Below the pieces are notes generated by a model that worked only from the letters and a program-made list of their open reading frames with translations, made no database searches and was not told where the DNA came from. This document shows positions 1 through 64,000 of a stretch of 64,000 bases of DNA, one piece after another. Positions within the stretch are counted from its first letter, which is position 1; the number at the start of each line of letters is the position of its first letter. Location: positions 98,736 through 162,735 of the forward strand of contig JAHFNS010000001.1 of assembly GCA_023267215.1 (NCBI GenBank), in the 5' to 3' direction. Made by a program: the position numbers and the translations under genes. Origin of the DNA: Candidatus Nomurabacteria bacterium (lineage in GTDB: Bacteria; Patescibacteriota; Minisyncoccia; Phycocordibacterales; UBA9973).

Positions 1-518
1 AAATTTTTGAGCTTTTAGAAGAGGGGAAGAATCTAGCATTAGTTTCAGATGCTGGTACTCCGACTATCTCTGACCCTGGAGCAATGCTTATTTCTAAAAT
101 AAAAGAAAAGTTTTCCCAGAAGACGGTCTTCGGGGAAGAACCCCGAAGACCGTCTTCTGGGGTAGAAGTTATTCCAATTCCTGGAGCTTCTGCAGTTATT
201 GCTGCACTTTCTGCTTCTGGACTTCCAACGCATGAATTCACATTTCTAGGATTTCTTCCACACAAAAAAGGAAGAGAAACTTTATTTAAAGAAATTGCTG
301 AATCAAAACGCACAATGGTTTTCTATGAATCCCCACATCGCATTTTAAAAACATTAGAATCCTTAAATAAATTTTGTCCAAATAAAAAAGTTTGTATTGC
401 TCGCGAAATCACTAAGATTTATGAAGAGTTTAAAACAGGTACACCACAAGAACTTTTAGAATATTTAAAAAAAAATCCCGTAAAACAAAAAGGGGAGTTT
501 ACAGTATTAGTTTCTTAA
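1..518 (+). CDS. rsmI: 16S rRNA 2'-O-methyltransferase RsmI, C-terminal part (5' end lies outside window)
   Basis: Frame 3 is open from the window edge. Translation gives LEEGKNLALVSDAGTPTISDPG ... VIPIPGASAV ... FYESPHR, typical RsmI motifs. Track ORF 84..518 is the internal-Met tail. Carries an in-frame 48-bp palindrome at 115..162. Confidence 0.85.
   Translation, partial: IFELLEEGKNLALVSDAGTPTISDPGAMLISKIKEKFSQKTVFGEEPRRPSSGVEVIPIPGASAVIAALSASGLPTHEFTFLGFLPHKKGRETLFKEIAESKRTMVFYESPHRILKTLESLNKFCPNKKVCIAREITKIYEEFKTGTPQELLEYLKKNPVKQKGEFTVLVS
115..162. repeat. family A GC-rich palindromic element, copy 1 (in rsmI, in-frame)
   Basis: cccagaagacggtcttcgggg-aagaa-ccccgaagaccgtcttctggg. Perfect 21-bp inverted arms. 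Confidence 0.8.
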
Positions 519-519
519 T

Positions 520-2484
520 TTACAACAAATCTTCTGGATCTACAGAGACTTCGTAGGAAAAAGGTAAAGACGAAAGTAAATCAAAAAGACGTTGGTCTAT
601 GGTTGAACCTATAGACAGGAGAGATAAAGACCACTTTTTTGGTTCTAATTTAATAAGTGCATTGGTGACATATTGGTTTTTGTTTTTAGCCATAAATCCG
701 CCGAATATGTCTGGAGCGTATTCTTTGAAAAGCTCTGCCAGCAATCTCTTTGCTTCTATAGAGCCCTCTTTATCTCCTAAATAAGTAATTTTAATAAAGC
801 GTTTATATGGAGGATAATTTAAATTTTTTCTATCTTCTAATTCTTCACGCACAAAAGGAAGCAAGTTTTCTCCCTTGACGGCAAGCAAGGCGGAATCATT
901 TTTATTTTTTGTATGAATGATTAGTTTTCTTTCAGTTAACGAAAGCATAGAGAGCAGAAGCTGAATTATTTTCTCACTCATTTTGTAATTTGGAATTGTC
1001 CAAAGCCCGTCAAAGGAAGCGATGACAGACAAATCAACTTTATTTTTTAAATAATAAAAAGCCATTTCTGTGCCGACCAATATAGAGCCGGGAGTTTCCT
1101 CAAATTCTTTTATTATTTTATTTGCCCCACTAGCCGTTTTTGCTATCTCTTTATCCAATTTAAATATTTTAACTTTTGGAAATTTTTCTTTTAACTCTTC
1201 ATATACAGTGTCTGTGCCTATACCGAGCGGCATCAAATTCCAGCTTTCACAAATAGGGCATTTAGTTTCAGGGTCTTTTTCAGTATTGCATTTATTACAG
1301 ACAAACATTCTTTTTTTACCATCACGAGACAAATACAATACCAGAGGAGCCATACATTCGTCGCAATTTATAGTTTCATTGCAATCTTTACATATAGTAT
1401 AAGTGGCTAGGCCCTTCCTTAAAGAAAATACAAAAACATTTTTTTTAGATTTTATAGTGTTTTCTATATCCTCAATGCTCTTATCTGCAAATATTTTAAA
1501 TTGAGAATTTATTTTTTCGTTTTGCGAAGAGGGCTCATCTTCTTGATTTGGATTTATTATATTTATAGATACTCTATTAAAATTGGTTCTAAAAGACATA
1601 GGGTAAACTTCGCCTAGATTTTCTGTTTCTTTTCTTGCAATTGTTTCAAAACGGAGCAATGTGTCAGCCAATATAAATTTCACATTAATTTTTGCTGCAT
1701 AAAGTTCGGCAAAAGTTCTCATATCAAAATGTGGTTTTGGAATCATTTTATAAACATTGGAACTTTCATGTTCCACTATAATAGCCCCTAAGTCTTCTCT
1801 CGGAACAGATAAGAATTGAGTAGTTCCAAGTATTAGTACTCCGTGTGTAGAATTTATTATTCTCTCATAATTTTCAAGGATTTTTTTAGGTTTTAAACTT
1901 CCATGCATAGTGAAAGTAAAATTTTCTATACCTTTAGAAAGAGCTTGCTCAAATATTTCTATGTCATACTCTGTTGGTAATATTATGAAGACAGATTTTT
2001 TGAGAGCAAAATATCCGCGAATCAAAGTTTTGTAATAAGAAATACGATCTTCTAAAGAAGCTTGCAAAAGTAATTTTTCAGTTTTAATATTTGGATTTAC
2101 AAGACGGTCTTTAAGAAATTCTATATTAGAAAATTTTACTATTTGGTCATATTTTTCCCGAAAGATAGCAGGAACAAAAGAAATTACTCCGCTGTTTTTT
2201 TTGGAAATAAAATAAGAAGAAATAGAAAGCGCAGATTCCAGAAATTCATTTTTGAAAATGGAATACTTTTTTACTTCATTTATTTTCTTTAATTTGAAAG
2301 GCATACCCTTTATGCCAGATTTTGCATTACTCAAATCTTCACAAGATATTACTAAACCTAAGATTTTTTTATTACGGATGGGTACACTGACAATACTTCC
2401 ATTTTCTATATCTTTCGCAGTAAAATAAGTCAAGTCTGTTTTGAATACTCCTTTCTGAAGTGGGATTATTGTTACAATTTTCAT
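520..2484 (-). CDS. priA: primosomal protein N' (PriA)-like with possibly degenerate helicase motifs
   Basis: 654 aa. Has the PriA-type Cys-rich region CKDCNETINCDECMAPL...CNKCN...CPICES, GIGTDTVYEEL, and a C-terminal domain. I find no GxGKT P-loop, and the DEEH position reads VEHE. Confidence 0.75.
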   Translation of the reverse strand: MKIVTIIPLQKGVFKTDLTYFTAKDIENGSIVSVPIRNKKILGLVISCEDLSNAKSGIKGMPFKLKKINEVKKYSIFKNEFLESALSISSYFISKKNSGVISFVPAIFREKYDQIVKFSNIEFLKDRLVNPNIKTEKLLLQASLEDRISYYKTLIRGYFALKKSVFIILPTEYDIEIFEQALSKGIENFTFTMHGSLKPKKILENYERIINSTHGVLILGTTQFLSVPREDLGAIIVEHESSNVYKMIPKPHFDMRTFAELYAAKINVKFILADTLLRFETIARKETENLGEVYPMSFRTNFNRVSINIINPNQEDEPSSQNEKINSQFKIFADKSIEDIENTIKSKKNVFVFSLRKGLATYTICKDCNETINCDECMAPLVLYLSRDGKKRMFVCNKCNTEKDPETKCPICESWNLMPLGIGTDTVYEELKEKFPKVKIFKLDKEIAKTASGANKIIKEFEETPGSILVGTEMAFYYLKNKVDLSVIASFDGLWTIPNYKMSEKIIQLLLSMLSLTERKLIIHTKNKNDSALLAVKGENLLPFVREELEDRKNLNYPPYKRFIKITYLGDKEGSIEAKRLLAELFKEYAPDIFGGFMAKNKNQYVTNALIKLEPKKWSLSLLSIGSTIDQRLFDLLSSLPFSYEVSVDPEDLL

Positions 2485-2521
2485 CTTTTCATTCTATCAT
2501 AAATTGTGTTATATTTACGGG

Positions 2522-3535
2522 ATGAGTATTTTTTCTAGAAAATTAGGCATAGATTTAGGAACAGCCAACACATTGGTCTTTTTGCCAGGCAAAGGTATCG
2601 TTTTAAACGAACCTTCTGTGGTAGCTGTTTCAGAACAAGACAACAAAATCTTGGCTATTGGCTTTGAAGCAAAAGACATGATAGGAAAAACGCCGGATTC
2701 CATCATCACTTATTGTCCAATGAAAGACGGAGTTATTGCAGATTATCGAGTGACAGAAGCAATGCTCAAATATTTTATAAATAAAGCTTTAGGGAAATTT
2801 AATTTATTTAAACCAGATGTGATGGTCTCTGTACCTGCTGGGGTGACTTCCACAGAACGTAGAGCTGTCGTCGAAGCAGCTATTCGCGCAGGAGCAAAAA
2901 ATGCTTATGTGGTGAAAGAGCCTATTTTAGCTGCGATAGGTGCTGGAATCCCTATTTATGAATCAAAAGGGTATATGGTTGTAGATATCGGTGGAGGTAC
3001 GACGGATGTAGCAGTAATATCTTTAGGAGGAATAGTTTCTTCTACTTCTGTAAAATGTGCTGGAAATAAAATAGATCAAGCTATCGCAGATTATATTAAA
3101 AAAACTTTCAACTTGGCGATAGGCGATAGAACAGCAGAAGAAGTTAAAATAAAAATCGGTGCAGCTGTGCCTCTCGAAGAAGAACTTCGAGTGACCATCA
3201 AAGGACGAGATTTTATTCAAGGCTTGCCACGTTCTGCTCAAGTTGGGACTAATGAAATAGTCAAAGCGATAGACGGAGAATTAAAACAAATAATAAAAGC
3301 GATCAAAGATGTATTACAAGAAACTCCACCCGAACTTGCTTCTGATATTATGGACTATGGAATTATTATGACAGGCGGTTCTTCGCAATTACGCAACCTG
3401 ACAGATTTGGTCTATAGAAAAACTGGAGTAAAAGCGACACTTGCTGAGGATGCTCTCTTTTGTGTAGCAAAAGGTACAGGTATAGCTCTGGAACATTTAG
3501 ACGTCTATAAAAAAACAGTTTTAAGTAAAAAATAA
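2522..3535 (+). CDS. mreB: rod-shape determining actin homolog MreB
   Basis: GIDLGTANTLVF N-terminus, DIGGGTTDVAVIS, GIIMTGGSS actin-fold motifs. Start placed at MSIFSRK (track ORF begins 18 nt earlier at 2504). Confidence 0.9.
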   Translation: MSIFSRKLGIDLGTANTLVFLPGKGIVLNEPSVVAVSEQDNKILAIGFEAKDMIGKTPDSIITYCPMKDGVIADYRVTEAMLKYFINKALGKFNLFKPDVMVSVPAGVTSTERRAVVEAAIRAGAKNAYVVKEPILAAIGAGIPIYESKGYMVVDIGGGTTDVAVISLGGIVSSTSVKCAGNKIDQAIADYIKKTFNLAIGDRTAEEVKIKIGAAVPLEEELRVTIKGRDFIQGLPRSAQVGTNEIVKAIDGELKQIIKAIKDVLQETPPELASDIMDYGIIMTGGSSQLRNLTDLVYRKTGVKATLAEDALFCVAKGTGIALEHLDVYKKTVLSKK

Positions 3536-3540
3536 AAATA

Positions 3541-4272
3541 ATGGGAATTTTAGAAAATATAGATAAAAATAATCTGCATCATGCTTATCTAATAGAAGGT
3601 GATAAAGAGGAAATTATACCAGAGCTTTTAAAATTTCTAAAAAATTTAGGAATAGAAACATCTCACAATCCAGATTTTTGTCAGATTACACTCGATTCTT
3701 TTAAAATTGAAGATGCTCGTAATTTAAAATCGATAGGAAACGAAAAAGGTTTTTCTGTAGGTAAAAAAGTATTTTTAATTTCAGCTAATAATTTTTTATT
3801 GGAGGCACAAAATACATTGTTAAAAATATTTGAAGAGCCGATAGAAAATACTCATTTTTTTATAATAGTGCCTAACGCAGATGTTCTTTTAAAAACTCTT
3901 GTTTCTAGATTTTATTTAATCAAAACGAAATCGGAAATGATAGATGAGTTGAAAGAAGCTGAGAAGTTTATAACTATGCCTCTTAAAAACAGGATTGATT
4001 TTATTAAGGAATTGATAACTGAAGAAGAGGAAGAAGACGAAGAAGAAACATTAGAAATAAAAAGCACTAAAGCAAAAGCTTTAAAATTTCTAAATGCGCT
4101 AGAATCTGTGCTTGTGTCAAGGATGCCCTTTGACAAAAAGATGTCAAGGGGCATCCTTGACACTAAAACTTGTTTTGCCCACATTTTCAAAGTTCGTGAA
4201 TTTATAAACCAACCAGGCTCGTCTTTAAAAACCTTAATGGAATCTGTAGCCTTAATGATTCCCAATTTTTAA
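3541..4272 (+). CDS. holB: DNA polymerase III delta' subunit-like (AAA+ clamp loader lacking a canonical P-loop)
   Basis: HHAYLIEGDKEE (delta'-type HAYLF motif), SRF arginine-finger region. 243 aa, short. 4 nt after mreB. Confidence 0.55.
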   Translation: MGILENIDKNNLHHAYLIEGDKEEIIPELLKFLKNLGIETSHNPDFCQITLDSFKIEDARNLKSIGNEKGFSVGKKVFLISANNFLLEAQNTLLKIFEEPIENTHFFIIVPNADVLLKTLVSRFYLIKTKSEMIDELKEAEKFITMPLKNRIDFIKELITEEEEEDEEETLEIKSTKAKALKFLNALESVLVSRMPFDKKMSRGILDTKTCFAHIFKVREFINQPGSSLKTLMESVALMIPNF

Positions 4273-4301
4273 CTTTTATCATTAAATGATACAATATACA
4301 T

Positions 4302-4853
4302 ATGTTATTCAACTTTTCAAATTTTAAAACAGAGCTTAATAAAATAGCTGAATTTTTAAGCAAAGAATACAGTCAATTAAACATTGGCCGAGCTTCTCCT
4401 ATGGTTTTAGATTCTATTTCTGTAGAATTTTATGGAGCAAGTCAGCCTATAAAAAACGTCGCTTCTATTTCTATAGAAGATCCAAAAACACTAAGAATCA
4501 ATCCTTGGGATAAAAATCAGATTAAAGAAATAGAGAAGGCTATCATGGCTTCAAACTTAGGGTTGTCTGTAGCTGTCGATGGTGCAGGAATAAGAGTGAT
4601 ATTTCCTCAACAAACAACAGAGAGTAGACAAAAATTAGTGAAAGTTTTGAAAGATAAATTAGAAGAAAGTAGAATAGTCGTTCGTAAAGAAAGAGAAAAA
4701 GCTTGGGATGATATTCAAAAAATGGAAAAGGAGGGGAATATGACAGAAGATGAAAAATTCAGAGCAAAGGATGAATTGCAAAAAGTTATAGATGAAATAA
4801 ATCAAAAGTTGGAAGGTGTCTTCGAGAAAAAAGAAAAAGAAGTAATCGGATAA
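4302..4853 (+). CDS. frr: ribosome recycling factor
   Basis: 183 aa. RRF-like pattern: N-terminal EFxKExxxL, GRASP, central NLG/VIFP, C-terminal coiled EKxxKDELQK. Confidence 0.85.
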   Translation: MLFNFSNFKTELNKIAEFLSKEYSQLNIGRASPMVLDSISVEFYGASQPIKNVASISIEDPKTLRINPWDKNQIKEIEKAIMASNLGLSVAVDGAGIRVIFPQQTTESRQKLVKVLKDKLEESRIVVRKEREKAWDDIQKMEKEGNMTEDEKFRAKDELQKVIDEINQKLEGVFEKKEKEVIG

Positions 4854-4855
4854 AT

Positions 4856-5944
4856 ATGAACATATTGATTTTTATAATAATTTTATTAGTTTTGGTGCTT
4901 GTTCATGAATTTGGGCATTTTTTTACTGCTAAAAGATTTGGTATTAGAGTAGATGAATTTGGTTTTGGTTTTCCTCCAAAATTATTTGGTATAAAAAAAG
5001 GGGAGACAGAATATAGTATTAATCTTCTACCAATTGGTGGATTTGTGAAAATTTTTGGCGAAGATCCAAACGAAGAAAATACAGTAGGACCAGATGCTGC
5101 TAGGAGTTTTGTAAATAAACCAAAATATAAACAAGCAATAGTTCTTTTCGCTGGAGTCTTTGCGAATTTTTTACTTGCTTGGCTTTTGTTTTCTATTGGT
5201 TTTATATCAGGACTTCCTACTTCTGTTGGTAGTGAGCCGAAAGATTATAAAATGGAGAATGTGCATCTTGTTGTTCTTTCTGTTTTGCCAAATTCTCCAG
5301 CTCTAGCTGCTGGTCTAAAAACCGGAGATAAAATAGTTTATATAAAAAGTGGAGATGCTGTCACAGATCAAATCAGCCCTGAGACTGTCAAATCTTTTGT
5401 TGCTTTAGGTAAACAATTAGACATGGCATATCTTCGTGGCAATGACCCGACTTATAATATGATCCAGGTTATTCCAAAAGATACTAATGGTACTTATGCA
5501 ATAGGTATTTCTATGGATCAGATAGGGACCGTTAAATTGCCCTTTTTTAATGCCTTTTGGGAGGGTTTAAAATTAGACTGGTCTGTTACAGAAGGTACTG
5601 TTGTGGGGCTTTATACGCTCATTGTAGGGGGTATTATGGGTAAAGGAAGCTTTGCGAACGTTACTGGTCCTGTCGGAATGGTGGGTATCGTAGGTAATGC
5701 GTATCAATTTGGTTTTGTATATTTATTCTCTTTCGCTGCTTTAATTTCAGTGAATTTGGCGATAATAAATCTGATTCCATTTCCAGCCCTAGATGGTGGT
5801 CGTCTCTTCTTTTTACTTATTGAAAAAATAAAAGGTTCTCGTATGAATCCTAAATTTGCAAATACTGCAAACATGGTGGGCTTTGCAATTTTAATTATTC
5901 TCATGCTTCTTGTCACTTATCATGATGTAGTTAAATTATTTTGA
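4856..5944 (+). CDS. rseP: RIP metalloprotease RseP (site-2 protease, M50) with PDZ domain
   Basis: HEFGHFFTAKRFG (HExxH) in TM1, PDZ-like LAAGLKTGDKIV, C-terminal LDGG motif (ALDGGRLFF). Confidence 0.85.
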   Translation: MNILIFIIILLVLVLVHEFGHFFTAKRFGIRVDEFGFGFPPKLFGIKKGETEYSINLLPIGGFVKIFGEDPNEENTVGPDAARSFVNKPKYKQAIVLFAGVFANFLLAWLLFSIGFISGLPTSVGSEPKDYKMENVHLVVLSVLPNSPALAAGLKTGDKIVYIKSGDAVTDQISPETVKSFVALGKQLDMAYLRGNDPTYNMIQVIPKDTNGTYAIGISMDQIGTVKLPFFNAFWEGLKLDWSVTEGTVVGLYTLIVGGIMGKGSFANVTGPVGMVGIVGNAYQFGFVYLFSFAALISVNLAIINLIPFPALDGGRLFFLLIEKIKGSRMNPKFANTANMVGFAILIILMLLVTYHDVVKLF

Positions 5945-6003
5945 CCTCACCTAGAGCCCCTCTCCTTAATAAGGAGAGGGTGGCCAAAGGTCGGGTGAAG
6001 TGT
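5945..6003. repeat. family B palindromic element, copy 1 (intergenic rseP / Cys-rich gene)
   Basis: gacctcacc-tagag-cccctctcctt-aat-aaggagaggg-tgg-ccaaaggt-cgggtgaagtg. Core has perfect 10-bp arms around aat. Confidence 0.7.
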
Positions 6004-6007
6004 ATTT

Positions 6008-7726
6008 ATGAAATCAGAAACTAAAACATGTCAGAATTGCAAACAAGACTTCACTATCGAGCCAGAAGATTTTAATTTTTATGAAAAAATAAAAGTTCCA
6101 CCACCGACATTTTGTCCAGAATGTAGAAGACAAAGACGTTTTGTTTGGCGAAATGAACGGGTGTTATATCGTCGTACTTGTGGTTTATGTAATAAAAATG
6201 TTATTGCAATATATCACGAATCTTCACCTTTTCCTGTGTATTGTCGAGAATGTTGGTATGGAGATAAATGGGATCCTACTTCTTATGGTAGAGAGTATGA
6301 TATGTCTAAATCATTTTTTGAACAATATAAAGAATTATCTAATGTTGTTCCAAGATTGGCTATGTGGCAAAGAAATTGTATAGATTCAGATTACTCAAAT
6401 ATGGCTGGAGAATCAAAAAATGTTTATTTATCTGTTTCGGTTGTAAAAAATTCAGAAAATATTTTTTATTCAAAATCCGTAGATAAATCAAAAGACATTG
6501 TAGATTGTTTAAATATTATAAATGGATCTGAAAGTTTATATGAAAATGTCGAAGCACAGAGTAATTATAATTCACAATATCTTTTATTATGTAGAAGTTG
6601 TATGGATTCTTATTATTTGGTTGATTGCGTAAATTGTAGTAACTGTTTTTTGTCTTATAATTTAAGGAATAAACAATTTTGTATAAACAACAAAGAATAT
6701 AAAAAGGAAGATTATTTTAGAGAGGTAGAAAAGTTCAATTTAAAAAGTAGAGCTTCTCGTCAAGTTTTATTAAAAAGATTTGATGAGATAAAAAAGAAAT
6801 CCATTTATCGTTTTGGAAATATTAATAGGTGTGTGAATGTTACAGGCAACAATCTTTTAAATGTTAAAAATGGTAAAAGTTGTTTTGAAATTTATAACAT
6901 AGAAAATGTAAAATATTGCTATAGAGCTTTTGATATTAAAGATTCTATGGATTTTGACTATGGCGGATGGTCAGAATTACTTTATGAATATACGACAGGT
7001 GCGTTACATGATTACAATGTTAAGTTTAGTTATTCCGCAATGGATTCTGTGAGAAATGCTGATTATACAGAATCTTGTAGAAATTGTTCTAATATTTTTG
7101 GTTGTATTTCTCTCGTAAACACAGAAAATACAATATTAAATAAGGTTTATCCCGAAGAGGAATACAAAAAACTTCGTGAAGAAATTATCAAACAAATGAA
7201 TGAAGTACCATATATTGATAAAGTAGGTAGGGTTTATAAATATGGCGAATTTTTCCCAATAGAGTTATCACCCTGGGATTATAATGAGACTTTGGCCCAA
7301 GAATTTTTTCCTATTACAGAAGATACTGCGAAAGAAAAAGGATATCCATGGCGTCATTCAAACATAAAAAAATTTGAAATTACAATTACTTCAGAAAAAA
7401 TTTCTGATAATATAGATGACGTCAATGAAAATATTTTAAAAGAAGTTTTAGGATGTGCCCATAAGGGGAATTGTAGTCATCAATGTAATGTTGCTTTTCG
7501 TATAACGGACTATGAATTTAAATTCTATAAAAAACATAACATACCGTTACCTATTTTGTGTTCAAATTGTAGACATTATGAGAGATTCAAAGTTATGCCA
7601 GCATTAGATTTGTGGCATAGAAAATGTATGAAAGAGGGTTGTGATAATGAATTTGAGACAGCTTATGCTCCCGACAGGCCGGAGATTGTTTATTGTGAGA
7701 GATGTTATCAACAGGAAGTGTATTAA
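6008..7726 (+). CDS. large Cys-rich (multi zinc-ribbon) protein of unknown function with duplicated N/C-terminal module
   Basis: 572 aa with many CxxC pairs. N-terminal CQNCKQDFTIEPEDFNFYEKIKVPPPTFCPECRRQRRF recurs C-terminally as CNVAFRITDYEFKFYKKHNIPLPILCSNCRHYERF. Sits between rseP and mraY. Confidence 0.7.
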   Translation: MKSETKTCQNCKQDFTIEPEDFNFYEKIKVPPPTFCPECRRQRRFVWRNERVLYRRTCGLCNKNVIAIYHESSPFPVYCRECWYGDKWDPTSYGREYDMSKSFFEQYKELSNVVPRLAMWQRNCIDSDYSNMAGESKNVYLSVSVVKNSENIFYSKSVDKSKDIVDCLNIINGSESLYENVEAQSNYNSQYLLLCRSCMDSYYLVDCVNCSNCFLSYNLRNKQFCINNKEYKKEDYFREVEKFNLKSRASRQVLLKRFDEIKKKSIYRFGNINRCVNVTGNNLLNVKNGKSCFEIYNIENVKYCYRAFDIKDSMDFDYGGWSELLYEYTTGALHDYNVKFSYSAMDSVRNADYTESCRNCSNIFGCISLVNTENTILNKVYPEEEYKKLREEIIKQMNEVPYIDKVGRVYKYGEFFPIELSPWDYNETLAQEFFPITEDTAKEKGYPWRHSNIKKFEITITSEKISDNIDDVNENILKEVLGCAHKGNCSHQCNVAFRITDYEFKFYKKHNIPLPILCSNCRHYERFKVMPALDLWHRKCMKEGCDNEFETAYAPDRPEIVYCERCYQQEVY

Positions 7727-7729
7727 ATT

Positions 7730-7770
7730 CCCCTAAGCTGGGCTTAGGGGACAGAAGCCCAGCTTAGGGG
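7730..7770. repeat. family C GC-rich nested palindrome (intergenic Cys-rich gene / mraY)
   Basis: cccctaagc-tgg-gcttagggg-acag-aagcccagcttagggg. The left 21-mer is itself palindromic, and its reverse complement recurs 3'. Confidence 0.65.
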
Positions 7771-7798
7771 AAGTCTAAAAATATGTTAATATAACTAT

Positions 7799-8854
7799 AT
7801 GCTTTTGAATTTGATTAAAATTTTTTTACCAATGATGACAGCTTTGCTAATAGGGCTTTTCATTACGCCATTTGCCACTCATTTTTTTTATAAATACAAA
7901 ATGTGGAGAAAATATTCTCGTGGTGATACGGTTGGTACTTTAGATTTTAAAAAAATTCATAATAGCGAAGAAGAACTTAAAACACCTAGAGTTGGTGGAA
8001 TAATTATTTGGGTTTCAATCCTTTTTTCTGTTTTGATTTTTTATTTTATTTCAATTTTTTTCCCATCAGATAATACTGAAAAAATTAATTTTTTAAGCAG
8101 AAATCAAACTCTAATTCCTCTTTTAGTTTTAATTTTTGGTTCTTTATTAGGTTTAACGGATGATTTGATTCAAATTTATGGAAAAGGAAAAATTGCTCAT
8201 GATGATAAATCTTGGCGAAAATGGAAAGCGTTTTTAGTATTTCTTATTTCTTTTTTGATTGGACTTTGGTTTTATTATAAATTAGGAATGGTCTCAATTC
8301 ATATTCCTTTTAATGGGGATTTGTATTTGGGGATTTTAATTATTCCATTTTTCATAATTGTTTCTTTGGCCACTTTTTCTGGAGGAATTATTGATGGTTT
8401 AGATGGACTCTCAGGAGGAGTACTTGCCTCGATTTTTTCAGCTTATTCTGTGATAGCATTTATGAATAATCAAATCGATATTGCTGCATTTTCAGCTGTA
8501 GTAACGGGAGCAATTTTGGCATTTCTTTGGTTTAATATTCCACCGGCTAGGTTTTATATGGGCGAAACAGGAATTATAGGTCTCACTATTACTTTGGCCA
8601 CCTTGGCTTTTTTAACTGATACCGTTTTGATTTTACCTATTGTGGCAATGCCTTTAGTTGTGACTTCTTTATCTGTTATTATTCAAATGATTTCTAAAAA
8701 AATGAGGAATGGTAAAAAAGTTTTTAAAATATCCCCACTGCATCATCATTTTGAAGCTTTAGGTTGGTCTCCTTATAAAGTGGTTATGCGTTATTGGATT
8801 TTTTCAATCTCTTTTTCAATTATAGGAATAATTTTAACTGTGATAAGTAGATAA
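7799..8854 (+). CDS. mraY: phospho-N-acetylmuramoyl-pentapeptide transferase MraY
   Basis: Polytopic membrane protein. DDxxD-type (TDDLIQ), ISPLHHHFEALGW (MraY HHH signature). Confidence 0.85.
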   Translation: MLLNLIKIFLPMMTALLIGLFITPFATHFFYKYKMWRKYSRGDTVGTLDFKKIHNSEEELKTPRVGGIIIWVSILFSVLIFYFISIFFPSDNTEKINFLSRNQTLIPLLVLIFGSLLGLTDDLIQIYGKGKIAHDDKSWRKWKAFLVFLISFLIGLWFYYKLGMVSIHIPFNGDLYLGILIIPFFIIVSLATFSGGIIDGLDGLSGGVLASIFSAYSVIAFMNNQIDIAAFSAVVTGAILAFLWFNIPPARFYMGETGIIGLTITLATLAFLTDTVLILPIVAMPLVVTSLSVIIQMISKKMRNGKKVFKISPLHHHFEALGWSPYKVVMRYWIFSISFSIIGIILTVISR

Positions 8855-8858
8855 AATC

Positions 8859-9962
8859 ATGAGAGAAAGAAAAGTAGATAAATTTTTTTTAGTAATAGTT
8901 TTTATTTTGATTGTTGTTGGTTTTGCGATGTTTATCTCTGCTTCTTTGGGTATTTTAAATAAGAGCGAAAGTACTTTTTATTCTGTGCTTATTAGTCAAC
9001 TTATCCTTGGTTTTGGATTCGGTTTTTTGGGAATGTATTTTGCTTATAAAATTGATTACAAATTTTGGCGTAAATATTCTTTTTATATTTTTTTAGGTTC
9101 TGTGCTTTTAACAGCTGCTGTTTTCATTCCTTTTTTAGGCTGGAGTCATTTAGGAGCAACAAGATGGATAGAGTTAGGACCTTTGAGATTTCAACCAGCT
9201 GAATTTTTAAAATTTGGTTTTGTAATTTATTTTGCCGCTTGGCTTTCTTGGGCAAAAAATAAAGTGCAAGACTTCAAATTTGGTATTTTACCACTTGGTA
9301 TATTATTGGCCATTATCGCTTTTATTTTATTTAATCAACCAGATACGAAAAGTTTTATTTTAATTGCAATAACAGGCATATGTATGCTTTTTATCTCTGG
9401 TGTATCAATGAAATATTTATTACTAATTGGTATAGGGTCTATCGTAGTTCTCGGTTCTCTGGTATATTTTACTCCTTATCTTCAAAGTCGGGTAAAAACA
9501 TTTATTGATCCTTCTCAAGATCCACAAGGCTCTTCTTATCAAATACAACAATCTTTAATTGCGATTGGTTCAGGTGGAATCTTTGGCAGGGGATATGGTC
9601 AAAGTATTCAAAAATTTAGTTATTTACCTGAACCACAAGGAGATTCTATTTTTGCTGTTATTGGAGAAGAATTAGGTTTTGCAGGAGGAGTTTCCATAAT
9701 TTTACTTTATTTAATTTTTTTATTACGTGGTCTTAAAATTGCTAATAATTCTCCCGATTTATTTAGTAGACTTTTGGTTTCTGGAATTGTTATACTAATA
9801 GTGGCGCAATCGTTTATGAATATCGCTTCAATTACTGGAGTTTTTCCGTTGACAGGAGTGCCACTACCTTTTATGAGTCATGGCGGAACTTCATTAATGA
9901 TTTATCTTATAGCGATGGGTATCGTTTTTCGAATATCAAAATATCAACATAAAAATATATGA
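8859..9962 (+). CDS. ftsW: SEDS-family peptidoglycan glycosyltransferase FtsW/RodA
   Basis: 10-TM profile, LPEPQGDSIFAVIGEELGFAGG and PLPFMSHGGTS SEDS motifs. Overlaps murG start by 4 nt. Confidence 0.8.
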   Translation: MRERKVDKFFLVIVFILIVVGFAMFISASLGILNKSESTFYSVLISQLILGFGFGFLGMYFAYKIDYKFWRKYSFYIFLGSVLLTAAVFIPFLGWSHLGATRWIELGPLRFQPAEFLKFGFVIYFAAWLSWAKNKVQDFKFGILPLGILLAIIAFILFNQPDTKSFILIAITGICMLFISGVSMKYLLLIGIGSIVVLGSLVYFTPYLQSRVKTFIDPSQDPQGSSYQIQQSLIAIGSGGIFGRGYGQSIQKFSYLPEPQGDSIFAVIGEELGFAGGVSIILLYLIFLLRGLKIANNSPDLFSRLLVSGIVILIVAQSFMNIASITGVFPLTGVPLPFMSHGGTSLMIYLIAMGIVFRISKYQHKNI

Positions 9963-11089
9963 AAATAGTATTTACAGGAGGAGGAACAGGTGGGCATTTT
10001 TATCCGATTATTGCTGTTGCTCAAAAAGTTAATCAAATAATAGATAAAGAAAAAATAATAGGAGTAAAACTCTACTATATTTCTGATAGTCCATATGACA
10101 AAGAAATGCTTTTTGAAAATGGACTTATATATGAAGAAGTAAGTTCTGGAAAGATGCGTATCTATTTTTCTTTTAAAAATTTTACCGATATTTTTAAAAT
10201 GTTTTTTGGTACGATTAATGCAATTTATAAACTATTTACAATTTATCCAGATGTTGTTTTTGGTAAAGGTGGATATGGTTCATTTCCGACAATTTTAGCA
10301 GCGAGGATTTTACATATTCCTATTGTTATTCACGAATCAGATTCTGCTCCAGGGCGAGTGAATAAATGGGCTGGTCATTTTGCTAAAAAGATTGCTCTTT
10401 CTTTTAAAGAAGCGGCAGAGTATTTTCCAAAAAATAAAGTGGCATGGACGGGACAACCAATTTTAGTTGAAAAAGAACATAAAGCACCACAAAAAGAAGC
10501 ATTGGAATATTTTAAATTAGAATCAAATTTACCTGTCGTATTTATTTTAGGTGGTTCTCAAGGTGCAGAAATTATAAATAATACAATATTAGAAGCACTT
10601 CCTAGATTAATAAAGAATTTTCAAATAATTCACCAGACGGGAATAAATAATTATAATAATGTTGTCGGACAAGCGAAAGTTATTTTAGAATCCAATCAAG
10701 AAAAAATAAGATATTTACCTTTTGCTTACCTGAATCCTTTAGAAATGAAAATGGCTGCTGGGGTGGCAACAATCATTGTTTCTCGGGCAGGTTCAACTAT
10801 TTTTGAAATAGCTTCTTGGAATGTGCCATCTATTTTAATTCCTTTTACTAATTCAAATGCAGATCATTCAAGAAAAAACGCATTTAATTATGCACATACA
10901 GGAGCATGTGATGTGATAGAAGAAGCAAATATGACGGCTAATATTTTAAGTTCTGAAATTGAAAGAATAATAGAAGATAAAGAAGTTTGGAATAAAATGA
11001 CAGAAGCTACAAAAAATTTCAATAAACCCGATGCAGCTCTCAAAATCGCTCGCGAACTCGTAGACATAGCTCTTGCACATGAGAAATAA
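9959..11089 (+). CDS. murG: UDP-GlcNAc:undecaprenyl-PP-MurNAc-pentapeptide GlcNAc transferase MurG
   Basis: MKIVFTGGGTGGHFYP N-terminus, GGSQGA, GT28 fold. Confidence 0.85.
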   Translation: MKIVFTGGGTGGHFYPIIAVAQKVNQIIDKEKIIGVKLYYISDSPYDKEMLFENGLIYEEVSSGKMRIYFSFKNFTDIFKMFFGTINAIYKLFTIYPDVVFGKGGYGSFPTILAARILHIPIVIHESDSAPGRVNKWAGHFAKKIALSFKEAAEYFPKNKVAWTGQPILVEKEHKAPQKEALEYFKLESNLPVVFILGGSQGAEIINNTILEALPRLIKNFQIIHQTGINNYNNVVGQAKVILESNQEKIRYLPFAYLNPLEMKMAAGVATIIVSRAGSTIFEIASWNVPSILIPFTNSNADHSRKNAFNYAHTGACDVIEEANMTANILSSEIERIIEDKEVWNKMTEATKNFNKPDAALKIARELVDIALAHEK

Positions 11090-11176
11090 TTGTGATATAA
11101 TATACTTAGTTAATTAGTATCTTGATAGTTTAATAATCAAAGTTTTTAGAATTTCACTATATTCCAAAAAGAAGAG

Positions 11177-11482
11177 GTGTTTATGTTAAAAGTAAATGAA
11201 GTTGCAAGCCAAGAGGAATTTATATCTTGGTATGTTGATTCACAAATCTATAAATTTAAAGATCCGATTTGGGTTTTTAAATTATTAGAATTTCCTTCTA
11301 TTTTAGAAAATGAAATTGGAGGGAAATTGATTGATGCTTTTTTAGCATTTATCGAAGAAAAAGGGAAAGTCTTTCAACCAGAGACTTCCAATATGTATAT
11401 TTTCAAAAGAGCTATAATCTTAGCTTTAAGAGAAAAATATTTCACTATTCAGCAAGAAGAAATCTCAAAAATAGTAGAATAA
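11177..11482 (+). CDS. hypothetical protein (101 aa)
   Basis: ORF preceded by aagagg SD-like sequence. No recognisable motif. Confidence 0.45.
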   Translation: MFMLKVNEVASQEEFISWYVDSQIYKFKDPIWVFKLLEFPSILENEIGGKLIDAFLAFIEEKGKVFQPETSNMYIFKRAIILALREKYFTIQQEEISKIVE

Positions 11483-11514
11483 TCAAGATTTTTAAATTTC
11501 AAACAGGAGAAAAA

Positions 11515-11748
11515 ATGGAAAAGAAAGAAGGTTGGTTTTTAGAATATGAAAAATTTTCTGGGCATGATTCACTGCATGAACCAACATATTCTAATGTAAG
11601 TGTTGCTTTAGAAGTTGGAGATGATGGAGCAAATGAAATTGCACTTATCACTGCGACTACACAAGCTTTAGAAATTGTTGCAAAAGAAGGCTTAGAATCA
11701 AATAATCCTTCTTTGGCTTGGAAAATGCCTCTAAAAGTTAAAAAATGA
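11515..11748 (+). CDS. hypothetical protein (77 aa)
   Basis: ORF preceded by caggag SD and followed by hairpin terminator at ~11753..11790. Confidence 0.45.
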   Translation: MEKKEGWFLEYEKFSGHDSLHEPTYSNVSVALEVGDDGANEIALITATTQALEIVAKEGLESNNPSLAWKMPLKVKK

Positions 11749-11752
11749 ATGA

Positions 11753-11795
11753 AAAAGTCCGATGTACTATCGGACTTTTCTTATTTTTGGTAAAA
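11753..11795 (+). terminator. rho-independent terminator
   Basis: aaaagtccgat-gtact-atcggacttttc stem-loop followed by a T-run. Confidence 0.6.
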
Positions 11796-11816
11796 AATTA
11801 ACTAAAATGGTAGAAT

Positions 11817-13247
11817 ATGTATATGGAAAATAAAGTTGTCACACGATTTGCACCTTCACCTACAGGTTTTATGCATGTTGGTAATTTAAGAACTGCTCTC
11901 TATGCTTATTTATGGGCCAAGAAAAACAATGGCATTTTTATATTACGTATTGAAGATACAGATAAAGAAAGGGAAGTACAAGGTTCTATTTCACATATTT
12001 TAAAAGTTTTAGAATGGGTAGGTATTAACTGGGATGAAGGCCCAAATGTCGGTGGACCACATGCTCCATATTTGCAATCAGAAAGATTAGATTTATATAA
12101 AAAATATGCACAAATTTTAATTGATAAAGGTTTGGCATATCCTGACCCATACACTGAAGAAGAAGTAGGAATTTTCCGTGATACTGCAGAGCTTGCAAAG
12201 AAACCATTTTTATATAGAGAACACAGACCAGAAGTTTTTGAAAAATGGGATGGAACTAAACCTTTGAGATTTAAAACTCCTCTAATAAAAAGTTATAAAT
12301 GGAATGATTTAGTTTATGGCGAACTTTCGGGAGGTCCTGAAGCACTTGATGATTTTATTTTAATAAAAAGTGATGGATATCCAACATACAATTTTGCTCA
12401 CATTATAGATGATATAGAAATGGGTATTACTCATGTAATGCGTGGACAAGAATTTATTTCTTCTGTACCTAAATTTTTGTCTCTTTATGATGCATTAGGT
12501 ATTTCATATCCTCTTTTTGCAACCTTGCCACCAATTATGGGCGAAGGAGGAAATAAAAAATTAGGCAAAAGAGATGGAGCTAAAGATGTTTTAGAATATA
12601 AAAATGAAGGATATTTACCTTTCGCAATGGTGAATTTTTTAGCTTTGCTTGGTTGGAATCCGGGAGATGAAAGAGAAATTTTCAGTATGGATGAATTGAT
12701 AAAGATTTTTGATATTTCTAGAATAGGGCATTCAGGCGCTCAATGGAATGATGACAAGCTTGATTGGATAAATAAAGAACATATTAAAATACTTGCCTTA
12801 AAAAATCCTGAAGAATTAAAAAATAATATTTTTGCATATTTACCAGATGAATTGAAAATAGAAAAATTAATTCCTGTTATTACAGAAAGGATTTCTAAAT
12901 GGAGTGATGTAAAAGTAATGCTAGAAAAAGGGGAGTTAGATTTCTTTTATAAAATGCCAAAATATTCTAAAGAAAAACTAATTTATAAAAATATAAAATT
13001 AGAAAAAATTTCTAAAAATATTTCACAAGCAGTGTCAGAATTAGAAAAAATAAATGAAAAAGATTTTATATTAGAAAATATAAAAAAAGTATTGATGCAG
13101 GTAGCAAATACTTTAGAAAGTAGGGGAGAACTGTTGCATCCTGTAAGGTATGCCCTCTCAGGTCTTGATAAATCACCAGATCCATTCGTTATTGCTGAGA
13201 TTTTAGGTAAAAATGAAACTTTATTACGATTACAAAAGGCTATATAA
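11817..13247 (+). CDS. gltX: glutamyl-tRNA synthetase
   Basis: PSPTGFMHVGNLRTALYAY (HIGH), KLGKRDG (KMSKS-like), class I catalytic core plus anticodon-binding C-terminal domain. Confidence 0.85.
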   Translation: MYMENKVVTRFAPSPTGFMHVGNLRTALYAYLWAKKNNGIFILRIEDTDKEREVQGSISHILKVLEWVGINWDEGPNVGGPHAPYLQSERLDLYKKYAQILIDKGLAYPDPYTEEEVGIFRDTAELAKKPFLYREHRPEVFEKWDGTKPLRFKTPLIKSYKWNDLVYGELSGGPEALDDFILIKSDGYPTYNFAHIIDDIEMGITHVMRGQEFISSVPKFLSLYDALGISYPLFATLPPIMGEGGNKKLGKRDGAKDVLEYKNEGYLPFAMVNFLALLGWNPGDEREIFSMDELIKIFDISRIGHSGAQWNDDKLDWINKEHIKILALKNPEELKNNIFAYLPDELKIEKLIPVITERISKWSDVKVMLEKGELDFFYKMPKYSKEKLIYKNIKLEKISKNISQAVSELEKINEKDFILENIKKVLMQVANTLESRGELLHPVRYALSGLDKSPDPFVIAEILGKNETLLRLQKAI

Positions 13248-14505
13248 GCTTATAATAATACTATTTCTAGGAATTTTAGTGGTATTTCCTATTATTTTTT
13301 CTTATGCACAGACAGTAGGAGAGTTAAATAGTAAGATAAATCAAAAAAATGTAGATATAGACAAATTAGAACAAGAGATCAAACAATACCAAGCACAAAT
13401 AGATGACCTGGGAAAACAGAAAAATTCTCTAAATGGCTCTATTAAACAATTGGATTTAACTAAAAAAAAGTTGGTTGCAGATATAGCTGTTACTCAGAAT
13501 AAAATAGACAAAACAAATTTAAAAATAAAAGAATTAAGTTTACAAATAAATGATAAAGAAAGTGTTATTTCAAACAATCTAAATGCCCTATCTCTTGATA
13601 TTAAAAAGATAAATGAATTTGATCAAAATGATGCAGTAGAAACTATTTTATCAGAAAATAATTTTACAGTAATTTGGAATGATATAGATAATATGGCCAC
13701 ATTAAGTAATTCTATTAGAGTTGAAACAGCTAAATTAAGAGAGGTGAAAAGTATTTTAGAAAGTACCAGAAAAGAAACAACAGATGCAAAAAATGAGTTG
13801 TTGGTACTTAAATCTAAATTAGCCGACCAGAAAAAAATTGTAGAGCAAAATACAAAAGATAAAAATAAACTTTTAGCTCAGACAAAAAATAGCGAAGCTA
13901 ATTATCAAAAATTATTAATGGACAGGTTAGCCAAAAAAGATGCTTTTGAAAAAGAATTGCGCAATTATGAATCACAGTTAAAATATATTCTTGATCCATC
14001 TTCGCTTCCTAGCGCAGGAGTATTAAGTTGGCCAGTTGATAATGTATATATTACTCAATATTTTGGTAAGACAGAAGCAGGGAAACGTCTTTATGCTAAT
14101 GGAACACACAATGGTGTAGATTTTCGTGCTTCCATAGGTACACCTATTAAAGCTATGGCAGACGGTGTAGTGGCAGGTACTGGAGACACAGATGTGCAAT
14201 GTAATGGAGTTTCTTTTGGACGTTTTATTTTAATTAAATATGAGAATGGCCTTGCTAGTACTTTTGGACATTTATCACTTATAAAAGTAAGCACAGGAGA
14301 AAAAGTGTATCGTGGTCAAATTGTTGGTTATAGTGGCAACACTGGTTACTCTACAGGTCCTCATCTACATGTTTCTATTTATGCAAAAGATGCTGTTGAG
14401 TTAAAAACTTTACCAAGTAAATCTTGTCCGGGAAGAGTTTTAACTCAACCGATATCACCAATCAATGCTTATCTAGATCCTATGTATTATCTACCTCATT
14501 TATAA
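13213..14505 (+). CDS. M23 family metallo-endopeptidase with long N-terminal coiled coil (EnvC/NlpD-like)
   Basis: Signal/TM N-terminus, ~230 aa heptad-rich region, C-terminal HNGVDF...GHLS...GYSTGPHLHVSIY (HxxxD and HxH M23 motifs). Confidence 0.8.
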   Translation: MKLYYDYKRLYKLIIILFLGILVVFPIIFSYAQTVGELNSKINQKNVDIDKLEQEIKQYQAQIDDLGKQKNSLNGSIKQLDLTKKKLVADIAVTQNKIDKTNLKIKELSLQINDKESVISNNLNALSLDIKKINEFDQNDAVETILSENNFTVIWNDIDNMATLSNSIRVETAKLREVKSILESTRKETTDAKNELLVLKSKLADQKKIVEQNTKDKNKLLAQTKNSEANYQKLLMDRLAKKDAFEKELRNYESQLKYILDPSSLPSAGVLSWPVDNVYITQYFGKTEAGKRLYANGTHNGVDFRASIGTPIKAMADGVVAGTGDTDVQCNGVSFGRFILIKYENGLASTFGHLSLIKVSTGEKVYRGQIVGYSGNTGYSTGPHLHVSIYAKDAVELKTLPSKSCPGRVLTQPISPINAYLDPMYYLPHL

Positions 14506-14547
14506 TATATATTGCAGAAGGCATACAATAAGTGGTAAAATAAATAC

Positions 14548-14685
14548 ATGATTAATAAAACAGAAGGCGGTTTTTTGAAGATAATTATAATTATTCTTGT
14601 TGCTTTTATTTTAATGAAATATCTTCATATTACTTTTTATGATATTTTTAATTGGATCAAGACATTATTTAATAGTGTTTTATAA
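14548..14685 (+). CDS. possible small hydrophobic protein (~45 aa), not in ORF track
   Basis: atg...taa ORF translating MINKTEGGFLKIIIIILVAFILMKYLHITFYDIFNWIKTLFNSVL. Coordinates approximate. Confidence 0.2.
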   Translation: MINKTEGGFLKIIIIILVAFILMKYLHITFYDIFNWIKTLFNSVL

Positions 14686-15021
14686 ATGAAATTTACAATG
14701 AAAAAAGTAAATAAACAAAAAGGCGGTATAAGTATTTTGGGAATTATATTTTTAGGATTAATTTTAATTTTAATACTTAGTTATTTTAATATAAGTGTCA
14801 GATCAGTGGTAGAAAGTCCTACTGGACAAGATAACCTTAATTATGTCGGGGGAGGGACTAGAAATCTATGGAATGACTATCTCAAGAAACCAGCCGATTA
14901 TTTATGGAATGATATATTTGTAAATATCTTTTGGAAATCTTTTATTTCAAATATGGAACGTATTAGAGATGGCAAACCAACAGATTACGAAAATGCTGCT
15001 CCATTGTTTAATAGGAGTTAA
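14686..15021 (+). CDS. hypothetical secreted/membrane-anchored protein
   Basis: N-terminal hydrophobic segment GISILGIIFLGLILILIL. No known motif. Confidence 0.4.
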   Translation: MKFTMKKVNKQKGGISILGIIFLGLILILILSYFNISVRSVVESPTGQDNLNYVGGGTRNLWNDYLKKPADYLWNDIFVNIFWKSFISNMERIRDGKPTDYENAAPLFNRS

Positions 15022-15129
15022 GTGTTGAGGGGACAGTCTTTTTGGGCTTATCTTTTTTGATAGTTTAATTAACATAGTGTCGCACAATATATGTTTTGGA
15101 CATGGTCTATCTGAAATAATGCAGTAATA

Positions 15130-15510
15130 TTATTTACACGAGTTAGAAAGCACATAGCCGGATTTCTCTGCCTCTAGAGACGTTGCAAAATATATTCTAT
15201 TTTCTTCTTTAATAGTTTTTCCTGCTCCACAACTTATAGAATAATATTTACTCCCCCGACTTGAAGCGAAAAAATTTCCAGAGTTTGATTTTTGAGAATC
15301 ATTTGAATTTTGAGGTAAAGTGGCTAAATTTTGATCTATGGCACCTATAGCATTGGCTTCTCCTCCGTTATATTCGATCTTAAGGCCCGAAGGCATTTCT
15401 TTTGATAGTCTACCTAATTCAAATGAGCCTAAACCGACCAAAATAATAATGATAATTACCAATATATCTTTACCTTTGTCGCTCTCTATAAATGACTTGA
15501 TTTTTTCCAT
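15130..15510 (-). CDS. membrane-anchored protein with C-terminal Ada-like (Ada_Zn_binding-like) domain
   Basis: Start taken at MEKIKSF to avoid overlap with rpmA. TM helix ILVIIIIILVGLG. C-terminus KYYSISCGAGKTIKEENRIYFATSLEAEKSGYVLSNSC resembles the YxxPSCxxxKxIxxENRVxFxSxEEAxxAGYRPCKxC family but keeps only 2 Cys. Confidence 0.5.
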   Translation of the reverse strand: MEKIKSFIESDKGKDILVIIIIILVGLGSFELGRLSKEMPSGLKIEYNGGEANAIGAIDQNLATLPQNSNDSQKSNSGNFFASSRGSKYYSISCGAGKTIKEENRIYFATSLEAEKSGYVLSNSCK

Positions 15511-15582
15511 ATAATTGTTTATACTTGATTTTACGTTGATTTGTAAGTAAATTTTAACATTTAATAATATAAAAATAAACAT

Positions 15583-15855
15583 ATGGCACATAGAAAAGCT
15601 GGCGGAACCGCGAAAAACTTAAGAGATTCAAATCCAAAATATCTTGGTACTAAACTTGCTGATGGACAAAAGGCACAACCTGGTTCTATTATTATCCGCC
15701 AACGCGGTACAGTGATTATGGCTGGTAATAACGTATCCATGGGCAAAGATCACACCTTATTTGCTTTAAAAGCTGGTACAGTCAAATTTGGCTCTAGACG
15801 TAAGATATCTTTTAATGGTAAAACGGTAGTTAAAAAGGTAGTAAATGTAGTTTAA
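15583..15855 (+). CDS. rpmA: 50S ribosomal protein L27
   Basis: [22 protein letters not shown]...RQRGT N-terminus is diagnostic for L27. Confidence 0.9.
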
Positions 15856-16295
15856 ATCCTTTCTATAATAAGCTTAAATGAAGATTTCTTGTTTTTTATA
15901 AGAATCGGAATTTCAAATTCCCCTATTTCTTTTATTTGTTTTTCTAAGACAATAAATTTTTCAGCTATTTCTGCATGACATTGTTTACTCATAGCCTCAA
16001 CTATCATTTTAGGATGAATAGCAGAAAACAGATGTCCTTTATCATCTGATTTTGCTTTTATATTGATAATCTTACCCTTTATCTCTTCTAAATTTTTCAT
16101 CAAAAGATCTTCTTGGACTTCCCTCTCTATTACAATTTCTTTTTTGTGTCTTTCGATTTCAGTTACTGCTTTTGCTGTTGCTAGTGTTGCCAATTTTTTA
16201 GGAAATAAAAAATTTATGGCATAGCCGTCATTTATTTCTTTTATGTCATATTTTTTTCCTACCCTTGGAACATCTTGTAAGAAAATTATTTTCAT
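15852..16295 (-). CDS. rplI: 50S ribosomal protein L9
   Basis: MKIIFLQDV...[25 protein letters not shown]-domain and a C-terminal domain. 147 aa. Confidence 0.85.
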
Positions 16296-16296
16296 A

Positions 16297-17508
16297 TTAT
16301 TTATTCAATAATTCTACAGCTTTATTTAACTGCACATCATTTTTATTTTCAATATCTTTTTTAGTAAAAGATACAACATAATCAGGATCTAGTCCTTTTT
16401 CAGATATGGATTTACCATTTGGAGTTAACCATTTAGCTACAGTGATTTTCAAAAGAGTATCTGGTGTTACCTTCACCATTTCCTGCACAGATCCTTTACC
16501 AAAACTTTTTTCCCCAACTAGAAAAGCTTTTTTGTAATCTTGCATGGCTCCAGCCAAAATTTCAGAAGCTGAAGCAGAACCTCCATCTATTAAGATGGCA
16601 AATTTCAATTTATCAGTAAATATATTATATCCTTCACTTCGATAAACTTTAGGCTTAGCATTACTACCATAATCTTCTGTAACAACTGTTTTTCCTCCTT
16701 CTAAAAACCAACTAGCCATACTTACGGCTGCATTCAAATATCCACCTGGATTACCCCTTAAATCTAGTATTAATTTATCTGATTTAGATGCAGAAAATTC
16801 TTTTATTGCATTTTGGAAAAGTTCGGCTGAATTAGCTGAAAAACTATATAATCTTATAACAAAAATTCCATCTTTTCTTGATTCAATATCAAGGGTTGGC
16901 ATATTTATTGTATCTCGCACCATTTTAACTTCTTTTGGATCTATATCTCCCTCATGAAAAATGGTAAGGGTTACAGTCGTACCAACATCACCTCTAATTA
17001 AATTTATAGCTTTTTCTATACTCATATCAGAAGTAGTTAAATTATTTATTTTTAGAATTTTATCACCAGATTTTATATTAGCTTTATAAGCTGGAGTATC
17101 TTTTAGAGGAGCAATGACTGTAAGTATCTTGTCTTTCATACCAATTTCAATACCAACTCCACCAAAATTTCCTTGTATACTATCTTGAAATAGTTTTGCA
17201 TCATCTGGTTTAAAAAATATGCTATATGGGTCATTTAAAGAGCTTACAAGGCCAGAAATAGCTCCATAAACTTTATTTTGATCTGTTATTTTACTAATAT
17301 TTGGATATTTGTCATTTATTTCGTTCCAAGCTTTCCAAAAAGGTGAAAAATCAGCTTCAGTGGAAACAGCTGTTTCTTTTCCTAAAACATTGACAACTTT
17401 ATTTATTTCTGGTCTATTATTTAAACCAATATAAGTGCCTAGACCAAAAAAAATAGCTACAAGTAATATAGTGGAAAAAGCACGTCTTGTTTGAAAATAT
17501 TCTAACAT
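16297..17508 (-). CDS. carboxy-terminal processing protease (S41 family, PDZ-containing)
   Basis: N-terminal TM, PDZ (GVGIEIG...GDKILKIN), LDLRGNPGG and Ser/Lys dyad region typical of CtpA/Prc. Confidence 0.85.
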   Translation of the reverse strand: MLEYFQTRRAFSTILLVAIFFGLGTYIGLNNRPEINKVVNVLGKETAVSTEADFSPFWKAWNEINDKYPNISKITDQNKVYGAISGLVSSLNDPYSIFFKPDDAKLFQDSIQGNFGGVGIEIGMKDKILTVIAPLKDTPAYKANIKSGDKILKINNLTTSDMSIEKAINLIRGDVGTTVTLTIFHEGDIDPKEVKMVRDTINMPTLDIESRKDGIFVIRLYSFSANSAELFQNAIKEFSASKSDKLILDLRGNPGGYLNAAVSMASWFLEGGKTVVTEDYGSNAKPKVYRSEGYNIFTDKLKFAILIDGGSASASEILAGAMQDYKKAFLVGEKSFGKGSVQEMVKVTPDTLLKITVAKWLTPNGKSISEKGLDPDYVVSFTKKDIENKNDVQLNKAVELLNK

Positions 17509-17511
17509 AAA

Positions 17512-17805
17512 TTATATTTTATCATTAAAATCTCTATTTTCAGAAAAATTATCAAAAGTCTTTTCTTCCTTCTCTCCTGTCTTTTCATTATTATAAATTA
17601 AATAACTAAAATAAATGATCACTAAACCAGTGATAGAAAAGATTATATTCTTTAGAGAAAGTGGAAATCCTAAATAAGGCAATATAGCTATCCAAATACC
17701 TAAAATAAAGACTATTTTTATTTTGCTCATAGTTACTATTATACCGCATTTATTAATAAAAAACAAAACTATTTGAAATATTCTGGTGTATTTATAGACA
17801 TCCAA
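17512..17805 (-). CDS. small membrane protein (97 aa)
   Basis: Two predicted TM helices. Tightly packed between ctpA-like gene and PBP2. Confidence 0.4.
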   Translation of the reverse strand: MDVYKYTRIFQIVLFFINKCGIIVTMSKIKIVFILGIWIAILPYLGFPLSLKNIIFSITGLVIIYFSYLIYNNEKTGEKEEKTFDNFSENRDFNDKI

Positions 17806-19463
17806 TCTAAAAGTCCACGCATTATTGAAGAAGCACCTACTCCCCCTCCAGAGGGACCTGATTCCATCATAATAGTAAAAGCATATTTAGGATTTTCATA
17901 AGGGAAAAAACCAATAATCCAAGAATTGACTTTGCTTTTACTTATTCCAACTTGAGCTGTTCCAGTTTTTGAAGCAATTTCAACATAAGGCACATTGATG
18001 GCTACCGAAGTTCCAACTAAGACACTTTGTCTCATTCCTTCATGCACAACATCAAAATATTCTTTTTTAAAATCAATTTTTGAAGTTGTATTTTCTTTTG
18101 TTTTATCTCCTAGAATATAATGTGGAGTAACTAGTGTACCATCATTAGCTATAGCAGAAACTGCTCGAACCATTTCCATAGGTGTCACTTGAAATCCATA
18201 TTGTCCGATAGCGGTATGATAAGTGTCCCCAATGCGCCATAGATCTCCTTTAAAATTTTTTATTTTCCATTCAGGGCTTGGAATAATGCCACCTTTTTCA
18301 TCCGGTAAATCAACATTAGTTTTTTCACCGATGCCGAATAATTTTGCATATTTTTCGATATTTAATATACCTAAACCTTTTTGATCCTGGAATCCACCTC
18401 CAATTTCATAAAAATAAACATCACTTGATACAGCTAGAGCTTGTCGCATATCTACCCATCCATGTGCTTTCCAATCTTTGAAAATTGTTTTTTGATCTGG
18501 AAAATATGGGTTTGGAATTGAAATAGAGCCTGTAGATAATATTTTTTTTGCTGGATCTATTACATTCTCATTTAATGCCCCCATGGCAAAAAATGGTTTG
18601 ACAATGGATCCGGGTGTATAAAGTCCTGAGATTGTTCTATCTAAAAAAACTTTTCTTTTATCATTAAAATAATTTGTAATTTTTTTTGAATCTTTACCAA
18701 GAGAAAGCACCTCTGAATCATATTCAGGAAAGCTAACAGAAGAAAGTATTTCGCCGTTACGAACATCCATCAAAACACCTGCTCCACCAGAAAAAGAATT
18801 ACTTTCTGATAAATTCTTAATTAGAATAAATAATTCTTTTTGGATACGTGAATCAATTGTAGTTACTAAATCAGCACCTCGTTTTGGTATATTTACAATA
18901 TTTTCAGAATGAACAGTTTTACGTGCATCCATTTCTACTATTTTTGAACCATTTTCTCCTTTTAATTCCTTATTATATTGTTTTTCTAAGCCATCTTTTC
19001 CTATAAATTCACTTTGCCAATAATTGCCTGACTTGTCTTGCATTGGATAACTTACATACCCCAAAATATGTGAAAATCCGGGAGATAAATAAGTGCGAAT
19101 AGTGGTGGGAAGATCTGACACTTTTTTATTCCAAGTAAGTTCTATTTTATTTCTATCATAAATAATTCCTCTATCACTAAAAATAATTTGTTTTTCTAAA
19201 ACGTTGTTTTTACTTCTATCTAGAAAAGCTTCTCCTTTTTGAATTTGTAAATAACCAAGCCTAGTTCCAAAAGTTCCTAAAAATAATATAAAAAAGATGC
19301 CGATAAAGAAAATGGTTTTTTTTGAAATCGGTTTTTCTATCCTACCTTCAAATTGTTGGCGATCAAAATTTTGTAAGTTTTTAGAATCAAGAAAAATCTC
19401 ATCGGGTTCAACGAAGAAATTTGCGTTTTTTATTTTCTTTTTTGATAATATTCTCTTTATCAT
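17769..19463 (-). CDS. penicillin-binding protein 2 / FtsI-family class B transpeptidase
   Basis: N-terminal TM, dimerisation domain, transpeptidase motifs GSIVKPF (SxxK), SSD (AVSSDVYF), KTGTA. Confidence 0.85.
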   Translation of the reverse strand: MIKRILSKKKIKNANFFVEPDEIFLDSKNLQNFDRQQFEGRIEKPISKKTIFFIGIFFILFLGTFGTRLGYLQIQKGEAFLDRSKNNVLEKQIIFSDRGIIYDRNKIELTWNKKVSDLPTTIRTYLSPGFSHILGYVSYPMQDKSGNYWQSEFIGKDGLEKQYNKELKGENGSKIVEMDARKTVHSENIVNIPKRGADLVTTIDSRIQKELFILIKNLSESNSFSGGAGVLMDVRNGEILSSVSFPEYDSEVLSLGKDSKKITNYFNDKRKVFLDRTISGLYTPGSIVKPFFAMGALNENVIDPAKKILSTGSISIPNPYFPDQKTIFKDWKAHGWVDMRQALAVSSDVYFYEIGGGFQDQKGLGILNIEKYAKLFGIGEKTNVDLPDEKGGIIPSPEWKIKNFKGDLWRIGDTYHTAIGQYGFQVTPMEMVRAVSAIANDGTLVTPHYILGDKTKENTTSKIDFKKEYFDVVHEGMRQSVLVGTSVAINVPYVEIASKTGTAQVGISKSKVNSWIIGFFPYENPKYAFTIMMESGPSGGGVGASSIMRGLLDWMSINTPEYFK

Positions 19464-19467
19464 AATC

Positions 19468-19731
19468 TTATTTTGAAACTCTTATTTTTTTCTTTAACAA
19501 TTCTATTAATATTAAAACTATAGCCGAAATGATAAAAGAAACAAAATAGATATTATAAAATTTGATTTCTTGTGTTCCATAAAGTAAATCTGAAAGAAGG
19601 AATAAAACAACACTTTCCCAGAAAAATGAAAAATAAGCCATTCCTGCTAATCCCAAAATGAGAGAAAGCCAAAAAGGCATGAAAAGTATGGATAAAATAA
19701 GTATTAAAAAGGCTAAGATTCTAAATACCAT
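19468..19731 (-). CDS. small polytopic membrane protein (possibly MreD-like)
   Basis: 87 aa, entirely hydrophobic helices. Immediately upstream of PBP2 as mreD often is. Assignment speculative. Confidence 0.35.
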   Translation of the reverse strand: MVFRILAFLILILSILFMPFWLSLILGLAGMAYFSFFWESVVLFLLSDLLYGTQEIKFYNIYFVSFIISAIVLILIELLKKKIRVSK

Positions 19732-19754
19732 AACCTTATTTTACACTTTTCTTA

Positions 19755-20570
19755 TTAAAATACCAATCTCCAAAGATAACGTAATATAAAAAATAAAAGA
19801 ATAATTAAAATTCCATAAAACAAAATTTTACTACTTAAAATAAAAGTAAACAAAGTTAGAAAAAAAACTTCTATATATTTAAATGGTTTTAATAGATAAT
19901 TTGTTGAGAAATCTTTTGTTGTTTTTGGAGTGTTTAGAGATTTTATTTCATTTTGTATTTCTTTTTTTTTATTTTCTGAATTGATATTTATATTATTTCT
20001 TAACTTTTCCAAGCTACTAGTTGTAGTATCTACTGATTGAGTGACAAAGCTAGGTGTTTTATCTTCTATTATCTTTTTTATATCTGATATAGATGTGGAG
20101 TTTGAAGTAGTATCGGAATCTGTTGTTTTGGGAATAATTTTTTTAGAAATACTACGCGGATTCTTTTCTGTTTCATTTTCAGCTAAATATACTTCTTCAT
20201 ATTTCCCTTTTGAGATTAAAAATTTTGCATTTTCTATTTTACCAAAAATATTATGATCTCCTGCAGTTGCTGTCCAATCAATAGAAACATCATTAGCTGT
20301 TTTAGGAGCTAAAGAGAAATCTTTTCTACCCAATAGAACAGTGTTGTCAAAGAAAATAACAGTACCAGAGAGTTCTCTATTGTCAGGATTAAAAACAAAA
20401 GTATAAATCTTTATTTTATCTCCCTCTTCAAATGGATCTTTGGAATACCAAATGTTGCCAGAAACAAAGCCAGTGTTTGGAGTCTGTGCAAGTATTTTTT
20501 GTACTGGTAAAAAAGACAATAAGAAAGAAAATATTAAAAATAAAATTATTCCAAATTTCTTGAGAGTCAT
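19755..20570 (-). CDS. hypothetical bitopic protein (N-terminal signal peptide, Ser/Thr/Asn-rich linker, C-terminal TM anchor)
   Basis: MTLKKFGIILFLIFSFLLSFLPVQKILAQ signal. C-terminal FFLTLFTFILSSKILFYGILIILLFFIL helix. Confidence 0.5.
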   Translation of the reverse strand: MTLKKFGIILFLIFSFLLSFLPVQKILAQTPNTGFVSGNIWYSKDPFEEGDKIKIYTFVFNPDNRELSGTVIFFDNTVLLGRKDFSLAPKTANDVSIDWTATAGDHNIFGKIENAKFLISKGKYEEVYLAENETEKNPRSISKKIIPKTTDSDTTSNSTSISDIKKIIEDKTPSFVTQSVDTTTSSLEKLRNNININSENKKKEIQNEIKSLNTPKTTKDFSTNYLLKPFKYIEVFFLTLFTFILSSKILFYGILIILLFFILRYLWRLVF

Positions 20571-20589
20571 AATAATATTATATTCTTTT

Positions 20590-21852
20590 TTATTCTTTAT
20601 TCAATGCTTCGATTGGGTTTAGTTTTGAAGCATTACGAGCTGGGAAAACCCCGAATACAACTCCTATAATCATAGACATGGAAAGAGACAAAATTATTCC
20701 ATATAAAGGTACGATAAAGCTCCAAGCAAAATTAAAACTTTGTGCAATCTTGGCGACAGCATAAGCGAATAGTGCCCCACCCAAAATTCCGACGATTCCA
20801 CCTATCAAGGTAAGAAGTACTGCTTCAATTAAAAATTCAAAAAGAATATCTTTATTACGAGCACCCAATGCTTTTTTGAGTCCTATCTCCCCTATTCTTT
20901 CAGTCACGACGACATACATTATATTCATAACACCCACTCCTCCGACAACGAGTGAAATGAGGGCAATAGCAATTAAAAGAAATGTCACGGCACTCAGAAT
21001 TGTATTAAATGTTTCTAGATTTTGTGCTTGAGTTTTTACACTAAAATCATCTTTAGATGGGTCAGTGATGGAATGATTACGACGAACCATATCCGTCACA
21101 TCAAGAGCTGTTGTTTCAGCCTTATTTCCATCATAGAGTTCTACGATGCCATAAAAAAGATAATCTATGCCTAAGTATTTTTTTTGCAATGTAGTGATCG
21201 GTATAAAAATTTGATCATCATCCGTGGTCCCTAATCCACCACGAGGTTCATAAACTCCTATTACCTCTAGGTTGTAATTGCCAACGCGTATGAGTTTACC
21301 TATTGGATCAATATTACCAAATAAATCTGTCGCAACAGTGCTTCCTAATACAGCCACTTGTCCTAAGCCACGATTCTCTTCTTCAGTATATGGACGTCCA
21401 GAAGCTATCACTCCTTTATCAATATCAAAACGTGAAGCATTAGCCCCAAAGATAAAAGTATTTTTAGAAATATTTCCATAGCTCACTATTTGCTGACTTA
21501 AAACTGCGCCATAAGCATTCTTTACATTTGGAATACTTTTTATATCTTCTATGTCTTTGTTTTTTAAAGTTGTGATAGGAACAGCATTAGTTCCTGCATT
21601 ATTTTGTATATTGTTGCTAGTATTTGCATTGGCATTACGTTGTTTGGTTGAAGCCGGAATGACTGTCTCTATTGAAAGAGTGTTTGAACCAAACATTTCT
21701 ACTTGTGAATTGATATAACTTTTAAATCCTTCTCCAGCTGAAAGGACGAGCACCACAGTGCCTATACCTATCATGATACCGAGAGTCGTCAAAAAAGTAC
21801 GACTTTTGTTGTGAGTGATCCCTCTTATAGCTTGTTTGAAATATTTATTCAT
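20590..21852 (-). CDS. ABC transporter permease, FtsX/MacB-like
   Basis: N-terminal TM, large extracytoplasmic MacB-type domain, C-terminal FtsX 3-TM bundle (LGARNKDILFEFLIEAVLLT). Confidence 0.8.
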   Translation of the reverse strand: MNKYFKQAIRGITHNKSRTFLTTLGIMIGIGTVVLVLSAGEGFKSYINSQVEMFGSNTLSIETVIPASTKQRNANANTSNNIQNNAGTNAVPITTLKNKDIEDIKSIPNVKNAYGAVLSQQIVSYGNISKNTFIFGANASRFDIDKGVIASGRPYTEEENRGLGQVAVLGSTVATDLFGNIDPIGKLIRVGNYNLEVIGVYEPRGGLGTTDDDQIFIPITTLQKKYLGIDYLFYGIVELYDGNKAETTALDVTDMVRRNHSITDPSKDDFSVKTQAQNLETFNTILSAVTFLLIAIALISLVVGGVGVMNIMYVVVTERIGEIGLKKALGARNKDILFEFLIEAVLLTLIGGIVGILGGALFAYAVAKIAQSFNFAWSFIVPLYGIILSLSMSMIIGVVFGVFPARNASKLNPIEALNKE

Positions 21853-23110
21853 ATCTTAATGCGTCTATTGGGTTAAGTTTAGATGCTTTCATTGCTGGGA
21901 AAAGTCCGAAAACAATACCTGTCATTGAGGAAACAAAAATGGCGAGAATTATGGCGATTGGTGAAATTACAAAAGCCCAATCATAACCAGCGTAACGTGC
22001 GCCGAGTGCAATAAAATAAGAAACAATTATTCCTGCAATAATACCCAAGATTCCACCTATTCCTGTTAAGACAACTGCTTCTATTAAAAATTGATTGCGA
22101 ATCTGATGCGAAGTAGCACCTAATGCTTTACGTAAACCTATTTCGCGGGTACGTTCAGATACAGTGACAAGCATTATATTCATAATTCCTATCCCTCCCA
22201 CTATCAATGAAATTCCGGCCATCAGTCCTAAAAACATACGAAGTCCATCGGTGATACTCGTCAATATTTTTATGGCATCAGCTAAATCTCGAACTGAAAA
22301 ATCATCATTATCTTTATTTGTGATGCGATGTTGTTCACGAAGTACTTGTTCTACATCAGAAATTGTACTTTTAACATTATCGGATGAATCAACTTTTATT
22401 CGAATACCTTGGACATAATCAATACCTAAAATTTGTTTTTGTCCGATGATTAAAGGAATAAAAACTTGATCATCTTGATTTTGAAATGCGACCGTGCCTA
22501 ATTTTTGTTGTACTCCAATTATACGAAAAGGAATACTACCGAAAGTGTTACTACTACTTTGCATTTTTACAATTGCACCAAGCTCTCCACCGTTTGGAAA
22601 TAATTGTTCAGCCACGTCATATCCCAATACCATGACATTTGCCCCACTCTTTCCTTCTTCAACAGTAAAAAATGTTCCACGATCCATTGTGACATTACCA
22701 ATTTGAGGATAATTACCGAGAGTTGCGGTAAAACTTGTATCGACAGATTCATCACCTGTCACTAAGGTTGTAGTTCCGCGGACAATTGCTATGACATCTG
22801 TCGCATGTGGTACTCTATTTTTATCTCCTATTGCATCTACATCATTATCAATGAGAGTTTTTATTTGAATTCCAAAAACAGCAGCTGGGGGGCCAGTTTC
22901 GTTGCTTTTTCCTGGTAAAACTCCTATCAAATTCGTACCCAATTTCGTGATTTGTCCTAAAACAAGAGCTTGTGCTCCAGCACCAATAGAAATAATTATG
23001 ATGACCCCTGCGACACCGATGACTATGCCTAGAATTGTCAAAAAACTTCTTGCTTTACGTGTCAGAAGATTTTTAATAACTGACTTTATATTTTTTGAGA
23101 AATTCACCAT
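21845..23110 (-). CDS. ABC transporter permease, FtsX/MacB-like (paralog)
   Basis: Same architecture (LGATSHQIRNQFLIEAVVLT). 8-nt overlap with downstream permease. Confidence 0.8.
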   Translation of the reverse strand: MVNFSKNIKSVIKNLLTRKARSFLTILGIVIGVAGVIIIISIGAGAQALVLGQITKLGTNLIGVLPGKSNETGPPAAVFGIQIKTLIDNDVDAIGDKNRVPHATDVIAIVRGTTTLVTGDESVDTSFTATLGNYPQIGNVTMDRGTFFTVEEGKSGANVMVLGYDVAEQLFPNGGELGAIVKMQSSSNTFGSIPFRIIGVQQKLGTVAFQNQDDQVFIPLIIGQKQILGIDYVQGIRIKVDSSDNVKSTISDVEQVLREQHRITNKDNDDFSVRDLADAIKILTSITDGLRMFLGLMAGISLIVGGIGIMNIMLVTVSERTREIGLRKALGATSHQIRNQFLIEAVVLTGIGGILGIIAGIIVSYFIALGARYAGYDWAFVISPIAIILAIFVSSMTGIVFGLFPAMKASKLNPIDALRYE

Positions 23111-23112
23111 AG

Positions 23113-23826
23113 TTATGATTCTTCTTCTATCATTTCACTCTTTTTTGGATTTGCATTTTTTTCGTCAGAGACAATAGAGCCATCTCTGATAGTGATAATG
23201 CGATGAGCATGTTCAGCTACTGTTCTATCGTGAGTGACGAGTATAATAGTACGGCCTTCATCATTTAAACGTCCTAATATGCTCATAACTGTCGTTCCAC
23301 TCTTAGAGTCCAAGTTACCTGTCGGTTCATCGGCGAAAATAACTTTCGGATTACAAACGAGAGCTCGAGCTATGGCAACACGTTGTTTTTGTCCGCCAGA
23401 AATTTGATTGGACAAAAAGTTTAATCTATTACTGAGACCTACTGCTTCGAGTGCTTTTGTTGCCAAGGCGACATGATCTTTCATTTTACTGTATGTTAAA
23501 GGAAGAATGACGTTATCGAGAACAGAAGTACGTGCTAAAAGATTGAAAGATTGAAAAACGAAACCAATTCTTTCGTTTCGAATACGGGCAAGTTCATCAT
23601 CAGTAAATTCTTCTATGTTTTCACCATCAAAAAGATAAGTACCAGCTGTTGATCTATCAAGGAAACCAATGATATGCATCAAAGTAGATTTACCAGAACC
23701 AGATGGTCCCATGATAGCTAAAAATTCCCCTTCTTCTACATCTAAACTTATTCCGCGAAGAACCTTAGTGACAGCGGCACTACTGTTGTCGTATTCTTTT
23801 GTTATATTTTTAAGTTGTATTAACAT
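23113..23826 (-). CDS. ABC transporter ATP-binding protein (MacB/LolD-type)
   Basis: Walker [10 protein letters not shown], signature [15 protein letters not shown], Walker [13 protein letters not shown]-loop VTHD. Confidence 0.9.
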
Positions 23827-23829
23827 TTT

Positions 23830-25323
23830 TTATTTTTTTATGAGAGTCACTATTTCTTCACCTTCCGAAAGACCCGTCGAGACTTCTGTCATTCCTCCAT
23901 CACCTTCCATACCTGTAGATATCTCTACTTCTTTATAATCTTTAGTTTTTGTATTTGTCACCAAGCGAATAGTTTTCACTCCAGTTTTATCTTTTAATAT
24001 TGCTCGAGAAGGAACTACTAAAACATTATTTTTCTCCCCTACTAGAACAGTCATATTTGCTGTCATTCCTGGACGGAGTTTTGGTGTGTCTGAAACGTTA
24101 GCAGTTATTTTGTAATTTACTACTCCAGAAATAATAGTAGAGGCAGGATCTATTTTTAATATAGTACCTTTAAATATTTGATCAGTATTAAATGCATCAA
24201 ATGTAATATCTATCGGAGCTCCTATTTTAATACTGGTTACATTTGCCTCATTTATATTTGCTTCTAAATAAACACTGTTTACATCTTGCAGAGTCACTAC
24301 ATTTTTTAGAGCTTGGGCTAGTTCGCCAATTTTTATATCTACATTTGTAATAGTTCCACCTGCGGGGGCACGAAGAATAGTGTGTTCTAAATTTGCACTA
24401 GCTAATTGAAGTTGTCCTTCGGCAGTTAAAATATTTGCTTTTGCAAGATCTATATCAGCTCCACGAGCTCCAGCTTTTTTCAAAGCGAGAGCTGCTTCTT
24501 GTTGTGTTACTAGATTTAATGCTGATTGATATGTATTATAACGAGTAATGTAGGTTCCAGATTTAGTATTTGGAATTGAAATTATCCATTGTACATTGAA
24601 ATTTTGAAGAAAGTTAGCTGGAAATTGAATAAATAAACCCTTGGTTCCGAGTGGTGTCGCGATAGATGTACTAACAGAACCAGTAAAAGATTCAATTCCA
24701 GAAGTAGTAAAATAAGATGAAGAACCAGGAATGACAGTAATCACATAATCACCTTTTTCTTCTCCTGTATATGTACCAGATATAGTCGGAGCGGTAATAA
24801 TATTTGAATTTGTGCTGTTGCTAGGTACGGCTATTAGATCATTTGTAAGAAGAGTATTATATGCATTACTAGCATCACTACGTGCATTATCTAGCGCTAT
24901 TTGTGCTAATTTTATTTCTTCATTTGAAGCACCATCTAAAATTGCTTTATATCTAGCTTCTGCAGCTGCCACAGCTCCGCGAGCTTGTGTGAGTGCTGCC
25001 AATTCATTACCTTGATCTAGGGTGGCTAAGATTTGTCCAGGTCTAACGGTATCCCCCACTTTTATTTTTAGCGAACGAACTATCCCACTACTAAAAAATG
25101 ATAAATTTAAATCGGTATTAGATGTCACTTGACCTGTCGCCAAGACAGTTTGTTTAAGGTTTGTAATTTTTACTGTATCCGTAGTGATATTGGCGCTATT
25201 GTTTTTAGATTTGAATATCATATATCCAATCAAAATTACAACAATTAAAATAATTCCATAAATTACTTTTTTAGTTAAAGACCACATTTTAATTTTTTCC
25301 CAAACGTTTTTTACTTTTTGCAT
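23830..25323 (-). CDS. HlyD/MacA-family periplasmic adaptor (membrane fusion protein)
   Basis: N-terminal TM, biotinyl/lipoyl-like half motifs, coiled-coil hairpin, beta-barrel region. Heads the operon adaptor-ATPase-permease-permease. Confidence 0.7.
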   Translation of the reverse strand: MQKVKNVWEKIKMWSLTKKVIYGIILIVVILIGYMIFKSKNNSANITTDTVKITNLKQTVLATGQVTSNTDLNLSFFSSGIVRSLKIKVGDTVRPGQILATLDQGNELAALTQARGAVAAAEARYKAILDGASNEEIKLAQIALDNARSDASNAYNTLLTNDLIAVPSNSTNSNIITAPTISGTYTGEEKGDYVITVIPGSSSYFTTSGIESFTGSVSTSIATPLGTKGLFIQFPANFLQNFNVQWIISIPNTKSGTYITRYNTYQSALNLVTQQEAALALKKAGARGADIDLAKANILTAEGQLQLASANLEHTILRAPAGGTITNVDIKIGELAQALKNVVTLQDVNSVYLEANINEANVTSIKIGAPIDITFDAFNTDQIFKGTILKIDPASTIISGVVNYKITANVSDTPKLRPGMTANMTVLVGEKNNVLVVPSRAILKDKTGVKTIRLVTNTKTKDYKEVEISTGMEGDGGMTEVSTGLSEGEEIVTLIKK

Positions 25324-25373
25324 ATTAAAATAGAGTATAGCATAAATAATACTAAAAATAAAGCTTAATTCTT

Positions 25374-25754
25374 CTATTTTTCTTCTAGAATTTTGAGAAT
25401 TTTATTTAATTTATTTTCTTCAATATCATCTAAACGCTTCATAAGTATTTCCGCATCTTCTTTTACTCGTAAATTGTTTTCATAATCTGCATCTGCTCGA
25501 AGTTCTGAATGTTTACTCTGTAAATTTTGTCCAACCATAATAATAGACAATAATACTAATTGTAAAAATGTTTGCGCGATCCAAGAGATAGTCGTCGCTG
25601 TGCCATTATTTATCGCTTCTGGTAAACTTATCAAAGCAATAATAGTAAATATTATAGCGCACCACATGGTGCCAACCATTTTGGTAATAGCAACAGCTAT
25701 TTTATCTAGTAAAGTTAACTTTTCTCTATGTTCTTTGTTTACGTTTCGTATCAT
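25374..25754 (-). CDS. DUF1003-family membrane protein
   Basis: 126 aa. Two TM helices then a charged coiled C-terminus (pattern of the DUF1003 family). Assignment by pattern recall. Confidence 0.45.
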   Translation of the reverse strand: MIRNVNKEHREKLTLLDKIAVAITKMVGTMWCAIIFTIIALISLPEAINNGTATTISWIAQTFLQLVLLSIIMVGQNLQSKHSELRADADYENNLRVKEDAEILMKRLDDIEENKLNKILKILEEK

Positions 25755-25791
25755 AATATTATTATACTACATTTTTTAACTTTCCCGAGGG

Positions 25792-26304
25792 TTACCTTCG
25801 AGAGGTTGTGTCATAGCCTAATTCTATTGCTCGATTTACTGCTTTTTTCATAAAGTATATCCAGTGGTCTCGATTTTTTTCTTCATTAAATTTTTCTAAG
25901 TTGTCTAAAACTTCTTTAGCTGTTTTCCAAACCAAAATAAATTTTTCATGTTCTTCAAGTTGTGTTGGTTTCAGGTCTGTAGTTTTAAGTATAACTAGTA
26001 AGCATGTAGCATGTGCAAAACGATTCACATGCTTTAATGTATTATGGTAGTGAGTTATTGCTTCAGCAATTTTTTCTGTATATAAAAAATTATATAAACC
26101 ACTTTCTTCTAAAACTTCTCTCAAAATTCCATCTTGTATATTTTCTCCATTTTCTACCCCACCAGAAAAAAACCAAATTTTTTCTCCATCGCTTATTCTG
26201 TTTACTGCATACATTTGACTAATTGGGTCAAAAACCACAGCACATCCGCCATCCCGTCGCTCCTCATTTTCTCTTTTGATTCCAAATTCCAAAATGTCTG
26301 ACAT
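25792..26304 (-). CDS. NUDIX hydrolase
   Basis: Nudix box GGVENGENIQDGILREVLEESGL. Confidence 0.75.
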   Translation of the reverse strand: MSDILEFGIKRENEERRDGGCAVVFDPISQMYAVNRISDGEKIWFFSGGVENGENIQDGILREVLEESGLYNFLYTEKIAEAITHYHNTLKHVNRFAHATCLLVILKTTDLKPTQLEEHEKFILVWKTAKEVLDNLEKFNEEKNRDHWIYFMKKAVNRAIELGYDTTSRR

Positions 26305-26307
26305 AAT

Positions 26308-26997
26308 TTATTTTATAATCTTTATTTTTAAAATTGTTTTTAGGTCAGTGTCTAAATGAATGGCGACTTTTTCTCCTACTCTCAATTTCTCTGTCATAGA
26401 TGATTCTTTTATTATATAAACTTCTTCTAATTTTTTCATTTTTAAAGTAATTAAAATATTATTGTTTTCTTCTTTTATTGAAGATATGACTCCTAGAATA
26501 TTATTAGAAGCTTTTAAAACTGCATGTGTGCTTGTACTTTGAGCACTACGCACTGGCACATTTTCCTCATAAGCATCTTTTACAGTATGCAAACTTTGTC
26601 TAACAAAGAATACATTCTCAGCTAACTTTGCCATACCAAAACCTAAAGTTATTACTATCAATATAGCTATGATAAATATTTTATTCTTTTCTTTGACTAA
26701 AGGCCAATCAAATTTCCTATACATAAAAACAAAAAAGATAGTCAAAACAATAGCTATTAAAATATATTCAAAAAGAAAATAAGATGGATTATAAATACTT
26801 TGTTCTACAAAATCTTCTATGGAGCTTTTTTCAAAAATATCTAATATGAAAATGCCGATAAACATCGTAGAAAATATAAAAAGTAAAACGCTCAAACCGA
26901 TCACTCCTAAACGCATAGCAGACATGACCCAAGCTTGGATTGGCTTTTTAACTTTGATGTTTTCTTCTATTTTGGCTAAAATTTCTTCTTTATTCAT
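26308..26997 (-). CDS. membrane protein, putative anti-sigma factor (translationally coupled to ECF sigma)
   Basis: 229 aa with 4 TM helices. Start overlaps the stop of the upstream sigma gene. Confidence 0.45.
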   Translation of the reverse strand: MNKEEILAKIEENIKVKKPIQAWVMSAMRLGVIGLSVLLFIFSTMFIGIFILDIFEKSSIEDFVEQSIYNPSYFLFEYILIAIVLTIFFVFMYRKFDWPLVKEKNKIFIIAILIVITLGFGMAKLAENVFFVRQSLHTVKDAYEENVPVRSAQSTSTHAVLKASNNILGVISSIKEENNNILITLKMKKLEEVYIIKESSMTEKLRVGEKVAIHLDTDLKTILKIKIIK

Positions 26998-27547
26998 AAT
27001 ATTTAATTCCTTTTTCTTCTGCTAATTTCTTGATCTTTTCTTTAATTCTTTTTATTTTAACACTAATCGTATTTTCTTTCATTTTGTACAAATCTGATAA
27101 TTCTTTTATGGAAATATCTTCCAAGTAATACATCGTGAGTAAACTTCTCTCTTCCTCATCTAAATAATCTAAAAATAAATTTACTAGCATTTTTTCATCA
27201 TATACATCTTTTTTAAGATCATGCATTGGTTCGTTATGTGTTTCTAAATATGATTCGAGAGATATTTTTGGTTGGCGTTTATTTTTACGTAAAGCATCAA
27301 TAACTGTATTTTTAGCAATACGATAAAGCCAAGCTCTAAATGGAATAGAAGATGAGTAAGAATTTATAAATCGGTAAGCTTTATAAAAAGTTTCAGCAGT
27401 AGAATCTTCTGCTTCTTCTTTATTACCAAAATGCATTTTTTGGGTATAGAAAAAAATCTTATCAAAATAACGATTGGTTATCGTAGAAAATAAATTAACT
27501 TCTCCGTGTTGTATTTTTGAAACGATTTCTTCATCCGTAGGATTCAT
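26990..27547 (-). CDS. RNA polymerase sigma factor, ECF (sigma-70 family group IV)
   Basis: Region 2 (FYKAYRFINSY...WLYRIAKNTVIDALRK) and region 4 HTH (LSDLYKMKENTISVKIKR). Confidence 0.8.
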   Translation of the reverse strand: MNPTDEEIVSKIQHGEVNLFSTITNRYFDKIFFYTQKMHFGNKEEAEDSTAETFYKAYRFINSYSSSIPFRAWLYRIAKNTVIDALRKNKRQPKISLESYLETHNEPMHDLKKDVYDEKMLVNLFLDYLDEEERSLLTMYYLEDISIKELSDLYKMKENTISVKIKRIKEKIKKLAEEKGIKYYE

Positions 27548-27621
27548 ATCTAAACATAATACCCCACATTTAGAAAAAATGCAGGGTATCTATGCTTATT
27601 ATTAGTTTATTTTCACCTAGA

Positions 27622-27939
27622 TTAGTTTCCAGATGTTGGAGTTGTTGTAGAAGAATCTACTGTTGTTTTTGGAGTAGTTTTCTTTACTGTTTTCTTTATA
27701 GTTTTCTTTGTTGTTTTTGGAGTCTTTTTAACTACCTTTGTTGTTTTGACAACAGTTGTCTTTTTTGTCTTTTTTACAGCCTTTTTGGTTGTTTTAGGAG
27801 CAGTGACAGTGGTTCCTGTTCCTGTATTGTCTACTCCAGGAGTTGTTAAATCAGCAGCGAAAGCAGGAGCAACCATAGCTAAAGCCATAAGAGCACTCAT
27901 AGAGCCTAGAACTAAAGATTTTTTTATAGATTTATTCAT
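27622..27939 (-). CDS. secreted Lys/Thr-rich basic repeat protein
   Basis: Signal peptide MNKSIKKSLVLGSMSALMALAMVAPAFA, then (K/T)-rich repeats TTKKAVKKTKKTTVVKTTKVVKKTPKTTKKTIKKTVKKTT. The DNA underneath is low-complexity. Confidence 0.5.
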   Translation of the reverse strand: MNKSIKKSLVLGSMSALMALAMVAPAFAADLTTPGVDNTGTGTTVTAPKTTKKAVKKTKKTTVVKTTKVVKKTPKTTKKTIKKTVKKTTPKTTVDSSTTTPTSGN

Positions 27940-28046
27940 AATTTTGTTTAATTTGTTTATTTTTAATGATTTAAGGTATTCGACCTCTCACCTTCTTATA
28001 TATCATTACGAAGGAAGAGGTATAAATATGACAAAAAACTATTAGA

Positions 28047-28769
28047 TTAAATTTCTATTATTACCGAAATTGGTAAATGGTCAGAGGCTCTTGTTTTATA
28101 AACTTCAAAAGAACTCACCTTCATATCTTTACTCGTAAATATATAATCTAATTTATGTTTAACCTCTTCAATAAGACAAACTGTACATCCGTTTTTATAA
28201 ACTGACCATGTGGGAGTATCGGAATTTATCTCAGTATCTTTTAATTCTTGTTTCATTTTTTGAACTGGGAAACTTTCAGGCAATGCATTAAAATCACCGA
28301 GCACTATAGTATTTGTTTTTGGTAAAAGTTTTAGTAAATTTTCTGTTTGTAGATTTTGTAATTCCAATGGTTTTTGATGAGAGTGCCTCAAATGAATACT
28401 AAAAACATTTAAAATATTCTCCCCTATCTTAATATTTGCTTCTACGGCAGATTTTTTACTTTCTTCTGTCAATTGATGTATTTTGCTGTTTACAATTTTG
28501 TATTTACTTAAAATTGCATTACCAAATTTTATTGATTTCTTGTCAGCTGTTTCCTCTCTAGATAAATATTTTAATGGCATATTTAAATTAGCTTCATAGA
28601 CATATTCATAACCTAATTCTTTTGCAATAATTTCTCCAATATTGCCATTTTCATCTTCTACTACTTCTTGAAGAGCAATAATATCTGCATCAGCATTTTT
28701 TAAAAACTCAATTACCTCATCTAAATAAGTTCCACACCATATATTCCAAGATAATATTTTTAATTTCAT
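28047..28769 (-). CDS. endonuclease/exonuclease/phosphatase (EEP) family hydrolase
   Basis: MKLKILSWNIWCG...ADIIALQEV N-terminal EEP signature. C-terminal SDHLP. Confidence 0.75.
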   Translation of the reverse strand: MKLKILSWNIWCGTYLDEVIEFLKNADADIIALQEVVEDENGNIGEIIAKELGYEYVYEANLNMPLKYLSREETADKKSIKFGNAILSKYKIVNSKIHQLTEESKKSAVEANIKIGENILNVFSIHLRHSHQKPLELQNLQTENLLKLLPKTNTIVLGDFNALPESFPVQKMKQELKDTEINSDTPTWSVYKNGCTVCLIEEVKHKLDYIFTSKDMKVSSFEVYKTRASDHLPISVIIEI

Positions 28770-28790
28770 AATTTTATTGTCCCCAATCCA

Positions 28791-29321
28791 CTAATTAGTT
28801 TTAATTCTTACTTTTTCTGTCATTGCTTTTGTGCTTATATAAGCGAGAGCATCAATATCTGGGTCAGATAATTCAATCATATCTAGATCAGGACGATTAA
28901 ATATTTTTGCACTATTAATTTGAGAATCATTCTGTAATGATTTTTTAAGTTCAACATATTTTTCATCTTGTAATACAAAATCAACATCTCCCACTTGTGC
29001 CCTATATTGATCTGGTCGGCGAATATAAAGATAAGTATATACAGTTTTTGGAACATCATTTTGAGCAGGAATAACAATCGGCTTATGTAAAAGAAAATAT
29101 TTTTGATTCCAATTATCAGATTTTTCAGTTAATTCTTCCCGTAATTTTATCAGAAGTTTATATTCATTGTCATAATGACAGAATATCCCCATATTCCCTG
29201 CTACAGGAAGATATTTATCAAAAGCTTTTTTACACAATTCAAAACAAGCAAAATGTGTATGTTTTATAGCCTCCGTCAATTGCTCTTCGTTTTCTATTGG
29301 ACTAAATCTATATAATTTCAT
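28791..29321 (-). CDS. hypothetical protein (176 aa)
   Basis: ORF in the phosphoesterase cluster. No motif recognised. Confidence 0.45.
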   Translation of the reverse strand: MKLYRFSPIENEEQLTEAIKHTHFACFELCKKAFDKYLPVAGNMGIFCHYDNEYKLLIKLREELTEKSDNWNQKYFLLHKPIVIPAQNDVPKTVYTYLYIRRPDQYRAQVGDVDFVLQDEKYVELKKSLQNDSQINSAKIFNRPDLDMIELSDPDIDALAYISTKAMTEKVRIKTN

Positions 29322-29328
29322 AAATTTA

Positions 29329-29691
29329 TTATTTTAATTCCACTAAATGCAAATGGAAATGATTTGGTATAGAAGCCATTTTTTGGTTAGCTTCCATTAT
29401 ATAATGGTAATTTGTATTTCTAATATAATTTTCTTTTATCTTTTTATATTCAGCTATTTCCCTTTCATTTAGTTTATTCTCACTAATGTGTCTTCTTGGC
29501 AAGAGCATGTCGTGCCTATTTGCTATCTTATCATAAGGAAAAATATTTTTAACAATTCTCCAATATTTAAAAGACTTCACAGAAACCCGTTCGTCGCATA
29601 ATGGGCATAAAGTTTTTTTATGACTTTTTAAACCTTTCAAGTATTTCCTATATATTTTCGCACTTTTTTGTGTTCTTAATGTTTTTAACAT
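29329..29691 (-). CDS. HIT (histidine triad) family nucleotide hydrolase/transferase
   Basis: C-terminal NHFHLHLV histidine triad (HxHxHxx). Size typical of HIT. Confidence 0.7.
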   Translation of the reverse strand: MLKTLRTQKSAKIYRKYLKGLKSHKKTLCPLCDERVSVKSFKYWRIVKNIFPYDKIANRHDMLLPRRHISENKLNEREIAEYKKIKENYIRNTNYHYIMEANQKMASIPNHFHLHLVELK

Positions 29692-29699
29692 AAAAATAA

Positions 29700-30626
29700 T
29701 TATTTTTCTAACTCTTCTTTTAATAAAGGCGAGATTTGTTTTCTCATAATTATACCTTCTTTTTGAGCTAAATTATCTTCAAAACTAACATTTAAAATTT
29801 TTTTAACTAAATCTTTTGTATTTTTGTCATCACTTATAAGGTAAGTCTTTTCTTTTTCTAAATCAATAGCACTCAAAAAAATAAAATCTAAACTTTCTTC
29901 ATCCTTTACTTTATTTATTATTTCTATAATCTCATCAATCCTTTCTCTCATTAATTTTTCTACTCCAATCATTTCGATCTGAGCGATACCGAATTTTTTA
30001 TTAGCAATATTATATAAAGCTAAGTCTCCTGTAATTCTGTTAATAAGCTTTTCACCTGATAAGTCTGATTTTGCTTCAAAAAGTTCCTTCCAAAAATTAT
30101 CAGGTAATTTTGCAATTTTATTAAGATACTCTGCTATTTTTTTATCTCTATCTGTCGTAACACCTCCTTTGAAGTTAGAAGTATTAGATATTACTGCAGT
30201 TAAAAGTAGAATTGCTGATTTTTGAGATATCTCTATTTTTTTTTCCATAAATTTTTCAGCGATTAAAGTAGCAACTGAATCAACTAGTTCAATCTGAACT
30301 TTTGCATTTGGAAATTTATCAGCTTCATGAATTTTTCTATGGTCTATAATCTCAACAACCTTTTCTAGTTCAATATTTCCTTCAACTCCATTCAAATCAG
30401 AAGTATCGATAAGTACAACTTCATCAAAATCTTTGGAATTTAAAATAACTGCGGGATATTCAAAATTAAAACGATCTAAAACATACTTGGCTTCATCGTG
30501 AAGTTCTCCCATTACACCAATAATATTATTCCTCCCAGTTTTTTCTAAAAACTCCGAATAAGCAAAAATTCCAGCCACACCGTCTATATCAGGATTTACA
30601 TATGATGTTACTAGTAATTTTGACAT
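29700..30626 (-). CDS. DHH/DHHA2 phosphoesterase, family II inorganic pyrophosphatase (PpaC)-like with substituted catalytic residues
   Basis: MSKLLVTSYVNPDIDGVAG aligns to PpaC MSKILVFGHQNPDTDAIAS. LIDTSD (motif II). IIDHRK where DHH is expected. ISNTS where ISDT is expected. C-terminal MRKQ (RK pair). Confidence 0.7.
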   Translation of the reverse strand: MSKLLVTSYVNPDIDGVAGIFAYSEFLEKTGRNNIIGVMGELHDEAKYVLDRFNFEYPAVILNSKDFDEVVLIDTSDLNGVEGNIELEKVVEIIDHRKIHEADKFPNAKVQIELVDSVATLIAEKFMEKKIEISQKSAILLLTAVISNTSNFKGGVTTDRDKKIAEYLNKIAKLPDNFWKELFEAKSDLSGEKLINRITGDLALYNIANKKFGIAQIEMIGVEKLMRERIDEIIEIINKVKDEESLDFIFLSAIDLEKEKTYLISDDKNTKDLVKKILNVSFEDNLAQKEGIIMRKQISPLLKEELEK

Positions 30627-30630
30627 ATAT

Positions 30631-30978
30631 TTATCTATATACTTTAGACTTATGATATTTTTCTTGAAAATAGGTTAATTTTTCTATTTCAGATATATTA
30701 TAATCTTTTCCATCAGTAACTATCAATTTTATTTCTCCATCCTCGCCTCTTTTTATTCCAGCAATAACTACTCCTTCAAACTCTTTTAATGACTCAGTCG
30801 GACCTAAAACATAAGCATCTATCTCTTCATTATCTGCTTCTGAAAGAGTGTCTGGTATAAAACCATAATTAACAGGATAAATAGTTTCAAATCTAGGGTC
30901 TGGATGTTTTGTCCCTAAAGGCCTATCCATCACAACTTTCACCTTTTTGCCTAACCAAATTTTTATTTCTTCTGGCAT
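30631..30978 (-). CDS. truncated family I inorganic pyrophosphatase-like protein with degenerate DGDPxD motif
   Basis: YPVNYGFIPDTLSEADNEEIDAYVLGP aligns to PPase YPxNYGFIPxTLxxDGDPxDVLVL with the Asp residues replaced (A, N, E). 115 aa against the usual ~175 aa. Confidence 0.6.
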   Translation of the reverse strand: MPEEIKIWLGKKVKVVMDRPLGTKHPDPRFETIYPVNYGFIPDTLSEADNEEIDAYVLGPTESLKEFEGVVIAGIKRGEDGEIKLIVTDGKDYNISEIEKLTYFQEKYHKSKVYR

Positions 30979-30991
30979 AAAATTGTTATGC

Positions 30992-31429
30992 TTATTTTTC
31001 TTTTTTTATAATATCCTTTTTGCCATCTGAATAACCCTCAATGACTTCAATTTCTTCAGGATTAGAAAAATATTCAATAGTATTAGCTAAAGCAGCTTTC
31101 TTAAATAATTCATTTGAATAAACAGCAGGTATCCCCTCTGAACAAGAAAGAGTTATATGAGAGTACTCATTTTTTGATTTTAGGTTTTCAACCAAGAGAG
31201 CATCTCCTTTTTCATCATATGCACGTCCAATAATTTTCATTATAGTTTCTTTTCCTATTTCTATTCCATCCAAATTATCAGGTTTAAATGCAATAGTTGA
31301 ATGATGCCCAAAAACTTTTTTATGTTTAGGTGGAAATTTCTTTAATAAATTTTGTACATCTTTTACAAATTCAGCTGTGTACATTATAAATATCTTCTCT
31401 TTATTTTCTAAATTACTTTGTTCAATCAT
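30992..31429 (-). CDS. 2H phosphoesterase-like protein (two HxT/S motifs)
   Basis: GHHSTIAF and SHITLSCS (H-x-T-x twice) spaced as in LigT/2',3'-cyclic phosphodiesterase family. 145 aa. Confidence 0.5.
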   Translation of the reverse strand: MIEQSNLENKEKIFIMYTAEFVKDVQNLLKKFPPKHKKVFGHHSTIAFKPDNLDGIEIGKETIMKIIGRAYDEKGDALLVENLKSKNEYSHITLSCSEGIPAVYSNELFKKAALANTIEYFSNPEEIEVIEGYSDGKKDIIKKEK

Positions 31430-31448
31430 AACTTTATTATACCAAAAC

Positions 31449-31745
31449 CTAAATTAAAAAAAGTAAAATTACAAAAAGGACTACAAAACAAGCGAAAAAA
31501 CCTACGACTTTAGCAAAGAAAAGCATAGCTTCTTGTTTTTTATTTTCTATTAGTAACTGTAATGGTCGAGCTAAAAACAAGAACCCCATAACTGCAGCTG
31601 ATAATACAAAAAGACTCAACATTGTCATTGGAATTATGATGGTATCTTCTTGGTTTTTTATAAAAGAAATTACCGTGCTCATAGATAAAACTAAAAGGAC
31701 AATATATAAAGCAGCCTCTACTGCACATAAAAATGGTTTTTTCAT
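31449..31745 (-). CDS. small polytopic membrane protein
   Basis: 98 aa, three hydrophobic helices. Confidence 0.4.
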   Translation of the reverse strand: MKKPFLCAVEAALYIVLLVLSMSTVISFIKNQEDTIIIPMTMLSLFVLSAAVMGFLFLARPLQLLIENKKQEAMLFFAKVVGFFACFVVLFVILLFLI

Positions 31746-31789
31746 ATACTTAGATTATATCAAATTTAAATTAAAAAGTATTAGCTGCT

Positions 31790-31801
31790 GGGAGGCTCGG
31801 G
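31790..31801 (+). repeat. 11-12 nt direct repeat of the tRNA-Gln 3' end (gctgggaggct), candidate att remnant
   Basis: Same 11-mer as plus-strand 33556..33566 (acceptor 3' strand, discriminator and first C of CCA of tRNA-Gln), in the same orientation. GC-rich, so unlikely by chance in this genome. Confidence 0.4.
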
Positions 31802-31881
31802 CTGGGACCCCTTGATTCCTTACCTCATAATGTTATTTTTAACTCTTTTATTATATCAAAACGACGTATCTCGAGCACTAA

Positions 31882-32550
31882 TTATAAATCACTTTTTCCA
31901 ATATTACATACTGAGCAAAGTGTCTGTAAATTTTCTAAAACAGTTTCTCCACCTTTCGCCCATGCCTTTATGTGGTCAACATGCAGAATAATACTTGGGT
32001 CAGTTGCAGGTGACCTCCCACAATTTTTACATTTAAAATTGTCTTGTCTCATAACAACAAAGCGGAGTCTCCAATTTATTGTTCTTGATGTTTTATGTTT
32101 TGTGCTTGGCTCAATTCTAAATTTTTTTACTGCTTCTTCAGAAGAGACATCTTCTTCTTTGTTCATATATGTAACAAATTTCTCTAATGCTTTATGCCAA
32201 CCACCAAAACGTCTTGCGTAGGTATCAACACTGTATTTTGAAAATGGTTTCAGAATATCCCCATATTTAGGTTGTTTGCCAAGTTTTATCCAAATTTCTT
32301 CTAGATTCTTAAACAACTCTTCTTCTGGGAGATTCATTGGTGTTCTATTATCTTTAAGATTGGCTTTTTCTAACGCAGTATGCCAACTTCCAAAACGACG
32401 AATATAAGTTGTACTATGAAATTTCCCTTTTTTATCTTGTTCATCACGAGTAATTGAAGGTTTATTCAACATTAAAGCAAGTCCCCTTAAATCAGCGACC
32501 AGTTCTTCGTCTGTAACACCACGATGATAATCTTCGAGTTCAAATTTCAT
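31882..32550 (-). CDS. HNH endonuclease with two N-terminal HNH-associated repeats
   Basis: C-terminal CKNCGRS...HVDHIKAWAKGG...NLQTLCSVCN (HNH). Repeats RRFGSWHTALEKANL / RRFGGWHKALEKFV. Start taken at MKFELEDY to avoid overlap (track ORF runs to 32664). Confidence 0.8.
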   Translation of the reverse strand: MKFELEDYHRGVTDEELVADLRGLALMLNKPSITRDEQDKKGKFHSTTYIRRFGSWHTALEKANLKDNRTPMNLPEEELFKNLEEIWIKLGKQPKYGDILKPFSKYSVDTYARRFGGWHKALEKFVTYMNKEEDVSSEEAVKKFRIEPSTKHKTSRTINWRLRFVVMRQDNFKCKNCGRSPATDPSIILHVDHIKAWAKGGETVLENLQTLCSVCNIGKSDL

Positions 32551-32584
32551 AATTTTATTATACCAAAATAACGTCTTTCTAGTG

Positions 32585-33154
32585 TTATTGTTCAGCAATC
32601 TCTTCAATAGATTCTCTGGTAATTCTAATTTTTTTTCCAGTCGGAAGAGTGATAACCGATTCAATTTTTAGAATTAATTCTAAAGGTTCTAATTGGTTAT
32701 CTTCTACTCGAATTTCTCCTGTTTTCTCATCAAGCACAACATGAGCTTTTTCAGAATTTCCATCTCGTTTGCCAATTATTAAATGCATATCGCCAACTTC
32801 TTTGGAGCGCGATTCAATAAATAGTCCCTCGGCGTCCAATCGATTTTTAAAAGTTTTGGTTGAGCTCTTTATATGATTCAAGATTTCATCTATAAAAATT
32901 CTCCAAATCTCAAGCCTTGTGTGTGCAGTCATTACATTATGAAAACCTGGTTTAAGTTGTGTTCTCAATCCACTGTTTAACTTTTTAAACTTTAGTTGTA
33001 AAATTTCATCATCTAAATTTTTTACAATATCAGTAAGCTCAGACCTAATTTTAGATTCAACGCTTTCTAATCTTTCTCTCTCTAAAAGATCTTGACCGCC
33101 CAATAAATAGCATCTATCTATTTCTTGTAATAATAATTTTAAAATATGTTCCAT
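32585..33154 (-). CDS. hypothetical protein (189 aa)
   Basis: ORF between the HNH gene and tRNA-Gln. No motif recognised. Confidence 0.45.
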   Translation of the reverse strand: MEHILKLLLQEIDRCYLLGGQDLLERERLESVESKIRSELTDIVKNLDDEILQLKFKKLNSGLRTQLKPGFHNVMTAHTRLEIWRIFIDEILNHIKSSTKTFKNRLDAEGLFIESRSKEVGDMHLIIGKRDGNSEKAHVVLDEKTGEIRVEDNQLEPLELILKIESVITLPTGKKIRITRESIEEIAEQ

Positions 33155-33188
33155 ATATTTGACGCATCTCGAGCAATGATAAAATCAA

Positions 33189-33476
33189 TTAACCTTTTAC
33201 AAAAGTTATAATGACAAGTGCTATTGTAGCCAATGCAAGTATGCCTGTAGCAATAGCTAAAATCCAGGTAGCACGAACAAGTGCATCGGTGTGTTTGTCT
33301 GAAGAACTTGATGCTTTCTCAATCGCGTCTTTTGCGTAACTCAAAGCCGTCGATGTTTTTGAGCCTGAATTAAATATAGCAACTGTTAGTTTATGGATTG
33401 CACGATTTATGCCTGTACCAACAGTACCTCCATTTTGATTTATATCGTCCCAGCCATCTAATTCAAAATTTCCCAT
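33189..33476 (-). CDS. small tail-anchored membrane protein
   Basis: 95 aa, single C-terminal TM (ILAIATGILALATIALVIITFV). Confidence 0.4.
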   Translation of the reverse strand: MGNFELDGWDDINQNGGTVGTGINRAIHKLTVAIFNSGSKTSTALSYAKDAIEKASSSSDKHTDALVRATWILAIATGILALATIALVIITFVKG

Positions 33477-33553
33477 ATGTTTAAAAAATATTTGTAAACA
33501 AGCTTACAACTTGCAGATGAGAAGGAACTCGAGCGCGCGAACCTAGCTCAAAC

Positions 33554-33627
33554 TGGCTGGGAGGCTTGGAATCGAACCAAAATTGATCGCTTCAAAGGCG
33601 ACTGTCCTACCGTTAGACGACCTCCCA
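33554..33627 (-). tRNA. tRNA-Gln (anticodon UUG), CCA encoded
   Basis: Reverse complement reads TGGGAGG TC GTCT AACGGTA GGAC A GTCGC CTTTGAA GCGAT CAATT TTGGT TCGATTC CAAGC CCTCCCA G CCA. It has U1-A72, G73, GG in the D-loop, a TTCGATT T-loop, and anticodon loop CU-UUG-AA. Confidence 0.8.
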
Positions 33628-33630
33628 AAA

Positions 33631-34326
33631 TTATTTTTTTATTATATTTTCAAAAATACCTTCTGACCAACCTGCTATTTTTCTTACCAAACTTGAACTT
33701 TCCCTAACCTTTATTTTTAATACTCCATGATACTTTTCATTGGTATTTTTGCGATTGGTCGTCAATTTATTTCTTTTCCAATAAACAGCAGAAAAGTTAT
33801 TGATAGGAAAACCTGTTACTTTTGACCAATATTTCCTTACTTCTTCAACTCTATCTTTATGGGTTTGATGAAGAAATATATTAAAGATTAGCATATTTTT
33901 ATTGATTTTGCACACCCTAATAAGCCAAATTAAAAAGACCTGTATCATTTTGGGATCCATGTTAGAAAATTGAAGTTGAGATCCTGGGTAGTATTCTTTT
34001 TCCTTTGCACCTTCTGCCCAATACATAATAACTCCTATTAAAAATAATTCTTTACTAGTAATAGTATTAATTTCTAAATTGGCTTGCGTGAAAATTTTAT
34101 TTTGTTTTTCTATTCTTTGTTTTCTTTTCGCATCACCACCTCTCTGAGAAGCGGCTAATCTTTCTTTCGTAATTCTTTGTTTTTGTTTTTTACCTAGTTT
34201 TACAGATTGTAACCAAATAGCCAAAGTTGATTTTGCAATAGGGACAATAGACAAAATTTCAGAATAAGTCTTCCCTTCTTTGCGTAATTTTATAACTAAT
34301 TCTTTTTCTTTTGTTTTTTCTATCAT
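33631..34326 (-). CDS. HTH-domain protein (resolvase/transposase-type N-terminal HTH), function unknown
   Basis: N-terminal KELVIKLRKEGKTYSEILSIVPIAKSTLAIWLQ helix-turn-helix. Central IGVIMYWAEGAKE weakly LAGLIDADG-like. Immediately upstream of tRNA-Gln. Confidence 0.5.
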   Translation of the reverse strand: MIEKTKEKELVIKLRKEGKTYSEILSIVPIAKSTLAIWLQSVKLGKKQKQRITKERLAASQRGGDAKRKQRIEKQNKIFTQANLEINTITSKELFLIGVIMYWAEGAKEKEYYPGSQLQFSNMDPKMIQVFLIWLIRVCKINKNMLIFNIFLHQTHKDRVEEVRKYWSKVTGFPINNFSAVYWKRNKLTTNRKNTNEKYHGVLKIKVRESSSLVRKIAGWSEGIFENIIKK

Positions 34327-34373
34327 AGGTAGGATACAAGTATTATAACACCTTACCTATGTTTAAATCAATT

Positions 34374-34592
34374 TTATCTTTTTACTTTTTTAGATTTAAC
34401 AACACCATTTTTGAACCAAAAACCAACAGTACTTTTACCTATTTTTAATTTATCTGCTATCTGACAAAAACTAAAACCTTTTTTTCTAAGCATTGCTGCT
34501 TTTTCTTTAATTTTTAAACTATGTGAAATCATATATATTAACAATATACTTTTATATTTTAATAATGTGAAGTAATGTAAATAGAAGTACAA
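34374..34592 (-). CDS. small HTH protein, paralog of the N-terminus of 33631..34326
   Basis: KEKAAMLRKKGFSFCQIADKLKIGKSTVGFWFKNG aligns with the HTH of the neighbouring gene. Confidence 0.4.
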   Translation of the reverse strand: MYFYLHYFTLLKYKSILLIYMISHSLKIKEKAAMLRKKGFSFCQIADKLKIGKSTVGFWFKNGVVKSKKVKR

Positions 34593-35350
34593 GCATTAAT
34601 ATTATTATTTTGACATAAAGTAATCGTACTAGAACCAGCAGAAAGAGCTGTGATTATAGCTGATGTATTGTTATTGTTGTAGTAATTATTATTTATTGAA
34701 GTAGAACATAATTGCCCTGTGATAGAACTATATAATGTATTTGTAGTACATCCTGGAATATATGAAGAATATCCTAAATTGTTCGTTCCACTACATAATT
34801 GTCCAGTAGTAATACTATACAAATAACCTGAAGCGCAACCTGGAATAGTAGAATTGGAAGAAGTATATGATACAGAAGCAACACTTGGATTGGTATTTCC
34901 TGATACATATAATCCAGTTGAAGTAGCAGATGAAATAGTTGCTGAGTTTCCAACAGAAAGAGAAAGGCCAGATAAATTAAAACCAGAAGTATTGGTAGAG
35001 TTGATACCTACACCTGTCACATAAACATAAATAGTACCACAAGAACTCGCATCATTGGTCTGGCAAACAGTTATTGTGTCATTACCACTAGTGTTACCGT
35101 AAATCGAAATAGTATTACCACTTACATATGCTGTGGCTATGCTTTGATTATAATTACTAGAAATATAATAACTCATATAGTTATAGTTGTAACTATAACT
35201 ACTGTTATATATAGTGACAGTAGACGTCTGTCCGACAGTAAGAGAAAGACTTGTCTGACTCATGGAAAGTGTAGAAGCATATACACTATTACTAAAAGCT
35301 AAAAAAGCACTAAACACAAGACACATTGCGACTAATTTTTTTATTTTCAT
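34559..35350 (-). CDS. secreted Ser/Thr/Asn/Tyr-rich low-complexity surface protein
   Basis: Signal peptide MKIKKLVAMCLVFSAFLAFSNSVYAS. YNYNY and repeated ITGQLCS motifs. Ends ...TLCQNNNINACTSIYITSHY. Confidence 0.55.
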   Translation of the reverse strand: MKIKKLVAMCLVFSAFLAFSNSVYASTLSMSQTSLSLTVGQTSTVTIYNSSYSYNYNYMSYYISSNYNQSIATAYVSGNTISIYGNTSGNDTITVCQTNDASSCGTIYVYVTGVGINSTNTSGFNLSGLSLSVGNSATISSATSTGLYVSGNTNPSVASVSYTSSNSTIPGCASGYLYSITTGQLCSGTNNLGYSSYIPGCTTNTLYSSITGQLCSTSINNNYYNNNNTSAIITALSAGSSTITLCQNNNINACTSIYITSHY

Positions 35351-35398
35351 ATTTATATTAATAAATTAACTGTTAATAATTTCGACTATTATTTATAA

Positions 35399-36442
35399 TT
35401 ACTCTTTTGAAAGAATTTTTATTAAAGCAAGTTCTAATGGAAGTTCTCCTATAAAAGCTCTATCTATGTCATTAAAAGATTCTAATAAAATTGACAATGA
35501 ATGAGAATCAAATTGAGTTTTTATTAAACTTTTTAAAAATTCTAAATCTTCTTCTCCTAAATCCCCTGCCATTTCTTTTTCCAATTTTGGTGCATACCTT
35601 AGAATAACTGCCATACGAAATTTTTCTATGATAAGTTTAAAATAAAGTTTTATATCTAAATTTTCTCCTACCGCTTTTTTGATAGTCGCAATTCCTTTTT
35701 CTAAATCTTTTTCTGCTATAGCAGAGATATAATCATTTACCAAAGTCGTCTTAGGTGCGCCGGTTATCTTTTCTACATCTCTCCTAACTATTTTGCTTAT
35801 CTTTTTTCCTTTTGCATCAACAGAGAAATTTAAAACTTTTTGTAATGTACCTAATGCATCTCGGAAAGAACCATCTCCCAATATTGCTATGAGTTCTGCC
35901 ACACCACTTTCTAATTCATAACCTTCTTTTTTGGCAACATCCAAAACCATATTTTTAGCAATGACATTGGAAGCTTTTCTAAATGTAAAAACCTGACAAC
36001 GAGAAACAATTGTCTCTGGCACTTTGTGCACTTCTGTTGTAGCCAGAATAAAAATAACATGTTTTGGAGGCTCTTCTAAAGTCTTCAATAATGCACCCCA
36101 AGCATCTTTGGAAAGCATATGAACCTCGTCTATTATGTAAACTTTATATTTTGAGTCAAAAGGAAGGACTCTAGCCCCGTCCCGAAGGGCTCTAATGTCC
36201 TCTATACCTCGATTTGAGGCGGCATCTATCTCATAAAGGTCATTCTCTGAGACTCCAATTTCCTTAGCGAAAATACGAGCCACAGAGGTTTTTCCTATGC
36301 CTCTAGAACCCACAAAAAGGTAAGCATGTGAGACTTTATTAGTCTCAACAGAGCTTTCTAAAACCTTCACAATATGGTCTTGCCCAACGACTTCCTTGAA
36401 AGTTTTGGGTCGGTATTTACGATATAAAGCAAGGTCGTGCAT
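35399..36442 (-). CDS. dnaX: DNA polymerase III gamma/tau subunit (clamp loader ATPase)
   Basis: YRPKTFKEVVGQDHIVKVLESSV...HAYLFVGSRGIGKTSVARIFAKEI (Walker A), DEVHML (Walker B), SRCQ sensor. 347 aa, short form. Confidence 0.85.
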   Translation of the reverse strand: MHDLALYRKYRPKTFKEVVGQDHIVKVLESSVETNKVSHAYLFVGSRGIGKTSVARIFAKEIGVSENDLYEIDAASNRGIEDIRALRDGARVLPFDSKYKVYIIDEVHMLSKDAWGALLKTLEEPPKHVIFILATTEVHKVPETIVSRCQVFTFRKASNVIAKNMVLDVAKKEGYELESGVAELIAILGDGSFRDALGTLQKVLNFSVDAKGKKISKIVRRDVEKITGAPKTTLVNDYISAIAEKDLEKGIATIKKAVGENLDIKLYFKLIIEKFRMAVILRYAPKLEKEMAGDLGEEDLEFLKSLIKTQFDSHSLSILLESFNDIDRAFIGELPLELALIKILSKE

Positions 36443-36454
36443 TAACTAACTATA

Positions 36455-37462
36455 TCAAATTTTTTTTAAAAAATCACGAATTATTTTTTCTACTTCTTTA
36501 GAATTTTCTGTCTCCATTAATTTTGCACGTAATTCTTTCGCACCAGGAAAATCATTTACATACGCTTTGAAATGTTTTTTCATGACAGCAAAACTTTTAT
36601 GTTTTGGTATCGCAAGCTCTTTATCAAAAAGTTGAGTGTGTTCCATGAGAACTTCTAGTTTTTCTTCTACCCTCTCCTTTTCAAGGAGAGGGGTTGGGGG
36701 TGAGGTGAATACCCAAGGATTTCCAAAAACTCCCCTACCTATCATTATTCCATCACAACCATACTTTTCTGCTTTCTCTTCCGCATCTTTTAAATCTTTA
36801 ACATCACCATTGCCAATGAGCAAAATATCTTTGCCACTTTTTTTAATAAGCTCTTTTATTTTTTTAATGTAATCCCAATTTGCAGGAACGAGAGATAATT
36901 CTTTTGTTGTTCGTAAATGAATCGTCAAAGCAGAAATATCTTCCTTTAATAATTCTGGTATCCAATTATCAATATCTTCCCTATTGAAACCAACTCTCGT
37001 TTTGACAGACACTGGGATATGAAGCCCTGCAGATTTTATTCCAGCATGAGCAGCCTGTATTATTTTTCTAGCAAGTTGTGGTGTCTTTATCAAACCCGAG
37101 CCAGCACCTTGAGCAACGACAGATTTGTCTGGACAACCCATATTTATATCTATTCCATCAAAACCGAGACTAGCAATATAACTACAAGCTTTTTCCATAT
37201 TCTCCGGGTTAGCACCGAAAACTTGAGCGATGATAGGTCTCTCAGCTTCAGAATATTTTAAAATGTGAGAAAGTTTCTTTTTGGCGAGTTTATTACACAA
37301 GCCATCAGCCGCCACAAACTCTGTCCAGAAAACGACGCTGTTTCTATTTTCTCTGTTCTTACTATATTTCGCCAAGATACGACGAAAAGCAATGTCAGTG
37401 ACATCCGACATCGGTGCAAGGCAGAAAAATGGTTTTTTAAGTTTTCTCCAGAAATTTTGCAT
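36455..37462 (-). CDS. tRNA-dihydrouridine synthase (DusB-like)
   Basis: FCLAPMSDVTDIAFRRI, MIGRGVFGNPWVF, TIM-barrel FMN motifs. Carries an in-frame palindromic element (TSPPTPLLEKERV) right after GNPWVF. Confidence 0.85.
   Translation of the reverse strand: MQNFWRKLKKPFFCLAPMSDVTDIAFRRILAKYSKNRENRNSVVFWTEFVAADGLCNKLAKKKLSHILKYSEAERPIIAQVFGANPENMEKACSYIASLGFDGIDINMGCPDKSVVAQGAGSGLIKTPQLARKIIQAAHAGIKSAGLHIPVSVKTRVGFNREDIDNWIPELLKEDISALTIHLRTTKELSLVPANWDYIKKIKELIKKSGKDILLIGNGDVKDLKDAEEKAEKYGCDGIMIGRGVFGNPWVFTSPPTPLLEKERVEEKLEVLMEHTQLFDKELAIPKHKSFAVMKKHFKAYVNDFPGAKELRAKLMETENSKEVEKIIRDFLKKI
36655..36725. repeat. family B palindromic element, copy 3 (inside dus, in-frame)
   Basis: ttcacctcaccccc-aa-cccctctcctt-ttc-aaggagaggg-tagaggaaaaa. 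Read in-frame as FTSPPTPLLEKERVEE on the minus strand. Confidence 0.7.
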
Positions 37463-37623
37463 AATTTTAAAAGAAATAAGAAATAATTTTTAGAAAGCCT
37501 TGCGCAAGAGCTTAGAAAATAAAGGAGGTATTCCGACTATTATTTTCTTGAGCGACGAGCAGTTCGCTGGCAAAGCTTTGCCAGATAGATTGCTTTATAA
37601 AAATTGATTTCTTGTTTCTCGCT

Positions 37624-38478
37624 CTATTTGAACTTGTAATATACCTTATTCCCAAACCTTAGGTCAATGTATAAAAGCGAGGAATATTTATTCTTAAAAT
37701 CGGTCTGTAAAGGCTCTGTGGTTAAAACAGATTGTAAATTTTCTAAAACTTGTTCAAAATCAGAGTCAGCTTTAAAAATTATCTTTGGGCCCATTTGTGA
37801 TTTCAAAGACGAAGAAAGATAAATTTCAATATCTCCATTATCTAAAATATTAAAAATGGCTGGCTTTACACCTATTTTTTCTAAAGTATTTTTAAAAGAA
37901 ATCAATTTAGTAAAATAAGGAATATTCGTTTTGCCATAAAATTTTAAATATACTTCTCCAGAAAAATATGGCGCTTCGTCAAAGACATAGCCACTTTCAT
38001 CCATAAAATAGCATTTTTCATCATTAGAATTTGTTTCTTTCGTATTGGTATCCATCTTTTCTTCTAATTGTTCACCACAATATGTATATAAAGCAGTCCT
38101 TTCAACTAAAGAAACATTTAAGGTTTTTGAGTTTGATGTATTAAGAGAAATATTTTTTAATCTTTTAAATCTGAGAGTCAATTCATTTATTATTTCTCCT
38201 TTTGGATAAAGTAAAAAATTTGATTTTGGAAAAAAATAAAAATAGTAACCAAAAGTTTTGTCTTTGACAATATTTTTTATTGCTTCTGTTTCTATAACTT
38301 TGTTGCCAGTAATTTCTATATTAGAAATATTAAATTCTCCCCATCTTGAAAGAAAAGCAAGTCCAATAAAAATTGTCGCTAAAAATAAAGTCAGAAATAA
38401 TATTTTCTTGTATAAAATTTTATGTTTCTCTTTTTTTATTTTTAAAAGACGCGGAGAATTTAAAACGCTTTTTTGCAT
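37624..38478 (-). CDS. FtsQ/DivIB-like cell division protein (TM + POTRA)
   Basis: N-terminal TM (ILFLTLFLATIFIGLAFL) followed by ISNIEITGNKVIETEAIKNIV POTRA-like start. Confidence 0.5.
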   Translation of the reverse strand: MQKSVLNSPRLLKIKKEKHKILYKKILFLTLFLATIFIGLAFLSRWGEFNISNIEITGNKVIETEAIKNIVKDKTFGYYFYFFPKSNFLLYPKGEIINELTLRFKRLKNISLNTSNSKTLNVSLVERTALYTYCGEQLEEKMDTNTKETNSNDEKCYFMDESGYVFDEAPYFSGEVYLKFYGKTNIPYFTKLISFKNTLEKIGVKPAIFNILDNGDIEIYLSSSLKSQMGPKIIFKADSDFEQVLENLQSVLTTEPLQTDFKNKYSSLLYIDLRFGNKVYYKFK

Positions 38479-38492
38479 TACAAGTTAGTTTA

Positions 38493-39803
38493 TTATTTAA
38501 TAAACTCTTTATTTCCCATATATTTTCTCAATACTTCTGGAATCTTTATGGTACCGTCTGCTTGCTGATAATTTTCAAGAATAGCTGCCATTGTTCTACC
38601 CATGGCACATGCAGTAGCATCATTCATATGAACTGGCTCTATTTTACCGTCACTTCTTCTCACTCTCGTGTTTAAACGACGAGATTGAAAACTTGTCATT
38701 AAATCCGCAGTATGTGTTTCTCTATATAAATCTTGTCCTGGCATCCATGTTTCTATGTCTATTTGTCGATAATCTGGTTTCCCCATATCTCCAGTACAAA
38801 TCATTACTACTTGATAAGAAAGTTTTAAGGTTTGTAAAAAATATTCTTGTATAGCAACTAAAAATTCTTGCTCTTGAATTGAATTTTCTGGAAGACAAAA
38901 GGTTTCCATTTCAAGCTTCTCAAATTGGTGCACTCTTATTATTCCTTTTGTGTCTTTTCCTGCGGCTCCAGCCTCTCTTCGAAATGCCGGAGAATAACCT
39001 ATATATCTAAGAGGCATATCCTGTTCATTTAAAATTTTATCTATATGCATTGCCCCTAAAGTGTGTTCAGCACTTCCTATTAAATACAAATCATCAACTT
39101 CTAAATGATATTTATCTTCTTTTGGAAGGAGTCTTGCCATTTTAAGATAAACATTTGGTTTTATCATAAATGGAGGGATAACAGGAATGAATGGTTTAGA
39201 ACTTATATTTATATTTTTTTCTTTTACAATTTTTTCTAAAATTTCTCCGTTCGTAAAAATTTCTAAAAGATAATTTATCAGAGCAAACTGTAATAAAACT
39301 AGATCTCCCTTAAAATAAGTAAATCGAGCGCCTGTTACTTCTGCAGCAGTCGTATTATCCATAATTCCTAATTTCTCCCCTAATTCATAGTGTTCTTTGG
39401 GTTTAAAATCAAAAACTGGTTTTTCTCCCCAACTTCTTATAACTACATTCCCCGATTCATCTGGACCAATAGGAACATCTGGAGAAGTAACATTAGGAAT
39501 CTCCAACATCATTTTTTGCCATTCTTCCATAGTCGCTTTCAACTTTTCTTCTTTTTGTTTGATGTCTTCTTTAACAGCACGCATTTCTTCTATCAATTGC
39601 ATTTTTTGAACAGAATCTTGATTTCGAGAAATGTTATTGGAAACTTTATTCACTTCACTCCTTAAATCTTCAACTTCTTTAAGTTGTTTTAAACGTTCAT
39701 CGTCAAGCTCTATTAATTTAATAATATCAACATCGACAAATTTCTTTTTTGCTCCTTCTTGTACTATTTCTTTATTTTCACGAATAAATTTGATGTCTAA
39801 CAT
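38493..39803 (-). CDS. serS: seryl-tRNA synthetase
   Basis: Start at MLDIKFIRENKE (typical SerRS N-terminus). Track ORF extends 87 nt further, which is unlikely. Coiled-coil arm, class II motifs (FRREAGAAGKDTKGIIRVHQF, ...GRTMAAILEN). Confidence 0.9.
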   Translation of the reverse strand: MLDIKFIRENKEIVQEGAKKKFVDVDIIKLIELDDERLKQLKEVEDLRSEVNKVSNNISRNQDSVQKMQLIEEMRAVKEDIKQKEEKLKATMEEWQKMMLEIPNVTSPDVPIGPDESGNVVIRSWGEKPVFDFKPKEHYELGEKLGIMDNTTAAEVTGARFTYFKGDLVLLQFALINYLLEIFTNGEILEKIVKEKNINISSKPFIPVIPPFMIKPNVYLKMARLLPKEDKYHLEVDDLYLIGSAEHTLGAMHIDKILNEQDMPLRYIGYSPAFRREAGAAGKDTKGIIRVHQFEKLEMETFCLPENSIQEQEFLVAIQEYFLQTLKLSYQVVMICTGDMGKPDYRQIDIETWMPGQDLYRETHTADLMTSFQSRRLNTRVRRSDGKIEPVHMNDATACAMGRTMAAILENYQQADGTIKIPEVLRKYMGNKEFIK

Positions 39804-39826
39804 AAAGTTATTATATACTATAATGT

Positions 39827-40687
39827 ATGAAAATTCAAAAGCTCCCCAAAAATAAATTTCCGAAAGCATTATTAGAAATTCCACAACCACCAGAGCAGCT
39901 TTACATTATTGGCGAATTGCCAAAAGAAAATTTGATTTATTTATCTGTCGTCGGTTCTCGTAAATTTACTTCTTATGGAAAAGATATTTGTGAAAAAATA
40001 ATCGCAGGATTGAAAGGGTATCCGATAGCTATAGTTTCTGGCTTCGCTATAGGCATAGATACAATATCTCATAAAAAAGCAATGCAAGTAGGTTTAAAGA
40101 CAATAGTTTTTCCTGGATCAGGACTTTCTGATGAAGCGATTTATCCAAAAACAAATGTACGACTAATGAGAGAAGTAGTAGAAAATGGTGGCTGTCTAAT
40201 TTCAGAATTCGAACCAGATTTCAAAGCGACTCAGTGGAGCTTCCCTATGCGTAACAGACTCATGGCTGGTATTTCAAAGTCTGTACTTATTATAGAAGCC
40301 GAAGAAAAGTCTGGCACGCTCATCACCGCTCGCTTGGCCACAGAATACAATAGAGATGTGCTTGCAGTGCCTGGCTCTGTATTTTCATCAAGTTCAAGAG
40401 GTACCAATAAATTGATCAAGCAAGGAGCGACTCCAGTATCTTCGGCGGAAGATGTGCTCGAAGCTCTCGGATTCGAAATCAAAAAAGATGAAAGCAAACA
40501 AGCAAAACTTTTTGCTGACTTGTCTCCCGAAGAGAAAAAAGTAATAGATCTACTTCGTGAACCAATGCCTCGTGATGATTTGATTCGTGCAATGAAAATG
40601 CCGACACCGAATGCAAACGCCATCATCTCCATAATGGAAATAAAAGAATTAATTAAAGAAGAATTAGGCGAGATACGATTAGCATAA
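39827..40687 (+). CDS. dprA: DNA processing protein DprA (Smf)
   Basis: VVGSRKFTSYGKD...IVSGFAIGIDTISHKKAM...FPGSGL Rossmann-like DprA core plus C-terminal winged-helix-like tail. Confidence 0.85.
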   Translation: MKIQKLPKNKFPKALLEIPQPPEQLYIIGELPKENLIYLSVVGSRKFTSYGKDICEKIIAGLKGYPIAIVSGFAIGIDTISHKKAMQVGLKTIVFPGSGLSDEAIYPKTNVRLMREVVENGGCLISEFEPDFKATQWSFPMRNRLMAGISKSVLIIEAEEKSGTLITARLATEYNRDVLAVPGSVFSSSSRGTNKLIKQGATPVSSAEDVLEALGFEIKKDESKQAKLFADLSPEEKKVIDLLREPMPRDDLIRAMKMPTPNANAIISIMEIKELIKEELGEIRLA

Positions 40688-40692
40688 ACAAA

Positions 40693-40735
40693 AAAGTCAC
40701 ACAAGAAAGTGTAACTTTTTTGTGTGACTTGAATT
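40693..40735 (+). terminator. rho-independent terminator of dprA
   Basis: aaaaagtcacacaa-gaaagtgtaac-ttttttgtgtgactt inverted repeat with T-run. Confidence 0.7.
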
Positions 40736-40904
40736 TACTATTCAATTTTCTCAAATGTTTTGAGAAAATTATAACCATCTTCAATAGCTATAAATATTTT
40801 TCCAAATTTTTTCCTCCTCAGGAAATTATTGTTATTGAAATTTGTCAAAAATCTAAAGCTTATTTATTTGTCTATAATATAGCATATATAGATATAAAAG
40901 TCAA

Positions 40905-40932
40905 TTGCAAATATCAGGGATTTTGGTATAAT
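40905..40932 (+). promoter_or_regulatory. near-consensus sigma-70-like promoter (TTGCAA-16-TATAAT)
   Basis: ttgcaa at ~40905..40910, 16-nt spacer, tataat at ~40927..40932. Followed ~30 nt later by a hairpin terminator, defining a tiny transcription unit. Confidence 0.45.
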
Positions 40933-40938
40933 GTGAAT

Positions 40939-40992
40939 ACAAAGTGCCGAAAGGCTTCGAGAAACCCCGCTTCTGCGGGGTTTCGATTTTCT
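40939..40992 (+). ncRNA. candidate ~55-nt small RNA (GNRA-tetraloop hairpin + terminator hairpin)
   Basis: gccGAAAggc hairpin then aaaccccgc-ttct-gcggggttt followed by tcgattttc. Lies between the promoter above and the convergent mazF-like stop codon. Putative only. Confidence 0.3.
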
Positions 40993-41380
40993 ACAAAAAT
41001 AGTTTAAGTTTTTGTTTTATTTCATTAAAAAGATGGTCAGGCATTACATAGATATCTCTTTTTAATCTTTTCACACTAATCAATCTCATCTGAGCAAGTA
41101 TAGCTGACACTTTTTGATTATTTGGATCAATATAATTAAAATAAAAATCAAATTTCTTTTGTTTAGTTGAAAGTGGGACACACCAAAACATATGATTATT
41201 AAATTTCTTTACAATTAATACTGGACGAGAAAAACTATCTTCACTACCATTCTGCTCATATCCAATATTTCTACCTAAAGAACACATCCAGACTTCTCCT
41301 TCTTTAGGAAAATTATCAGGCATATTTTCTCTGGTATTTATTTTCTTTTTTAATTCGTTCCAATTATCAAATTCTTCCAT
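40991..41380 (-). CDS. MazF/PemK-family toxin (mRNA interferase)-like protein
   Basis: GEVWMCSLGRNIGYEQNGSEDSFSRPVLIVKKFNNHMFWCVPLSTKQK aligns with MazF GDLIWVDFDPTKGSEQAGHRPAVVL...CVPCTTQSK. No adjacent antitoxin ORF. Confidence 0.6.
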   Translation of the reverse strand: MEEFDNWNELKKKINTRENMPDNFPKEGEVWMCSLGRNIGYEQNGSEDSFSRPVLIVKKFNNHMFWCVPLSTKQKKFDFYFNYIDPNNQKVSAILAQMRLISVKRLKRDIYVMPDHLFNEIKQKLKLFL

Positions 41381-41507
41381 GTTTTTATTATCTCAAATAA
41401 TTAAATTTAATACAAATAAAAAAACTAAAATTTGCAAAAAAAATATATTTCGTGTAATACTTGAAGTTAGGTGCTAGCGACTAGTTGCTAGGGACTAGAA
41501 AAAATTT

Positions 41508-43781
41508 ATGAAATTACTCATTGTTGAATCACCATCAAAAGCAAAGACTATAGAAAAATATTTAGAAGGCGCATACACAGTGCGTGCTTCTATTGGACAT
41601 ATTCGTGATTTACCTAAATCAAACAAACAAGCGATAGATATCGAAGGTGGTTTCATTCCACATTATGAAATTTCAAAAGGTAAAGAAAAAGTTGTTCATG
41701 AACTTCAATCACTCGGAGAAAAAGCCACAGAGATATTGTTAGCGACAGACCCCGACCGTGAAGGAGAAGCTATAGCTTGGCATATAGAAGAACTTTTAAA
41801 GAAAGATAAAAAAATAAAAGCTAAAGCGAAACGTGTGACATTCCATGAAATAACAAAGGAAGCCGTAGAAGAAGCATTGAAACATCCTCGAAACATAGAC
41901 ACTGCTTTGAGAAAAGCTCAAGAAGCAAGACGTGTCCTCGACAGACTCGTAGGATATGATCTGTCTGGTTTGATATGGAAAAAAGTACGCTATGGACTCT
42001 CTGCAGGACGTGTTCAATCCCCTGCACTCCGCATAATAATGGAACGCGAAAGAGAAATCCGTGCTTTTGTGCCAGAGAAATATTGGAGAATATTAGGACT
42101 TTTTGAAACACCCAAAAAAGGAAAACTTACTTTAAATTGTTCTATTGAGCCAAGAGATGAAAAAGTTGTAGAAAAAATAATGGAAGAAGGCAATAGTAAA
42201 GATTGGTTTGTAACTGATGTCAAAGAGGGAGAGCAAAAGAGAGTTCCTCGTGCTCCGTTCACTACTTCCACATTACAACAGACAGCGAGCTCTCGCCTTG
42301 GATATTCCCCTTCTAGGACAATGCAAATAGCTCAAAAACTTTATGAAGCTGGACATATCACATACATGCGTACAGATAGTACAAATTTATCTCTTGTCGC
42401 TCAATCACAGATAGTTTCTATGATTGAAAAAAAATATGGGAAAAATTTTGCACAAGCAAGAATTTATAAAACAAAATCAAAAAATGCCCAAGAAGCACAC
42501 GAAGCTATTCGCCCAACTCATATAGAAAATATGTTGGCTGGCACAGATGAACAACAAAGACTTTATAGATTAATCTGGGAGCGTGCTGTTTCTTCACAAA
42601 TGGCAGATGCGAAATTATTGAAGACAAAAATAAGTGCGAATATAGCTTACAGCCCCAAAGACGGTCTTCGGGGAGCTCCCCGAAGACCGTCTTTGGGGCA
42701 ATTCGAATTCCCAGACTTCACAGCTGTCGGTTCCAGAATTCTTTTCTCTGGTTGGCTAGAAGTTGATAGAGATAGTGTCGGAGAAGATTTTGAATTACCA
42801 GAAGTAAAGAAGGGAGACAAATTAAAATTGTTAAATCTCGTTAATGAAGAAAAATTTACCGAACCACCAAATAGATATAGTGAAGCAGGCCTCATTAAAG
42901 AACTCGAGGCACGAGACATAGGTAGACCTTCTACTTATGCTTCCATAATGAAAACATTGGAAGACAGAGAATATGTCAGGAAAGAAGGCAAAACTCTATT
43001 CCCTACAGACGTCGGTGAAGTCGTGTCAGACTTCTTAGAAAATAATTTTGCAAATTATATCTCTGATACATTCACAGCTGAGATGGAAGACGAGCTAGAT
43101 GAAATATCTCGTGGTGAACGTGAATACGAAAAAACATTAAAAGATTTCTATGGACCATTCTTAAAAGAAATAAAAATAAAAGAAAAGTTAGAAAAAGCGA
43201 CAAATTTAGGAGAAGCACCAGAAGGTATAGTGTGTCCAAAATGTGGCAGTAAAATGATAGTGAAGCTTTCTCGTGCAGGAAAATTCTATTCTTGTATTAA
43301 ATATCCAGATTGTGACGGAGCCCTTATGATAGACGGTACAGAATTGAAAGGTCCAAAAGAAACTGGTGAGATGTGTCCCCAATGTGGACATAAGAGTGGA
43401 GGAAAAAAAGGAAATGGGGGTGGAGGAAAATTGATCATACGCGAGAGACGTGATGGCACTGGCACATTCATTTCTTGTTCTCGTTATCCAAAATGTAAGT
43501 TCATAAAAAAAGACGAAGCAGAAGAAGCAAAAAAAAGAACTGGGGTTATCTGTCCAACTTGCAAAAAAGGAGATATTTCTGAGCGCAAAGGAAGATTTGG
43601 AGTATTTTATTCCTGTTCAAACTATCCTGATTGTAAATTTGCAATTAAAGCAAAACCCACTGGTAAAACATGTGATAAATGTGGATCTTTAATGATGCAA
43701 GGTACAAAAACTATCCCTGATAGATGCAGTAATAATACATGTTTAAATTATCGACCTGATAAATTAAATAAAATTAAATAA
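41508..43781 (+). CDS. topA: DNA topoisomerase I with C-terminal zinc-ribbon repeats
   Basis: MKLLIVESPSKAKTIEKYLEG...GHIRDLP (TOPRIM), active-site region HITYMRTDS, four CxxC...CxxC zinc ribbons at the C-terminus. Carries an in-frame 46-bp palindrome at 42653..42698. Confidence 0.9.
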   Translation: MKLLIVESPSKAKTIEKYLEGAYTVRASIGHIRDLPKSNKQAIDIEGGFIPHYEISKGKEKVVHELQSLGEKATEILLATDPDREGEAIAWHIEELLKKDKKIKAKAKRVTFHEITKEAVEEALKHPRNIDTALRKAQEARRVLDRLVGYDLSGLIWKKVRYGLSAGRVQSPALRIIMEREREIRAFVPEKYWRILGLFETPKKGKLTLNCSIEPRDEKVVEKIMEEGNSKDWFVTDVKEGEQKRVPRAPFTTSTLQQTASSRLGYSPSRTMQIAQKLYEAGHITYMRTDSTNLSLVAQSQIVSMIEKKYGKNFAQARIYKTKSKNAQEAHEAIRPTHIENMLAGTDEQQRLYRLIWERAVSSQMADAKLLKTKISANIAYSPKDGLRGAPRRPSLGQFEFPDFTAVGSRILFSGWLEVDRDSVGEDFELPEVKKGDKLKLLNLVNEEKFTEPPNRYSEAGLIKELEARDIGRPSTYASIMKTLEDREYVRKEGKTLFPTDVGEVVSDFLENNFANYISDTFTAEMEDELDEISRGEREYEKTLKDFYGPFLKEIKIKEKLEKATNLGEAPEGIVCPKCGSKMIVKLSRAGKFYSCIKYPDCDGALMIDGTELKGPKETGEMCPQCGHKSGGKKGNGGGGKLIIRERRDGTGTFISCSRYPKCKFIKKDEAEEAKKRTGVICPTCKKGDISERKGRFGVFYSCSNYPDCKFAIKAKPTGKTCDKCGSLMMQGTKTIPDRCSNNTCLNYRPDKLNKIK
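42653..42698. repeat. family A GC-rich palindromic element, copy 2 (in topA, in-frame)
   Basis: ccccaaagacggtcttcgggg-agct-ccccgaagaccgtctttgggg. Perfect 21-bp arms, near-identical to copy 1. Confidence 0.8.
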
Positions 43782-43835
43782 TAAATTTAAATCTTAAAAA
43801 TTGAATAAAAATAACCATTATAATATAATGATATT

Positions 43836-45308
43836 ATGGCTGAAGTAAAAGAAATTATAAATCTCGTAAAAGGAGGTTTAAATAAAAAAGAAGAAGAGCT
43901 CGTAAGAAAAGCTTGTACTTTTGCTAAAAATGCACACGAAGGACAAAAAAGATTAAATGGAGACCCATATTTTATTCACGTATTTGAAACAGCAAAAATA
44001 TTAGCCAAACTTGGAATGGATGCCGAAACTATAGTCGCAGGATTTTTGCATGATGTACTCGAAGATACTAAAATTACGGCTGAAGAAATGAAAAAGGAAT
44101 TTGGAGAAAATATAGTATTTTTGGTAAATGGCGTCACGAAGCTTGGAACTTTAAAATATCATGGAGATGAACGACATGTAGAAAGTTTAAGAAAATTTTT
44201 TGTGGCAATGACAAATGATTTGCGAGTAGTGATCATAAAATTTGCAGACAGATTGCACAATCTTCGTACTCTTCAATATATAAAAGAAGACAAACAAAAA
44301 AGAATCGCTTTAGAATCTATCGAAGTTTATGCTCCACTTGCCAATCGTCTTGGAATGGGAAAATTAAAGGGTGAAATAGAAGATGCTGCTTTTCCTTATG
44401 CATATCCAAAAGAATATGCACAAATAGAAGAAATAATTAAAGAAAAAAGAAGTCTTTATGAAAAAAATTTAGAAGAAATACATAGAGAGCTTGAGAAAGA
44501 ATTATACAAAAACAATGTTAAAGTAATTGAAGTTAATTATAGATTAAAACACAGATATAGTTTGTGGAAAAAGCTTTTAAAGTACGACATGGATATCGAA
44601 AAATTAAATGATATTATAGCTTTGCGTGTTATTGTAGAAAATATAGAAGATTGTTATAAAGTGTTAGGTATTATCCATTCTATTTGGAGACCATTACCTG
44701 GTAGAATTAAAGATTATATCGCTGTTCCTAAACCCAATGGATATCGTTCAATTCACACTACTATTTTTACTGGTTCAGGTGGAGTAGCAGAAATTCAAAT
44801 AAGAACACAAGAAATGCATGCTGAAGCAGCCTATGGTGTTGCTGCCCATTTTGCTTATAAAGAAAAAAAGAAAAATAAAACTGACAATGATGAAAAATCT
44901 AAATTTAAGTGGATTGAAGAATTAAAAAACTTCAATTATGAATTAGATAATCCTAAAAAATATTTAGAACACTTAAAAACTGATTTCTTTAATGACCGTA
45001 TTTTTATTTTTACCCCCAAAGGAGATGTAATTGATTTACCGGAAGATTCTAGTCCAGTAGATTTTGCGTATTCTATTCACTCAGATGTTGGCGATCATGT
45101 CGCTGGAGTTAAAATCAACAATAAAATGGTTCCGATTATTTCTAAATTAAAAAATGGAGATATTGTCGAAATAGTAACTAAAAAAGATGCTCATCCTTCA
45201 AGTAAATGGTTAGAAATTTCAAAAACAAATATTGCTAAAAAAAATATTAGATCTTACTTAGAAAAAAATAGCCTACTTTCTAAACTTAAATCTTTTGGTC
45301 GCAGTTAA
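43836..45308 (+). CDS. (p)ppGpp synthetase/hydrolase, short RSH (HD + synthetase + TGS)
   Basis: HD domain (HVFETA...GFLHDVLEDT), synthetase domain (YRSIHTTIF, RVIVE), TGS-like C-terminus (IFIFTPKGDVIDLPEDSSPVDFAYSIHSDVG). 490 aa, no ACT domain. Confidence 0.8.
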   Translation: MAEVKEIINLVKGGLNKKEEELVRKACTFAKNAHEGQKRLNGDPYFIHVFETAKILAKLGMDAETIVAGFLHDVLEDTKITAEEMKKEFGENIVFLVNGVTKLGTLKYHGDERHVESLRKFFVAMTNDLRVVIIKFADRLHNLRTLQYIKEDKQKRIALESIEVYAPLANRLGMGKLKGEIEDAAFPYAYPKEYAQIEEIIKEKRSLYEKNLEEIHRELEKELYKNNVKVIEVNYRLKHRYSLWKKLLKYDMDIEKLNDIIALRVIVENIEDCYKVLGIIHSIWRPLPGRIKDYIAVPKPNGYRSIHTTIFTGSGGVAEIQIRTQEMHAEAAYGVAAHFAYKEKKKNKTDNDEKSKFKWIEELKNFNYELDNPKKYLEHLKTDFFNDRIFIFTPKGDVIDLPEDSSPVDFAYSIHSDVGDHVAGVKINNKMVPIISKLKNGDIVEIVTKKDAHPSSKWLEISKTNIAKKNIRSYLEKNSLLSKLKSFGRS

Positions 45309-46342
45309 ACACTAAAATTAGAAATATCGTAAAGATTGTCATTATTTTCCTCTTCTTTTATTTCTTCTTTACTTCTATCATCTAATGGAACATCTGTTGG
45401 AATTTCTGCAGCAAGATTATCCATAGGATCAATGATTGTTTCAGTTTGTATTCCACCCTCTGGTGCATTACTTTTTGCTATATAATTTTCAAGCATATCA
45501 TCTGCTCTTTTTTCTACACTTGTTTTATTAATCAAATCTAAAATAGTTCTTAAATCATCTGTAGAAAAAAAATCTATCTTAATTTGTCCGCCTAATTCAT
45601 GTCTATCTATATGTACCCTGGTGCCTAATTTATCTTGAAATTCTTCTTCTAGTTCTACTATCTCTGGATCAGGCATAAATTCTTTTTTACGCACACGATC
45701 ATAGGCTATTTTTCTAGCTAATCTTTCTGCCTCTCGTACGGTTATTTTTTTATAAACAATTTCTTTAAACAAAACAATCTGCTCTTCAGGATGATCTACA
45801 AGCATGAGCAATGGCCTAGTATGACCTTCAGTAATTTTTCCTTCTGATAATGCATTCAATATTTCTTCTGGTAAAGATAAAATACGCAAAGAATTTGAAA
45901 CATATTCCCTACTTCTACCCATTTTTTTAGCTATTTCAGCATGAGTAAATTTAAATTCATTTGCTAAACGAAAAAAAGCACGAGCCCGATCAACTACATT
46001 TAAATCTTCTCGTTGTAAATTCTCTATTATAGCCAATTCAAGTTTTGTCATAGAAGAATCACCTGTTCGAATTATAACTGGCACTTGAGATACTCGTGCT
46101 AAAATAGCAGCTCGGAGTCTACGTTCTCCAGCGATAAGCTCATATTCTGTCATTAAACCACCATCTTCTTTTTCTACTTCCACTCGAGAAACTATCAAGG
46201 GAGAAAGTACTCCATACTGTTTTATAGAATCGGATAAATCTTGTAATCGAGCTTCATCAAAGTCTCGACGAGGTTGATATGGATTTGGTTTGATTTTATC
46301 TGTATCAACCCAGAAAATTGAATTGGAATATAATGTGGACAT
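45305..46342 (-). CDS. parB: chromosome partitioning protein ParB/Spo0J
   Basis: ParB box LIAGERRLRAAILA, HTH region, acidic C-terminal tail. Confidence 0.8.
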   Translation of the reverse strand: MSTLYSNSIFWVDTDKIKPNPYQPRRDFDEARLQDLSDSIKQYGVLSPLIVSRVEVEKEDGGLMTEYELIAGERRLRAAILARVSQVPVIIRTGDSSMTKLELAIIENLQREDLNVVDRARAFFRLANEFKFTHAEIAKKMGRSREYVSNSLRILSLPEEILNALSEGKITEGHTRPLLMLVDHPEEQIVLFKEIVYKKITVREAERLARKIAYDRVRKKEFMPDPEIVELEEEFQDKLGTRVHIDRHELGGQIKIDFFSTDDLRTILDLINKTSVEKRADDMLENYIAKSNAPEGGIQTETIIDPMDNLAAEIPTDVPLDDRSKEEIKEEENNDNLYDISNFSV

Positions 46343-46438
46343 AAATTGATTTTAGCATAAATTAGAAAAATAAAAAAATTGATTTTGAGCATAAATTTGT
46401 GTAGAATGTGTGAATTGTTAATTAGTAATTAAAAAGAA

Positions 46439-46522
46439 GCCCAGGTGGCGGAATTGGTAGACGCGATAGACTCAAAATCTATTGGTGGCAACATCATGAG
46501 AGTTCGATTCTCTCCCTGGGCA
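46439..46522 (+). tRNA. tRNA-Leu (anticodon CAA)
   Basis: GCCCAGGTGGCGGAATTGGTAGACGCGATAGACTCAAAATCTATTGGTGGCAACATCATGAGAGTTCGATTCTCTCCCTGGGCA. Long variable arm, anticodon loop CU-CAA-AA, GTTCGATTC T-loop. Confidence 0.85.
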
Positions 46523-46527
46523 CAAAT

Positions 46528-47856
46528 ATGCCAAAAATGAAAGTACAATCAAATAGTTCTATTGATTTTGAAGTAAACGGCGGAAAAAAGTTAAGCGGAA
46601 CAATAAAGACTAATTTTTCTAAAAACGGCTCTGTTGGGCTTCTTTGTGCTTCCCTTTTAAATAAAGGAAAAACGACCTTGCACGGTATTGCTCGCATTGA
46701 AGAAGTTTATAGAGTGATAGAAATATTGGAAAGCATAGGAGTGAAAATCAATTGGATAAATCAAAACTCTATTCAAATAATTCCTCCCGTAAAATTTAAA
46801 CTAGAAAATATAAATGTTGAATCAGCGGTAAAGACTCGCTCCGTCGTGATGCTTATGGGCCCGATGATTCATTTCTTAAAATCTTTTTCTCTCCCTCATG
46901 CACAAGGCTGTAGCCTAGGCAAACGCACTATTGCTGCTCATACTTATGCCTTAGAAGACCTTGGAATAAAAATAAAAACGACAAATACGAGTTACGAAGT
47001 AAGCACTAAAAAAATAAAACCAGCTGATATTGTGATGTATGAATCTGGAGATACAGCCACTGAAAATATTTTACTTGCTTCCGCTTTAATTTCAGGTATT
47101 ACCAAAATATCTTTTGCTAGTCCTAACTACATGGTACAAGAAATTTGTTTCTTTCTTGAAACTTTAGGTGTACAAATAGATGGAGTTGGCACTTCTACGC
47201 TAACTGTGCATGGAATAAAAGAAATAAACAAAAATATTGAATATTGGAATAGTGAAGACCCTATTGAATCTATGATGTTTATTGCTGCTAGTATTATTAC
47301 TGACTCACATCTCACTATCACCCGAGTGCCTATAGATTTCTTGTCTCTTGAAATGGAAAAACTAAAAAGAATGCATTTAAAATACAAAATTTCAAAAATT
47401 TATTATTCTTATAACGGCAGAACAAAATTGGTAGATATTGAAATCTTTCCTAGTAAATTAAAAGCCTTAGAGGATAAAATCCACGCAAATCATCCAGGGA
47501 TAAATATAGACAATCTTCCCTTCTTTGTACCTATCGCTATAAAAGCACAAGGTCAAACGATGATTCATGATTGGTTTTATGAAGTACGTATGATATATAT
47601 GAATGAATTAAATCGTCTTGGGGCAAATGTTACTCTTGCCGACCAACACCGTCTCTATATTCAAGGTGGAACACCTCTCAAACCTGCACAAATCGTCTGT
47701 CCTCCAGCTCTTCGTCCCTCTATGGTTATACTTATTTCCATGCTTGGAGCTCCCGGCACATCCATTCTTCGCAATGTATATATGATAAATCGTGGCTATG
47801 AAGAAATAGCAAAACGTCTAAACTCCATTGGCGCCGACATTAAGATTTTAAAATGA
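46528..47856 (+). CDS. murA: UDP-N-acetylglucosamine 1-carboxyvinyltransferase MurA
   Basis: EPT/EPSP-synthase fold. N-terminal KLSGTIKTNFSKNGSVGLLCASLL, 442 aa. Stop overlaps miaA start. Confidence 0.8.
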   Translation: MPKMKVQSNSSIDFEVNGGKKLSGTIKTNFSKNGSVGLLCASLLNKGKTTLHGIARIEEVYRVIEILESIGVKINWINQNSIQIIPPVKFKLENINVESAVKTRSVVMLMGPMIHFLKSFSLPHAQGCSLGKRTIAAHTYALEDLGIKIKTTNTSYEVSTKKIKPADIVMYESGDTATENILLASALISGITKISFASPNYMVQEICFFLETLGVQIDGVGTSTLTVHGIKEINKNIEYWNSEDPIESMMFIAASIITDSHLTITRVPIDFLSLEMEKLKRMHLKYKISKIYYSYNGRTKLVDIEIFPSKLKALEDKIHANHPGINIDNLPFFVPIAIKAQGQTMIHDWFYEVRMIYMNELNRLGANVTLADQHRLYIQGGTPLKPAQIVCPPALRPSMVILISMLGAPGTSILRNVYMINRGYEEIAKRLNSIGADIKILK

Positions 47857-48794
47857 ATACACCTCACCCTAACCCTCTCCTTAATAAGGAGAGAGGAAAA
47901 ATCTTACCAAAGGTTATTGTGATATTAGGCTCAACAGCTACTGGAAAGAGTGACCTAGCTGTTAAAATTGCCAAAAAAATCAATGGAGAAGTTATTTCAG
48001 CTGATTCTAGACAAGTCTACAAAAGTCTTGATATAGGCACAGGTAAAATAAGTAAAAAAGAAATGAAGGGTATCCCTCATCATTTGCTCGATGTCGTAAA
48101 TCCAAAGAAAAAATTTACAGTCGCAGAATATCAAAAGAAAGCAATCCACGCCATGGCTCTGATTGTAAAAAAAGGCAAAACTCCCATAATTTGCGGAGGC
48201 ACGGGATTTTATATTGATGCTATTACCAAAAGCACCGTTTTTCCTGAAGTTCCACCGAATTTAAAATTAAGAAAAACTTTAGAAAAAAAATCAGCTCTAG
48301 AGCTTTTTAAAATGTTAATGAAATTAGATAAAAGACGTGCGAAAGATATAAAAGATAAAAATGAAATAAATAATAAAGTCAGATTAATAAGAGCAATAGA
48401 GATAGTTAAAGCTATCGGTAAAGTTCCAAAATTACAAAGTGACACAAACTCTGCCATGGCAAAAAATGTGTCACTATATGAGTTTATAAAAATTGGATTA
48501 TATTTATCGCCAGATGAATTAAAAAAGAAAATAGAAAAAAGAGTTAAAAAAATGTTTAAAGATGGATTGTTGAATGAAATAAAAAAATTAAAGAAAGCAG
48601 GAATATCCGAAAAAAGATTAAAAGAGTTTGGTTTTGAATACGATTCCCCTACTTATGAAAAAGTGGTGAAAGAAACCATAAAATACACCAAACGCCAAAT
48701 GACTTGGTTTAAGAGAGATAAAGAAATTAAATGGATTGATGCCTCAACACAAACAAATTTAGAAAAAATAATTAATGATTTACAAAAGGATTAA
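47853..48794 (+). CDS. miaA: tRNA dimethylallyltransferase MiaA
   Basis: P-loop GSTATGKSDLAVKIAK, DSRQVYKSLDIGTGK, HHLLDV. N-terminal 22 residues are encoded by a palindromic element. An in-frame GTG at ~47919 is an alternative start. Confidence 0.85.
   Translation: MNTPHPNPLLNKERGKILPKVIVILGSTATGKSDLAVKIAKKINGEVISADSRQVYKSLDIGTGKISKKEMKGIPHHLLDVVNPKKKFTVAEYQKKAIHAMALIVKKGKTPIICGGTGFYIDAITKSTVFPEVPPNLKLRKTLEKKSALELFKMLMKLDKRRAKDIKDKNEINNKVRLIRAIEIVKAIGKVPKLQSDTNSAMAKNVSLYEFIKIGLYLSPDELKKKIEKRVKKMFKDGLLNEIKKLKKAGISEKRLKEFGFEYDSPTYEKVVKETIKYTKRQMTWFKRDKEIKWIDASTQTNLEKIINDLQKD
47858..47915. repeat. family B palindromic element, copy 2 (5' end of miaA)
   Basis: acacctcaccctaa-ccctctcctt-aat-aaggagagagg-aaaaatctta-ccaaaggtt. 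Shares cctcacc, the core palindrome and ccaaaggt with copy 1. Confidence 0.7.
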
Positions 48795-49443
48795 AGTTGG
48801 TATCTCTATCATAATAATCTTCTCTTTCTTCTTTCTTTAAGAATTTTACGACTTTGTAGGTAATAGGTGTAAATAATATTTCAACACCTGTTTTAAATAA
48901 ATAATTCGAGATTATTAAGGTGACGAGTAATGAATTCGGTAAAATACCAAAGAAAGCTATTATAATAAAAATGACACTGTCCACAAGCTCTCCAACTAAC
49001 GTCGAACCTATGGTCCTAGTCCAGAGCCATCTACCACGTGTTATTATTTTCATTTTAGCTAAAACAAATGAGTTAGAAAATTCTCCAAAGAAATATGCTA
49101 TCAGACTGGCACAAACAATTCTAGGTGTTAATCCTAAAATAACATCATAAGCAGATTGATTATCCCAGCCAGATGCTGCTGGTAATTTCCCTACTACAAT
49201 AAATATAATAGACATCATAAGTGCCATAAAAAATCCAAGCCAAATAACACTTCTCGATCTTTTATAACCATAAACTTCAGTTAATACATCTCCAAAAATA
49301 TATGAAAGTGGAAACAATAAAGTACCTCCATCAAAGACGAACCATTTTAAATCTATAATTTTTGTCGAAGCTACATTAGAAATGAGTAGAACTGAGACAA
49401 AGAAAACGCTAATAACATTCAGGTATTTAAAATTTTTATTCAT
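48772..49443 (-). CDS. queuosine-precursor transporter (YhhQ/DUF165 family)
   Basis: LFPLSYIFGDVLTEVYGYKRSR signature. 6 TM. Start set at MNKNFKYL because the track ORF's extension would overlap tRNA-Trp. Confidence 0.65.
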   Translation of the reverse strand: MNKNFKYLNVISVFFVSVLLISNVASTKIIDLKWFVFDGGTLLFPLSYIFGDVLTEVYGYKRSRSVIWLGFFMALMMSIIFIVVGKLPAASGWDNQSAYDVILGLTPRIVCASLIAYFFGEFSNSFVLAKMKIITRGRWLWTRTIGSTLVGELVDSVIFIIIAFFGILPNSLLVTLIISNYLFKTGVEILFTPITYKVVKFLKKEEREDYYDRDTNFNPFVNH

Positions 49444-49446
49444 TTG

Positions 49447-49517
49447 CGGGCGATGAGAGAATCGAACTCCCGCCAAAGGTTTTGGAGACCTTCGTTCTAC
49501 CACTAAACTAATCGCCC
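49447..49517 (-). tRNA. tRNA-Trp (anticodon CCA)
   Basis: Reverse complement GGGCGATTAGTTTAGTGGTAGAACGAAGGTCTCCAAAACCTTTGGCGGGAGTTCGATTCTCTCATCGCCCG. Anticodon loop CU-CCA-AA, G73. Confidence 0.8.
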
Positions 49518-49584
49518 TAACATAAACAAAAAGAACAACTTTACGCTGTCAATTTAGTATAGCAAAATAAAGAAAAAATTGAAA

Positions 49585-49743
49585 TTATTTTTTAACTTCT
49601 TTATGCTTCACTTGTTTTTTACACCATTTGCAATACTTTTTGAGCTCGATTTTTTTAGTAACGAGTTTCTTATTTTTACTGGACCAGTAATTGATACGTT
49701 TACAGGTAGTACATGCAAGTTTTATAAGTCTATCTTGTGACAT
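49585..49743 (-). CDS. rpmG: 50S ribosomal protein L33
   Basis: Not in ORF track (52 aa). Translation MSQDRLIKLACTTCKRINYWSSKNKKLVTKKIELKKYCKWCKKQVKHKEVKK has the L33 CxxC...CxxC zinc ribbon and YxxxKNKK pattern. Confidence 0.7.
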   Translation of the reverse strand: MSQDRLIKLACTTCKRINYWSSKNKKLVTKKIELKKYCKWCKKQVKHKEVKK

Positions 49744-49787
49744 ATATATAGAATAATATAAAATCCTTTAAATTGCAAGCCTATTTT

Positions 49788-50924
49788 TTATTTTACAACC
49801 CTCGGCAAGAGGGCACTTAGGCGCGTGGTTATTTCATAATTTATAGTATCAATCTTTTCAGCCATTTCTTCTGCTGTAATTTGTTCTTTGCCTTGATTCC
49901 CTATTATTACAACCTCATCCTCAATTTTTACATTTTTTAAATTATTTATATCAACGACAAACATATTCATGGCAATTCTGCCTAAAATTTTGCATCTTGT
50001 CTCATTAATAAGAACTTCAGCCTTGTTTGATAGTCCTCTATCTATGCCATCAGCATAGCCTTGTGGTATTACAGCTATTTTTGTTGGAGCATATGTCATA
50101 AAAGTTAACCCATATCCTATAGTGTTCCCAGCTGGTAGGGTTTTAATTTGAGCAATCTTTGTTTTCCAAGAAAGTACTGGTTTTAATTCCAATTTATTTT
50201 TATATTGATATTTTATATGTTCCGATGGCCACATACCATACACTCCAATACCAAGTCTGATAATATTATTTATTCCTTTATTTTTTTCATAAACAAGCAA
50301 ACCAGAAGTAGCAGAAATATGTGTCTGTAAATTTTTATAACCAAACTTTTTTGCGATATTTATTGCTTCACCGAATTTTTTTATTTGCTTTTTAGCATGT
50401 GTAAAATTATTTGTATCTTCTATGTTTGCAAAGTGTGCATAAATTCCTGTAAGTTTTATATTTCTACATTTCTTTAGTTCCTCAAAAAATTTAGATAACT
50501 CATTTATCAAAAAACCTTCTCGGCCTAAATATGCATCTATCGGCAAATGTATTTCTTGTTTAATTTTTAATTTTTTAGATACTTTATCTATATTTTTTAA
50601 TTCTTCTAAAGAAAAAACAGATAAAATGGGGCCTAATTTGATAGCTTTATTTAAATCCCCTTTTTTCACATAACCTAAAAGTAAAACTTTCTTTTTACTA
50701 ACTTTTCTCAATAAACTAAGTTCCTCTATACTATTTATTTGAAAATAATCTACATATGGTTCTAGAACTTTGGCTATTTCATTCTGACCATGACCATAAG
50801 CATTACCTTTTATGGCAACAGAAAACTTAGTACCCTTTTTGGCTAAATTTCTAAACTGCTTGATATTATGAATCAAATTTTCTTTTGATAATTCAATGTA
50901 AGAAAGAGGTAAATTATTTTTCAC
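49788..50924 (-). CDS. alr: alanine racemase
   Basis: PLP-lysine motif AIKGNAYGHG, TIM-barrel plus C-terminal beta domain. Confidence 0.85.
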   Translation of the reverse strand: MKNNLPLSYIELSKENLIHNIKQFRNLAKKGTKFSVAIKGNAYGHGQNEIAKVLEPYVDYFQINSIEELSLLRKVSKKKVLLLGYVKKGDLNKAIKLGPILSVFSLEELKNIDKVSKKLKIKQEIHLPIDAYLGREGFLINELSKFFEELKKCRNIKLTGIYAHFANIEDTNNFTHAKKQIKKFGEAINIAKKFGYKNLQTHISATSGLLVYEKNKGINNIIRLGIGVYGMWPSEHIKYQYKNKLELKPVLSWKTKIAQIKTLPAGNTIGYGLTFMTYAPTKIAVIPQGYADGIDRGLSNKAEVLINETRCKILGRIAMNMFVVDINNLKNVKIEDEVVIIGNQGKEQITAEEMAEKIDTINYEITTRLSALLPRVVK

Positions 50925-50929
50925 AATAT

Positions 50930-51901
50930 TTATTTAACGGTAGTTTTTAATTTTTGTTCTCTTTTAAATCTTTCTACTGCTAAGTCAATCAATCTATCTA
51001 ATAATCTAGCTAGCGGCAAACCACTTGCTTCCCATAATTTTGGATACATACTTATTGATGTAAATCCTGGAATTGTATTAATTTCATTAACAAATATTTT
51101 TCCATCTTTCTTAACAAAGAAATCTACCCTTCCCATACCTTCACAACAAAGAACTTCAAAAACTTTTACAGCTATGTTTTGAACTTTTTTGACAATATCT
51201 TTTGAAAGTCTAGCTGGTATTAAAAGATCTGCAGCTTTGTCGTCAAGATATTTAGCTTTGTAAGAATAAAAATCATTAATCGGAACTATCTCTCCCGGGA
51301 TCGAAGCTTCAGGATTTTCATTTCCCAAAACAGAACATTCTATCTCTTGTCCTTCTATAAATTCTTCTAGAACAACCTTACTGTCATAATTAAAAGCATC
51401 TTTTACTCCAGCTAAAAATTCTTTTTCATTATTTACTTTATGAATACCTACAGAAGAACCCATGTTTGCTGGCTTTATAAAAATAGGCAAACCCAATTTT
51501 TTTTCTAAATCTTTAAAAGAAATTTTTTCTTTTTGTTTTATTGTCACAAATTTACCGATAGGAATACCTGCTTCTTTGAAAATTCTTTTCATTACATCTT
51601 TATCCATAGAAACAGCCGAACCTAAAACACTAGGACCAACAAAAGGTAAATTTAAAATTTTTAATAATCCTTGCATGCTTCCATCTTCTCCAAATGGTCC
51701 ATGAAGAACAGGAAAAATGACGTCTACTTTCTTAAGAGAATTTAAATCAAATTTACCATCTCTATTTATTTTAATTGGGAATATCTGATATTTATTTTTA
51801 TCTAATGCACTAATCACGTTTTTTGAGGAAACTAAAGAAACATCATGTTCTGCTGATTTACCTCCAAAAAGTATACCTATTTTTAACTTCTTTTTTACCA
51901 T
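50930..51901 (-). CDS. ddl: D-alanine--D-alanine ligase
   Basis: KIGILFGGKSAEHDVSLVS, ATP-grasp motifs (EFIEGQEIECSV, RVDFFV...NEINTIPGFT). Confidence 0.9.
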   Translation of the reverse strand: MVKKKLKIGILFGGKSAEHDVSLVSSKNVISALDKNKYQIFPIKINRDGKFDLNSLKKVDVIFPVLHGPFGEDGSMQGLLKILNLPFVGPSVLGSAVSMDKDVMKRIFKEAGIPIGKFVTIKQKEKISFKDLEKKLGLPIFIKPANMGSSVGIHKVNNEKEFLAGVKDAFNYDSKVVLEEFIEGQEIECSVLGNENPEASIPGEIVPINDFYSYKAKYLDDKAADLLIPARLSKDIVKKVQNIAVKVFEVLCCEGMGRVDFFVKKDGKIFVNEINTIPGFTSISMYPKLWEASGLPLARLLDRLIDLAVERFKREQKLKTTVK

Positions 51902-51940
51902 ATTTTGAGTATAACATTTATATTTATAAATAAAAATAAT

Positions 51941-52825
51941 TTAATTATCTAAAATATTAACCATTTTTTCCATATCTATAAATCTCCCTTCTTCAGTCGA
52001 GCCTAAGACAGTAATTGCCACAATGTGTCCGTTTTTAGCCTTATAGATTATAGTTAAATTCCCTCCTGCTAGCGGAGTAAATCCTGTTTTAGAAAACAAA
52101 ATATTTGGTATTTTATCTAAAATCACATCAGTATTTTTAATATTATGTTCAAAACCTGAAAGAGATTTTATCTTTATTTCTGGCAATATTGTAGCACTGA
52201 AAATTTCAGGATAACCTTTAAAAGCATATAAAGCTAGTATATTCATACCTTCTGCTGTAGCAGAAGCTCCTGCATGACTCTCGTCTATATCTAATCCGGT
52301 AGGATTTAAAAACAAAGTTTTCTCCATTCCTATCTTTTTTGCTTTCAAATTCATTTGTTCTAAAAAATTATTAACACTTTCTGCTAAAGCATACGCTCCA
52401 TCATTCACAGAACCTATCAAGGTGAATTTAGCCAAATCTTCTATTTTAAATTTTTCATTCACAAAAAATCCATAATCACTTTCTTGCTTTAAAGCATTTT
52501 GAGAGATAAAAATAACATCACTTTCTTCGTGTTTACTTAAAGCTAAGATGATCGTCATTATCTTCGTAAGTGAAGCAATGGGCATAGAAACATCATCGTT
52601 CTTTGCATAAATTTTTACCCCTTGAGTCTGATCATAGATAGATATTGCCCTAGCTTGAATGGAAGCATTAGTGAGTATGTTTTGTATTTTTTCTATTTTA
52701 GTTTCTTCATTGTTAAATAAATTATCTAATTTTTTATTTTCAATAAAAAATAAAATTGCCTCTAAGGCAAGAATAATTAAAATAAAAAATAAAAAATAAT
52801 TTTCTTTAGATATCTTCATCTTCAT
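51941..52825 (-). CDS. D-alanyl-D-alanine carboxypeptidase (S11, PBP5/6-like)
   Basis: SLTKIMT (SxxK), SVNDG (SxN), KTGFT (KTG). N-terminal signal/TM. Confidence 0.8.
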   Translation of the reverse strand: MKMKISKENYFLFFILIILALEAILFFIENKKLDNLFNNEETKIEKIQNILTNASIQARAISIYDQTQGVKIYAKNDDVSMPIASLTKIMTIILALSKHEESDVIFISQNALKQESDYGFFVNEKFKIEDLAKFTLIGSVNDGAYALAESVNNFLEQMNLKAKKIGMEKTLFLNPTGLDIDESHAGASATAEGMNILALYAFKGYPEIFSATILPEIKIKSLSGFEHNIKNTDVILDKIPNILFSKTGFTPLAGGNLTIIYKAKNGHIVAITVLGSTEEGRFIDMEKMVNILDN

Positions 52826-53366
52826 TCTTTATTTCTTCTGCTAAATTTTGTGAACTAGATTCTATCGTGGTATTTATTAATTCATAATCTGGTAATTCTT
52901 CTACAGATTTAACACCCATGAAAGAAAGTAATTCGAAAGTAGGCTTATAAATATAACGTCTACTATCTAAGGGGTCAACACTTTTTTCTATGAGTCCTCT
53001 TATAGAAAGCGCTCGCAGGGTGAAACTAGAATTTACACCTCTTATATAATCTATCAATGCACGGCCAACTCCATTTTTATAAAGGATAACAGAAAGAGTT
53101 TCTAGGCTTGCTTTTGAAAGCTCTTTATTTAATTCTTCTTTTTGTAATTTTTCTATAAGGTCTGAGAGTTCTCCCGCAGTACCCAAAGTAACCTCATTCT
53201 CTTTTTCTTGCAATACTATTCCTCTACCCTTCAGGTTTTCTTTTAATTTTTCTAAAGCTTCATTCATTTCCATCTGCTCCACACCCAAAAATTCAGAAAG
53301 TTTCTTCCTAGACATTGGTTCTCCTTTAAAGAAAAGTATTGCTTCTATTTTTTGTTCTAAATCCAT
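52806..53366 (-). CDS. scpB: segregation and condensation protein B
   Basis: Two winged-helix repeats (IEAILFFKGEPMSRKKLSEFLGV... / ...GRALIDYIRGVNSSFTLRALSIRGLIEK). Confidence 0.8.
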   Translation of the reverse strand: MDLEQKIEAILFFKGEPMSRKKLSEFLGVEQMEMNEALEKLKENLKGRGIVLQEKENEVTLGTAGELSDLIEKLQKEELNKELSKASLETLSVILYKNGVGRALIDYIRGVNSSFTLRALSIRGLIEKSVDPLDSRRYIYKPTFELLSFMGVKSVEELPDYELINTTIESSSQNLAEEIKNEDEDI

Positions 53367-53427
53367 AAATTATTATAAATATTAATAACATTTAGAGCGA
53401 AGGCTCAAAAATTCTTTAGCAAAATCT

Positions 53428-54165
53428 TCATATCTGTTTCTCTATCAATATGTCTTCAAAATTATTCTCCTGCACGACATGGAGAATTCCCTGCCTCACA
53501 AGTTCTAGCATAGCAAGAAAACCAACAATTACAACTACCTTTTCTTCTCGCGTCTTCGCCACCCCAGAAAAGTCTCTAAAACTCATTTTTAGTGCCCCTT
53601 GTATTCTCTCGGTCAATTTATCAATCATTTCTTCTATGCTCATCACTTTTTTCACTTCCACTTCTGGTAAGAATACTTTTTTGGGCATTCTGCCGAGAGC
53701 ATCTTTCGCAAAAGTCATCATAGACTCTTTTGTGATTTGCTCATCTGGTAAAAATACCAAGACTTCATTCTTTCTTTCAAGTGGAGCAAAAATTATTTTC
53801 TCACCAAACCTCTCTTTGATATGCCCTGCGAGCTTCATATAAGTCTCGTAGAGTTTCAATCTGTCTTCTAAGTTGTGTATGTCACTTTCTTCTTCAGAAG
53901 TTAAATTCAAATTTGGTAAAAGTGATTTTGATTTTATTAAAATGAGTGTCGCTGCGACGACGATAAAACTAGAAATCTCAGAAGGATCTTTCTTCTCTAA
54001 TTCATTTACATATTTCAAGTAGTCTTCAGTGACTTGAGCTAAAGATAAATCATTGATAAAAAACTTCCTTTCTTCGATCAAAGAAAGCAATAAATGAAAC
54101 GGCCCTTCATAGGCGTCTGTTTTTATCTTATATAAATCTTTTGTCACTTCGGCTTCTTCTCCCAT
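53428..54165 (-). CDS. scpA: segregation and condensation protein A
   Basis: YEGPFHLLLSLIEERKFFINDLSLAQVTEDYLKY kleisin N-terminus. C-terminal winged helix. Confidence 0.75.
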   Translation of the reverse strand: MGEEAEVTKDLYKIKTDAYEGPFHLLLSLIEERKFFINDLSLAQVTEDYLKYVNELEKKDPSEISSFIVVAATLILIKSKSLLPNLNLTSEEESDIHNLEDRLKLYETYMKLAGHIKERFGEKIIFAPLERKNEVLVFLPDEQITKESMMTFAKDALGRMPKKVFLPEVEVKKVMSIEEMIDKLTERIQGALKMSFRDFSGVAKTREEKVVVIVGFLAMLELVRQGILHVVQENNFEDILIEKQI

Positions 54166-54193
54166 CCTTATAGTATATACCTTTTTTTATATT

Positions 54194-54592
54194 TTATCTA
54201 TTTAAATAAGTAACGGTGAGCTGTAAGACAGTCGCAAACATAACCCATAAAAGATATGGAATGTTGACAAGAGCAACCCATTTCACATATGGATAAATGA
54301 TTATCAACGCCCAAATCAAGGTTCCTAAAACGAGAAGTATGTCTATCGCTGCTAAATAATTGTTCTGCAAAGTAAATTGGAAATAAGTAAAAGATAAATT
54401 GAAAATAAGATTGAGGATAAAAGGAATCAAAACAAAAACTGGTAATTCTTTTTTGAAAACTTTATAAAATACTGTCCCAAAAGAAAAAATAATAATTGCA
54501 TAAAGTACACTCCACACTGGACCAAAGAGCCAAGAAGGTGGAGCCCAAGATGGTTTTATAAGTTGCTGATACCAAGAATAAGATGTATTCAT
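54194..54592 (-). CDS. tspO: tryptophan-rich sensory protein TspO/MBR
   Basis: WYQQLIKPSWAPPSWLFGPVWSVLY signature. 5 TM, 132 aa. Confidence 0.7.
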   Translation of the reverse strand: MNTSYSWYQQLIKPSWAPPSWLFGPVWSVLYAIIIFSFGTVFYKVFKKELPVFVLIPFILNLIFNLSFTYFQFTLQNNYLAAIDILLVLGTLIWALIIIYPYVKWVALVNIPYLLWVMFATVLQLTVTYLNR

Positions 54593-54604
54593 AATTATAT
54601 TTTA

Positions 54605-55354
54605 TTAATTAATAATCATGCTTAAAACTTCCCCCTTCTCATTTGTAGTATATGTAAAATTCTTTTTTTCTTGAATATGCCCATCTTCATACATTACAGT
54701 TCCTGACTTTTTTTCTAAATCAATAGTGTTAGACAAAACATGCCAAGAACCACCTAATACAGCTTTTACAGGAGAAAGGCTAATTATATTATCTTTCAAA
54801 TATTTTTCTACATTCTCTCTTTCTGTTAAGTCAGAACAGGAAACATCATTAAGGGTCAAAGTATAATGAATATCTGGATTCTCTGTATAAGCATAAACAC
54901 CATCACCTCTATCAGCCGTCCCTCCAAATCCCACACTAGCTGTACCTTCTCCAAAGATTATTCTCTGCTCTTCCATCACATTCATTCCTTCACCAAATGT
55001 ATTCCACCATAAGTCTGCAGTACGGCTCATGCTCATTTTATCAACAGGGCTCACAGTACCTACAAATTTACCCACTTTACTATCTTTTTGAGCTGGAAAA
55101 AAATTTAATTCACCTGTTGCATTCGTACCACCTTCTCCACTAAGTAATAGTCGCAAAGTAAATTTATCATAATATCCACTATCATCATAAGGCTTGCCAT
55201 ATTTAGCAAAACAAAGTTCGATTGGTTTAATGTCAGTATTAGTGCCTATTGTATTTATAGGTTTAAATATATTTATACCACCTAAAAAGTAAAGCCAATA
55301 CACAAAACAAAGCACTATGATCAACGATATTATAATTGTTATTTTTTTAGTCAT
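54605..55354 (-). CDS. hypothetical membrane-anchored extracytoplasmic protein
   Basis: N-terminal TM (ITIIISLIIVLCFVYWLYFLGG). No motif recognised. Confidence 0.5.
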   Translation of the reverse strand: MTKKITIIISLIIVLCFVYWLYFLGGINIFKPINTIGTNTDIKPIELCFAKYGKPYDDSGYYDKFTLRLLLSGEGGTNATGELNFFPAQKDSKVGKFVGTVSPVDKMSMSRTADLWWNTFGEGMNVMEEQRIIFGEGTASVGFGGTADRGDGVYAYTENPDIHYTLTLNDVSCSDLTERENVEKYLKDNIISLSPVKAVLGGSWHVLSNTIDLEKKSGTVMYEDGHIQEKKNFTYTTNEKGEVLSMIIN

Positions 55355-55392
55355 ATCATTTATGACGCCAATTTCATACTTTCATTACAATA

Positions 55393-56109
55393 CTATTTTA
55401 GCGTAATGCTTTTTATTATTATTGGTTCAAGGGGTTTATCAGAACTATCTGTCTTTACAGAATTTATTGCGAGAGCTACATCCGAACCCGCAATTACTTT
55501 ACCAAACACAACATGCTTCGTATCTAAAAAATTATTATTAGCAGCATTGATGAAAAATTGACTACCGTTTGTGTTTGGTCCTGAATTCGCCATTGCTATC
55601 GTACCTAGATCATTTTTGTTATTAGAATTTAATTCATCATCAAATTTATATCCTGGATTTCCCGTACCCCAAGAATCTTTTTTAGAATCATCTTTAGAAA
55701 GTGGGTCTCCTCCTTGACTCATAAAACCTTTGATCACTCGATGAAATTTAGTCTCATCATAAAAGCCCTTTTTTGCCAAAGTAATAAAATTCTCTACAGT
55801 TTTTGGCGTATTTGGATTAAATTCTATTTTAATGTCTCCTTTGTTTGTATGTAATATTGCACTCATAATTTTTTTGTCATCGACTTGGTTATTAATATTT
55901 TTATCTTTTGTACTATCGACAGGTGTTTGTGTTTGTTCCTGTGCTTGTAATTGTGTTTGATTCTCGGATTTTTGTGCAGGAGAATTAGATAATAAACTAG
56001 CTAATTTTTGTTCTTCCTCACTTGGTACTTTTTTTTCGCTTGGCATAGAAAGCCAATAACCTGTTCCAAGTGCTATAAGTATCAAAAATCCAATTCCAAT
56101 TTTACTCAT
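55393..56109 (-). CDS. peptidyl-prolyl cis-trans isomerase, cyclophilin type, with N-terminal anchor/linker
   Basis: AILHTNKGDIKIEFNPNTPKTVENFITLAKKGFYDETKFHRVIKGFMSQGGDP cyclophilin core. N-terminal TM then Gln/Ser-rich linker. Confidence 0.85.
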   Translation of the reverse strand: MSKIGIGFLILIALGTGYWLSMPSEKKVPSEEEQKLASLLSNSPAQKSENQTQLQAQEQTQTPVDSTKDKNINNQVDDKKIMSAILHTNKGDIKIEFNPNTPKTVENFITLAKKGFYDETKFHRVIKGFMSQGGDPLSKDDSKKDSWGTGNPGYKFDDELNSNNKNDLGTIAMANSGPNTNGSQFFINAANNNFLDTKHVVFGKVIAGSDVALAINSVKTDSSDKPLEPIIIKSITLK

Positions 56110-56164
56110 TTTTTATTTACTAATTAAATCTTATAATTTTCTTATTATATATTAAATTTTGCAC

Positions 56165-56195
56165 ATACAAAATGCCCCCTTGGAGGCATTTTGTA
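56165..56195. terminator. hairpin terminator-like element downstream of the SWIB gene
   Basis: aaaatgcc-ccctt/gga-ggcatttt inverted repeat (8-bp stem) flanked by T-rich sequence. Confidence 0.4.
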
Positions 56196-56202
56196 TTAAT
56201 AA

Positions 56203-56460
56203 CTATGAAAGATGTTTAGAAACAAGCTTTGTCATTTCAAACATATTGACTACTTTTTTACCACCAAATACTTCCTTAAGGAGAGCATCAGCATTGATAT
56301 TACGCTTATTCTTTGGGTCTTGAAGATTATTCTTCTTGATATACACCCACAATGCCTTTACCACTTCAGATCTAGGCATAGAACCTTTACCGACTACTGC
56401 TGCTAATTGGAGACTCACACTCATTGGCTTCATAAATGCGGAAACTTTTTTTACTACCAT
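56203..56460 (-). CDS. SWIB/MDM2-domain protein
   Basis: PRSEVVKALWVYIKKNNLQDPKNKRNINADALLKEVFGGKKVVNMFEMTKLVSKHL matches the SWIB fold signature. Confidence 0.65.
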   Translation of the reverse strand: MVVKKVSAFMKPMSVSLQLAAVVGKGSMPRSEVVKALWVYIKKNNLQDPKNKRNINADALLKEVFGGKKVVNMFEMTKLVSKHLS

Positions 56461-56531
56461 ATTTTTTTTATTAATTAATAATATTTATATATTATAGCAC
56501 ATTTTATTAAGAATAATAGTCATATATAAAA

Positions 56532-56801
56532 TTAAAATTTATATCCTTCAGATTTTAAAATTCTTTTCTTTTTATCCGGCCCCCGATTGTATCCACCAAG
56601 CCCTCCATCAGAACGAATGACTCTATGGCAGGGAATTTTAGGGTTGTGATTTCTATTTAAAATATTCCCAACTGCCCGACTCGCTTTTATATTCCCTGCT
56701 CTCCTCGCCACTTCCTTATACGTCAAAACTTTTCCTTTTGGAATTTTCTTAACAACTTCATATACTTTTTCTGAAAAAGATTTCATATCTAGAATATTCA
56801 T
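56532..56801 (-). CDS. MGMT-family protein (methylated-DNA-protein-cysteine methyltransferase DNA-binding domain only)
   Basis: VPKGKVLTYKEVARRAGNIKASRAVGNILNRNHNPKIPCHRVIRSDGGLGGY, i.e. PCHRV active-site motif in an 89-aa stand-alone C-terminal domain. Confidence 0.75.
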   Translation of the reverse strand: MNILDMKSFSEKVYEVVKKIPKGKVLTYKEVARRAGNIKASRAVGNILNRNHNPKIPCHRVIRSDGGLGGYNRGPDKKKRILKSEGYKF

Positions 56802-56825
56802 CCCAACAAACTCCAGTTTGTAAGG
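56801..56825. promoter_or_regulatory. palindromic operator-like motif (copy 1 of 3), cccaACAAACTccAGTTTGTaagga
   Basis: Abuts the MGMT start codon. The same 14-16 nt palindrome recurs at ~58881..58904 and ~59214..59238. Confidence 0.45.
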
Positions 56826-56838
56826 ATATTAATAATAC

Positions 56839-57084
56839 TTAATCTTCAATTATTAAAAGTTTACTTTCGCTTTGATGCCCGTTTATGATGCGTATTTTGG
56901 AAAATGGAAGTTTAAAATGCAAAGAAAGAAGCTCTATCACTCGCTTATTGGCTAAATTACGCTCAGCTTTTTCTTTGACAGAAACTAAAAAATGATCTTC
57001 CGATTTTTGTTTCAGAGATTCCTTTTTCGCCTTAGTTGCAACTTTCACATGAATGTATTTCATTTTATTAAAACCAAATCTCAA
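56839..57084 (-). CDS. DUF167 (YggU-like) protein, copy a
   Basis: YIHVKVATKAKKESLKQKSEDHFLVSVKEKAERNLANKRVIELLSLHFKLPFSKIRIINGHQSESKLLII matches the DUF167 pattern. Probable start MKYIHV. Confidence 0.6.
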   Translation of the reverse strand: MRFGFNKMKYIHVKVATKAKKESLKQKSEDHFLVSVKEKAERNLANKRVIELLSLHFKLPFSKIRIINGHQSESKLLIIED

Positions 57085-57463
57085 TAGTAATTAAAATATC
57101 TATGCCATCATAAAGATTTTCCTGAAAGCGGATTTGTTTTTTGAGAGGCAAAATGTATGTCGGAGAATACCAATCCGGGAAAATAGAAGTCGTCCACTCC
57201 GTCTTCTTTATCTTCGCCTTGGCATAGACAGCTCCGAACCCTCTCCTCAGCTTCCCCTTCTGCATTTCCCTAATCTTCGCCGAAATATCCTCCGGCACCC
57301 GCGCAAATCTCCAAGCCGAATCTTTTTCGCTCTTGTCATACCCGTATACCCAAACAATAACCTTACTCTTAAACCTAAAAGTCCCTCTTATCTTCCCTTT
57401 TCTAATTTTTTTAGTTTTAGATTTTAGATTCTTTGGCATTAATTTTCCATACTCCTTTTTCAC
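57068..57463 (-). CDS. DUF1905 family protein, copy a
   Basis: FRFKSKVIVW...AWRFARVPEDISAKIREMQKGKLRRGFGAVYAKAKIKKTEWTTSIFPDWYSPTYILPLKKQIR matches the DUF1905 beta-barrel pattern. Lys-rich N-terminal extension. Confidence 0.6.
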   Translation of the reverse strand: MKKEYGKLMPKNLKSKTKKIRKGKIRGTFRFKSKVIVWVYGYDKSEKDSAWRFARVPEDISAKIREMQKGKLRRGFGAVYAKAKIKKTEWTTSIFPDWYSPTYILPLKKQIRFQENLYDGIDILITIEIWF

Positions 57464-58304
57464 GAAAAGCTGGGATTGTTTGACGTCTAGCCATATTAAT
57501 CAAACTGGCTAAAGATTGTAAATTTTTCTTTGCATATTCTGCCAGAGTTATTATTTCGGCACCCTTTAAATATGCAATTCTTTTATTTAGACTTTCAGAA
57601 AGAGCTAAATATAAAACTTGTTCCATTTCTTTTGTTGATTTTTTAACTTTAAAATTTGAAAAAGTTTTGTAATATATATGCTTTTCTTTATCACGAATAA
57701 TAATATTCGGATAACCAAATTCTTGAAGCTGTAAATTAATAAGGACACGACCGATACGCCCATTACCGTCACAAAATGGATGAATATGTTCAAATTCTAA
57801 ATGAAAATAAGCTATTTTTTTAAAAATATTTATATCATGATCTGTTTTATAATCATTCAATAATACTTCTACCATTCTCATGACATGTTCTGGTGCAGGT
57901 GCAATATGGTTACTGACTCTAACAAATTCACCTGCTTTTCTAAATCTACCAGCAATAGAATCATCTATTCCACCGATAAGTAAGCTATGAATAAAAAGAA
58001 CCGTTTCTTGGTTTAAGACGATGCTATTTTTTTTTGCTTTTATATATTCATAAACTCGAGCTAAATTTTTTGCTTCAAAAACCTCACGGAGTGAATAATT
58101 TTTGGAAACTTCCAAATCTAAAAGAATCTTCTCTGTGTCTGGAAGAGTGAGTGTTGAATTTTCAATTGCATTTGAGTTGTATACGGATTCAGCAAGCTCT
58201 ACTTCGTCTAAAACTGTCAAAAGAGACTCTTTCCCCTTTTTTAGAGAATCAAGAGACTTTTTTAAATTTATTATATTTTGAAACTTCTTATTTACTTTAT
58301 TCAT
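57417..58304 (-). CDS. Fic/DOC-family protein (class II-like, internal inhibitory motif)
   Basis: Fic motif HPFCDGNGRIGRVLINLQL. N-terminal SNAIEN fits the (S/T)xxxE(G/N) inhibitory-helix motif. Confidence 0.8.
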   Translation of the reverse strand: MNKVNKKFQNIINLKKSLDSLKKGKESLLTVLDEVELAESVYNSNAIENSTLTLPDTEKILLDLEVSKNYSLREVFEAKNLARVYEYIKAKKNSIVLNQETVLFIHSLLIGGIDDSIAGRFRKAGEFVRVSNHIAPAPEHVMRMVEVLLNDYKTDHDINIFKKIAYFHLEFEHIHPFCDGNGRIGRVLINLQLQEFGYPNIIIRDKEKHIYYKTFSNFKVKKSTKEMEQVLYLALSESLNKRIAYLKGAEIITLAEYAKKNLQSLASLINMARRQTIPAFREKGVWKINAKESKI

Positions 58305-58420
58305 AAATATATACTTATAGTATAGTCTATTTACTGTTTATTGTCAAGTAAAACGTAAATATGAGGTAAAAACAGCCTATATTTACGTTTTTTAATTTTA
58401 ACCTTTAAATTCTTTGGCAT

Positions 58421-58864
58421 TTATTTATCAAACTGACTAACCCAAAATATTTTTTTATCTTTTAACCATTTTAGTATCTGTTTCTTTAATGCAATTGGGT
58501 AAATTTTTTCTTTCATAAATTGCTCTTTGGAAAATAGAGCAAATTCAATATGGCCTTCTTGGCTTTTTGTTTTAATCTTTTTTACTTCTGTTTTAAATAC
58601 TAAATTTATTTCGTGACGTCTTTGCCCTTCTTCTATATAAATATTATCAGCAACACCAATAAAGGTTATTTTCTTTACTTCTATATTTAATTCTTCCTTA
58701 AATTCACGTTTAATCGCTTTTTCTATTTTTTCATTAAATTCTAAATGCCCACCTGGTAAAAAATAGTTACCATGTTTCTTACTCCTACAAATTAATATTT
58801 TATTATTATCAAAAACAACAGCTCGAATAATAACCTCAACTATATTTTTATATTTATATTTCAT
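58421..58864 (-). CDS. NUDIX hydrolase
   Basis: Nudix box GGHLEFNEKIEKAIKREFKEELNI. Confidence 0.7.
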   Translation of the reverse strand: MKYKYKNIVEVIIRAVVFDNNKILICRSKKHGNYFLPGGHLEFNEKIEKAIKREFKEELNIEVKKITFIGVADNIYIEEGQRRHEINLVFKTEVKKIKTKSQEGHIEFALFSKEQFMKEKIYPIALKKQILKWLKDKKIFWVSQFDK

Positions 58865-58880
58865 ATTTTTATATTCATCC

Positions 58881-58904
58881 TTACAAACTCCAGTTTGTAA
58901 GGAT
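58881..58904. promoter_or_regulatory. palindromic operator-like motif (copy 2), ccttACAAACTccAGTTTGTaagg
   Basis: Perfect 11-bp inverted arms. Lies between the NUDIX start and the ArsR-like stop. Confidence 0.45.
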
Positions 58905-58905
58905 G

Positions 58906-59193
58906 TTAATTAAACTGTTGAAATGATTTTAAAAAGTTAACAAACATTTTACCATATGGAGATAAAGTGTGTTCGACAAACTTACCTTTATATCTTTTAT
59001 TAACTAATCCTGCTTGATGAAGTCTTCGAGTGTGTTCACCTATTGTTTTTGGATTTGCCTTAAGCGTATCAATAATATCATCGAGAGTTATCCCATTTTC
59101 TTTTTGTACAAGGAGCAATATCTCAATGCGATAGTGATTTGCTATCCCTTTTAGATGTCGCTCCATTTGTTTTGCTGTTTTTATTTTTGCCAT
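58906..59193 (-). CDS. ArsR/SmtB-family HTH transcriptional regulator
   Basis: Start taken at MAKIKTAKQMERHLKGIANHYRIEILLLV. wHTH ...TIGEHTRRLHQAGLVNKR. Track ORF extends upstream over the palindrome. Confidence 0.6.
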   Translation of the reverse strand: MAKIKTAKQMERHLKGIANHYRIEILLLVQKENGITLDDIIDTLKANPKTIGEHTRRLHQAGLVNKRYKGKFVEHTLSPYGKMFVNFLKSFQQFN

Positions 59194-59213
59194 ATTTATA
59201 TTATATACTACAT

Positions 59214-59238
59214 CCTTACAAACTCCAGTTTGTTGGGG
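59214..59238. promoter_or_regulatory. palindromic operator-like motif (copy 3), ccttACAAACTccAGTTTGTtgggg
   Basis: ~20 nt upstream of the proposed ArsR-like start, suggesting autoregulation. Confidence 0.45.
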
Positions 59239-59251
59239 TGTTAATTTGATA

Positions 59252-59623
59252 TTAGAACCAGATTTGGATTGAGATTGAGATTTGGATATCATCATAAAGA
59301 TTTTCCTTGTAACGGATTTGTTTTTTGAGAGGCAAAATGTATGTCGGAGAATACCAGTCTGGAAAAATTGAAGTCGTCCACTCCGTCTTCTTTATCTTCG
59401 CTTTGGCATAAATAGCTCCCCATCCCCGTCGTGGCTTCCCTTTCTGCATCTTTTTAATCTTAGCCGAAATGTCCTCCGGTACCCGAGCGAATCTCCAAGC
59501 ACTATCAATATTCTCCCTATTAGTACCGTAGCTCCAAACAATAACTTTACTTTTGAATTTGAAAATCCATTTTATTTTGCTTTGACTAATTTTTTTAGTT
59601 TTAATATTTAAATTCTTTTGCAT
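59252..59623 (-). CDS. DUF1905 family protein, copy b (paralog of 57068..57463)
   Basis: AWRFARVPEDISAKIKKMQKGKPRRGWGAIYAKAKIKKTEWTTSIFPDWYSPTYILPLKKQIRYKENLYD is almost identical to copy a. Underlying DNA is also near-identical over more than 130 nt. Confidence 0.6.
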   Translation of the reverse strand: MQKNLNIKTKKISQSKIKWIFKFKSKVIVWSYGTNRENIDSAWRFARVPEDISAKIKKMQKGKPRRGWGAIYAKAKIKKTEWTTSIFPDWYSPTYILPLKKQIRYKENLYDDIQISISIQIWF

Positions 59624-59671
59624 TTTTTAAAAAAATTCATTCATCTTGTATATATTTTTTTAATATATCAT

Positions 59672-59950
59672 TTAATCTTCAATTACCAAAAGCTTACTTG
59701 GGCTTCTGTGGCCATTTATGATTCTTGTTTTTGACACAGGTATTTTGAAATGAAGAGAGATGAGTTCCAACACTCTTTTATTAGCTAAATTACGCTCGGC
59801 TTTTTCTTTGACCGAAACTTCAAAATGATCCTCAGATTTTTGCTTAAAGGATTCTTTTTTCATTCCAGCCATAACTTTTACGTGAATGTATTTCATTTTA
59901 TTATTTACTTTTTCAATGCAATTGGGTAAATTTTTTCTTTCATAAATCAA
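59672..59950 (-). CDS. DUF167 (YggU-like) protein, copy b
   Basis: MKYIHVKVMAGMKKESFKQKSEDHFEVSVKEKAERNLANKRVLELISLHFKIPVSKTRIINGHRSPSKLLVIED, paralog of 56839..57084. Confidence 0.6.
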   Translation of the reverse strand: MIYERKNLPNCIEKVNNKMKYIHVKVMAGMKKESFKQKSEDHFEVSVKEKAERNLANKRVLELISLHFKIPVSKTRIINGHRSPSKLLVIED

Positions 59951-60037
59951 TTATAACCCACTAACTCATGAATTAATAATAAAAAATCCACTTACAGAAG
60001 TGGATTTTTTAATCTAAATATTGAGATAATCTAGAGA

Positions 60038-60601
60038 TTATTTAATACAAGCTGCTTTGGCTGTTGTGAAAGCTGTATTAGCTGCTGTTTTAGCATCTTT
60101 CATAGCTACGACAGCTGCATCCTTTGCAGACTTACGAGCTGCCACGGCTGCTGTTTTAGCATCTTTCATAGCTACGACAGCTGCATCCTTTGCAGACTTA
60201 CGAGCTGCTATAGCTGTTGTCATAGCTGTCTTTTTAGCTGTTGCATTAGTCAAGGCTTTTGCTGCTGCTACAGCTATCGTATAAGTGCTATTAGCATCTT
60301 TAATAGCTCCTGTATAAGTAGTATTTGAAGATTTAACTGCTGTAACATAGGTAGTATTAGCATCTTTTACTGCTGCAGTGTAAGTTTTATTAGCATCTTT
60401 TACCGCTACCTTTTTTGCAGTAGTCGCATCTGCAACACATTTTTTTTGATCAACTGTTAATTTAGTTTTAGAAGTCGGTGCACTTGTTGTCGTTGGAGTA
60501 GTTACGTCAGTAGATGTAGTATTTTCTTGTGCATATGCAAGAGAAGATACAAACAATACACCAACCAACAATGATCCAACAAATAATTTTGATTTATTCA
60601 T
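60038..60601 (-). CDS. secreted Ala/Lys/Thr-rich repeat protein
   Basis: Signal peptide MNKSKLFVGSLLVGVLFVSSLAYAQ. Protein repeats KDANxTYTxAV and a perfect 22-aa tandem AARKSAKDAAVVAMKDAKTAAV x2. Confidence 0.6.
   Translation of the reverse strand: MNKSKLFVGSLLVGVLFVSSLAYAQENTTSTDVTTPTTTSAPTSKTKLTVDQKKCVADATTAKKVAVKDANKTYTAAVKDANTTYVTAVKSSNTTYTGAIKDANSTYTIAVAAAKALTNATAKKTAMTTAIAARKSAKDAAVVAMKDAKTAAVAARKSAKDAAVVAMKDAKTAANTAFTTAKAACIK
60081..60212. repeat. 66-bp perfect tandem duplication inside the repeat-protein gene
   Basis: gctgctgttttagcatctttcatagctacgacagctgcatcctttgcagacttacgagctgc occurs twice back to back (period 66 nt). Confidence 0.6.
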
Positions 60602-60724
60602 AATTTATTTTATATTTATTATTTTAATAAACTAATATATTCGACCTTTTGCTATCTATAGTATATACGATAGAGAAGACTTGAATATGACAAAATTATT
60701 TATTAAAAATACGTTTTTTTACTT

Positions 60725-61900
60725 TTATTTTTTTCTATTCTCTCTAAAAGAATCATCAAATATCTCATAATAATCAGCATATATGTATTTCTGTCCATAA
60801 TCTATATTACCCAGAGACTCTAGAATTCCCAATTTCTTAAGTCTTTCAATAACCTTATAAGCACCTGGTGCAGTAAAACCAGTCCACTTCATAATTTCTG
60901 CTACACCAACTATTGGCTGACTAAAAAGTTTTCTAACAATTTCTAATGTTGACTCCGCTGATTTTTTACCTAATTTCTGCATTTTAGCAAAATCACGATC
61001 ACGTAAAGCTGTAATTTTTGTACAAGTTTCAATTGAAGAATCAGCTATTTCTATTACACCTTCAAGAAAAAATTCTAACCAACTATTAATATTAGAATCT
61101 TCGTCGTGATAATCTTGTAATTTCTGATAATATAGTTTTTGATATTTTTTGAAATAACTTGAAAGATATAAAACAGGTAATTCAAGTAACCCGATATGAT
61201 GAATAAACATCGCTATAAGTATTCTACCTGTTCTACCGTTGCCATCAGTAAAGGGATGAATTGTTTCAAATTGCGCATGTAAAAATGCAGCCTTTATTAA
61301 AGAAGGATAATCATCTTTATCGTTAATAAATTTTTCTAAATCATCAAGAGATTTATTCATATCTAAAACAGCAGGAGGAACAAAAGATGCATCACTTGGA
61401 GTTTTTCCTCCAATCCAATTTTGGGAATGACGAAATTCCCCAGGATAAGCATGTTGAGTAGAACGTGCATCCACCATGAGTCTTTCATGTAGCTCTTTAA
61501 TAAATCGTAAAGAAAATGGAAAATCTTTCACACGATCAATGCCATAATTTGCAGCTCTTATGTAGTGTTCTATGTCGTCTACATCTTTATTCTTTCTCTC
61601 TTTTTTTTCAGTGACTGGCGCCGCTACGGCATCTTGCATTGTAGCTTTCGTTCCTTCTATTTGACTTGAATAAGTTGCATCCTTAGCAACGAACATGAAA
61701 ACAAAATAATCTTTATCTGGTAAAAGACGAGTGATACCATCAAGTTTACCAACAAGACGAATTGCTTCCTCATGTTTTTTATACAACTTAGGACTGATAA
61801 AAAAACCTTCCTTGGGTGGAAAATCAAAAGGGGTAAAGGTTTTATATCCTCCTTTTTGCTCTATATATCTACCTATTTTTTGTTTGTTTATATTGCTCAT
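60725..61900 (-). CDS. Fic-family protein, long form with C-terminal winged-helix domain
   Basis: Fic motif HPFTDGNGRTGRILIAMFI. YSSQIEG fits the (S/T)xxxE(G/N) inhibitory motif. 391 aa. Confidence 0.8.
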   Translation of the reverse strand: MSNINKQKIGRYIEQKGGYKTFTPFDFPPKEGFFISPKLYKKHEEAIRLVGKLDGITRLLPDKDYFVFMFVAKDATYSSQIEGTKATMQDAVAAPVTEKKERKNKDVDDIEHYIRAANYGIDRVKDFPFSLRFIKELHERLMVDARSTQHAYPGEFRHSQNWIGGKTPSDASFVPPAVLDMNKSLDDLEKFINDKDDYPSLIKAAFLHAQFETIHPFTDGNGRTGRILIAMFIHHIGLLELPVLYLSSYFKKYQKLYYQKLQDYHDEDSNINSWLEFFLEGVIEIADSSIETCTKITALRDRDFAKMQKLGKKSAESTLEIVRKLFSQPIVGVAEIMKWTGFTAPGAYKVIERLKKLGILESLGNIDYGQKYIYADYYEIFDDSFRENRKK

Positions 61901-61966
61901 ATCAATGTAAACATTTTACCCTATTTCGTTTATATTTGCAACTAAGATATAAACTCAGAAGCCTAC

Positions 61967-62137
61967 TCATTTTTTCTTATCTTGATCTTTTGGAAAGTTA
62001 TTCAAAAAATTCTGCAAGCTAAAAGCTTTTAGTAAGGCCTCTTCAGTCGGGTTCGGATTTCCCCTAATAAGTCTACACACCTCGCAATCATCGTCATCAA
62101 AATCTTCTTCCTTTGGTTTTTTAATTTTTTTCGACAT
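61967..62137 (-). CDS. possible small acidic protein (56 aa) upstream of the long fic gene, not in ORF track
   Basis: MSKKIKKPKEEDFDDDDCEVCRLIRGNPNPTEEALLKAFSLQNFLNNFPKDQDKKK. Co-directional and immediately 5' of fic. Coordinates approximate. Confidence 0.3.
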   Translation of the reverse strand: MSKKIKKPKEEDFDDDDCEVCRLIRGNPNPTEEALLKAFSLQNFLNNFPKDQDKKK

Positions 62138-62162
62138 AAATATATTTTATACTAATTTTCTA

Positions 62163-62888
62163 TTAAATGCTTACTCCTAAAATTTCCAATTTATCTTTAA
62201 CTTTTTCCCATTTTGGAAATTTTTTATTGAACAACTCAAAAAACCTTTTGTCATGATTTTTGTATTTTAAATGACAAAGTTCATGAACAATTACGTAGTC
62301 AATACATTCTTTGGGTGTACTAATGAGCTTAGGATTGAGAAAAATTTTATCTTTATTCAAAAAACTACCCCAGCGTTTTTTCATTTCTCGTATTTTCAAA
62401 ACTGGATTATTTTTGTAATCAAATTTATTCAACATAGCAGAAAATCTTTCAAGAAAGATTTTCTGCATTTTTTCTAGAAACCAAACATCAATTAATTTCT
62501 TATTGTGCTTACCATTTGATACTAGTTTAGTCGTAGACACCATTAGTTTGCCTTTTGTAAGGGTGACCAGATCTCCCTTGCCGTGTTTAACGACAAGTTT
62601 GTATTGCCTGCCAAGATATAAATATCCTTCACCAGAAATATATTCTTTTTCATAAATATTCCTTTGGTATTTTTTAAAAAAAGAAAGTTGTTTTTCCAAC
62701 CAAAACCACTTTCTTTTTAGAAATGCCTCAATCTTTTTATCATCAGCCTTGTGCGGACACTTAAGGATAATCTTTAGTTTTGGAGTAACTGTCAAAGAAA
62801 GAGTTTTTCTATCTTGTTTTATAAGTTGGTATTCATATATGAATGTGCCAAAAATAAACTTCTTCATATAATTATATAAATAATTCAA
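62163..62888 (-). CDS. DUF45/YgjP-like zinc metallopeptidase-fold protein (HExxH)
   Basis: IDYVIVHELCHLKYKNH (HExxH) near the C-terminus. Start overlaps the 3' end of the hsdR-like gene. Confidence 0.7.
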   Translation of the reverse strand: MNYLYNYMKKFIFGTFIYEYQLIKQDRKTLSLTVTPKLKIILKCPHKADDKKIEAFLKRKWFWLEKQLSFFKKYQRNIYEKEYISGEGYLYLGRQYKLVVKHGKGDLVTLTKGKLMVSTTKLVSNGKHNKKLIDVWFLEKMQKIFLERFSAMLNKFDYKNNPVLKIREMKKRWGSFLNKDKIFLNPKLISTPKECIDYVIVHELCHLKYKNHDKRFFELFNKKFPKWEKVKDKLEILGVSI

Positions 62889-64000
62889 AGTTATTTTCTG
62901 CTAAAAGCATAATGGTATCAATAATTGATTTAATAAAATCACTATCAATATCTATTCCTTTTTCTCCTTTTACTACATCATATAAATAGTCGTCAATTGT
63001 GTTTCTAATTTTTCTTTTAACATCTATATTTTTCTGCCAGTCAATTATTGCCCCCTGTTTAAGTATAGAGAAGATATCTAGGACAATTGAGACATATGCC
63101 TCATTTTTGACCCCTAAACCTTCAAATTGGACTTTTAAATTGCGATAAAAGACATCTGAGCCATTTAGCCCTTTTATCTCTTTTGGCAAATCATCGCCTT
63201 TCTTATTGAGCACATCATCACTAATGAGCCTCATCTGCTTTAGAGCTTCAATATCAGCTAGTTTTCCTAATCTCATTTTTTCTATGATTTCCTCTATTTT
63301 CTTTGAAAACCTTTCAAAAAATTCTGGATCTTTATCCATTTGTTCGCTAATAGTCCTTTGCGTTTGAGACGCTATCGCTTCCGCTTTTGACTTATCAGAA
63401 CCAAGGTTTTCGACAGCTTCTTTAAATTGCTCTCTGTCTGTAATATTTACTTGTTTTGTGAGTAATTCAACTCCCTTGGCATCAACATATTTATCAAGAA
63501 TTTTAATTAATGATTCTTTATATTCCGACAAATCAACTCTTTCTCTATAGAGAAGACTGGCTGATTTTCGGATTTCCATAAATTTCTTTAAATCTTTTTT
63601 ATACATTCCTATCTTATCTTTGAATTCATGAACGAAATCTTGCAAAATAAAACATTCGTTTAAGTTTCTTATAAAATCATTTAAGCTTTTATAAAACATT
63701 TCTCTTTTTGCTTCATCCTTAAGAAATTGCAAATAAACTTCGTCGTCAGACGAATTTTTTATTTCATTAAATAAATCGTGAATCAAACCATAACTTTGCT
63801 CCAATTCATTTATTTTCTCTGATACATCAATTAGACTTCCTTTAACATCATTTTCGTCATAATTACCGAAAAGCTTCATGGCTGTATCTATGTTTTTGGC
63901 ATTTTCTGAATAGTCAATAATATATCCAGCCGTCTTTGGCAGTTTATTATTTTCAAAAAGTCTATTTACACGAGCAATTGCTTGAAGTAGCCCGTGGTCG
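62872..64000 (-). CDS. hsdR: type I restriction enzyme R subunit (HsdR), C-terminal part (5' end beyond window)
   Basis: Frame stays open to the window edge. Upstream in-frame translation reads DHGLLQAIARVNRLFENNK (helicase motif VI QxxxRxxR). Followed by the coiled C-terminal domain and the usual DUF45 neighbour. Confidence 0.6.
   Translation of the reverse strand, partial: DHGLLQAIARVNRLFENNKLPKTAGYIIDYSENAKNIDTAMKLFGNYDENDVKGSLIDVSEKINELEQSYGLIHDLFNEIKNSSDDEVYLQFLKDEAKREMFYKSLNDFIRNLNECFILQDFVHEFKDKIGMYKKDLKKFMEIRKSASLLYRERVDLSEYKESLIKILDKYVDAKGVELLTKQVNITDREQFKEAVENLGSDKSKAEAIASQTQRTISEQMDKDPEFFERFSKKIEEIIEKMRLGKLADIEALKQMRLISDDVLNKKGDDLPKEIKGLNGSDVFYRNLKVQFEGLGVKNEAYVSIVLDIFSILKQGAIIDWQKNIDVKRKIRNTIDDYLYDVVKGEKGIDIDSDFIKSIIDTIMLLAENNFELFI

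Follow-up and report, generated by a model that had tools for sequence, protein, structure and literature searches.

The systems closest to the element described here include the Rickettsia palindromic elements (RPEs) of Ogata et al. 2000, which PMC10969869 and PMC3733652 present in summary as palindromic repeats of a bacterial genome that is reduced and AT-rich; an RPE measures about 150 bp, and each family codes for a conserved peptide (PMC10969869). The GC clusters of yeast mitochondria carry terminal AG/TAG repeats which are taken as target-site duplications (PMC8811140), and according to the account of Lang et al. 2014 given in PMC8811140 the 'byp' elements of Magnusiomyces, which derive from GC clusters, are skipped by the ribosome. 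REP/BIME sequences have a palindromic unit of 20-40 bp and comprise GTAG- and CGTC-tagged super-families, intragenic REPs included, the CGTC type being without transposase (PMC3733652). Hairpin repeats are also described in the intergenic regions of animal mitochondria, such as the RHEs of sponges (PMC2800124).

We have analysed a GC-rich palindrome (family A) found in two genes of a 64,000-nucleotide stretch of a Candidatus Nomurabacteria contig (the window). An assignment to Paceibacterota / 'Ca. Nomurabacteria' also follows from the names borne by the closest TopA and RsmI homologues. The initial annotation had called its behaviour RPE-like, and this is true in so far as family A is an in-frame, stop-free, polymorphic multi-copy palindrome of housekeeping genes; it is not true of the size and the conserved peptide of RPEs, so the term denotes an analogy and not membership. 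Both kinds of element are stable-hairpin palindromes (with perfect 21-24-nt arms in our case), stand in-frame in unrelated housekeeping genes while being absent from the orthologues, are compatible with the protein fold, and form several families with no dedicated transposase known. In contrast to RPEs, family A is a perfect hairpin of 43-53 bp which is used in three reading frames and can be regarded as two 21-bp palindromic units in inverted orientation, and its hosts are Patescibacteria/CPR; furthermore several families here share one and the same linker, a feature which the RPE descriptions cited do not mention. The likeness is one of behaviour.

The GC clusters, including the in-frame insertions of var1, are similarly short GC-rich palindromes of an AT-rich genome, both intergenic and in-frame and polymorphic among strains, and their many families merge, shuffle and move by a mechanism that is not understood (PMC8811140). 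They differ in being organellar and eukaryotic and in having AG/TAG terminal repeats, which were not found at the 11 copies compared here; byps are skipped, whereas the frame is always kept in our case. Like REP units, which often occur as inverted pairs folding into a larger hairpin, some of them inside genes, the units of family A are paired and inverted, but they share no conserved unpaired GTAG or CGTC end tag, the stem is GC-rich and does not start with A-T pairs, the sites are mostly intragenic (6/9) and of low density, and no RAYT was present among the window ORFs scanned. RHEs resemble family A in that they too make up families of hairpin repeats invading compact genomes, and differ, as far as they are described in PMC2800124, in not being in-frame in bacterial housekeeping genes. 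In distinction from MITEs the whole element is one hairpin, with no target-site duplication and no IS in the window ORFs scanned. By their defining features, family A is outside the RPE, REP and GC-cluster families. A literature search on CPR/Patescibacteria/Parcubacteria and on such elements generally found no report of in-gene palindromes in these bacteria, as the initial annotation had supposed.

The reading which we favour, with a probability of about 0.7, is that family A is a selfish or neutral palindromic repeat, comparable to RPEs, mitochondrial GC clusters and REP dimers, which was inserted at the DNA level and is tolerated and translated in protein loops.

The palindromes of rsmI and topA

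The positions of the palindromes and their host genes are collected in Table 1. The arms of copy 1, CCCAGAAGACGGTCTTCGGGG and CCCCGAAGACCGTCTTCTGGG, are perfect reverse complements, and each of them is in itself a near-palindrome of the form CCCAGAAGAC-G-GTCTTCGGGG. An element of 48 bp at 115..162 with 21-bp arms and a 5-nt loop had been proposed earlier; the arms and the loop are as proposed, the length is 47 bp, with G162 left without a partner. The GC content amounts to 67% in the arms (14/21) and 62% in the whole element (29/47) against approximately 31% (range 0.27-0.37) in the window, hence a GC-rich element in AT-rich DNA was rightly claimed.

Table 1. Palindromes and host genes. Numbers are window positions; for copies outside the window the contig is given.
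Feature	Position or contig	Strand	Details
Family A copy 1	115..161	.	21-nt perfect arms 115-135 and 141-161, loop 136-140 AAGAA
rsmI, 3' part	3..518	+	PF00590 TP_methylase, E 1.9e-14; window start inside gene
Family A copy 2	42652..42699	.	24-nt arms, no spacer; core arms 42653-42673 and 42678-42698 around AGCT
topA, type IA DNA topoisomerase I, 757 aa	41508..43781	+	element codes S382-G397
Family B palindrome	4114..4163	.	22-nt arms, GC-rich, in-frame in holB-like ORF 3541..4272
Family D short palindrome, CCCTCTCCTT/AAGGAGAGGG	36670..36692	.	in-frame in dus ORF 36455..37462, minus strand
Family A, atpG in-frame copy	L018/L025 and L021		two lineages, same site; AtpG proteins 69% identical
Family A, gatB in-frame copy	L022		gene by Pfam
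Family A, murD in-frame copy	L024		gene by Pfam
Family A, intergenic copy	L020		upstream of T2SS-F gene
Family C arm CCAGACGTTGGACGTCTGG			arms significantly self-complementary
Family E arm TGCGGAAGCCTTGCTTTCGCG			arms significantly self-complementary
Family F arm CCCCTTCACCAGGAGAAGGGG			arms significantly self-complementary

The product of rsmI is the 16S rRNA C1402 2'-O-methyltransferase, and copy 1 codes for S104-G119 of the complete protein (P0121, 237 aa). The partial ORF reads through the element as SQKTVFGEEPRRPSSG, so the gene is not broken, in accordance with the first description; 11 of the 16 codons are minor synonymous choices, each accounting for at most 16% of the codons of its amino acid in the window ORFs. 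The annotated second copy in topA could likewise be verified: it is in-frame, translates to SPKDGLRGAPRRPSLG, and departs from copy 1 by two compensated changes in each arm. When the 21-mer arm was searched in the window with up to 3 mismatches, solely copy 1 and 42653-42698 were recovered, the expectation from 100 dinucleotide shuffles being 0. The mRNA folding which had been suggested as a check gave -46.2 kcal/mol for the rsmI copy and -49.3 kcal/mol for the topA copy (z = -9.2 and -10.6), with none of 200 shuffles as stable. In the Logan assembly of run SRR14366760 (L037), which may share reads with the assembly of the window, positions 1-6092 are 100% identical, palindrome included. An assembly artefact or adaptor contamination was rejected, as assemblies of several different samples and sources have the element in-frame at orthologous sites.

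Insertion alleles and linker hot spots

In the AlphaFold2 model of RsmI (mean pLDDT 77) the element forms the coil 104-119 between helix 90-103 and strand 120-126, and pLDDT is below 50 at residues 106-116. In the TopA model, which is poor overall (mean 60), strands 369-378 and 404-413 (pLDDT ~83) enclose the element, whose residues 382-397 fall below 50. Judging from these models, both inserts would be located in low-confidence surface loops and be compatible with the protein fold. Both sites are presumably near domain junctions: we take the RsmI site to be the linker joining one half of the tetrapyrrole-methylase fold to the other, and the TopA site to be the D3/D2 junction.

Sequence comparison shows that the element is an insertion relative to the orthologues. 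The alignment with E. coli RsmI (5hw4) leaves a 16-residue gap exactly over FSQKTVFGEEPRRPSS, that with E. coli TopA (4rul) a 17-residue gap over YSPKDGLRGAPRRPSLG, and empty alleles occur in close Paceibacterota relatives (84-85% identical); thus the earlier suggestion of an insertion in RsmI is borne out, since homologous residues are lacking both in unrelated orthologues and in those close relatives whose alleles are empty. Four states of the rsmI linker could be read from DNA: empty in L031 (AAAGAAAGTTTA-AATGAT-GTAGAAGTT), half in L030 with one 23-bp palindrome (TCCCCGAAGACCGTCTTCGGGGA), full in the window, and full but decaying in L029; a single palindrome of 21-23 bp stands at this site in several relatives. 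The topA linker is empty in L036 (15 nt, SSAPD) and filled by a perfect copy in both the window and L026; the copy of L027 is without the inner stem. The inner stem is gone in L029 as well, and the genes are retained in both cases, a decay as expected of non-essential DNA. The boundaries of the insertion differ between alleles (ragged) at rsmI and topA. The closest putative empty topA allele is P0004.

The linkers were surveyed in the 120 nearest homologue cluster representatives of each protein, a long linker being defined as at least 14 residues. For TopA the linker lengths show two modes, one at 5 residues (41 proteins), the other at 15-21, and long linkers are present in 52/120 (~43%); the RsmI linker has modes at 5 residues (17 proteins) and 17 (27 proteins), and is long in 73/120 (~61%). 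Palindromes of families A, C and E were confirmed in DNA at the topA linker (window, L033, L035), and of families A and D at the rsmI linker (window, L034), where the family B peptide is also found in other lineages; atpG has two such palindrome sites. Where the DNA has been read, the rsmI and topA linkers are therefore hot spots used by several unrelated palindrome families.

Within the window itself at least five palindromes lie inside genes: rsmI and topA (family A), holB (B), dus and miaA (D). The family D copy of miaA is at the N-terminus (~47868-47895), and a further sister copy is intergenic (5958-5980).

Family A in other genes and genomes

The collections were scanned with the exact core pattern, and the copies which come from these scans were chosen by that pattern. 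Among 185,579 species genomes 17 stretches were detected, 2 of them true members, both from one low-GC MAG labelled Ca. Saccharibacteria: one is in-frame in gltX (L007), the other lies between rplN and rplX (L016). A third, variant copy (L016b) stands between rplF and rplR on the latter contig; this makes three family A copies in ~15 kb read from two contigs of MAG CAYIUH01. The other 15 stretches, together with L019, were rejected as unrelated hairpins having only the inner GGTCTTCGGGG stem in common with family A; 14 of the 15 have a GC content of 57-74% and one of 44%. The metagenome scan yielded seven low-GC contigs (gene identities by Pfam), which supply the atpG, gatB, murD and T2SS-F entries of Table 1; L023 is a duplicate of L016. 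A third AtpG, 65% identical (L034), is empty at the family A site.

In total, family A occupies at least 6 unrelated housekeeping genes in-frame and 3 intergenic sites, all on low-GC CPR-like contigs, and its density in the window is two copies in 64 kb. RPEs, for comparison, occupy unrelated genes in tens of copies per genome. The possibility that only the rsmI and topA copies exist, which would have weakened a mobile-element interpretation, is hereby refuted by the copies in atpG (two lineages), gltX, gatB and murD and by the three intergenic ones, and from this distribution of sequences family A appears to be mobile. No family A match was obtained in phage and plasmid collections, and the sole match in the viral contigs scanned was a high-GC chance hairpin. 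A DNA uptake sequence was ruled out by the density and the length of the element, and an excision footprint was rejected too, since footprints come from local flanks and so are not identical at unrelated loci.

The size of the element ranges from 43 to 53 bp across copies, and none of its six frames contains a stop codon. One frame (PKTVFGE.PRRPSSG) is used in rsmI and atpG, a second (PEDGLRG.SPKTVFG) in gatB and murD, a third (PLRRSSG.FPEDRLRG) in gltX, and the 4-nt loop of the topA copy mixes two of the three. As three reading frames are in use, the peptide is not the conserved or selected object. The frame is kept and stop-free at all in-gene sites examined, namely rsmI, topA (3 lineages), atpG (2 lineages), gltX, gatB and murD. 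A search of seven concatenated element translations against a set of 5.8 billion proteins gave 1238 word-sharing candidates, none with E <= 10; a peptide of this length is below what HMMER statistics can handle.

Several signs of mobility were looked for. At 10 of 11 copies there was no direct repeat of 2-8 nt that could be a target-site duplication, and the single 2-nt match is at chance level; the flanks of the 11 copies share neither a conserved sequence nor an end tag, GTAG being present 3' of the rsmI copy only and CGTC within the stem, not at its end. A scan of the 20 less obvious ORFs of the window brought up neither a transposase nor a RAYT or IS200-type gene, and no gene of a candidate binding protein adjoins any copy. 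Nuclease-type ORFs in the window are limited to one for an HNH homing endonuclease (31882-32664) and one for an Exo_endo_phos protein.

Origin and maintenance of the palindromes

The arms of family A follow the plan CCCC-GA-AGAC-S-GTCT-TC-GGGG, and they pair with themselves at 9-10 of 10 positions in three copies (P <= 0.0005) and at 8/10 in L016b (P ~0.0075). Self-complementary arms are also found in families C, E and F, three unrelated families whose copies lie within genes of related contigs and keep the frame; for family B (GTGTCAAGGATGCCCTTTGACA) the value is borderline (7/10, P ~0.04), and the property is absent from two other hairpins, an intergenic one at window position 7728 and L018 6559. 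Since the arms are self-complementary and the unit stands alone in L030, the 47-bp element can be regarded as an inverted dimer of a palindromic unit of ~21 bp.

In an alignment of 13 copies 95.6% of the cells are paired, and five pairs have changed on both sides (15 cells), transversions included. The covariation score was reached by 0/500 shuffles, and the slid controls collapse. The mispairs consist of one G-U against 12 plain mismatches; such Watson-Crick-type covariation therefore argues for a symmetry at the level of DNA rather than for a constraint on RNA structure. As far as these alignments tell, this points to maintenance by a DNA-level process, i.e. arm-to-arm templating or re-insertion, and not by selection on the RNA fold. 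The core AAGACGGTCTTCGGGG/CCCCGAAGACCGTCTT is invariant in 10/13 copies, from hosts of 31-42% GC, although this conservation is partly built in, as the scan copies were selected by the exact core; the copies found via protein homology (L027, L029) diverge in it.

According to the favoured reading, copies would land anywhere, and within genes only those might survive which keep the frame and lie in permissive linkers. The survivors would be transcribed, and their translation would give a flexible loop of 16 residues with much Pro, Arg, Gly and Ser. The palindrome could be kept perfect via arm-to-arm templated correction in a hairpin or cruciform, via template switching, or by repeated re-insertion, and the 47-bp form may have arisen as an inverted dimer of the unit which relatives carry alone at rsmI. 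The spread probably needs a trans-acting factor, or a replication or repair route, not coded next to the copies. Counting against the favoured reading are the low density, the ragged boundaries, and the negative results for a target-site duplication, a conserved flank and, in the window ORFs scanned, a transposase. The high linker occupancy and the same-site atpG copies, the latter biased by the exact-match pattern, are unlike the prediction for a mildly harmful random inserter. Because of this occupancy, and of near-identical atpG copies in hosts that are only 69% identical, there is room for site targeting or for a benefit, and two of the rival readings given below, a useful mRNA hairpin and a DNA site for a protein or a cruciform, retain some plausibility.

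In this respect a wider proposal has to be considered, although we find it rather unlikely: Paceibacterota might possess a system of many 'palindrome-of-palindromes' families, targeted to or kept at a few linkers of essential proteins, with turnover of the families. If so, the driver could be a transposase-independent spread, by hairpin-templated doubling of the unit and hairpin-targeted replacement; alternatively, the hairpin could be useful at linkers through ribosome pausing and folding, as a cruciform or as a protein-binding site.

A clearly unlikely alternative is that the element acts as a functional mRNA hairpin at linkers and between cistrons, by pausing the ribosome during co-translational folding, by setting the half-life of the mRNA or as an RNase III site. 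The extreme stability of ~-46 to -49 kcal/mol, the rare codons and the two copies between ribosomal protein genes would suit such a role, and so would the orthologous topA copies of the window and L026, whose perfect stems differ by double compensated changes (CCCCA../..TGGGG vs CCCTG../..CAGGG). Any stable hairpin would do, therefore different families could stand at the same linker, as they do in the long linkers which ~43% (topA) and 61% (rsmI) of the nearest clusters have. Nevertheless one G-U against 12 mismatches, with compensated transversions, is not the pattern of selection at the RNA level, empty alleles are common in close relatives having the same proteins, and the decayed copies of L027 and L029 persist without loss of the gene. 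Additionally, Rfam gave only tRNAs at gathering thresholds and no family for the element. The sub-threshold Rfam hits near it are generic hairpins, miRNA precursor models and Wolbachia WsnRNA46 (23.9 bits, cutoff 65).

We consider it improbable that the four alternating 10-bp half-sites (CCCCGAAGAC) constitute a DNA binding site. Such a site would amount to a pair of neighbouring palindromic operators or to a cruciform, and its candidate binder, from the host or a mobile element, would be for instance a recombinase, a factor acting on the nucleoid or on topology, or a protein related to restriction-modification. This idea draws on the nested architecture, with statistical support in A, C, E and F and a borderline value in B, on a symmetry that is Watson-Crick only, on the core being invariant in hosts of different GC content, and on the same element at the same atpG site of hosts 69% identical. 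The invariance of the core comes largely from the exact-match search pattern, though, and is lost in L027 and L029; several unrelated families behave alike, so that many cognate proteins would be needed; the density is low and patchy in close relatives, and the copies adjoin no candidate gene for such a protein.

It is very improbable that the palindromes arose in place without mobility, a hypervariable linker having acquired each of them through template switching or an inverted duplication. The half element at rsmI in several relatives is consistent with an in-place doubling of the unit, and the ragged linker boundaries with no target-site duplication fit it too, but the same ~47-nt sequence stands in at least 6 unrelated genes and three intergenic sites with unrelated flanks; independent local origin therefore fails, and it could explain only the growth from unit to dimer after arrival. 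Finally, an insert that is not translated, owing to 'byp'-like ribosomal bypass or removal from the mRNA, is hardly credible, for although GC-cluster-derived bypass has a precedent in an AT-rich genome (in the report of Lang et al. 2014 by PMC8811140) and the hairpin combines great stability with many rare codons, the frame is kept and stop-free at all in-gene sites examined, which bypass would not demand.

If family A is indeed a selfish or neutral insertion, it would be a case of selfish DNA inside essential genes of tiny, streamlined CPR/Patescibacteria genomes, not known in the literature searched, and RPE-like behaviour would have arisen or been kept beyond intracellular Alphaproteobacteria and organelles. 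How palindromes without transposase spread is a question still unresolved for RPEs and GC clusters, and clues to it come from the shared nested architecture, from covariation restricted to Watson-Crick pairs and from different families using the same linkers. The inserts offer a natural experiment on which protein loops tolerate 16 additional residues, and very stable hairpins within genes might in principle make assembly, gene calling and alignment-based phylogenies of CPR marker proteins (such as TopA, AtpG, GltX and GatB) more difficult. The empty, half and full alleles might serve as strain-level markers. The predicted peptides derived from the inserts are TVFGEEPR and RPSSGVEVIPIPGASAVIAALSASGLPTHEFTFLGFLPHK for RsmI, and DGLR and RPSLGQFEFPDFTAVGSR for TopA.

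Half and full elements at the rsmI site

In the rsmI linker of the related contig L030 (gene 2493-3188) a half family A element was found, that is, a single 21-23-bp palindrome encoding SPKTVFGE, and at least seven relatives (P0124, P0125, P0127, P0129, P0130, P0132 and P0143) have this half state at their rsmI site. Among the RsmI cluster representatives it is commoner than the full dimer. The half and the full state may have arisen by doubling of the unit or by halving of the dimer, in either direction.

In other lineages (e.g. P0150, P0151, P0164, P0178 and P0181) the same hot spot is filled by the family B peptide CQRASLT.VSRMPLD. The window has its own family B palindrome in the holB-like ORF (VSRMPFDKKMSRGILDT), with a folding energy of -42.2 kcal/mol and one G-U/mismatch in the arms; the self-complementarity of these arms is borderline (7/10 self-pairs, P about 0.04).

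Families C and D

A single atpG gene on the related contig L021 contains two distinct palindromes, one of family A and one of family C, and this 9-kb contig has two more family C copies, which apparently sit outside long ORFs. Family D is a short palindrome of the form CCCTCTCCTT(A)-loop-(T)AAGGAGAGGG, and both atpG and rsmI of the related contig L034 hold palindromes of this family. The right arm of family D resembles a Shine-Dalgarno sequence.

Palindromes and other features of the window and of contig L021 (coordinates on the window unless L021 is named)
Feature	Position	Strand or context
Family B palindrome, GC-rich, 22-nt arms	4114-4163	in-frame in holB-like ORF 3541..4272
Family D copy	5958-5980	intergenic
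Family D copy	36670-36692	in-frame in dus, read as PTPLLEKERV
Family D copy	about 47868-47895	N-terminus of miaA, read as NPLLNKERG
Family A and C palindromes, L021	1806-1852, 2151-2195, 8202-8245, 8959-9003	
Cysteine-rich ORF, 572 aa, many CxxC pairs	6008-7726	
GC-rich hairpin, 18-20-bp stem, 9-nt loop	7726-7774	directly past stop of ORF 6008..7726
HNH homing-endonuclease ORF (HNH + HNH_repeat)	31882-32664	minus; in region 31882-33476
tRNA-Gln	33554-33627	beside region 31882-33476
PemK/MazF-type toxin ORF (Pfam annotation)	40991-41380	opposite to topA, directly upstream of it
Two Fic-domain ORFs	57417-58304, 60725-61900	in cluster 57068-63879

A hairpin of another kind and the remaining regions

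In contrast to the in-gene families, the arms of the hairpin behind the cysteine-rich ORF have no self-complementarity; this hairpin is probably a conventional terminator or a structure at the end of an mRNA. The ORF itself gave no family above threshold in the Pfam search; it adjoins an M50 peptidase gene, a position kept in the ERZ27297709 contig, whose proteins are the same as those of the window.

The HNH ORF is followed by two ORFs without Pfam match, and together with the tRNA-Gln the region resembles a small island of mobile or variable DNA. The cluster with the Fic-domain ORFs may be a defence or toxin region. Two further ORFs in it carry DUF1905, and it also includes an ArsR-type HTH, a YgjP-like metallopeptidase and a fragment similar to the C-terminal end of a HindI-like type I restriction subunit.

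Genes lie on the plus strand to about 15 kb, on the minus strand at 16-39 kb and on the plus strand at 40-48 kb, and the GC skew tracks this direction of transcription, its sign flipping at the orientation switches (about 15000-16000 and about 40000).

Follow-up and report, generated by a model that had tools for sequence, protein, structure and literature searches.

GC-rich palindromes flanking an apparently resident Cys-rich gene between rseP and mraY in a Nomurabacteria genome are probably dispersed REP/RPE-like repeats

What are the two GC-rich palindromes that bracket a Cys-rich gene between rseP and mraY in a Candidatus Nomurabacteria genome, and is the gene between them native to its lineage or inserted cargo? 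We addressed this question in a 64-kb stretch of DNA (the window), within which the source genome itself was read. The genome is that of an ultra-small groundwater bacterium of the Paceibacteria/Nomurabacteria (CPR) and is AT-rich, with approximately 31% GC. The Cys-rich gene, here called CysR, has the following setting.

4856 to 5944, plus strand: rseP, site-2 protease, Peptidase_M50 (Pfam PF02163, E = 8e-61), which closes an mreB-holB-frr-rseP block and whose TGA stop (5942-5944) directly abuts the family B palindrome
5945 to 6003, no strand: family B nested palindrome, fold -29.7 kcal/mol, z = -3.7
6008 to 7726, plus strand: CysR, ortholog group c0, 572 aa, stop at 7724-7726
7728 to 7772, no strand: family C palindrome, TT-CCCCTAAGCTGGGCTT-AGGGGACAG-AAGCCCAGCTTAGGGG-AA, fold -35.6 kcal/mol, z = -5.5/-7.7
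7784 to 7792, plus strand: extended -10 promoter TGTTAATAT, 6 nt ahead of the mraY ATG, with a predicted leaderless mraY-ftsW-murG transcript
7799 to 8854, plus strand: mraY (Pfam PF00953), which opens an mraY-ftsW-murG block and is in synteny with loci L087, L004, L006 and L064

An earlier note on this DNA had described two palindromes of different families on either side of CysR, and both were confirmed in the sequence, B at 5945-6003 and C at 7730-7770. The outer stem of B pairs CCTCACC (5945-5951) with GGGTGAAG (about 5991-5998), and a perfect inner hairpin of 23 nt, CCCTCTCCTT-AAT-AAGGAGAGGG, occupies 5958-5980; the 5' half of the element is pyrimidine-rich and the 3' half purine-rich. 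None of 200 shuffled sequences folded as well as the RNA of B (minimum free energy -29.7 kcal/mol). Family C, a perfect palindrome of 16-18 bp, begins one base past the CysR stop, and adding the flanking TT and AA to its 41-nt sequence (7730-7770) gives an 18-bp stem over 7728-7772, with z = -5.5 on the plus strand and -7.7 on the minus strand. An alternative inner hairpin, CCCCTAAGC-TGG-GCTTAGGGG, which the earlier note had written out, is also present, and the 25-nt core hairpin TTCCCCTAAGC-TGG-GCTTAGGGG is the repeat unit met elsewhere, the full C being a nested form of 41-45 nt. An independent Logan assembly of this strain (L094) has exactly the same B element after rseP, and the element is therefore not an assembly artefact. 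In total, six perfect stems in the window are 10 bp or longer and have a GC content of 60% or more, compared to none in 20 first-order Markov simulations of the window. A search against Rfam returned only three tRNAs at the gathering threshold. We rejected membership of B and C in a known RNA family because the matches around them were at chance level (E at least 0.27).

Neither A nor B is restricted to one place in the window. Family A, with the characteristic peptide PRRPS(S/L)G, has two copies, and family B, with the peptide PxPxPLLxKERG, has two copies in addition to the one after rseP; C is present once. The copies away from CysR are as follows.

114 to 163, no strand: family A palindrome with a 21-bp perfect stem, in frame in rsmI, encoding SQKTVFGEEPRRPSSG
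36665 to 36709, minus strand: family B copy (5' outer arm and inner hairpin) inside the dus coding sequence, encoding TSPPTPLLEKERVE
42644 to 42705, no strand: family A palindrome with a 22-bp perfect stem, in frame in topA, encoding SPKDGLRGAPRRPSLGQ
47860 to 47900, plus strand: family B copy at the murA/miaA junction

In-frame inserts are found in rsmI, topA, miaA and dus, and empty sites exist in orthologs. The rsmI orthologs of L083/L085, which are 78% identical, lack exactly the 14 codons of the A element; the filled site has 50 nt in place of 8 nt, with no target-site duplication. At the family A site of topA, E. coli TopA has a 17-residue gap, and among 120 Paceibacteria TopA orthologs approximately half have no insert in this loop, the rest carrying many different palindrome-type inserts. 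The same A insert occupies the loop in relatives at 92% and 86%, and the loop is empty in another relative at 86%. The B copy at the murA/miaA junction would give MiaA an N-terminal extension, MNTPHPNPLLNKERGK, if the ATG overlapping the murA stop is used, and it is absent at the orthologous junctions of L083 and L025. For the dus copy, considered as a length-adding insertion, a comparison with the Dus of T. maritima (1vhn) did not show any extra length; the copy stands in place of a linker that is about as long.

Similar elements occur in other genomes. Approximately 17 B-related nested elements were found in other Paceibacteria loci, representing at least 12 other genomes and at least four sequence variants, with perfect complementarity kept in each; no B follows rseP in L081, L083-85 or L087. 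Other loci have in-frame inserts in the genes for AlaRS, UvrA and UvrC-like proteins, and one peptide, KEGAGGGNSKKNHLALKGTPPxKGGE, is inserted in both TopA (P0307, P0330) and UvrA (L029). Several repeat families populate AT-rich Paceibacteria genomes and are present or absent between close relatives, and their in-frame copies occupy permissive parts of housekeeping proteins, in loops and at the termini.

Copies that are not in frame within such loops or termini nearly always lie 0-12 nt from an upstream stop codon, the distance being 0 nt for B and 1 nt for C. Approximately 15 hairpins beside CysR-family genes begin 0-12 nt past the stop, with a single exception in L002 at about 23 nt. Hairpins were present in 12 of 201 intergenic regions beside CysR genes versus 8 of 438 intergenic regions (3.4-fold, p = 0.012), an enrichment that simple selfish spread does not explain. 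Near-identical copies of C follow the stop of four different CysR paralogs (L086-L089, metagenomic contigs), which are 35-48% identical to the CysR of the window. In L087 and L089 the 41 nt of C are either unchanged or altered by a single G, whereas the adjoining coding sequence and spacer have diverged, the spacer being approximately 70% identical. The motif and spacing 3' of C also recur in L087, L088 and L089 (C, TGTTAnAAT, 6 nt, ATG). More generally, TGnTAnnnT occurs 4-9 nt ahead of the start in 9 of the 73 genes in the window versus 0.84% of random positions; our literature search returned nothing relevant on leaderless mRNA in Patescibacteria. A role for B as a Shine-Dalgarno mask or translational coupler (its 5' half is anti-SD-like and its 3' half SD-like) was rejected as weak, since an SD-like 4-mer precedes just 5 of the 73 genes and many have a leaderless extended -10 promoter instead. 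In relatives, the rseP/CysR and CysR/mraY junctions hold other palindromes or none, and the 3' slot of orthologous CysR genes holds differing hairpin families (B type in L001, C type in L086). Together with these family swaps, the perfect retention of C at the mraY-proximal site of L087 could reflect selection for function.

Judged by sequence comparison, CysR appears to be one ortholog group within a Patescibacteria-wide paralog family, resident in this lineage and not foreign cargo. More than 5,465 homologs were found, every one from Patescibacteria and annotated as 'hypothetical', and CysR has invariant Cys pairs. Orthologs are 57-90% identical across genera, and the closest (90%, L001) is located elsewhere, after dnaJ. 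Searches of CysR against Pfam, NCBIfam and PADLOC identified no family, the PADLOC and PHROG matches being insignificant. In the protein, double zinc ribbon motifs at the N-terminus are followed by a beta-helix-like central region and, at the C-terminus, by a LIM-like double zinc finger, the last a marginal match (E = 0.002) in a profile search against PDB sequences. An AlphaFold2 model (pLDDT 85.5) gave only weak left-handed beta-helix matches to the PDB in Foldseek, with E above 0.08, and the predicted fold is a beta-helix with zinc fingers. We rejected CysR as a mobilising enzyme or defence gene, as it has no HUH/Y1, integrase or nuclease signature and no matching family.

The earlier note had described CysR as interrupting an otherwise canonical rseP/mraY arrangement, and had raised inserted cargo as one possibility; the first is wrong, and the second is not supported. 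The base composition of CysR is that of the genome, with no anomaly, and its ortholog group is conserved across the lineage. The flanks of its orthologs differ or lack palindromes (none in L001; in L082, another family on both sides, in direct orientation). Moreover, rseP and mraY are not canonical neighbours; frr-rseP forms one conserved block and mraY-ftsW-murG another, and relatives show rseP followed by ddl, and mraY preceded by scpA-scpB-dac. The relatives have rseP-ddl and scpA-scpB-dac-CysR-mraY, and the window has rseP-CysR-mraY, with scpA-scpB-dac-ddl on the opposite strand at a distance of 45 kb. Comparison with relatives makes both flanks of CysR synteny breakpoints, and the junction of the two gene blocks that holds CysR appears to be a recurrent site of rearrangement. 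Other relatives (L082, L009 and L089) have CysR-w19755-PBP in place of the CysR-mraY of the window. The contig L087 is collinear with the window across 12 kb, with family C kept, and its mraY-proximal slot holds a different CysR paralog, 46% identical to that of the window. This paralog is a mosaic, with 84% identity to one partner over the C-terminal third and no more than 57% to any other member of the family over the N-terminal and middle thirds. CysR-family genes recur beside mraY, ftsW, murG, PBP and ddl in many Paceibacteria, with varying position and resident paralog. Since neither position nor paralog is constant and no known family matches, we do not regard CysR as a gene of the dcw cluster.

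A possible source of mobility is a RAYT-like gene in the related metagenomic contig L093 (8113-8826), which has HFH (HUH) and YIHLNP motifs and whose protein matches the NCBIfam model NF047646, 'REP-associated tyrosine transposase', with E = 1e-8 and 35 bits, below the curated cut-off of 80. Hairpins of the C core flank the RAYT-like gene in L093/L091; in L093 there is one at its stop, another 135 nt ahead of its start and a third in frame inside it, and the flanking copies are in direct rather than inverted orientation. L028 has a further RAYT-like gene with palindromes on its flanks, and the L028 palindrome contains GGTAGC. The 64-kb window contains no RAYT-like gene.

Considering these data together, we think it probable that B and C are REP/RPE-like elements, small GC-rich palindromic repeats that are dispersed and kept near stop codons, and that CysR is a resident gene. 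The repeats are probably selfish. They may spread, or may formerly have spread, through mobilisation in trans as hairpins of single-stranded DNA, and would be kept only at sites where they are tolerated or of slight use. At the RNA level, we infer that transcripts of B and C form stable hairpins, which would most likely act as 3'-end barriers. Such hairpins may stabilise the upstream mRNA against 3' exonucleases, damp read-through into mraY and interfere with ribosome release at the adjoining stop codon; effects of this kind, including one that depends on closeness to the stop codon, have reportedly been described for the REPs of E. coli. The palindromes would then mark a permissive, recombination-prone block junction and not the ends of mobile cargo.

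A different explanation is a dedicated cis-regulatory role of the hairpins in RNA. They would be terminators or attenuators that need no U-tract, and stabilisers of mRNA 3' ends, which evolved, or were recruited and are now maintained, to keep the CysR transcript separate from the rseP and mraY units. The location of C exactly between the CysR stop and the leaderless mraY promoter, a layout that recurs in L087, L088 and L089, is consistent with this idea, as are the conservation of the 41 nt of C beside a spacer of only about 70% identity, the different hairpin families at the same position of orthologous CysR genes and the 3.4-fold enrichment beside CysR genes. However, a U-tract is missing on both strands, as seen in the tails GTGTATTTATG (B), AAGTCTAAAAAT (C) and AATTTAATAC (C, minus strand), and a consensus terminator scan listed neither element, while canonical terminators do occur elsewhere in the window (11753-11779 and 40961-40984). 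The same families are also found inside the coding sequences of rsmI, topA, dus, miaA, AlaRS and UvrA, where termination would be harmful; close relatives lack the hairpin at the same junctions (L001, L081 and the 5' side of L087), and the C core flanks a transposase-like gene. Dedicated regulatory elements therefore seem unlikely to us. The earlier note had proposed terminators or attenuators, and would have taken the palindromes for plain terminators had they been absent elsewhere. Copies are present in housekeeping genes and in other genomes, and plain intrinsic terminators were rejected; a transcript-end role is possible for C, given its place between the CysR stop and the mraY promoter.

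The breakpoints raise the further idea that the palindromes are recombination substrates that actively shuffle CysR cassettes and their neighbours; inversions and cassette replacement at this junction would then result from homologous or site-specific exchange among the copies that sit at paralog 3' ends. The coincidence of both CysR flanks with breakpoints, the alternative neighbours of CysR in L082, L009 and L089, and the exchanged, mosaic paralog of L087 with its retained C would all fit. However, the window has no palindrome at 51902-51940 or 20571-20589, the reciprocal junctions of the inferred inversions, B differs from C and so cannot have recombined with it, no recombinase lies near the CysR locus, and breakpoints and repeats may each simply favour permissive junctions. 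We therefore find this explanation quite improbable. The notion that the palindromes delimit a mobile unit, with CysR as its cargo between rseP and mraY (an integron cassette with attC, or a REPtron with CysR as the mobilising enzyme), is largely refuted, and we regard it as very improbable. CysR does have a palindrome at either end, both here and in L082 (there of another family), its closest ortholog lies elsewhere, and RAYT genes are classically flanked by their own REPs (PMC3733652). However, the flanks here come from two families, orthologs have other flanks or none, and C stays at the L087 locus even though the paralog differs. The composition of CysR is normal, its predicted beta-helix and zinc fingers carry none of the signatures named above, its family forms tandem arrays of up to eight conserved paralogs that are mostly without palindromes, and no attC core sites were seen by inspection. 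A broader model would combine several of these elements: REP-like hairpins would land, or be retained, specifically at the stop-proximal 3' ends of CysR genes, a divergent RAYT would mobilise the hairpins, and these, with the conserved gene ends, would form a recombination system that swaps CysR cassettes and inverts adjacent cell-wall blocks in Paceibacteria, a selfish repeat thus being co-opted to diversify and rewire a lineage-specific family set within the division/cell-wall clusters. We consider this model doubtful.

The genomes of CPR/Patescibacteria are regarded as extremely streamlined. If B and C are indeed dispersed repeats of the REP/RPE kind, such genomes tolerate these elements even within essential genes, gene calling and protein alignments for these organisms are affected, and the inserts naturally mark permissive loops in proteins as well as variation among strains. 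The elements may also explain part of the frequent local rearrangements around cell-wall genes. In addition, CysR represents a very large, conserved and uncharacterised family with predicted zinc fingers and beta-helix, linked to peptidoglycan and division genes. Our literature search returned no report of REPs, RPE-like selfish palindromes or RAYT-like transposases in CPR/Parcubacteria.

How do these elements compare with known systems? They share with intrinsic terminators and SPRITE a GC-rich stem-loop right after a stop codon and, in the case of C, a position just upstream of the next promoter. They differ in having no U-tract, in their copies within essential coding sequences and in their presence or absence between close relatives. 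Integron attC sites have the core sites R''-L''...L'-R' (RYYYAAC / GTTRRRY) and act with an IntI integrase and attI. The CysR locus resembles integron cassettes in its ORF with a 3' palindrome, its tandem paralogous ORFs and the cassette-like replacement at one slot (window vs. L087). In contrast to integrons, R''/R' core sites, an extrahelical-base architecture, an integrase and attI are all missing, neighbouring palindromes differ, and most members of CysR arrays have no palindrome. Integron attC was therefore rejected, given no core-site motif in B or C and no integrase among the annotated neighbours. MITEs were also rejected, because the whole element is palindromic and no target-site duplication is found at the filled/empty rsmI site.

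The Rickettsia-type palindromic elements known as RPEs are about 100-150 bp in length and form families RPE-1 to RPE-10 (Minnick 2024, PMC10969869). Families A and B share with them in-frame palindromic insertion into unrelated housekeeping genes, a family-specific peptide, tolerance of the inserts in surface loops and termini, and a reduced-genome host. However, the elements described here are only 40-62 nt long and are probably unrelated to RPEs in sequence. They are also GC-rich in an AT-rich genome, and a single TopA loop is a hot spot with many families across orthologs.

REPs, known from E. coli, Pseudomonas and other bacteria, are palindromic units of about 20-40 bp with many dispersed copies per genome. 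According to Di Nocera et al. 2013 (PMC3733652), most lie downstream of coding regions, and some fall within uvrA and replication genes. Classical REPs carry an unpaired GTAG or CGTC tag at one end (PMC3733652), and no such tag is present on the flanks of A, B or C. The features in common with REPs and REPINs are short GC-rich palindromes with several families per genome and nested or dimer forms, a position just 3' of coding regions, where they are presumably transcribed as hairpins, and occasional intragenic copies, in particular in uvrA and other replication or repair genes. A putative HUH/Y1 tyrosine transposase gene flanked by hairpins may be a further likeness (the C core in L093/L091; L028), the protein match being distant and below threshold. 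What sets the present elements apart is their host, a streamlined CPR genome of approximately 31% GC, and their striking association with the stop codons of one paralog family.

The 572-aa Cys-rich gene (CysR) lies on the forward strand in the order mreB, holB, frr, rseP, Cys-rich ORF, mraY, ftsW, murG. The earlier note had described it as bracketed by two different GC-rich palindromes, and this was confirmed by sequence, folding, simulations and a second assembly. The features concerned are as follows.

4856-5944, + strand: rseP
5958-5980: inner hairpin of family B, CCCTCTCCTT-AAT-AAGGAGAGGG, a perfect 10 bp nested within an outer stem
6008-7726, + strand: CysR, the 572-aa Cys-rich ORF
7728-7772: family C, inside the 72-nt CysR-mraY spacer

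Family B occupies the 63-nt rseP-CysR spacer, its first base being directly 3' of the rseP TGA stop (fold energy -29.7 kcal/mol, z = -3.7), and a separately made assembly of this strain carries the identical copy. Family C begins one base past the CysR TAA stop and has a perfect 16-bp stem, or 18 bp counting the flanking TT/AA (-35.6 kcal/mol; z = -5.5 and -7.7 for the + and - strands, respectively). The GC content of the window is about 31%, and it holds six GC-rich stems that pair perfectly over 10 bp or more, a kind absent from all 20 Markov simulations. The best explanation of both elements is that they are palindromic repeats resembling REPs or Rickettsia palindromic elements (RPEs), located close to stop codons on either side of a resident gene.

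The suggestion that the palindromes might mark CysR as inserted cargo is essentially refuted. The base composition of the gene is that of the genome, and it belongs to a family conserved across the lineage, with more than 5,465 homologs, every one annotated as hypothetical and from Patescibacteria (Paceibacteria, Nomurabacteria and relatives); the top 120 align over their full length at 57-100% identity. Therefore, CysR is a conserved resident gene of unassigned function rather than foreign cargo. The protein has no matching family in Pfam, NCBIfam, PADLOC or PHROG, and its invariant pairs of Cys residues mark out about five zinc sites. An AlphaFold2 model (pLDDT 85.5) has a beta-helix-like core between N- and C-terminal zinc-ribbon modules; a Foldseek search of the PDB with this model returned left-handed beta-helix hits alone, none significant, and the C-terminal 55 residues are similar to a LIM double zinc finger (E = 0.002). 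Clustering of 180 full-length members gave 96 groups, with the window gene in a 22-member ortholog group, c0. Across 80 genomic loci, CysR genes form tandem arrays of 2-8 paralogs, often within cell-wall/division clusters (e.g. ftsW-4xCysR-murG in L023) and elsewhere adjoining mraY, PBP, ddl or an mreB-like gene. Arrays of 5-8 paralogs occur in L045, L048, L046, L026 and L023, and those of L023 and L036 lie between ftsW and murG. Few uncharacterised paralog families have expanded as far in these small genomes, and linkage to peptidoglycan and division genes recurs.

Synteny around rseP varies among relatives. In L082 (rseP 85% identical), c0 follows rseP and is bracketed by another palindrome family, in the order rseP, a TGGAGGAGGTC element, c0, an element of the same family, w19755 and PBP. 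The closest ortholog of CysR (L001, 90%) lies elsewhere, after dnaJ, without palindromes. A ddl-like gene or ddl follows rseP in L081 (rseP 91%) and L083-85 (79%), with neither CysR nor a palindrome behind rseP, and other CysR paralogs occupy this position in L031, L025 and L076. Three further loci (L004, L006 and L064) have scpA-scpB-(dac)-CysR-mraY; the window has rseP-c0-mraY and, on the opposite strand at a distance of 45 kb, scpA-scpB-dac-ddl-alr. This order would result from an inversion whose breakpoints are the two junctions adjoining CysR, and a second breakpoint falls at the C site relative to L082, L009 and L089. The reciprocal junctions within the window are palindrome-free, which leaves the repeats as no more than a possible cause of these rearrangements.

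Family C also occurs behind other genes of the same family. When metagenomic contigs were scanned once for the 19-nt core of C, eight loci emerged, seven on AT-rich Hainich groundwater contigs and one a GC-rich chance hit. In four of the eight, the 41-nt element directly follows the stop codon of a CysR-family gene: it is identical to the window copy in L089, has one additional G in L087, differs by two substitutions in L086 and is truncated in L088. The preceding CysR genes are different paralogs, 35-48% identical to that of the window and mutually unlike. Codons and spacers on either side of the element have diverged, and identity is bounded by TTCCCC...GGGGAA. L087 and the window are collinear between holB and the L27 gene (flanking proteins 65-91% identical); in L087 the slot between rseP and C holds a different, mosaic CysR paralog, and family B is absent. 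The C-terminal third of this paralog (whole gene, L087 2486-4228) is 84% identical to L086_342-2045, and for its N-terminal and middle thirds no sampled member of the family exceeds 57% identity. The mosaic suggests recombination among CysR paralogs.

Further copies of family B, and copies of a third family, A, lie in or next to other genes of the window.

36665-36709, on the dus coding strand: family B copy in dus
47860-47900: family B copy at the murA/miaA junction
114-163: family A in rsmI, in frame, perfect stem (family A stems are 21-22 bp)
42644-42705: family A in topA, in frame, perfect stem of the same class

The palindromes in rsmI, miaA and topA are insertions relative to close orthologs. 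RsmI of L083/L085 (78% identical) lacks exactly the 14 family A codons; at the DNA level, the filled site has 50 nt in place of 8 nt, and comparison with these empty sites revealed no target duplication. L083 MiaA is without the 15-residue N-terminal extension, and a 17-residue gap in E. coli TopA is opposite the topA insert. Family B is read as PxPxPLLxKERG in Dus and MiaA of the window and in AlaRS of L021; in Dus, extra length from the copy was not demonstrable against a solved homolog. The nested architecture of family B (ACCTCACCC, N4-6, CCCTCTCCTT-loop-AAGGAGAGGG, N6-12, GGGGTGAGGT) is found again in 12 or more other genomes and in at least four sequence variants, CCCTCTCC, CCCCTCCTT, CCCCCTCC and CCTCCCCC, with perfect complementarity in each. 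In four cases a B-type element begins right at a stop codon.

The surface loop of TopA at about residues 377-400 (topA, 41508-43781) is a hot spot of in-frame palindromic inserts, a lead that reaches past the main finding. About half of 120 Paceibacteria orthologs (P0241-P0360) have a short loop (...IEGHEDLPEFGA...), and the remainder carry 10-29-residue inserts with sequences typical of translated palindromes from many different families. The family A insert is common to relatives with 92% and 86% identity and absent from another 86% relative. The peptide KEGAGGGNSKKNHLALKGTPPxKGGE appears in both TopA (P0307, P0330) and UvrA (L029).

The second such lead connects the repeats with the CysR family. 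Among loci with a GC content of at most 45%, perfect GC-rich hairpins were present in 12 of 201 intergenic regions adjoining CysR versus 8 of 438 others (odds ratio 3.4, p = 0.012; p = 0.04 without the window). About 15 of the CysR-adjoining hairpins start 0-12 nt past a stop codon, and that of L002 about 23 nt past one, as read from coordinates and sequences rather than tabulated. Full-length C has two new independent contexts, both of them CysR 3' ends, and orthologous CysR genes can have different hairpin families behind them (the c81-type gene is followed by a B-type element in L001 and by a C-type one in L086). The bias towards CysR genes is real. Candidate causes are that the elements prefer such targets, that selection favours a 3' hairpin on CysR transcripts, or that insertions are tolerated at rearrangement-prone junctions.

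The proposal that the elements act as terminators or attenuators held only in part. Neither B nor C is followed by a U-tract or was listed by a consensus terminator scan of the window, which argues against plain terminators, but C does lie at a likely transcript boundary. The sequence TGTTAnAAT is found downstream of C, exactly 6 nt upstream of the ATG, in the window, L087, L088 and L089. Motifs of the form TGnTAnnnT end 4-9 nt before the start codon in 9 of 73 window genes versus 0.84% of random positions, and an SD-like 4-mer precedes only 5 of the 73. Examples of the extended -10 motif are:

7784-7801: mraY
~4280-4304: frr
~51902-51925, minus strand: ddl

These counts suggest widespread leaderless transcription with little Shine-Dalgarno use in this organism. 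Together with the motif 6 nt before the mraY ATG, they make it very probable that a leaderless mraY transcript starts at ~7799 and that the frr-rseP-CysR unit has C at its 3' terminus. REPs near stop codons in E. coli reportedly protect the 3' end and disturb ribosome release (Newbury et al. 1987; Liang, Rudd and Deutscher 2015), and by analogy both effects would be expected of a hairpin this close to a stop codon. A dedicated regulatory role of B or C is possible, though not the simplest reading; masking of a Shine-Dalgarno sequence by B for translational coupling is disfavoured by the low SD usage. Two ordinary terminators of the window (11753-11779 and 40961-40984) are canonical, bidirectional hairpins in A/T runs, unlike A, B and C.

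Other repeats were noted in the window. Segmental duplications on the minus strand at 56780-59950 span several short uncharacterised ORFs (57066-57316 vs. 59250-59500, 82% identity; 56832-57028 vs. 59665-59861, 77%), with further 50-100-nt repeats. A 66-nt tandem repeat (60054-60374, copies 95% identical) lies inside the minus-strand ORF 60038-60601, with degenerate units nearby. A GC-rich segment at 31776-31827 holds GCTGGGAGGCT, the terminal 11-mer of tRNA-Gln (33554-33627); neither ARAGORN nor Rfam made a call there, and it may be a tRNA fragment or other small RNA.

We found no literature report of such REP/RPE-like repeats in this lineage. In L093 and L091, the 25-nt C core hairpin occurs at three places around a 237-aa ORF: abutting its stop, 135 nt upstream of its start, and in frame inside it, where the copy encodes SPKLGLGE right behind the HUH motif. 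The ORF has the motifs HFH (HUH) and YIHLNP, and matches the NCBIfam REP-associated tyrosine transposase (RAYT) model at E = 1e-8 and 35 bits (cut-off, 80 bits) and Pfam Y1_Tnp weakly; no homolog of the L093 protein is encoded in the 64-kb window. The RAYT-like gene regions are L093 6900-8980 and L091 420-1300, and part of the 3' end of the L093 gene, with the hairpin, is duplicated at L093 6909-6960. A second RAYT-like gene, in Giovannonibacteria (L028 157-680), is 32% identical to that of L093 and has palindromes on its flanks, of the CAACTTGGTAGCT/AGCTACCAAGTTG type with a GTAG-like motif within.

Among known systems, Rickettsia RPEs, of ~150 bp, are the classical in-frame case (PMC10969869). 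REPs are palindromes of 20-40 bp mostly located 3' of coding regions, occasionally intragenic, above all in genes of repair or replication such as uvrA, and RAYT genes carry their own mobilised REPs on their flanks (Di Nocera et al., PMC3733652). The window-type elements differ from REPs in lacking the GTAG/CGTC tag. The layout in L093 and L091 resembles a REPtron, with a RAYT gene between its REPs.

What the first reader, a model, noticed from the sequence alone, without database searches (positions are those of the whole stretch)
6008..7726. Large Cys-rich protein with a duplicated zinc-ribbon module embedded among cell-division and cell-wall genes
The 572-aa protein has more than 30 cysteines, mostly in CxxC pairs. 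Its N-terminal about 35 residues (CQNCKQDFTIEPEDFNFYEKIKVPPPTFCPECRRQRRF) are mirrored near the C-terminus (CNVAFRITDYEFKFYKKHNIPLPILCSNCRHYERF). This points to an internal duplication of an F-x-I-T-x-x-E/D-F-x-F-Y-x-K-x-x-x-P-x-P-x-x-C-x-x-C-R module. I do not recognise a characterised family. It sits between rseP and mraY-ftsW-murG, so a role at the envelope or divisome is conceivable. The dense metal-binding architecture is unusual for that context.
Basis: partly seen in the sequence, partly recalled or inferred. Interest (0 to 1): 0.6.

Follow-up and report, generated by a model that had tools for sequence, protein, structure and literature searches.

The report
Four-zinc beta-solenoid protein family of Parcubacteria
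The gene encodes a soluble, zinc-studded protein with an undescribed mirror-like domain layout. It belongs to a very large, uncharacterised family found only in Parcubacteria-type ultra-small bacteria, often as rows of diverged copies, and its position next to cell-wall genes appears to be incidental.

Summary
ORF 6008-7726 (+) encodes a soluble 572-aa protein with 31 Cys, 5.4% against 0.6% in the other ORFs of the window.

The N/C duplication is not about 35 aa. It is an 80-aa double zinc-finger module (hhalign E=8e-27). The centre is also an internal duplication of a roughly 140-aa Cys/Ser/Asn-ladder beta-solenoid domain (E=2.6e-37). The layout is Zn2 – solenoid – solenoid – acidic connector – Zn2.

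An AlphaFold2 model from 148 homologues is confident (pLDDT 92.8, pTM 0.92). It has no significant PDB neighbour.

The zinc fingers resemble the function-unknown Pfam family zf_Tbcl, and zf_Tbcl_2/LIM. Residues 100-482 have no Pfam coverage.

The family is very large: more than 5,400 clusters at 90% identity and 1,370 clusters at 50% identity. Every informative source name points to Parcubacteria/Paceibacteria. Copies commonly sit in tandem rows of diverged paralogues, 1 to 8 per locus.

The rseP/mraY neighbourhood recurs in only 4 of 81 loci, so an envelope or divisome role is not supported.

My best guess, with low confidence, is a zinc-stabilised cytoplasmic recognition scaffold. Its conserved ends would dock a common partner and its variable solenoid faces would give each paralogue its specificity.

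The parts
6008..7726 (+). Complete ORF: 572 aa, 68 kDa, pI 6.5, soluble. Member of the Parcubacteria-restricted family.
   Evidence: The identical protein P0001 is on public contigs.
6008..6271 (+). N-terminal double zinc-finger module (aa 1-88, net charge +5). Finger N1 uses C8, C11, C36, C39 and is zf_Tbcl-like. Finger N2 uses C58, C61, C79, C82 and is LIM/zf_Tbcl_2-like.
   Evidence: Ligand conservation is 97-99% for N1 and 69-88% for N2. zf_Tbcl hit E=0.0026. pLDDT 95-98. A BFVD 'Putative zinc-ribbon domain protein' matches at rmsd 0.6 A over 40 aa.
6272..6376 (+). Connector (aa 89-123) with conserved D98, F103, Q106 and invariant P115.
6377..6793 (+). Solenoid domain M1 (aa 124-262): short beta rungs, the conserved cap C207xxC210xxC213...NLRNK..I.NK.Y.KE.Y, then helices.
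   Evidence: hhalign M1 vs M2 E=2.6e-37. DSSP strands at 153-226 and helices at 233-264. No Pfam hit.
6794..7207 (+). Solenoid domain M2 (aa 263-400), homologous to M1, with cap C357..FGC366..ILNK.Y..EEY and helix 383-399.
7208..7447 (+). Acidic connector L (aa 401-480, net charge -6). It carries the most conserved non-zinc motif of the family, YGEFFPxExSPxxYNETxA (aa 411-430; G413 invariant).
   Evidence: pLDDT 96-98 for residues 401-450.
7448..7723 (+). C-terminal double zinc-finger module (aa 481-572). Finger C1 uses C483, C493, C518, C521; the first knuckle is expanded from CxxC to Cx9C in this subfamily, with extra C489, H485 and H491. Finger C2 uses C540, C545, C563, C566.
   Evidence: Module alignment A3. 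hhalign to the N-module. The module profile hits the CRP1 LIM domain at E=1.6e-4. zf_Tbcl_2 and LIM hits in homologues.
5958..5980 (+). GC-rich perfect hairpin (CCCTCTCCTT-AAT-AAGGAGAGGG) in the 63-nt spacer between rseP and the ORF. A second copy of the same stem lies at 36670-36692.
   Evidence: Fold of 5945-6007: -26.7 kcal/mol, z=-3.6..
7728..7772 (+). Long GC-rich hairpin directly after the stop codon, in the 72-nt spacer before mraY. It is a possible terminator or insulator, but has no T-run.
   Evidence: Fold of 7727-7798: -35.5 kcal/mol, z=-6.4. Not called by the T-run terminator scan.

Best explanation
The gene encodes a soluble cytoplasmic member of a very large paralogous family restricted to Parcubacteria/Paceibacteria. 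Its architecture is mirror-like: double zinc-finger module, beta-solenoid M1, beta-solenoid M2, acidic connector, double zinc-finger module.

Shown:
- Both the terminal modules and the two central domains are internal duplications.
- Sixteen Cys sit in four conserved Cys4 motifs. The conservation pattern implies four structural zinc sites.
- The remaining Cys lie in the solenoids, at positions that are freely replaced by small or aliphatic residues in homologues.
- The chain is predicted with high confidence to fold as one compact particle.
- The family occurs as 1 to 8 diverged copies per locus.
- The cell-wall and division neighbourhood is not conserved.

Inferred, as my most likely mechanism:
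- The protein is a rigid, zinc-stabilised recognition scaffold or adaptor.
- Its conserved parts are the two basic terminal modules, the two solenoid caps and the YGEFFP..SP..YNET connector. These would form a common core and dock one shared partner, either a protein or a nucleic acid.
- Its variable parts are the N-terminal rungs of each solenoid and the inter-domain helices. These would give each paralogue its own ligand specificity.

The partner is unknown.

I put about 0.9 on the architecture and family statements and about 0.3 on the adaptor mechanism. The overall figure given is a compromise.
For: Duplications.

Zinc-ligand conservation:
- N1 97-99%.
- N2 69-88%.
- C1 91-99%.
- C2 97-99%.

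Solenoid Cys are dispensable. Cys counts in residues 118-400 range from 9 to 31 across members. The window protein has V139, L177, N186, S216, G289 and T375 where 46-66% of homologues have Cys.

Structure: AF2 pLDDT 92.8, pTM 0.92.

Solubility: no membrane segment, GRAVY -0.68.

Finger type:
- zf_Tbcl in 21 of 33 modules, zf_Tbcl_2 in 16 of 33, LIM in 6 of 33.
- The module profile matches the CRP1 LIM domain at E=1.6e-4.

Charge pattern across the family: Zn modules +3.4 and +3.8; M1 -3.1; M2 -1.2; connector L -6.1.

Conservation pattern:
- Lowest entropy at 31-40, 361-380, 411-430 and 551-570.
- Highest entropy at 141-200, 241-270, 301-360 and 451-460.

Family size and range:
- More than 5,465 hits in the 90%-identity cluster database.
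- 1,370 representatives of 50%-identity clusters at E<1e-30.
- Source names are Nomura-, Giovannoni-, Jorgensen-, Staskawicz-, Sung-, Lipton- and Gribaldobacteria, Paceibacterota and Minisyncoccia.

Tandem paralogues:
- 170 copies, including partial ORFs at contig ends, in 81 loci.
- 153 of them are at least 500 aa. Adjacent copies among these are 30-61% identical, median 43%.
- The subfamily order recurs between genomes.
Against: - No experiment, no characterised homologue and no conserved gene neighbourhood supports any particular partner or ligand.
- The invariant Arg after the second knuckle (R40, R522) and R44/R526 could be purely structural, for example salt bridges to D21/E503, rather than ligand-binding.
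- Whole-length conservation is high: 57-76% identity among the 120 best database hits. That is more typical of enzymes or core machinery than of adaptors.
- A nearly invariant motif sits in the connector and could be a catalytic or cofactor site.
- I could not inspect model coordinates, so Zn-site geometry, surface exposure and domain packing are not verified.
Confidence: 0.4

Rival explanations
1. Client adaptor, co-factor or cargo of the Hsp70 system or of a soluble VirD4/TrwB-like P-loop ATPase. The family would work with the chaperone machinery, or with a coupling-protein-like ATPase, in proteostasis or in hand-over of substrates for export to the host.
For: - In the 81 loci the commonest non-self neighbour is a soluble TrwB_AAD_bind/T4SS-DNA_transf/TraG-D_C ATPase. 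It lies within 3 genes in 19 of 81 loci, in several different arrangements.
- In one recurring arrangement the family sits inside the ancestral heat-shock operon: grpE-[family]n-(PaaX-like)-dnaK-...-ATPase-dnaJ. GrpE lies within 3 genes in 8 loci and DnaJ in 7. DnaK accounts for most of the 13 loci that hit the mixed DnaK/MreB cluster.
- Zinc-finger partners of Hsp70 exist elsewhere, namely the DnaJ Cys-rich domain and Hep1/Zim17. This point is from my own knowledge.
Against: - The association is absent from most loci, from the window itself (no ATPase homologue in 64 kb) and from three diverged members examined separately.
- It may reflect inherited synteny in one sub-lineage.
- There is no CxxCxGxG DnaJ-type motif and no similarity to Hep1.
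- The ATPase has no membrane anchor, so it is not a canonical coupling protein.
- Zinc-locked folds are poor secretion substrates.
Confidence: 0.15
2. An enzyme whose active site lies in the solenoid or connector region, for example a left-handed-beta-helix-type acyltransferase or a gamma-carbonic-anhydrase-like protein, with the zinc modules as substrate-binding appendages.
For: - The best, though non-significant, Foldseek PDB hits are all left-handed beta-helix proteins: LpxD, GlmU, LpxA and gamma-carbonic anhydrases.
- Whole-length conservation is very high.
- The connector carries a nearly invariant motif.
Against: - Foldseek E is at least 0.019, TM at most 0.27 and rmsd 11-20 A.
- No Hexapep or any other Pfam hit for residues 100-482, even in eight diverse members.
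- No His is conserved at 90% or more among the 148 homologues, although His is the catalytic or metal residue of those enzymes.
- Paralogue arrays of up to 8 copies are unusual for a housekeeping enzyme.
Confidence: 0.12
3. One reading: an envelope or divisome accessory factor acting with RseP, MraY, FtsW and MurG.
For: - Position in the window between rseP and mraY-ftsW-murG, same strand.
- The same arrangement occurs in L017. The upstream priA-mreB-holB-frr-rseP part also occurs in L035 and L038.
Against: - Only 4-5 of 81 loci share any of these neighbours.
- Most copies sit in unrelated housekeeping contexts.
- The protein is soluble, with no membrane segment or signal peptide.
- The gene is bracketed by two strong hairpins, which argues against tight co-transcription.
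Confidence: 0.05
4. A metal-handling protein: a zinc store or buffer, or a thiol redox sensor, that exploits its many cysteines.
For: - 31 Cys.
- A CutA1 divalent-ion-tolerance gene lies within 3 genes in 6 of 81 loci.
Against: - The conserved Cys form classical structural Cys4 knuckle pairs.
- The non-ligand Cys are not conserved; members have 9 to 31 in the core.
- A 68-kDa folded scaffold holding about 4 Zn is an inefficient store.
Confidence: 0.04
5. A gene of a mobile element or defence island: a transposon-borne nuclease such as TnpB/IscB, a homing endonuclease or an anti-phage protein. This would explain the variable contexts, tandem copies and flanking palindromes.
For: - Variable genomic contexts and tandem arrays.
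- GC-rich palindromes on both sides of the gene, one belonging to a repeated element.
Against: - No PADLOC hit beyond noise (E=0.026).
- No relative in GenBank phages or in IMG/VR.
- No nuclease, transposase or RuvC domain.
- Orthologues keep synteny and 57-76% identity among the 120 closest database homologues, from differently named lineages. That is the opposite of mobile-element behaviour.
Confidence: 0.03

Closest known systems
Pfam zf_Tbcl (PF13451, 'Probable treble clef domain'; function unknown)
   Same: The first finger of each module has the same pattern: CxxC, then about 24 residues containing F-x-[IFL]-x3-[DE]-x2-F-Y, then P-x-P-x2-C-P-x-C-R followed by a helix.
- 21 of 33 family modules hit the model, best E=4.4e-9.
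- Viral 'Putative zinc-ribbon domain' proteins superpose at 0.6 A over 40 residues with 32-36% identity.
   Different: - The window's own N-module scores 18.1 bits, below the 24-bit gathering cutoff.
- zf_Tbcl is a 48-position single-finger model. Here it is always fused to a second finger, it is present twice per chain, and it flanks about 400 residues that have no Pfam model.
- The Pfam family itself has no known function.
LIM domain (PF00412; e.g. avian CRP1, PDB 1b8t/1ctl) and Pfam zf_Tbcl_2 (PF23477)
   Same: The second finger of each module ('LW/Y-x-R-x-C-x2-C ... Y ... VYC-x2-CY') aligns with the second LIM finger.
- The module profile matches CRP1 at E=1.6e-4.
- LIM passes its Pfam cutoff in homologue P0112 (25.1 against 22.9 bits).
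- zf_Tbcl_2 hits 16 of 33 modules.
- LIM is a two-zinc protein-binding module.
   Different: - In LIM the two zinc sites are contiguous: the last ligand of site 1 and the first ligand of site 2 are 2 residues apart, and site 1 is CCHC.
- Here the sites are 18 residues apart, and site 1 pairs the CPxC knuckle with an upstream CxxC, not a downstream one.
- This is a resemblance of one finger, not LIM membership.
Left-handed beta-helix proteins (LpxA/LpxD, GlmU C-terminal domain, gamma-carbonic anhydrase)
   Same: - The central domains are predicted stacks of short beta rungs with a 3-residue sequence periodicity (C/S/N-x-x).
- These proteins are the top Foldseek PDB hits.
   Different: - The hits are not significant (E at least 0.019, TM at most 0.27).
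- No Hexapep Pfam signal and no conserved catalytic His.
- Each solenoid ends in a family-specific cap plus helix.
- The chain is predicted as a single compact two-solenoid particle, not the trimer typical of those enzymes (trimer state not tested).
Cys-ladder beta-helices such as Tenebrio antifreeze protein (PDB 1ezg), and CxxC-repeat phage proteins (Campylobacter phage vB_CjeM_WX1 gp155; phrog_15341)
   Same: Regularly spaced Cys run along a small beta-solenoid. Cys-rich family members, such as P0231 with 30 Cys in the core, give weak hits: phrog_15341 E=5e-8, the phage ORF at E=5e-3 by tblastn and 3.6e-7 with my M-domain HMM, and TmAFP at E=5.4.
   Different: - The hits are weak and largely compositional.
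- TmAFP is secreted and disulfide-bonded, with 12-residue coils.
- The window protein is cytoplasmic and has replaced most ladder Cys with other residues.
'Parcubacteria-enriched hypothetical protein families' of Meheust et al. 2019 (PMC6744442)
   Same: [quoted passage not shown] This family fits that class: lineage-restricted, widespread and unannotated.
   Different: The paper does not describe this family. It has no mention of zinc or cysteine, and 12 of its 20 families are predicted to be membrane proteins. I could not check whether this family is among the other eight.

Membership tests
Pfam zf_Tbcl (PF13451) | HMM score at or above the gathering cutoff (24 bits) | tested here: inconclusive
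   The window's N-module scores 18.1 bits, E=0.0026, below the cutoff. Across the family, 21 of 33 modules match at E<0.1, best E=4.4e-9. Whole-protein scans of homologues gave E=7e-4 to 0.018.
Pfam zf_Tbcl (PF13451) | Two CxxC knuckles bracketing a short beta/alpha unit, with a helix starting at the second knuckle (treble-clef topology) | tested here: met
   - C8xxC11 and C36xxC39.
- The model has strands 4-7 and 14-17, helix 19-28 and helix 37-46 at pLDDT above 95.
- rmsd 0.6 A over 40-41 residues to two viral 'Putative zinc-ribbon domain' proteins.
LIM domain (PF00412) | Consensus C-x2-C-x16-23-H-x2-C-x2-C-x2-C-x16-21-C-x2-(C/H/D): two contiguous zinc sites separated by 2 residues | tested here: not met
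   Sites are 18 residues apart (C39 to C58; C521 to C540). Site 1 is formed with an upstream knuckle. Only the second finger aligns with LIM.
Left-handed beta-helix acyltransferase / gamma-carbonic anhydrase superfamily | Hexapeptide-repeat (PF00132) signal and a significant structural match | tested here: not met
   No Hexapep hit in the window protein or in 18 homologue sequences. Foldseek E at least 0.019, TM at most 0.27.
Left-handed beta-helix acyltransferase / gamma-carbonic anhydrase superfamily | Conserved catalytic or metal-binding histidines | tested here: not met
   No His appears among the invariant or at-least-90%-conserved columns of the 148-sequence alignment.
DnaJ-type Cys-rich domain / Hsp70 zinc-finger co-factors | Four CxxCxGxG repeats (DnaJ Cys-rich domain) | tested here: not met
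   No CxxCxGxG in the sequence. The neighbouring DnaJ homologues in other loci carry it, but this family does not.
   RseP 4 of 81, MraY 4 of 81, FtsW 5 of 81 loci. No membrane segment or signal peptide.
Anti-phage defence or phage-borne protein | Match to a PADLOC or PHROG model, or presence on phage or viral contigs | tested here: not met
   - PADLOC: best E=0.026.
- PHROG: only function-unknown families, weakly.
- No tblastn hit in 50,697 phage records.
- None in IMG/VR.
Four structural Zn(Cys)4 sites | Metal actually bound, with tetrahedral geometry | not testable with these tools
   This is inferred from motif spacing and conservation only.

The most novel reading that the evidence does not exclude
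The family is a lineage-defining innovation of Parcubacteria/Paceibacteria. It would be a new class of cytoplasmic, four-zinc, double-solenoid recognition proteins, expanded into arrays of up to eight diverged paralogues in genomes of under 1 Mb. Each paralogue would read a different macromolecular target, either RNA/DNA or client proteins, and hand it to a common partner. In some lineages that partner could be the soluble VirD4/TrwB-like ATPase or the Hsp70 system encoded beside it. On this reading the family is a previously unrecognised core system of these episymbiotic bacteria, with a fold combination that has no counterpart in the PDB.
Probability: 0.25. Interest if true: 0.75.

Novelty: new variant of a known kind. 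Interest (0 to 1): 0.55.

Why it matters
Parcubacteria are among the most abundant and least understood bacteria. Their tiny genomes are thought to keep only what is needed.

A soluble 570-aa protein that is conserved at 35-76% identity among the homologues listed here is unlikely to be dispensable, especially when it is kept in up to eight diverged copies per locus (about 14 kb of a genome under 1 Mb) and is absent from all other named lineages. Yet it has no annotation, no Pfam coverage for two-thirds of its length and no structural neighbour in the PDB.

Defining its architecture gives a concrete target for structural and interaction studies: two duplicated two-zinc modules, two duplicated solenoids and one nearly invariant connector motif. 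It also gives a candidate marker family for the lineage. Finally, it removes a misleading guilt-by-association link to cell division.

Tried and rejected
- **Whole-protein sequence searches.** Pfam, NCBIfam and PDB sequence searches gave nothing significant. A PDB search with the 148-sequence profile gave only a LIM-like tail and noise.
- **First AF2 run.** With 20 close homologues it was poor (pLDDT 59; residues 120-210 and 264-348 unmodelled). It was replaced by the 148-sequence run.
- **Defence and phage searches.**
  - PADLOC gave nothing beyond noise.
  - PHROGs gave only weak hits to function-unknown families.
  - GenBank phages by tblastn gave nothing.
  - IMG/VR gave nothing.
  - The one phage hit obtained with a Cys-rich homologue is a CxxC low-complexity repeat protein of a Campylobacter phage. 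I treat it as compositional.
- **Central region on its own.** A Pfam scan of residues 100-482 from eight diverse members gave nothing.
- **Other architectures.** I searched for other proteins carrying the Zn module, the M domain or the connector. This used HMMs I built, run against all six-frame ORFs of the window and 85 loci (1.1 Mb). Only family members and their truncated or split copies were found.
- **Second copy in the window.** None was found by tblastn.
- **Neighbourhood-based function.** No context is conserved family-wide.
- **Mobile-element reading.** Rejected: no transposase or nuclease domain, and synteny is conserved.
- **Recoding in L058.** I considered whether the split copy in L058 reflects stop-codon recoding. 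It is a single in-frame TAA, so a pseudogene or a sequencing error.
- **Literature.** No paper mentions PF13451. Meheust et al. 2019 list Parcubacteria-enriched hypothetical families but do not describe this one. Two other keyword searches returned nothing relevant to this family.
Full report
**1. The observation**

The ORF listing and translation confirm an uninterrupted ORF at 6008..7726 (+) encoding 572 aa. It has 31 Cys and 9 CxxC motifs.

In the window (31% GC) the other 62 long ORFs average 0.61% Cys. This ORF has 5.4% (binomial P about 1.5e-19) and is the most Cys-rich ORF of the window.

The protein is 68 kDa, pI 6.5, GRAVY -0.68. Its most hydrophobic 19-residue window scores 0.86, against 2.71 for the RseP next door. 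It therefore has no signal peptide or membrane segment.

The gene order is:
- PriA-like (opposite strand), MreB, DNA pol III delta', RRF and Peptidase_M50 (RseP) upstream.
- This ORF.
- MraY (Glycos_transf_4), FtsW, MurG, and further on GltX and an M23 peptidase.

**2. The internal duplication is real and larger than described**

Residues 11-83 align with 493-567 at 32% identity (pairwise blastp E=2e-12). With profiles cut from a 148-sequence family alignment, the N-terminal and C-terminal modules match at probability 99.7%, E=8e-27, over 81 columns.

The unit is therefore a two-zinc module of about 80 residues. The ligand spacing is identical in both copies: CxxC-24-CxxC-18-CxxC-17-CxxC.

The module alignment (A3) shows how the C-terminal copy changed. 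Diverged members still have a plain CxxC as its first knuckle. The window's subfamily has expanded this to C483-x9-C493, with extra C489, H485 and H491.

Ligand conservation across 148 homologues:

| Zinc site | Ligands | Conservation |
|---|---|---|
| N1 | C8, C11, C36, C39 | 97-99% |
| N2 | C58, C61, C79, C82 | 69-88% (lost in some paralogues) |
| C1 | C483, C493, C518, C521 | 91-99% |
| C2 | C540, C545, C563, C566 | 97-99% |

**3.

Residues 118-256 (M1) and 269-399 (M2) are homologous (hhalign probability 99.9%, E=2.6e-37, 129 columns). Each ends in a conserved cap:
- M1: DCxNCxNCFxCxNLRNKxYxIxNKxYSKEEY.
- M2: CxxxxNxFGCxGLxxKxYCILNKQYSKEEY.

The architecture is mirror-like:

| Segment | Residues |
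|---|---|
| ZnN (N-terminal zinc module) | 1-88 |
| Connector | 89-123 |
| M1 | 124-262 |
| M2 | 263-400 |
| Acidic connector L | 401-480 |
| ZnC (C-terminal zinc module) | 481-572 |

**4. Structure**

A first AlphaFold2 run with 20 close homologues failed in the centre (pLDDT 59).

With 148 homologues at 34-90% identity (alignment A2) the model is confident: mean pLDDT 92.8, pTM 0.92, no segment below 50.
- The Zn modules are beta-hairpin knuckles followed by helices, which is treble-clef-like.
- M1 and M2 are stacks of short strands followed by helices (233-264 and 383-399).
- L is mostly extended, with short helices, yet is modelled at pLDDT 96-98 for residues 401-450. That implies it packs on the other domains.

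Foldseek against the PDB finds nothing below E=0.019. The weak top hits are all left-handed beta-helix proteins (LpxD, GlmU, LpxA, gamma-carbonic anhydrases), with TM at most 0.27 and rmsd 11-20 A.

Against viral models (BFVD), only 40-residue 'Putative zinc-ribbon domain' proteins match. They match well, at rmsd 0.6 A and 32-36% identity.

**5. What the pieces are**

The module sequences scanned one by one hit Pfam families as follows:

| Pfam family | Modules hit (of 33) | Best E-value |
|---|---|---|
| zf_Tbcl (PF13451, 'Probable treble clef domain') | 21 | 4.4e-9 |
| zf_Tbcl_2 (PF23477) | 16 | 3.9e-6 |
| LIM (PF00412) | 6 | 9.1e-5 |

- The window's own N-module is sub-threshold for zf_Tbcl (18.1 against 24 bits).
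- The module profile finds the LIM domain of avian CRP1 at E=1.6e-4. The alignment covers the second knuckle of finger 1 and all of finger 2.
- Each module is therefore a zf_Tbcl-type finger fused to a LIM-finger-like or zf_Tbcl_2-type finger.
- It is not a LIM domain. The two sites are 18 residues apart rather than 2, and site 1 uses an upstream knuckle.
- Both Pfam 'Tbcl' families are function-unknown, and no paper in the library mentions PF13451.

Residues 100-482 have no Pfam hit, in the window protein or in eight diverse members. NCBIfam has none.

The Cys in the solenoids are not conserved metal ligands:
- The Cys count in this region ranges from 9 to 31 among members.
- The window protein carries V139, L177, N186, S216, G289 and T375 where 46-66% of homologues have Cys.
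- This is the behaviour of small residues lining a solenoid core.

C210, C213 and C366 are an exception, at 92-95% conserved. Together with C198 and C207 they could form a fifth site. I could not test this without coordinates.

No His is conserved at 90% or more. This argues against the catalytic chemistry of left-handed beta-helix acyltransferases and gamma-carbonic anhydrases.

**6. The family**

The best 120 are 57-100% identical over the full length and all are 'hypothetical'.
- The exhaustive search of representatives of 50%-identity clusters found 3,639 hits. Of these, 1,370 are at E<=1e-30, and most of the 150 listed are full length.
- A second search from a 34%-identical, Cys-rich member (P0231) gave the same picture.
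- Every informative source name is a Parcubacteria-type lineage. These are Nomura-, Giovannoni-, Jorgensen-, Staskawicz-, Sung-, Lipton- and Gribaldobacteria, Paceibacterota, Minisyncoccia and RAAC4_OD1.
- Many TPA assemblies carry a generic 'uncultured Candidatus Saccharibacteria' label, and one MAG is labelled Burkholderiales. I regard both as unreliable, because the neighbours are typical of CPR genomes. I could not verify GTDB taxonomy.
- Meheust et al. 2019 report 20 Parcubacteria-enriched families that are 'primarily hypothetical proteins' (PMC6744442). This family fits that class but is not described there.

**7. Genomic context**

I analysed the 80 best loci plus the window.

The main result is that the family forms tandem arrays:
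- There are 170 copies in 81 loci, counting partial ORFs at contig ends.
- 34 loci have one copy, 22 have two, 13 have three, 10 have four, one has five and one (L039) has eight.
- Nearly all copies within an array are on the same strand; the one exception is in L022.
- Among the 153 copies of at least 500 aa, adjacent copies are 30-61% identical, median 43%.
- Subfamilies recur in the same order in different genomes, for example types 1-20-9 in L002 and L003.
- The arrays are therefore old, retained paralogues, not recent amplifications.

Non-self neighbours are heterogeneous:

| Neighbour within 3 genes | Loci (of 81) |
|---|---|
| Soluble TrwB/VirD4/TraG-like P-loop ATPase (Pfam) | 19 |
| GrpE | 8 |
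| DnaJ | 7 |
| Mixed DnaK/MreB cluster (12 of its 22 members are DnaK-length) | 13 |
| RseP | 4 |
| MraY | 4 |
| FtsW | 5 |

- The arrangement rpsD-rpoA-rplQ-rplM-rpsI-grpE-[family]n-(PaaX-like)-dnaK-...-ATPase-dnaJ recurs in one group of genomes.
- Three diverged members looked up separately sit next to NUDIX, a trypsin-like protease plus ComM, and TsaE/ArsR/PolA.
- The window has no second copy and no ATPase homologue.
- HMMs I built for the Zn module, the M domain and L, run against 1.1 Mb of six-frame ORFs, found only family members and truncated or split copies. In this sample these domains do not occur in other architectures.
- The family is absent from GenBank phages, IMG/VR and defence models.

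**8. Local signals**

The 63-nt and 72-nt spacers on either side of the ORF each contain a strong GC-rich hairpin:
- Upstream: -26.7 kcal/mol, z=-3.6.
- Downstream: -35.5 kcal/mol, z=-6.4.

Neither has a T-run, and the consensus terminator scan does not call them. Only six such perfect GC-rich hairpins exist in the 64-kb window. The upstream one shares its stem with a copy at 36670.

They may insulate the gene transcriptionally from rseP and mraY, or they may simply be small palindromic repeat elements.

**9. Interpretation**

*Shown*
- Soluble protein.
- Four conserved Cys4 motifs in two duplicated terminal modules.
- Two duplicated solenoid domains.
- A confident single-particle model with no PDB neighbour.
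- A very large lineage-restricted family with retained paralogue arrays.
- No conserved envelope context.

*Inferred from the conservation and charge pattern*
- The most conserved blocks are the knuckles (31-40, 551-570), the two solenoid caps (201-235, 361-390) and the connector motif YGEFFPxExSPxxYNETxA (411-430).
- The most variable blocks are the N-terminal solenoid rungs (141-200, 301-360), the inter-domain helices (241-270) and 451-460.
- The terminal modules are basic on average (+3.4 and +3.8). The core and connector are acidic (-3.1, -1.2 and -6.1).

The simplest reading is a rigid zinc-stabilised scaffold. A conserved core and conserved ends would serve a common partner, and variable solenoid faces would differ between paralogues. 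That makes it an adaptor or recognition protein. Whether the ligand is protein (the LIM-like analogy) or nucleic acid (basic treble-clef helices) is open.

I give this mechanism about 0.3.

| Reading | Probability |
|---|---|
| Recognition scaffold or adaptor (best explanation) | about 0.3 |
| Partner or cargo of the Hsp70 system or the VirD4-like ATPase | 0.15 |
| Enzyme | 0.12 |
| Envelope or divisome factor | 0.05 |
| Metal store or redox sensor | 0.04 |
| Mobile element or defence | 0.03 |

**10. Verdict**

The duplication and the lack of a characterised family hold. The envelope link does not.
- The building blocks are known kinds: treble-clef and LIM-like zinc fingers, and a beta-solenoid.
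- The architecture and the family are uncharacterised, and two-thirds of the chain has no model in Pfam or neighbour in the PDB. I rate it a new variant of known kinds rather than a categorically new system, because no function is established.
- Interest is moderate to high for CPR biology and structural genomics.

Noticed in passing
window 5958-5980, 36670-36692, 124-152, 42662-42689, 7730-7772, 40961-40984: There are only six perfect GC-rich hairpins (stem of at least 9 bp) in this 31%-GC window, and they fall into repeated families.
- CCCTCTCCTT/AAGGAGAGGG occurs at 5958 and 36670, with a shared CCTCACC flank.
- CGGTCTTCGGGG/CCCCGAAGACCG, with arms extending to about 21 bp, occurs at 124 and 42662.
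- Three of the six lie inside long ORFs: 84..518 (+), 36455..37462 (-) and 41508..43781 (+).
This resembles REP/RPE-like palindromic elements that also insert into coding sequence.
   Followed up: partly
L039 (CAZGST010000001.1), whole 15.7-kb locus: Eight family copies (512-610 aa, six different subfamilies) lie within 15.7 kb. This is the largest array seen. L079 has five copies interleaved with other genes.
   Followed up: partly
L002, L004, L005, L014, L043, L047, L051, L062 and others (cluster 'c2', about 558 aa): A soluble TrwB_AAD_bind/T4SS-DNA_transf/TraG-D_C (VirD4-like) P-loop ATPase without a membrane anchor lies between dnaK and dnaJ in many Parcubacteria, sometimes in two copies. 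It is the commonest non-self neighbour of the family, in 19 of 81 loci. Its role is unknown.
   Followed up: partly
L002-L005, L014, L033, L040, L043, L046, L077 (cluster 'c4', about 172 aa, opposite strand): A small PaaX_M (Cas2-like central domain) protein is encoded divergently just upstream of dnaK, where hrcA would be expected in a Gram-positive-type heat-shock operon.
   Followed up: no
L081 2902-3462 (Campylobacter phage vB_CjeM_WX1, UZV40580.1): This is a 186-aa hypothetical phage protein made almost entirely of CxxCxxC repeats (C.NC.NC.DC...). It matches the M-domain HMM weakly (3.6e-7). It is probably a Cys-ladder solenoid, and the similarity may be compositional.
   Followed up: partly
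L058 498-2336: A family copy is interrupted by a single in-frame TAA at codon 253. This is a pseudogene or a sequencing error, not UGA recoding. Short family fragments also occur in L074 (7260-7469) and L046 (1579-1785).
   Followed up: yes
L023 (JAMPXW010000002.1, 267,744-bp contig) and P0012: A MAG labelled 'Burkholderiales bacterium' carries three full-length family copies plus a fragment at the locus edge. They sit beside the VirD4-like ATPase, DnaJ and CysS in a Parcubacteria-typical arrangement. The taxonomic label looks wrong.
   Followed up: no
window 34559-35350 (-) and 41508-43781 (+): These are the next most Cys-rich ORFs of the window: 263 aa with 9 Cys (3.4%) and 757 aa with 17 Cys (2.2%). 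Neither was examined.
   Followed up: no
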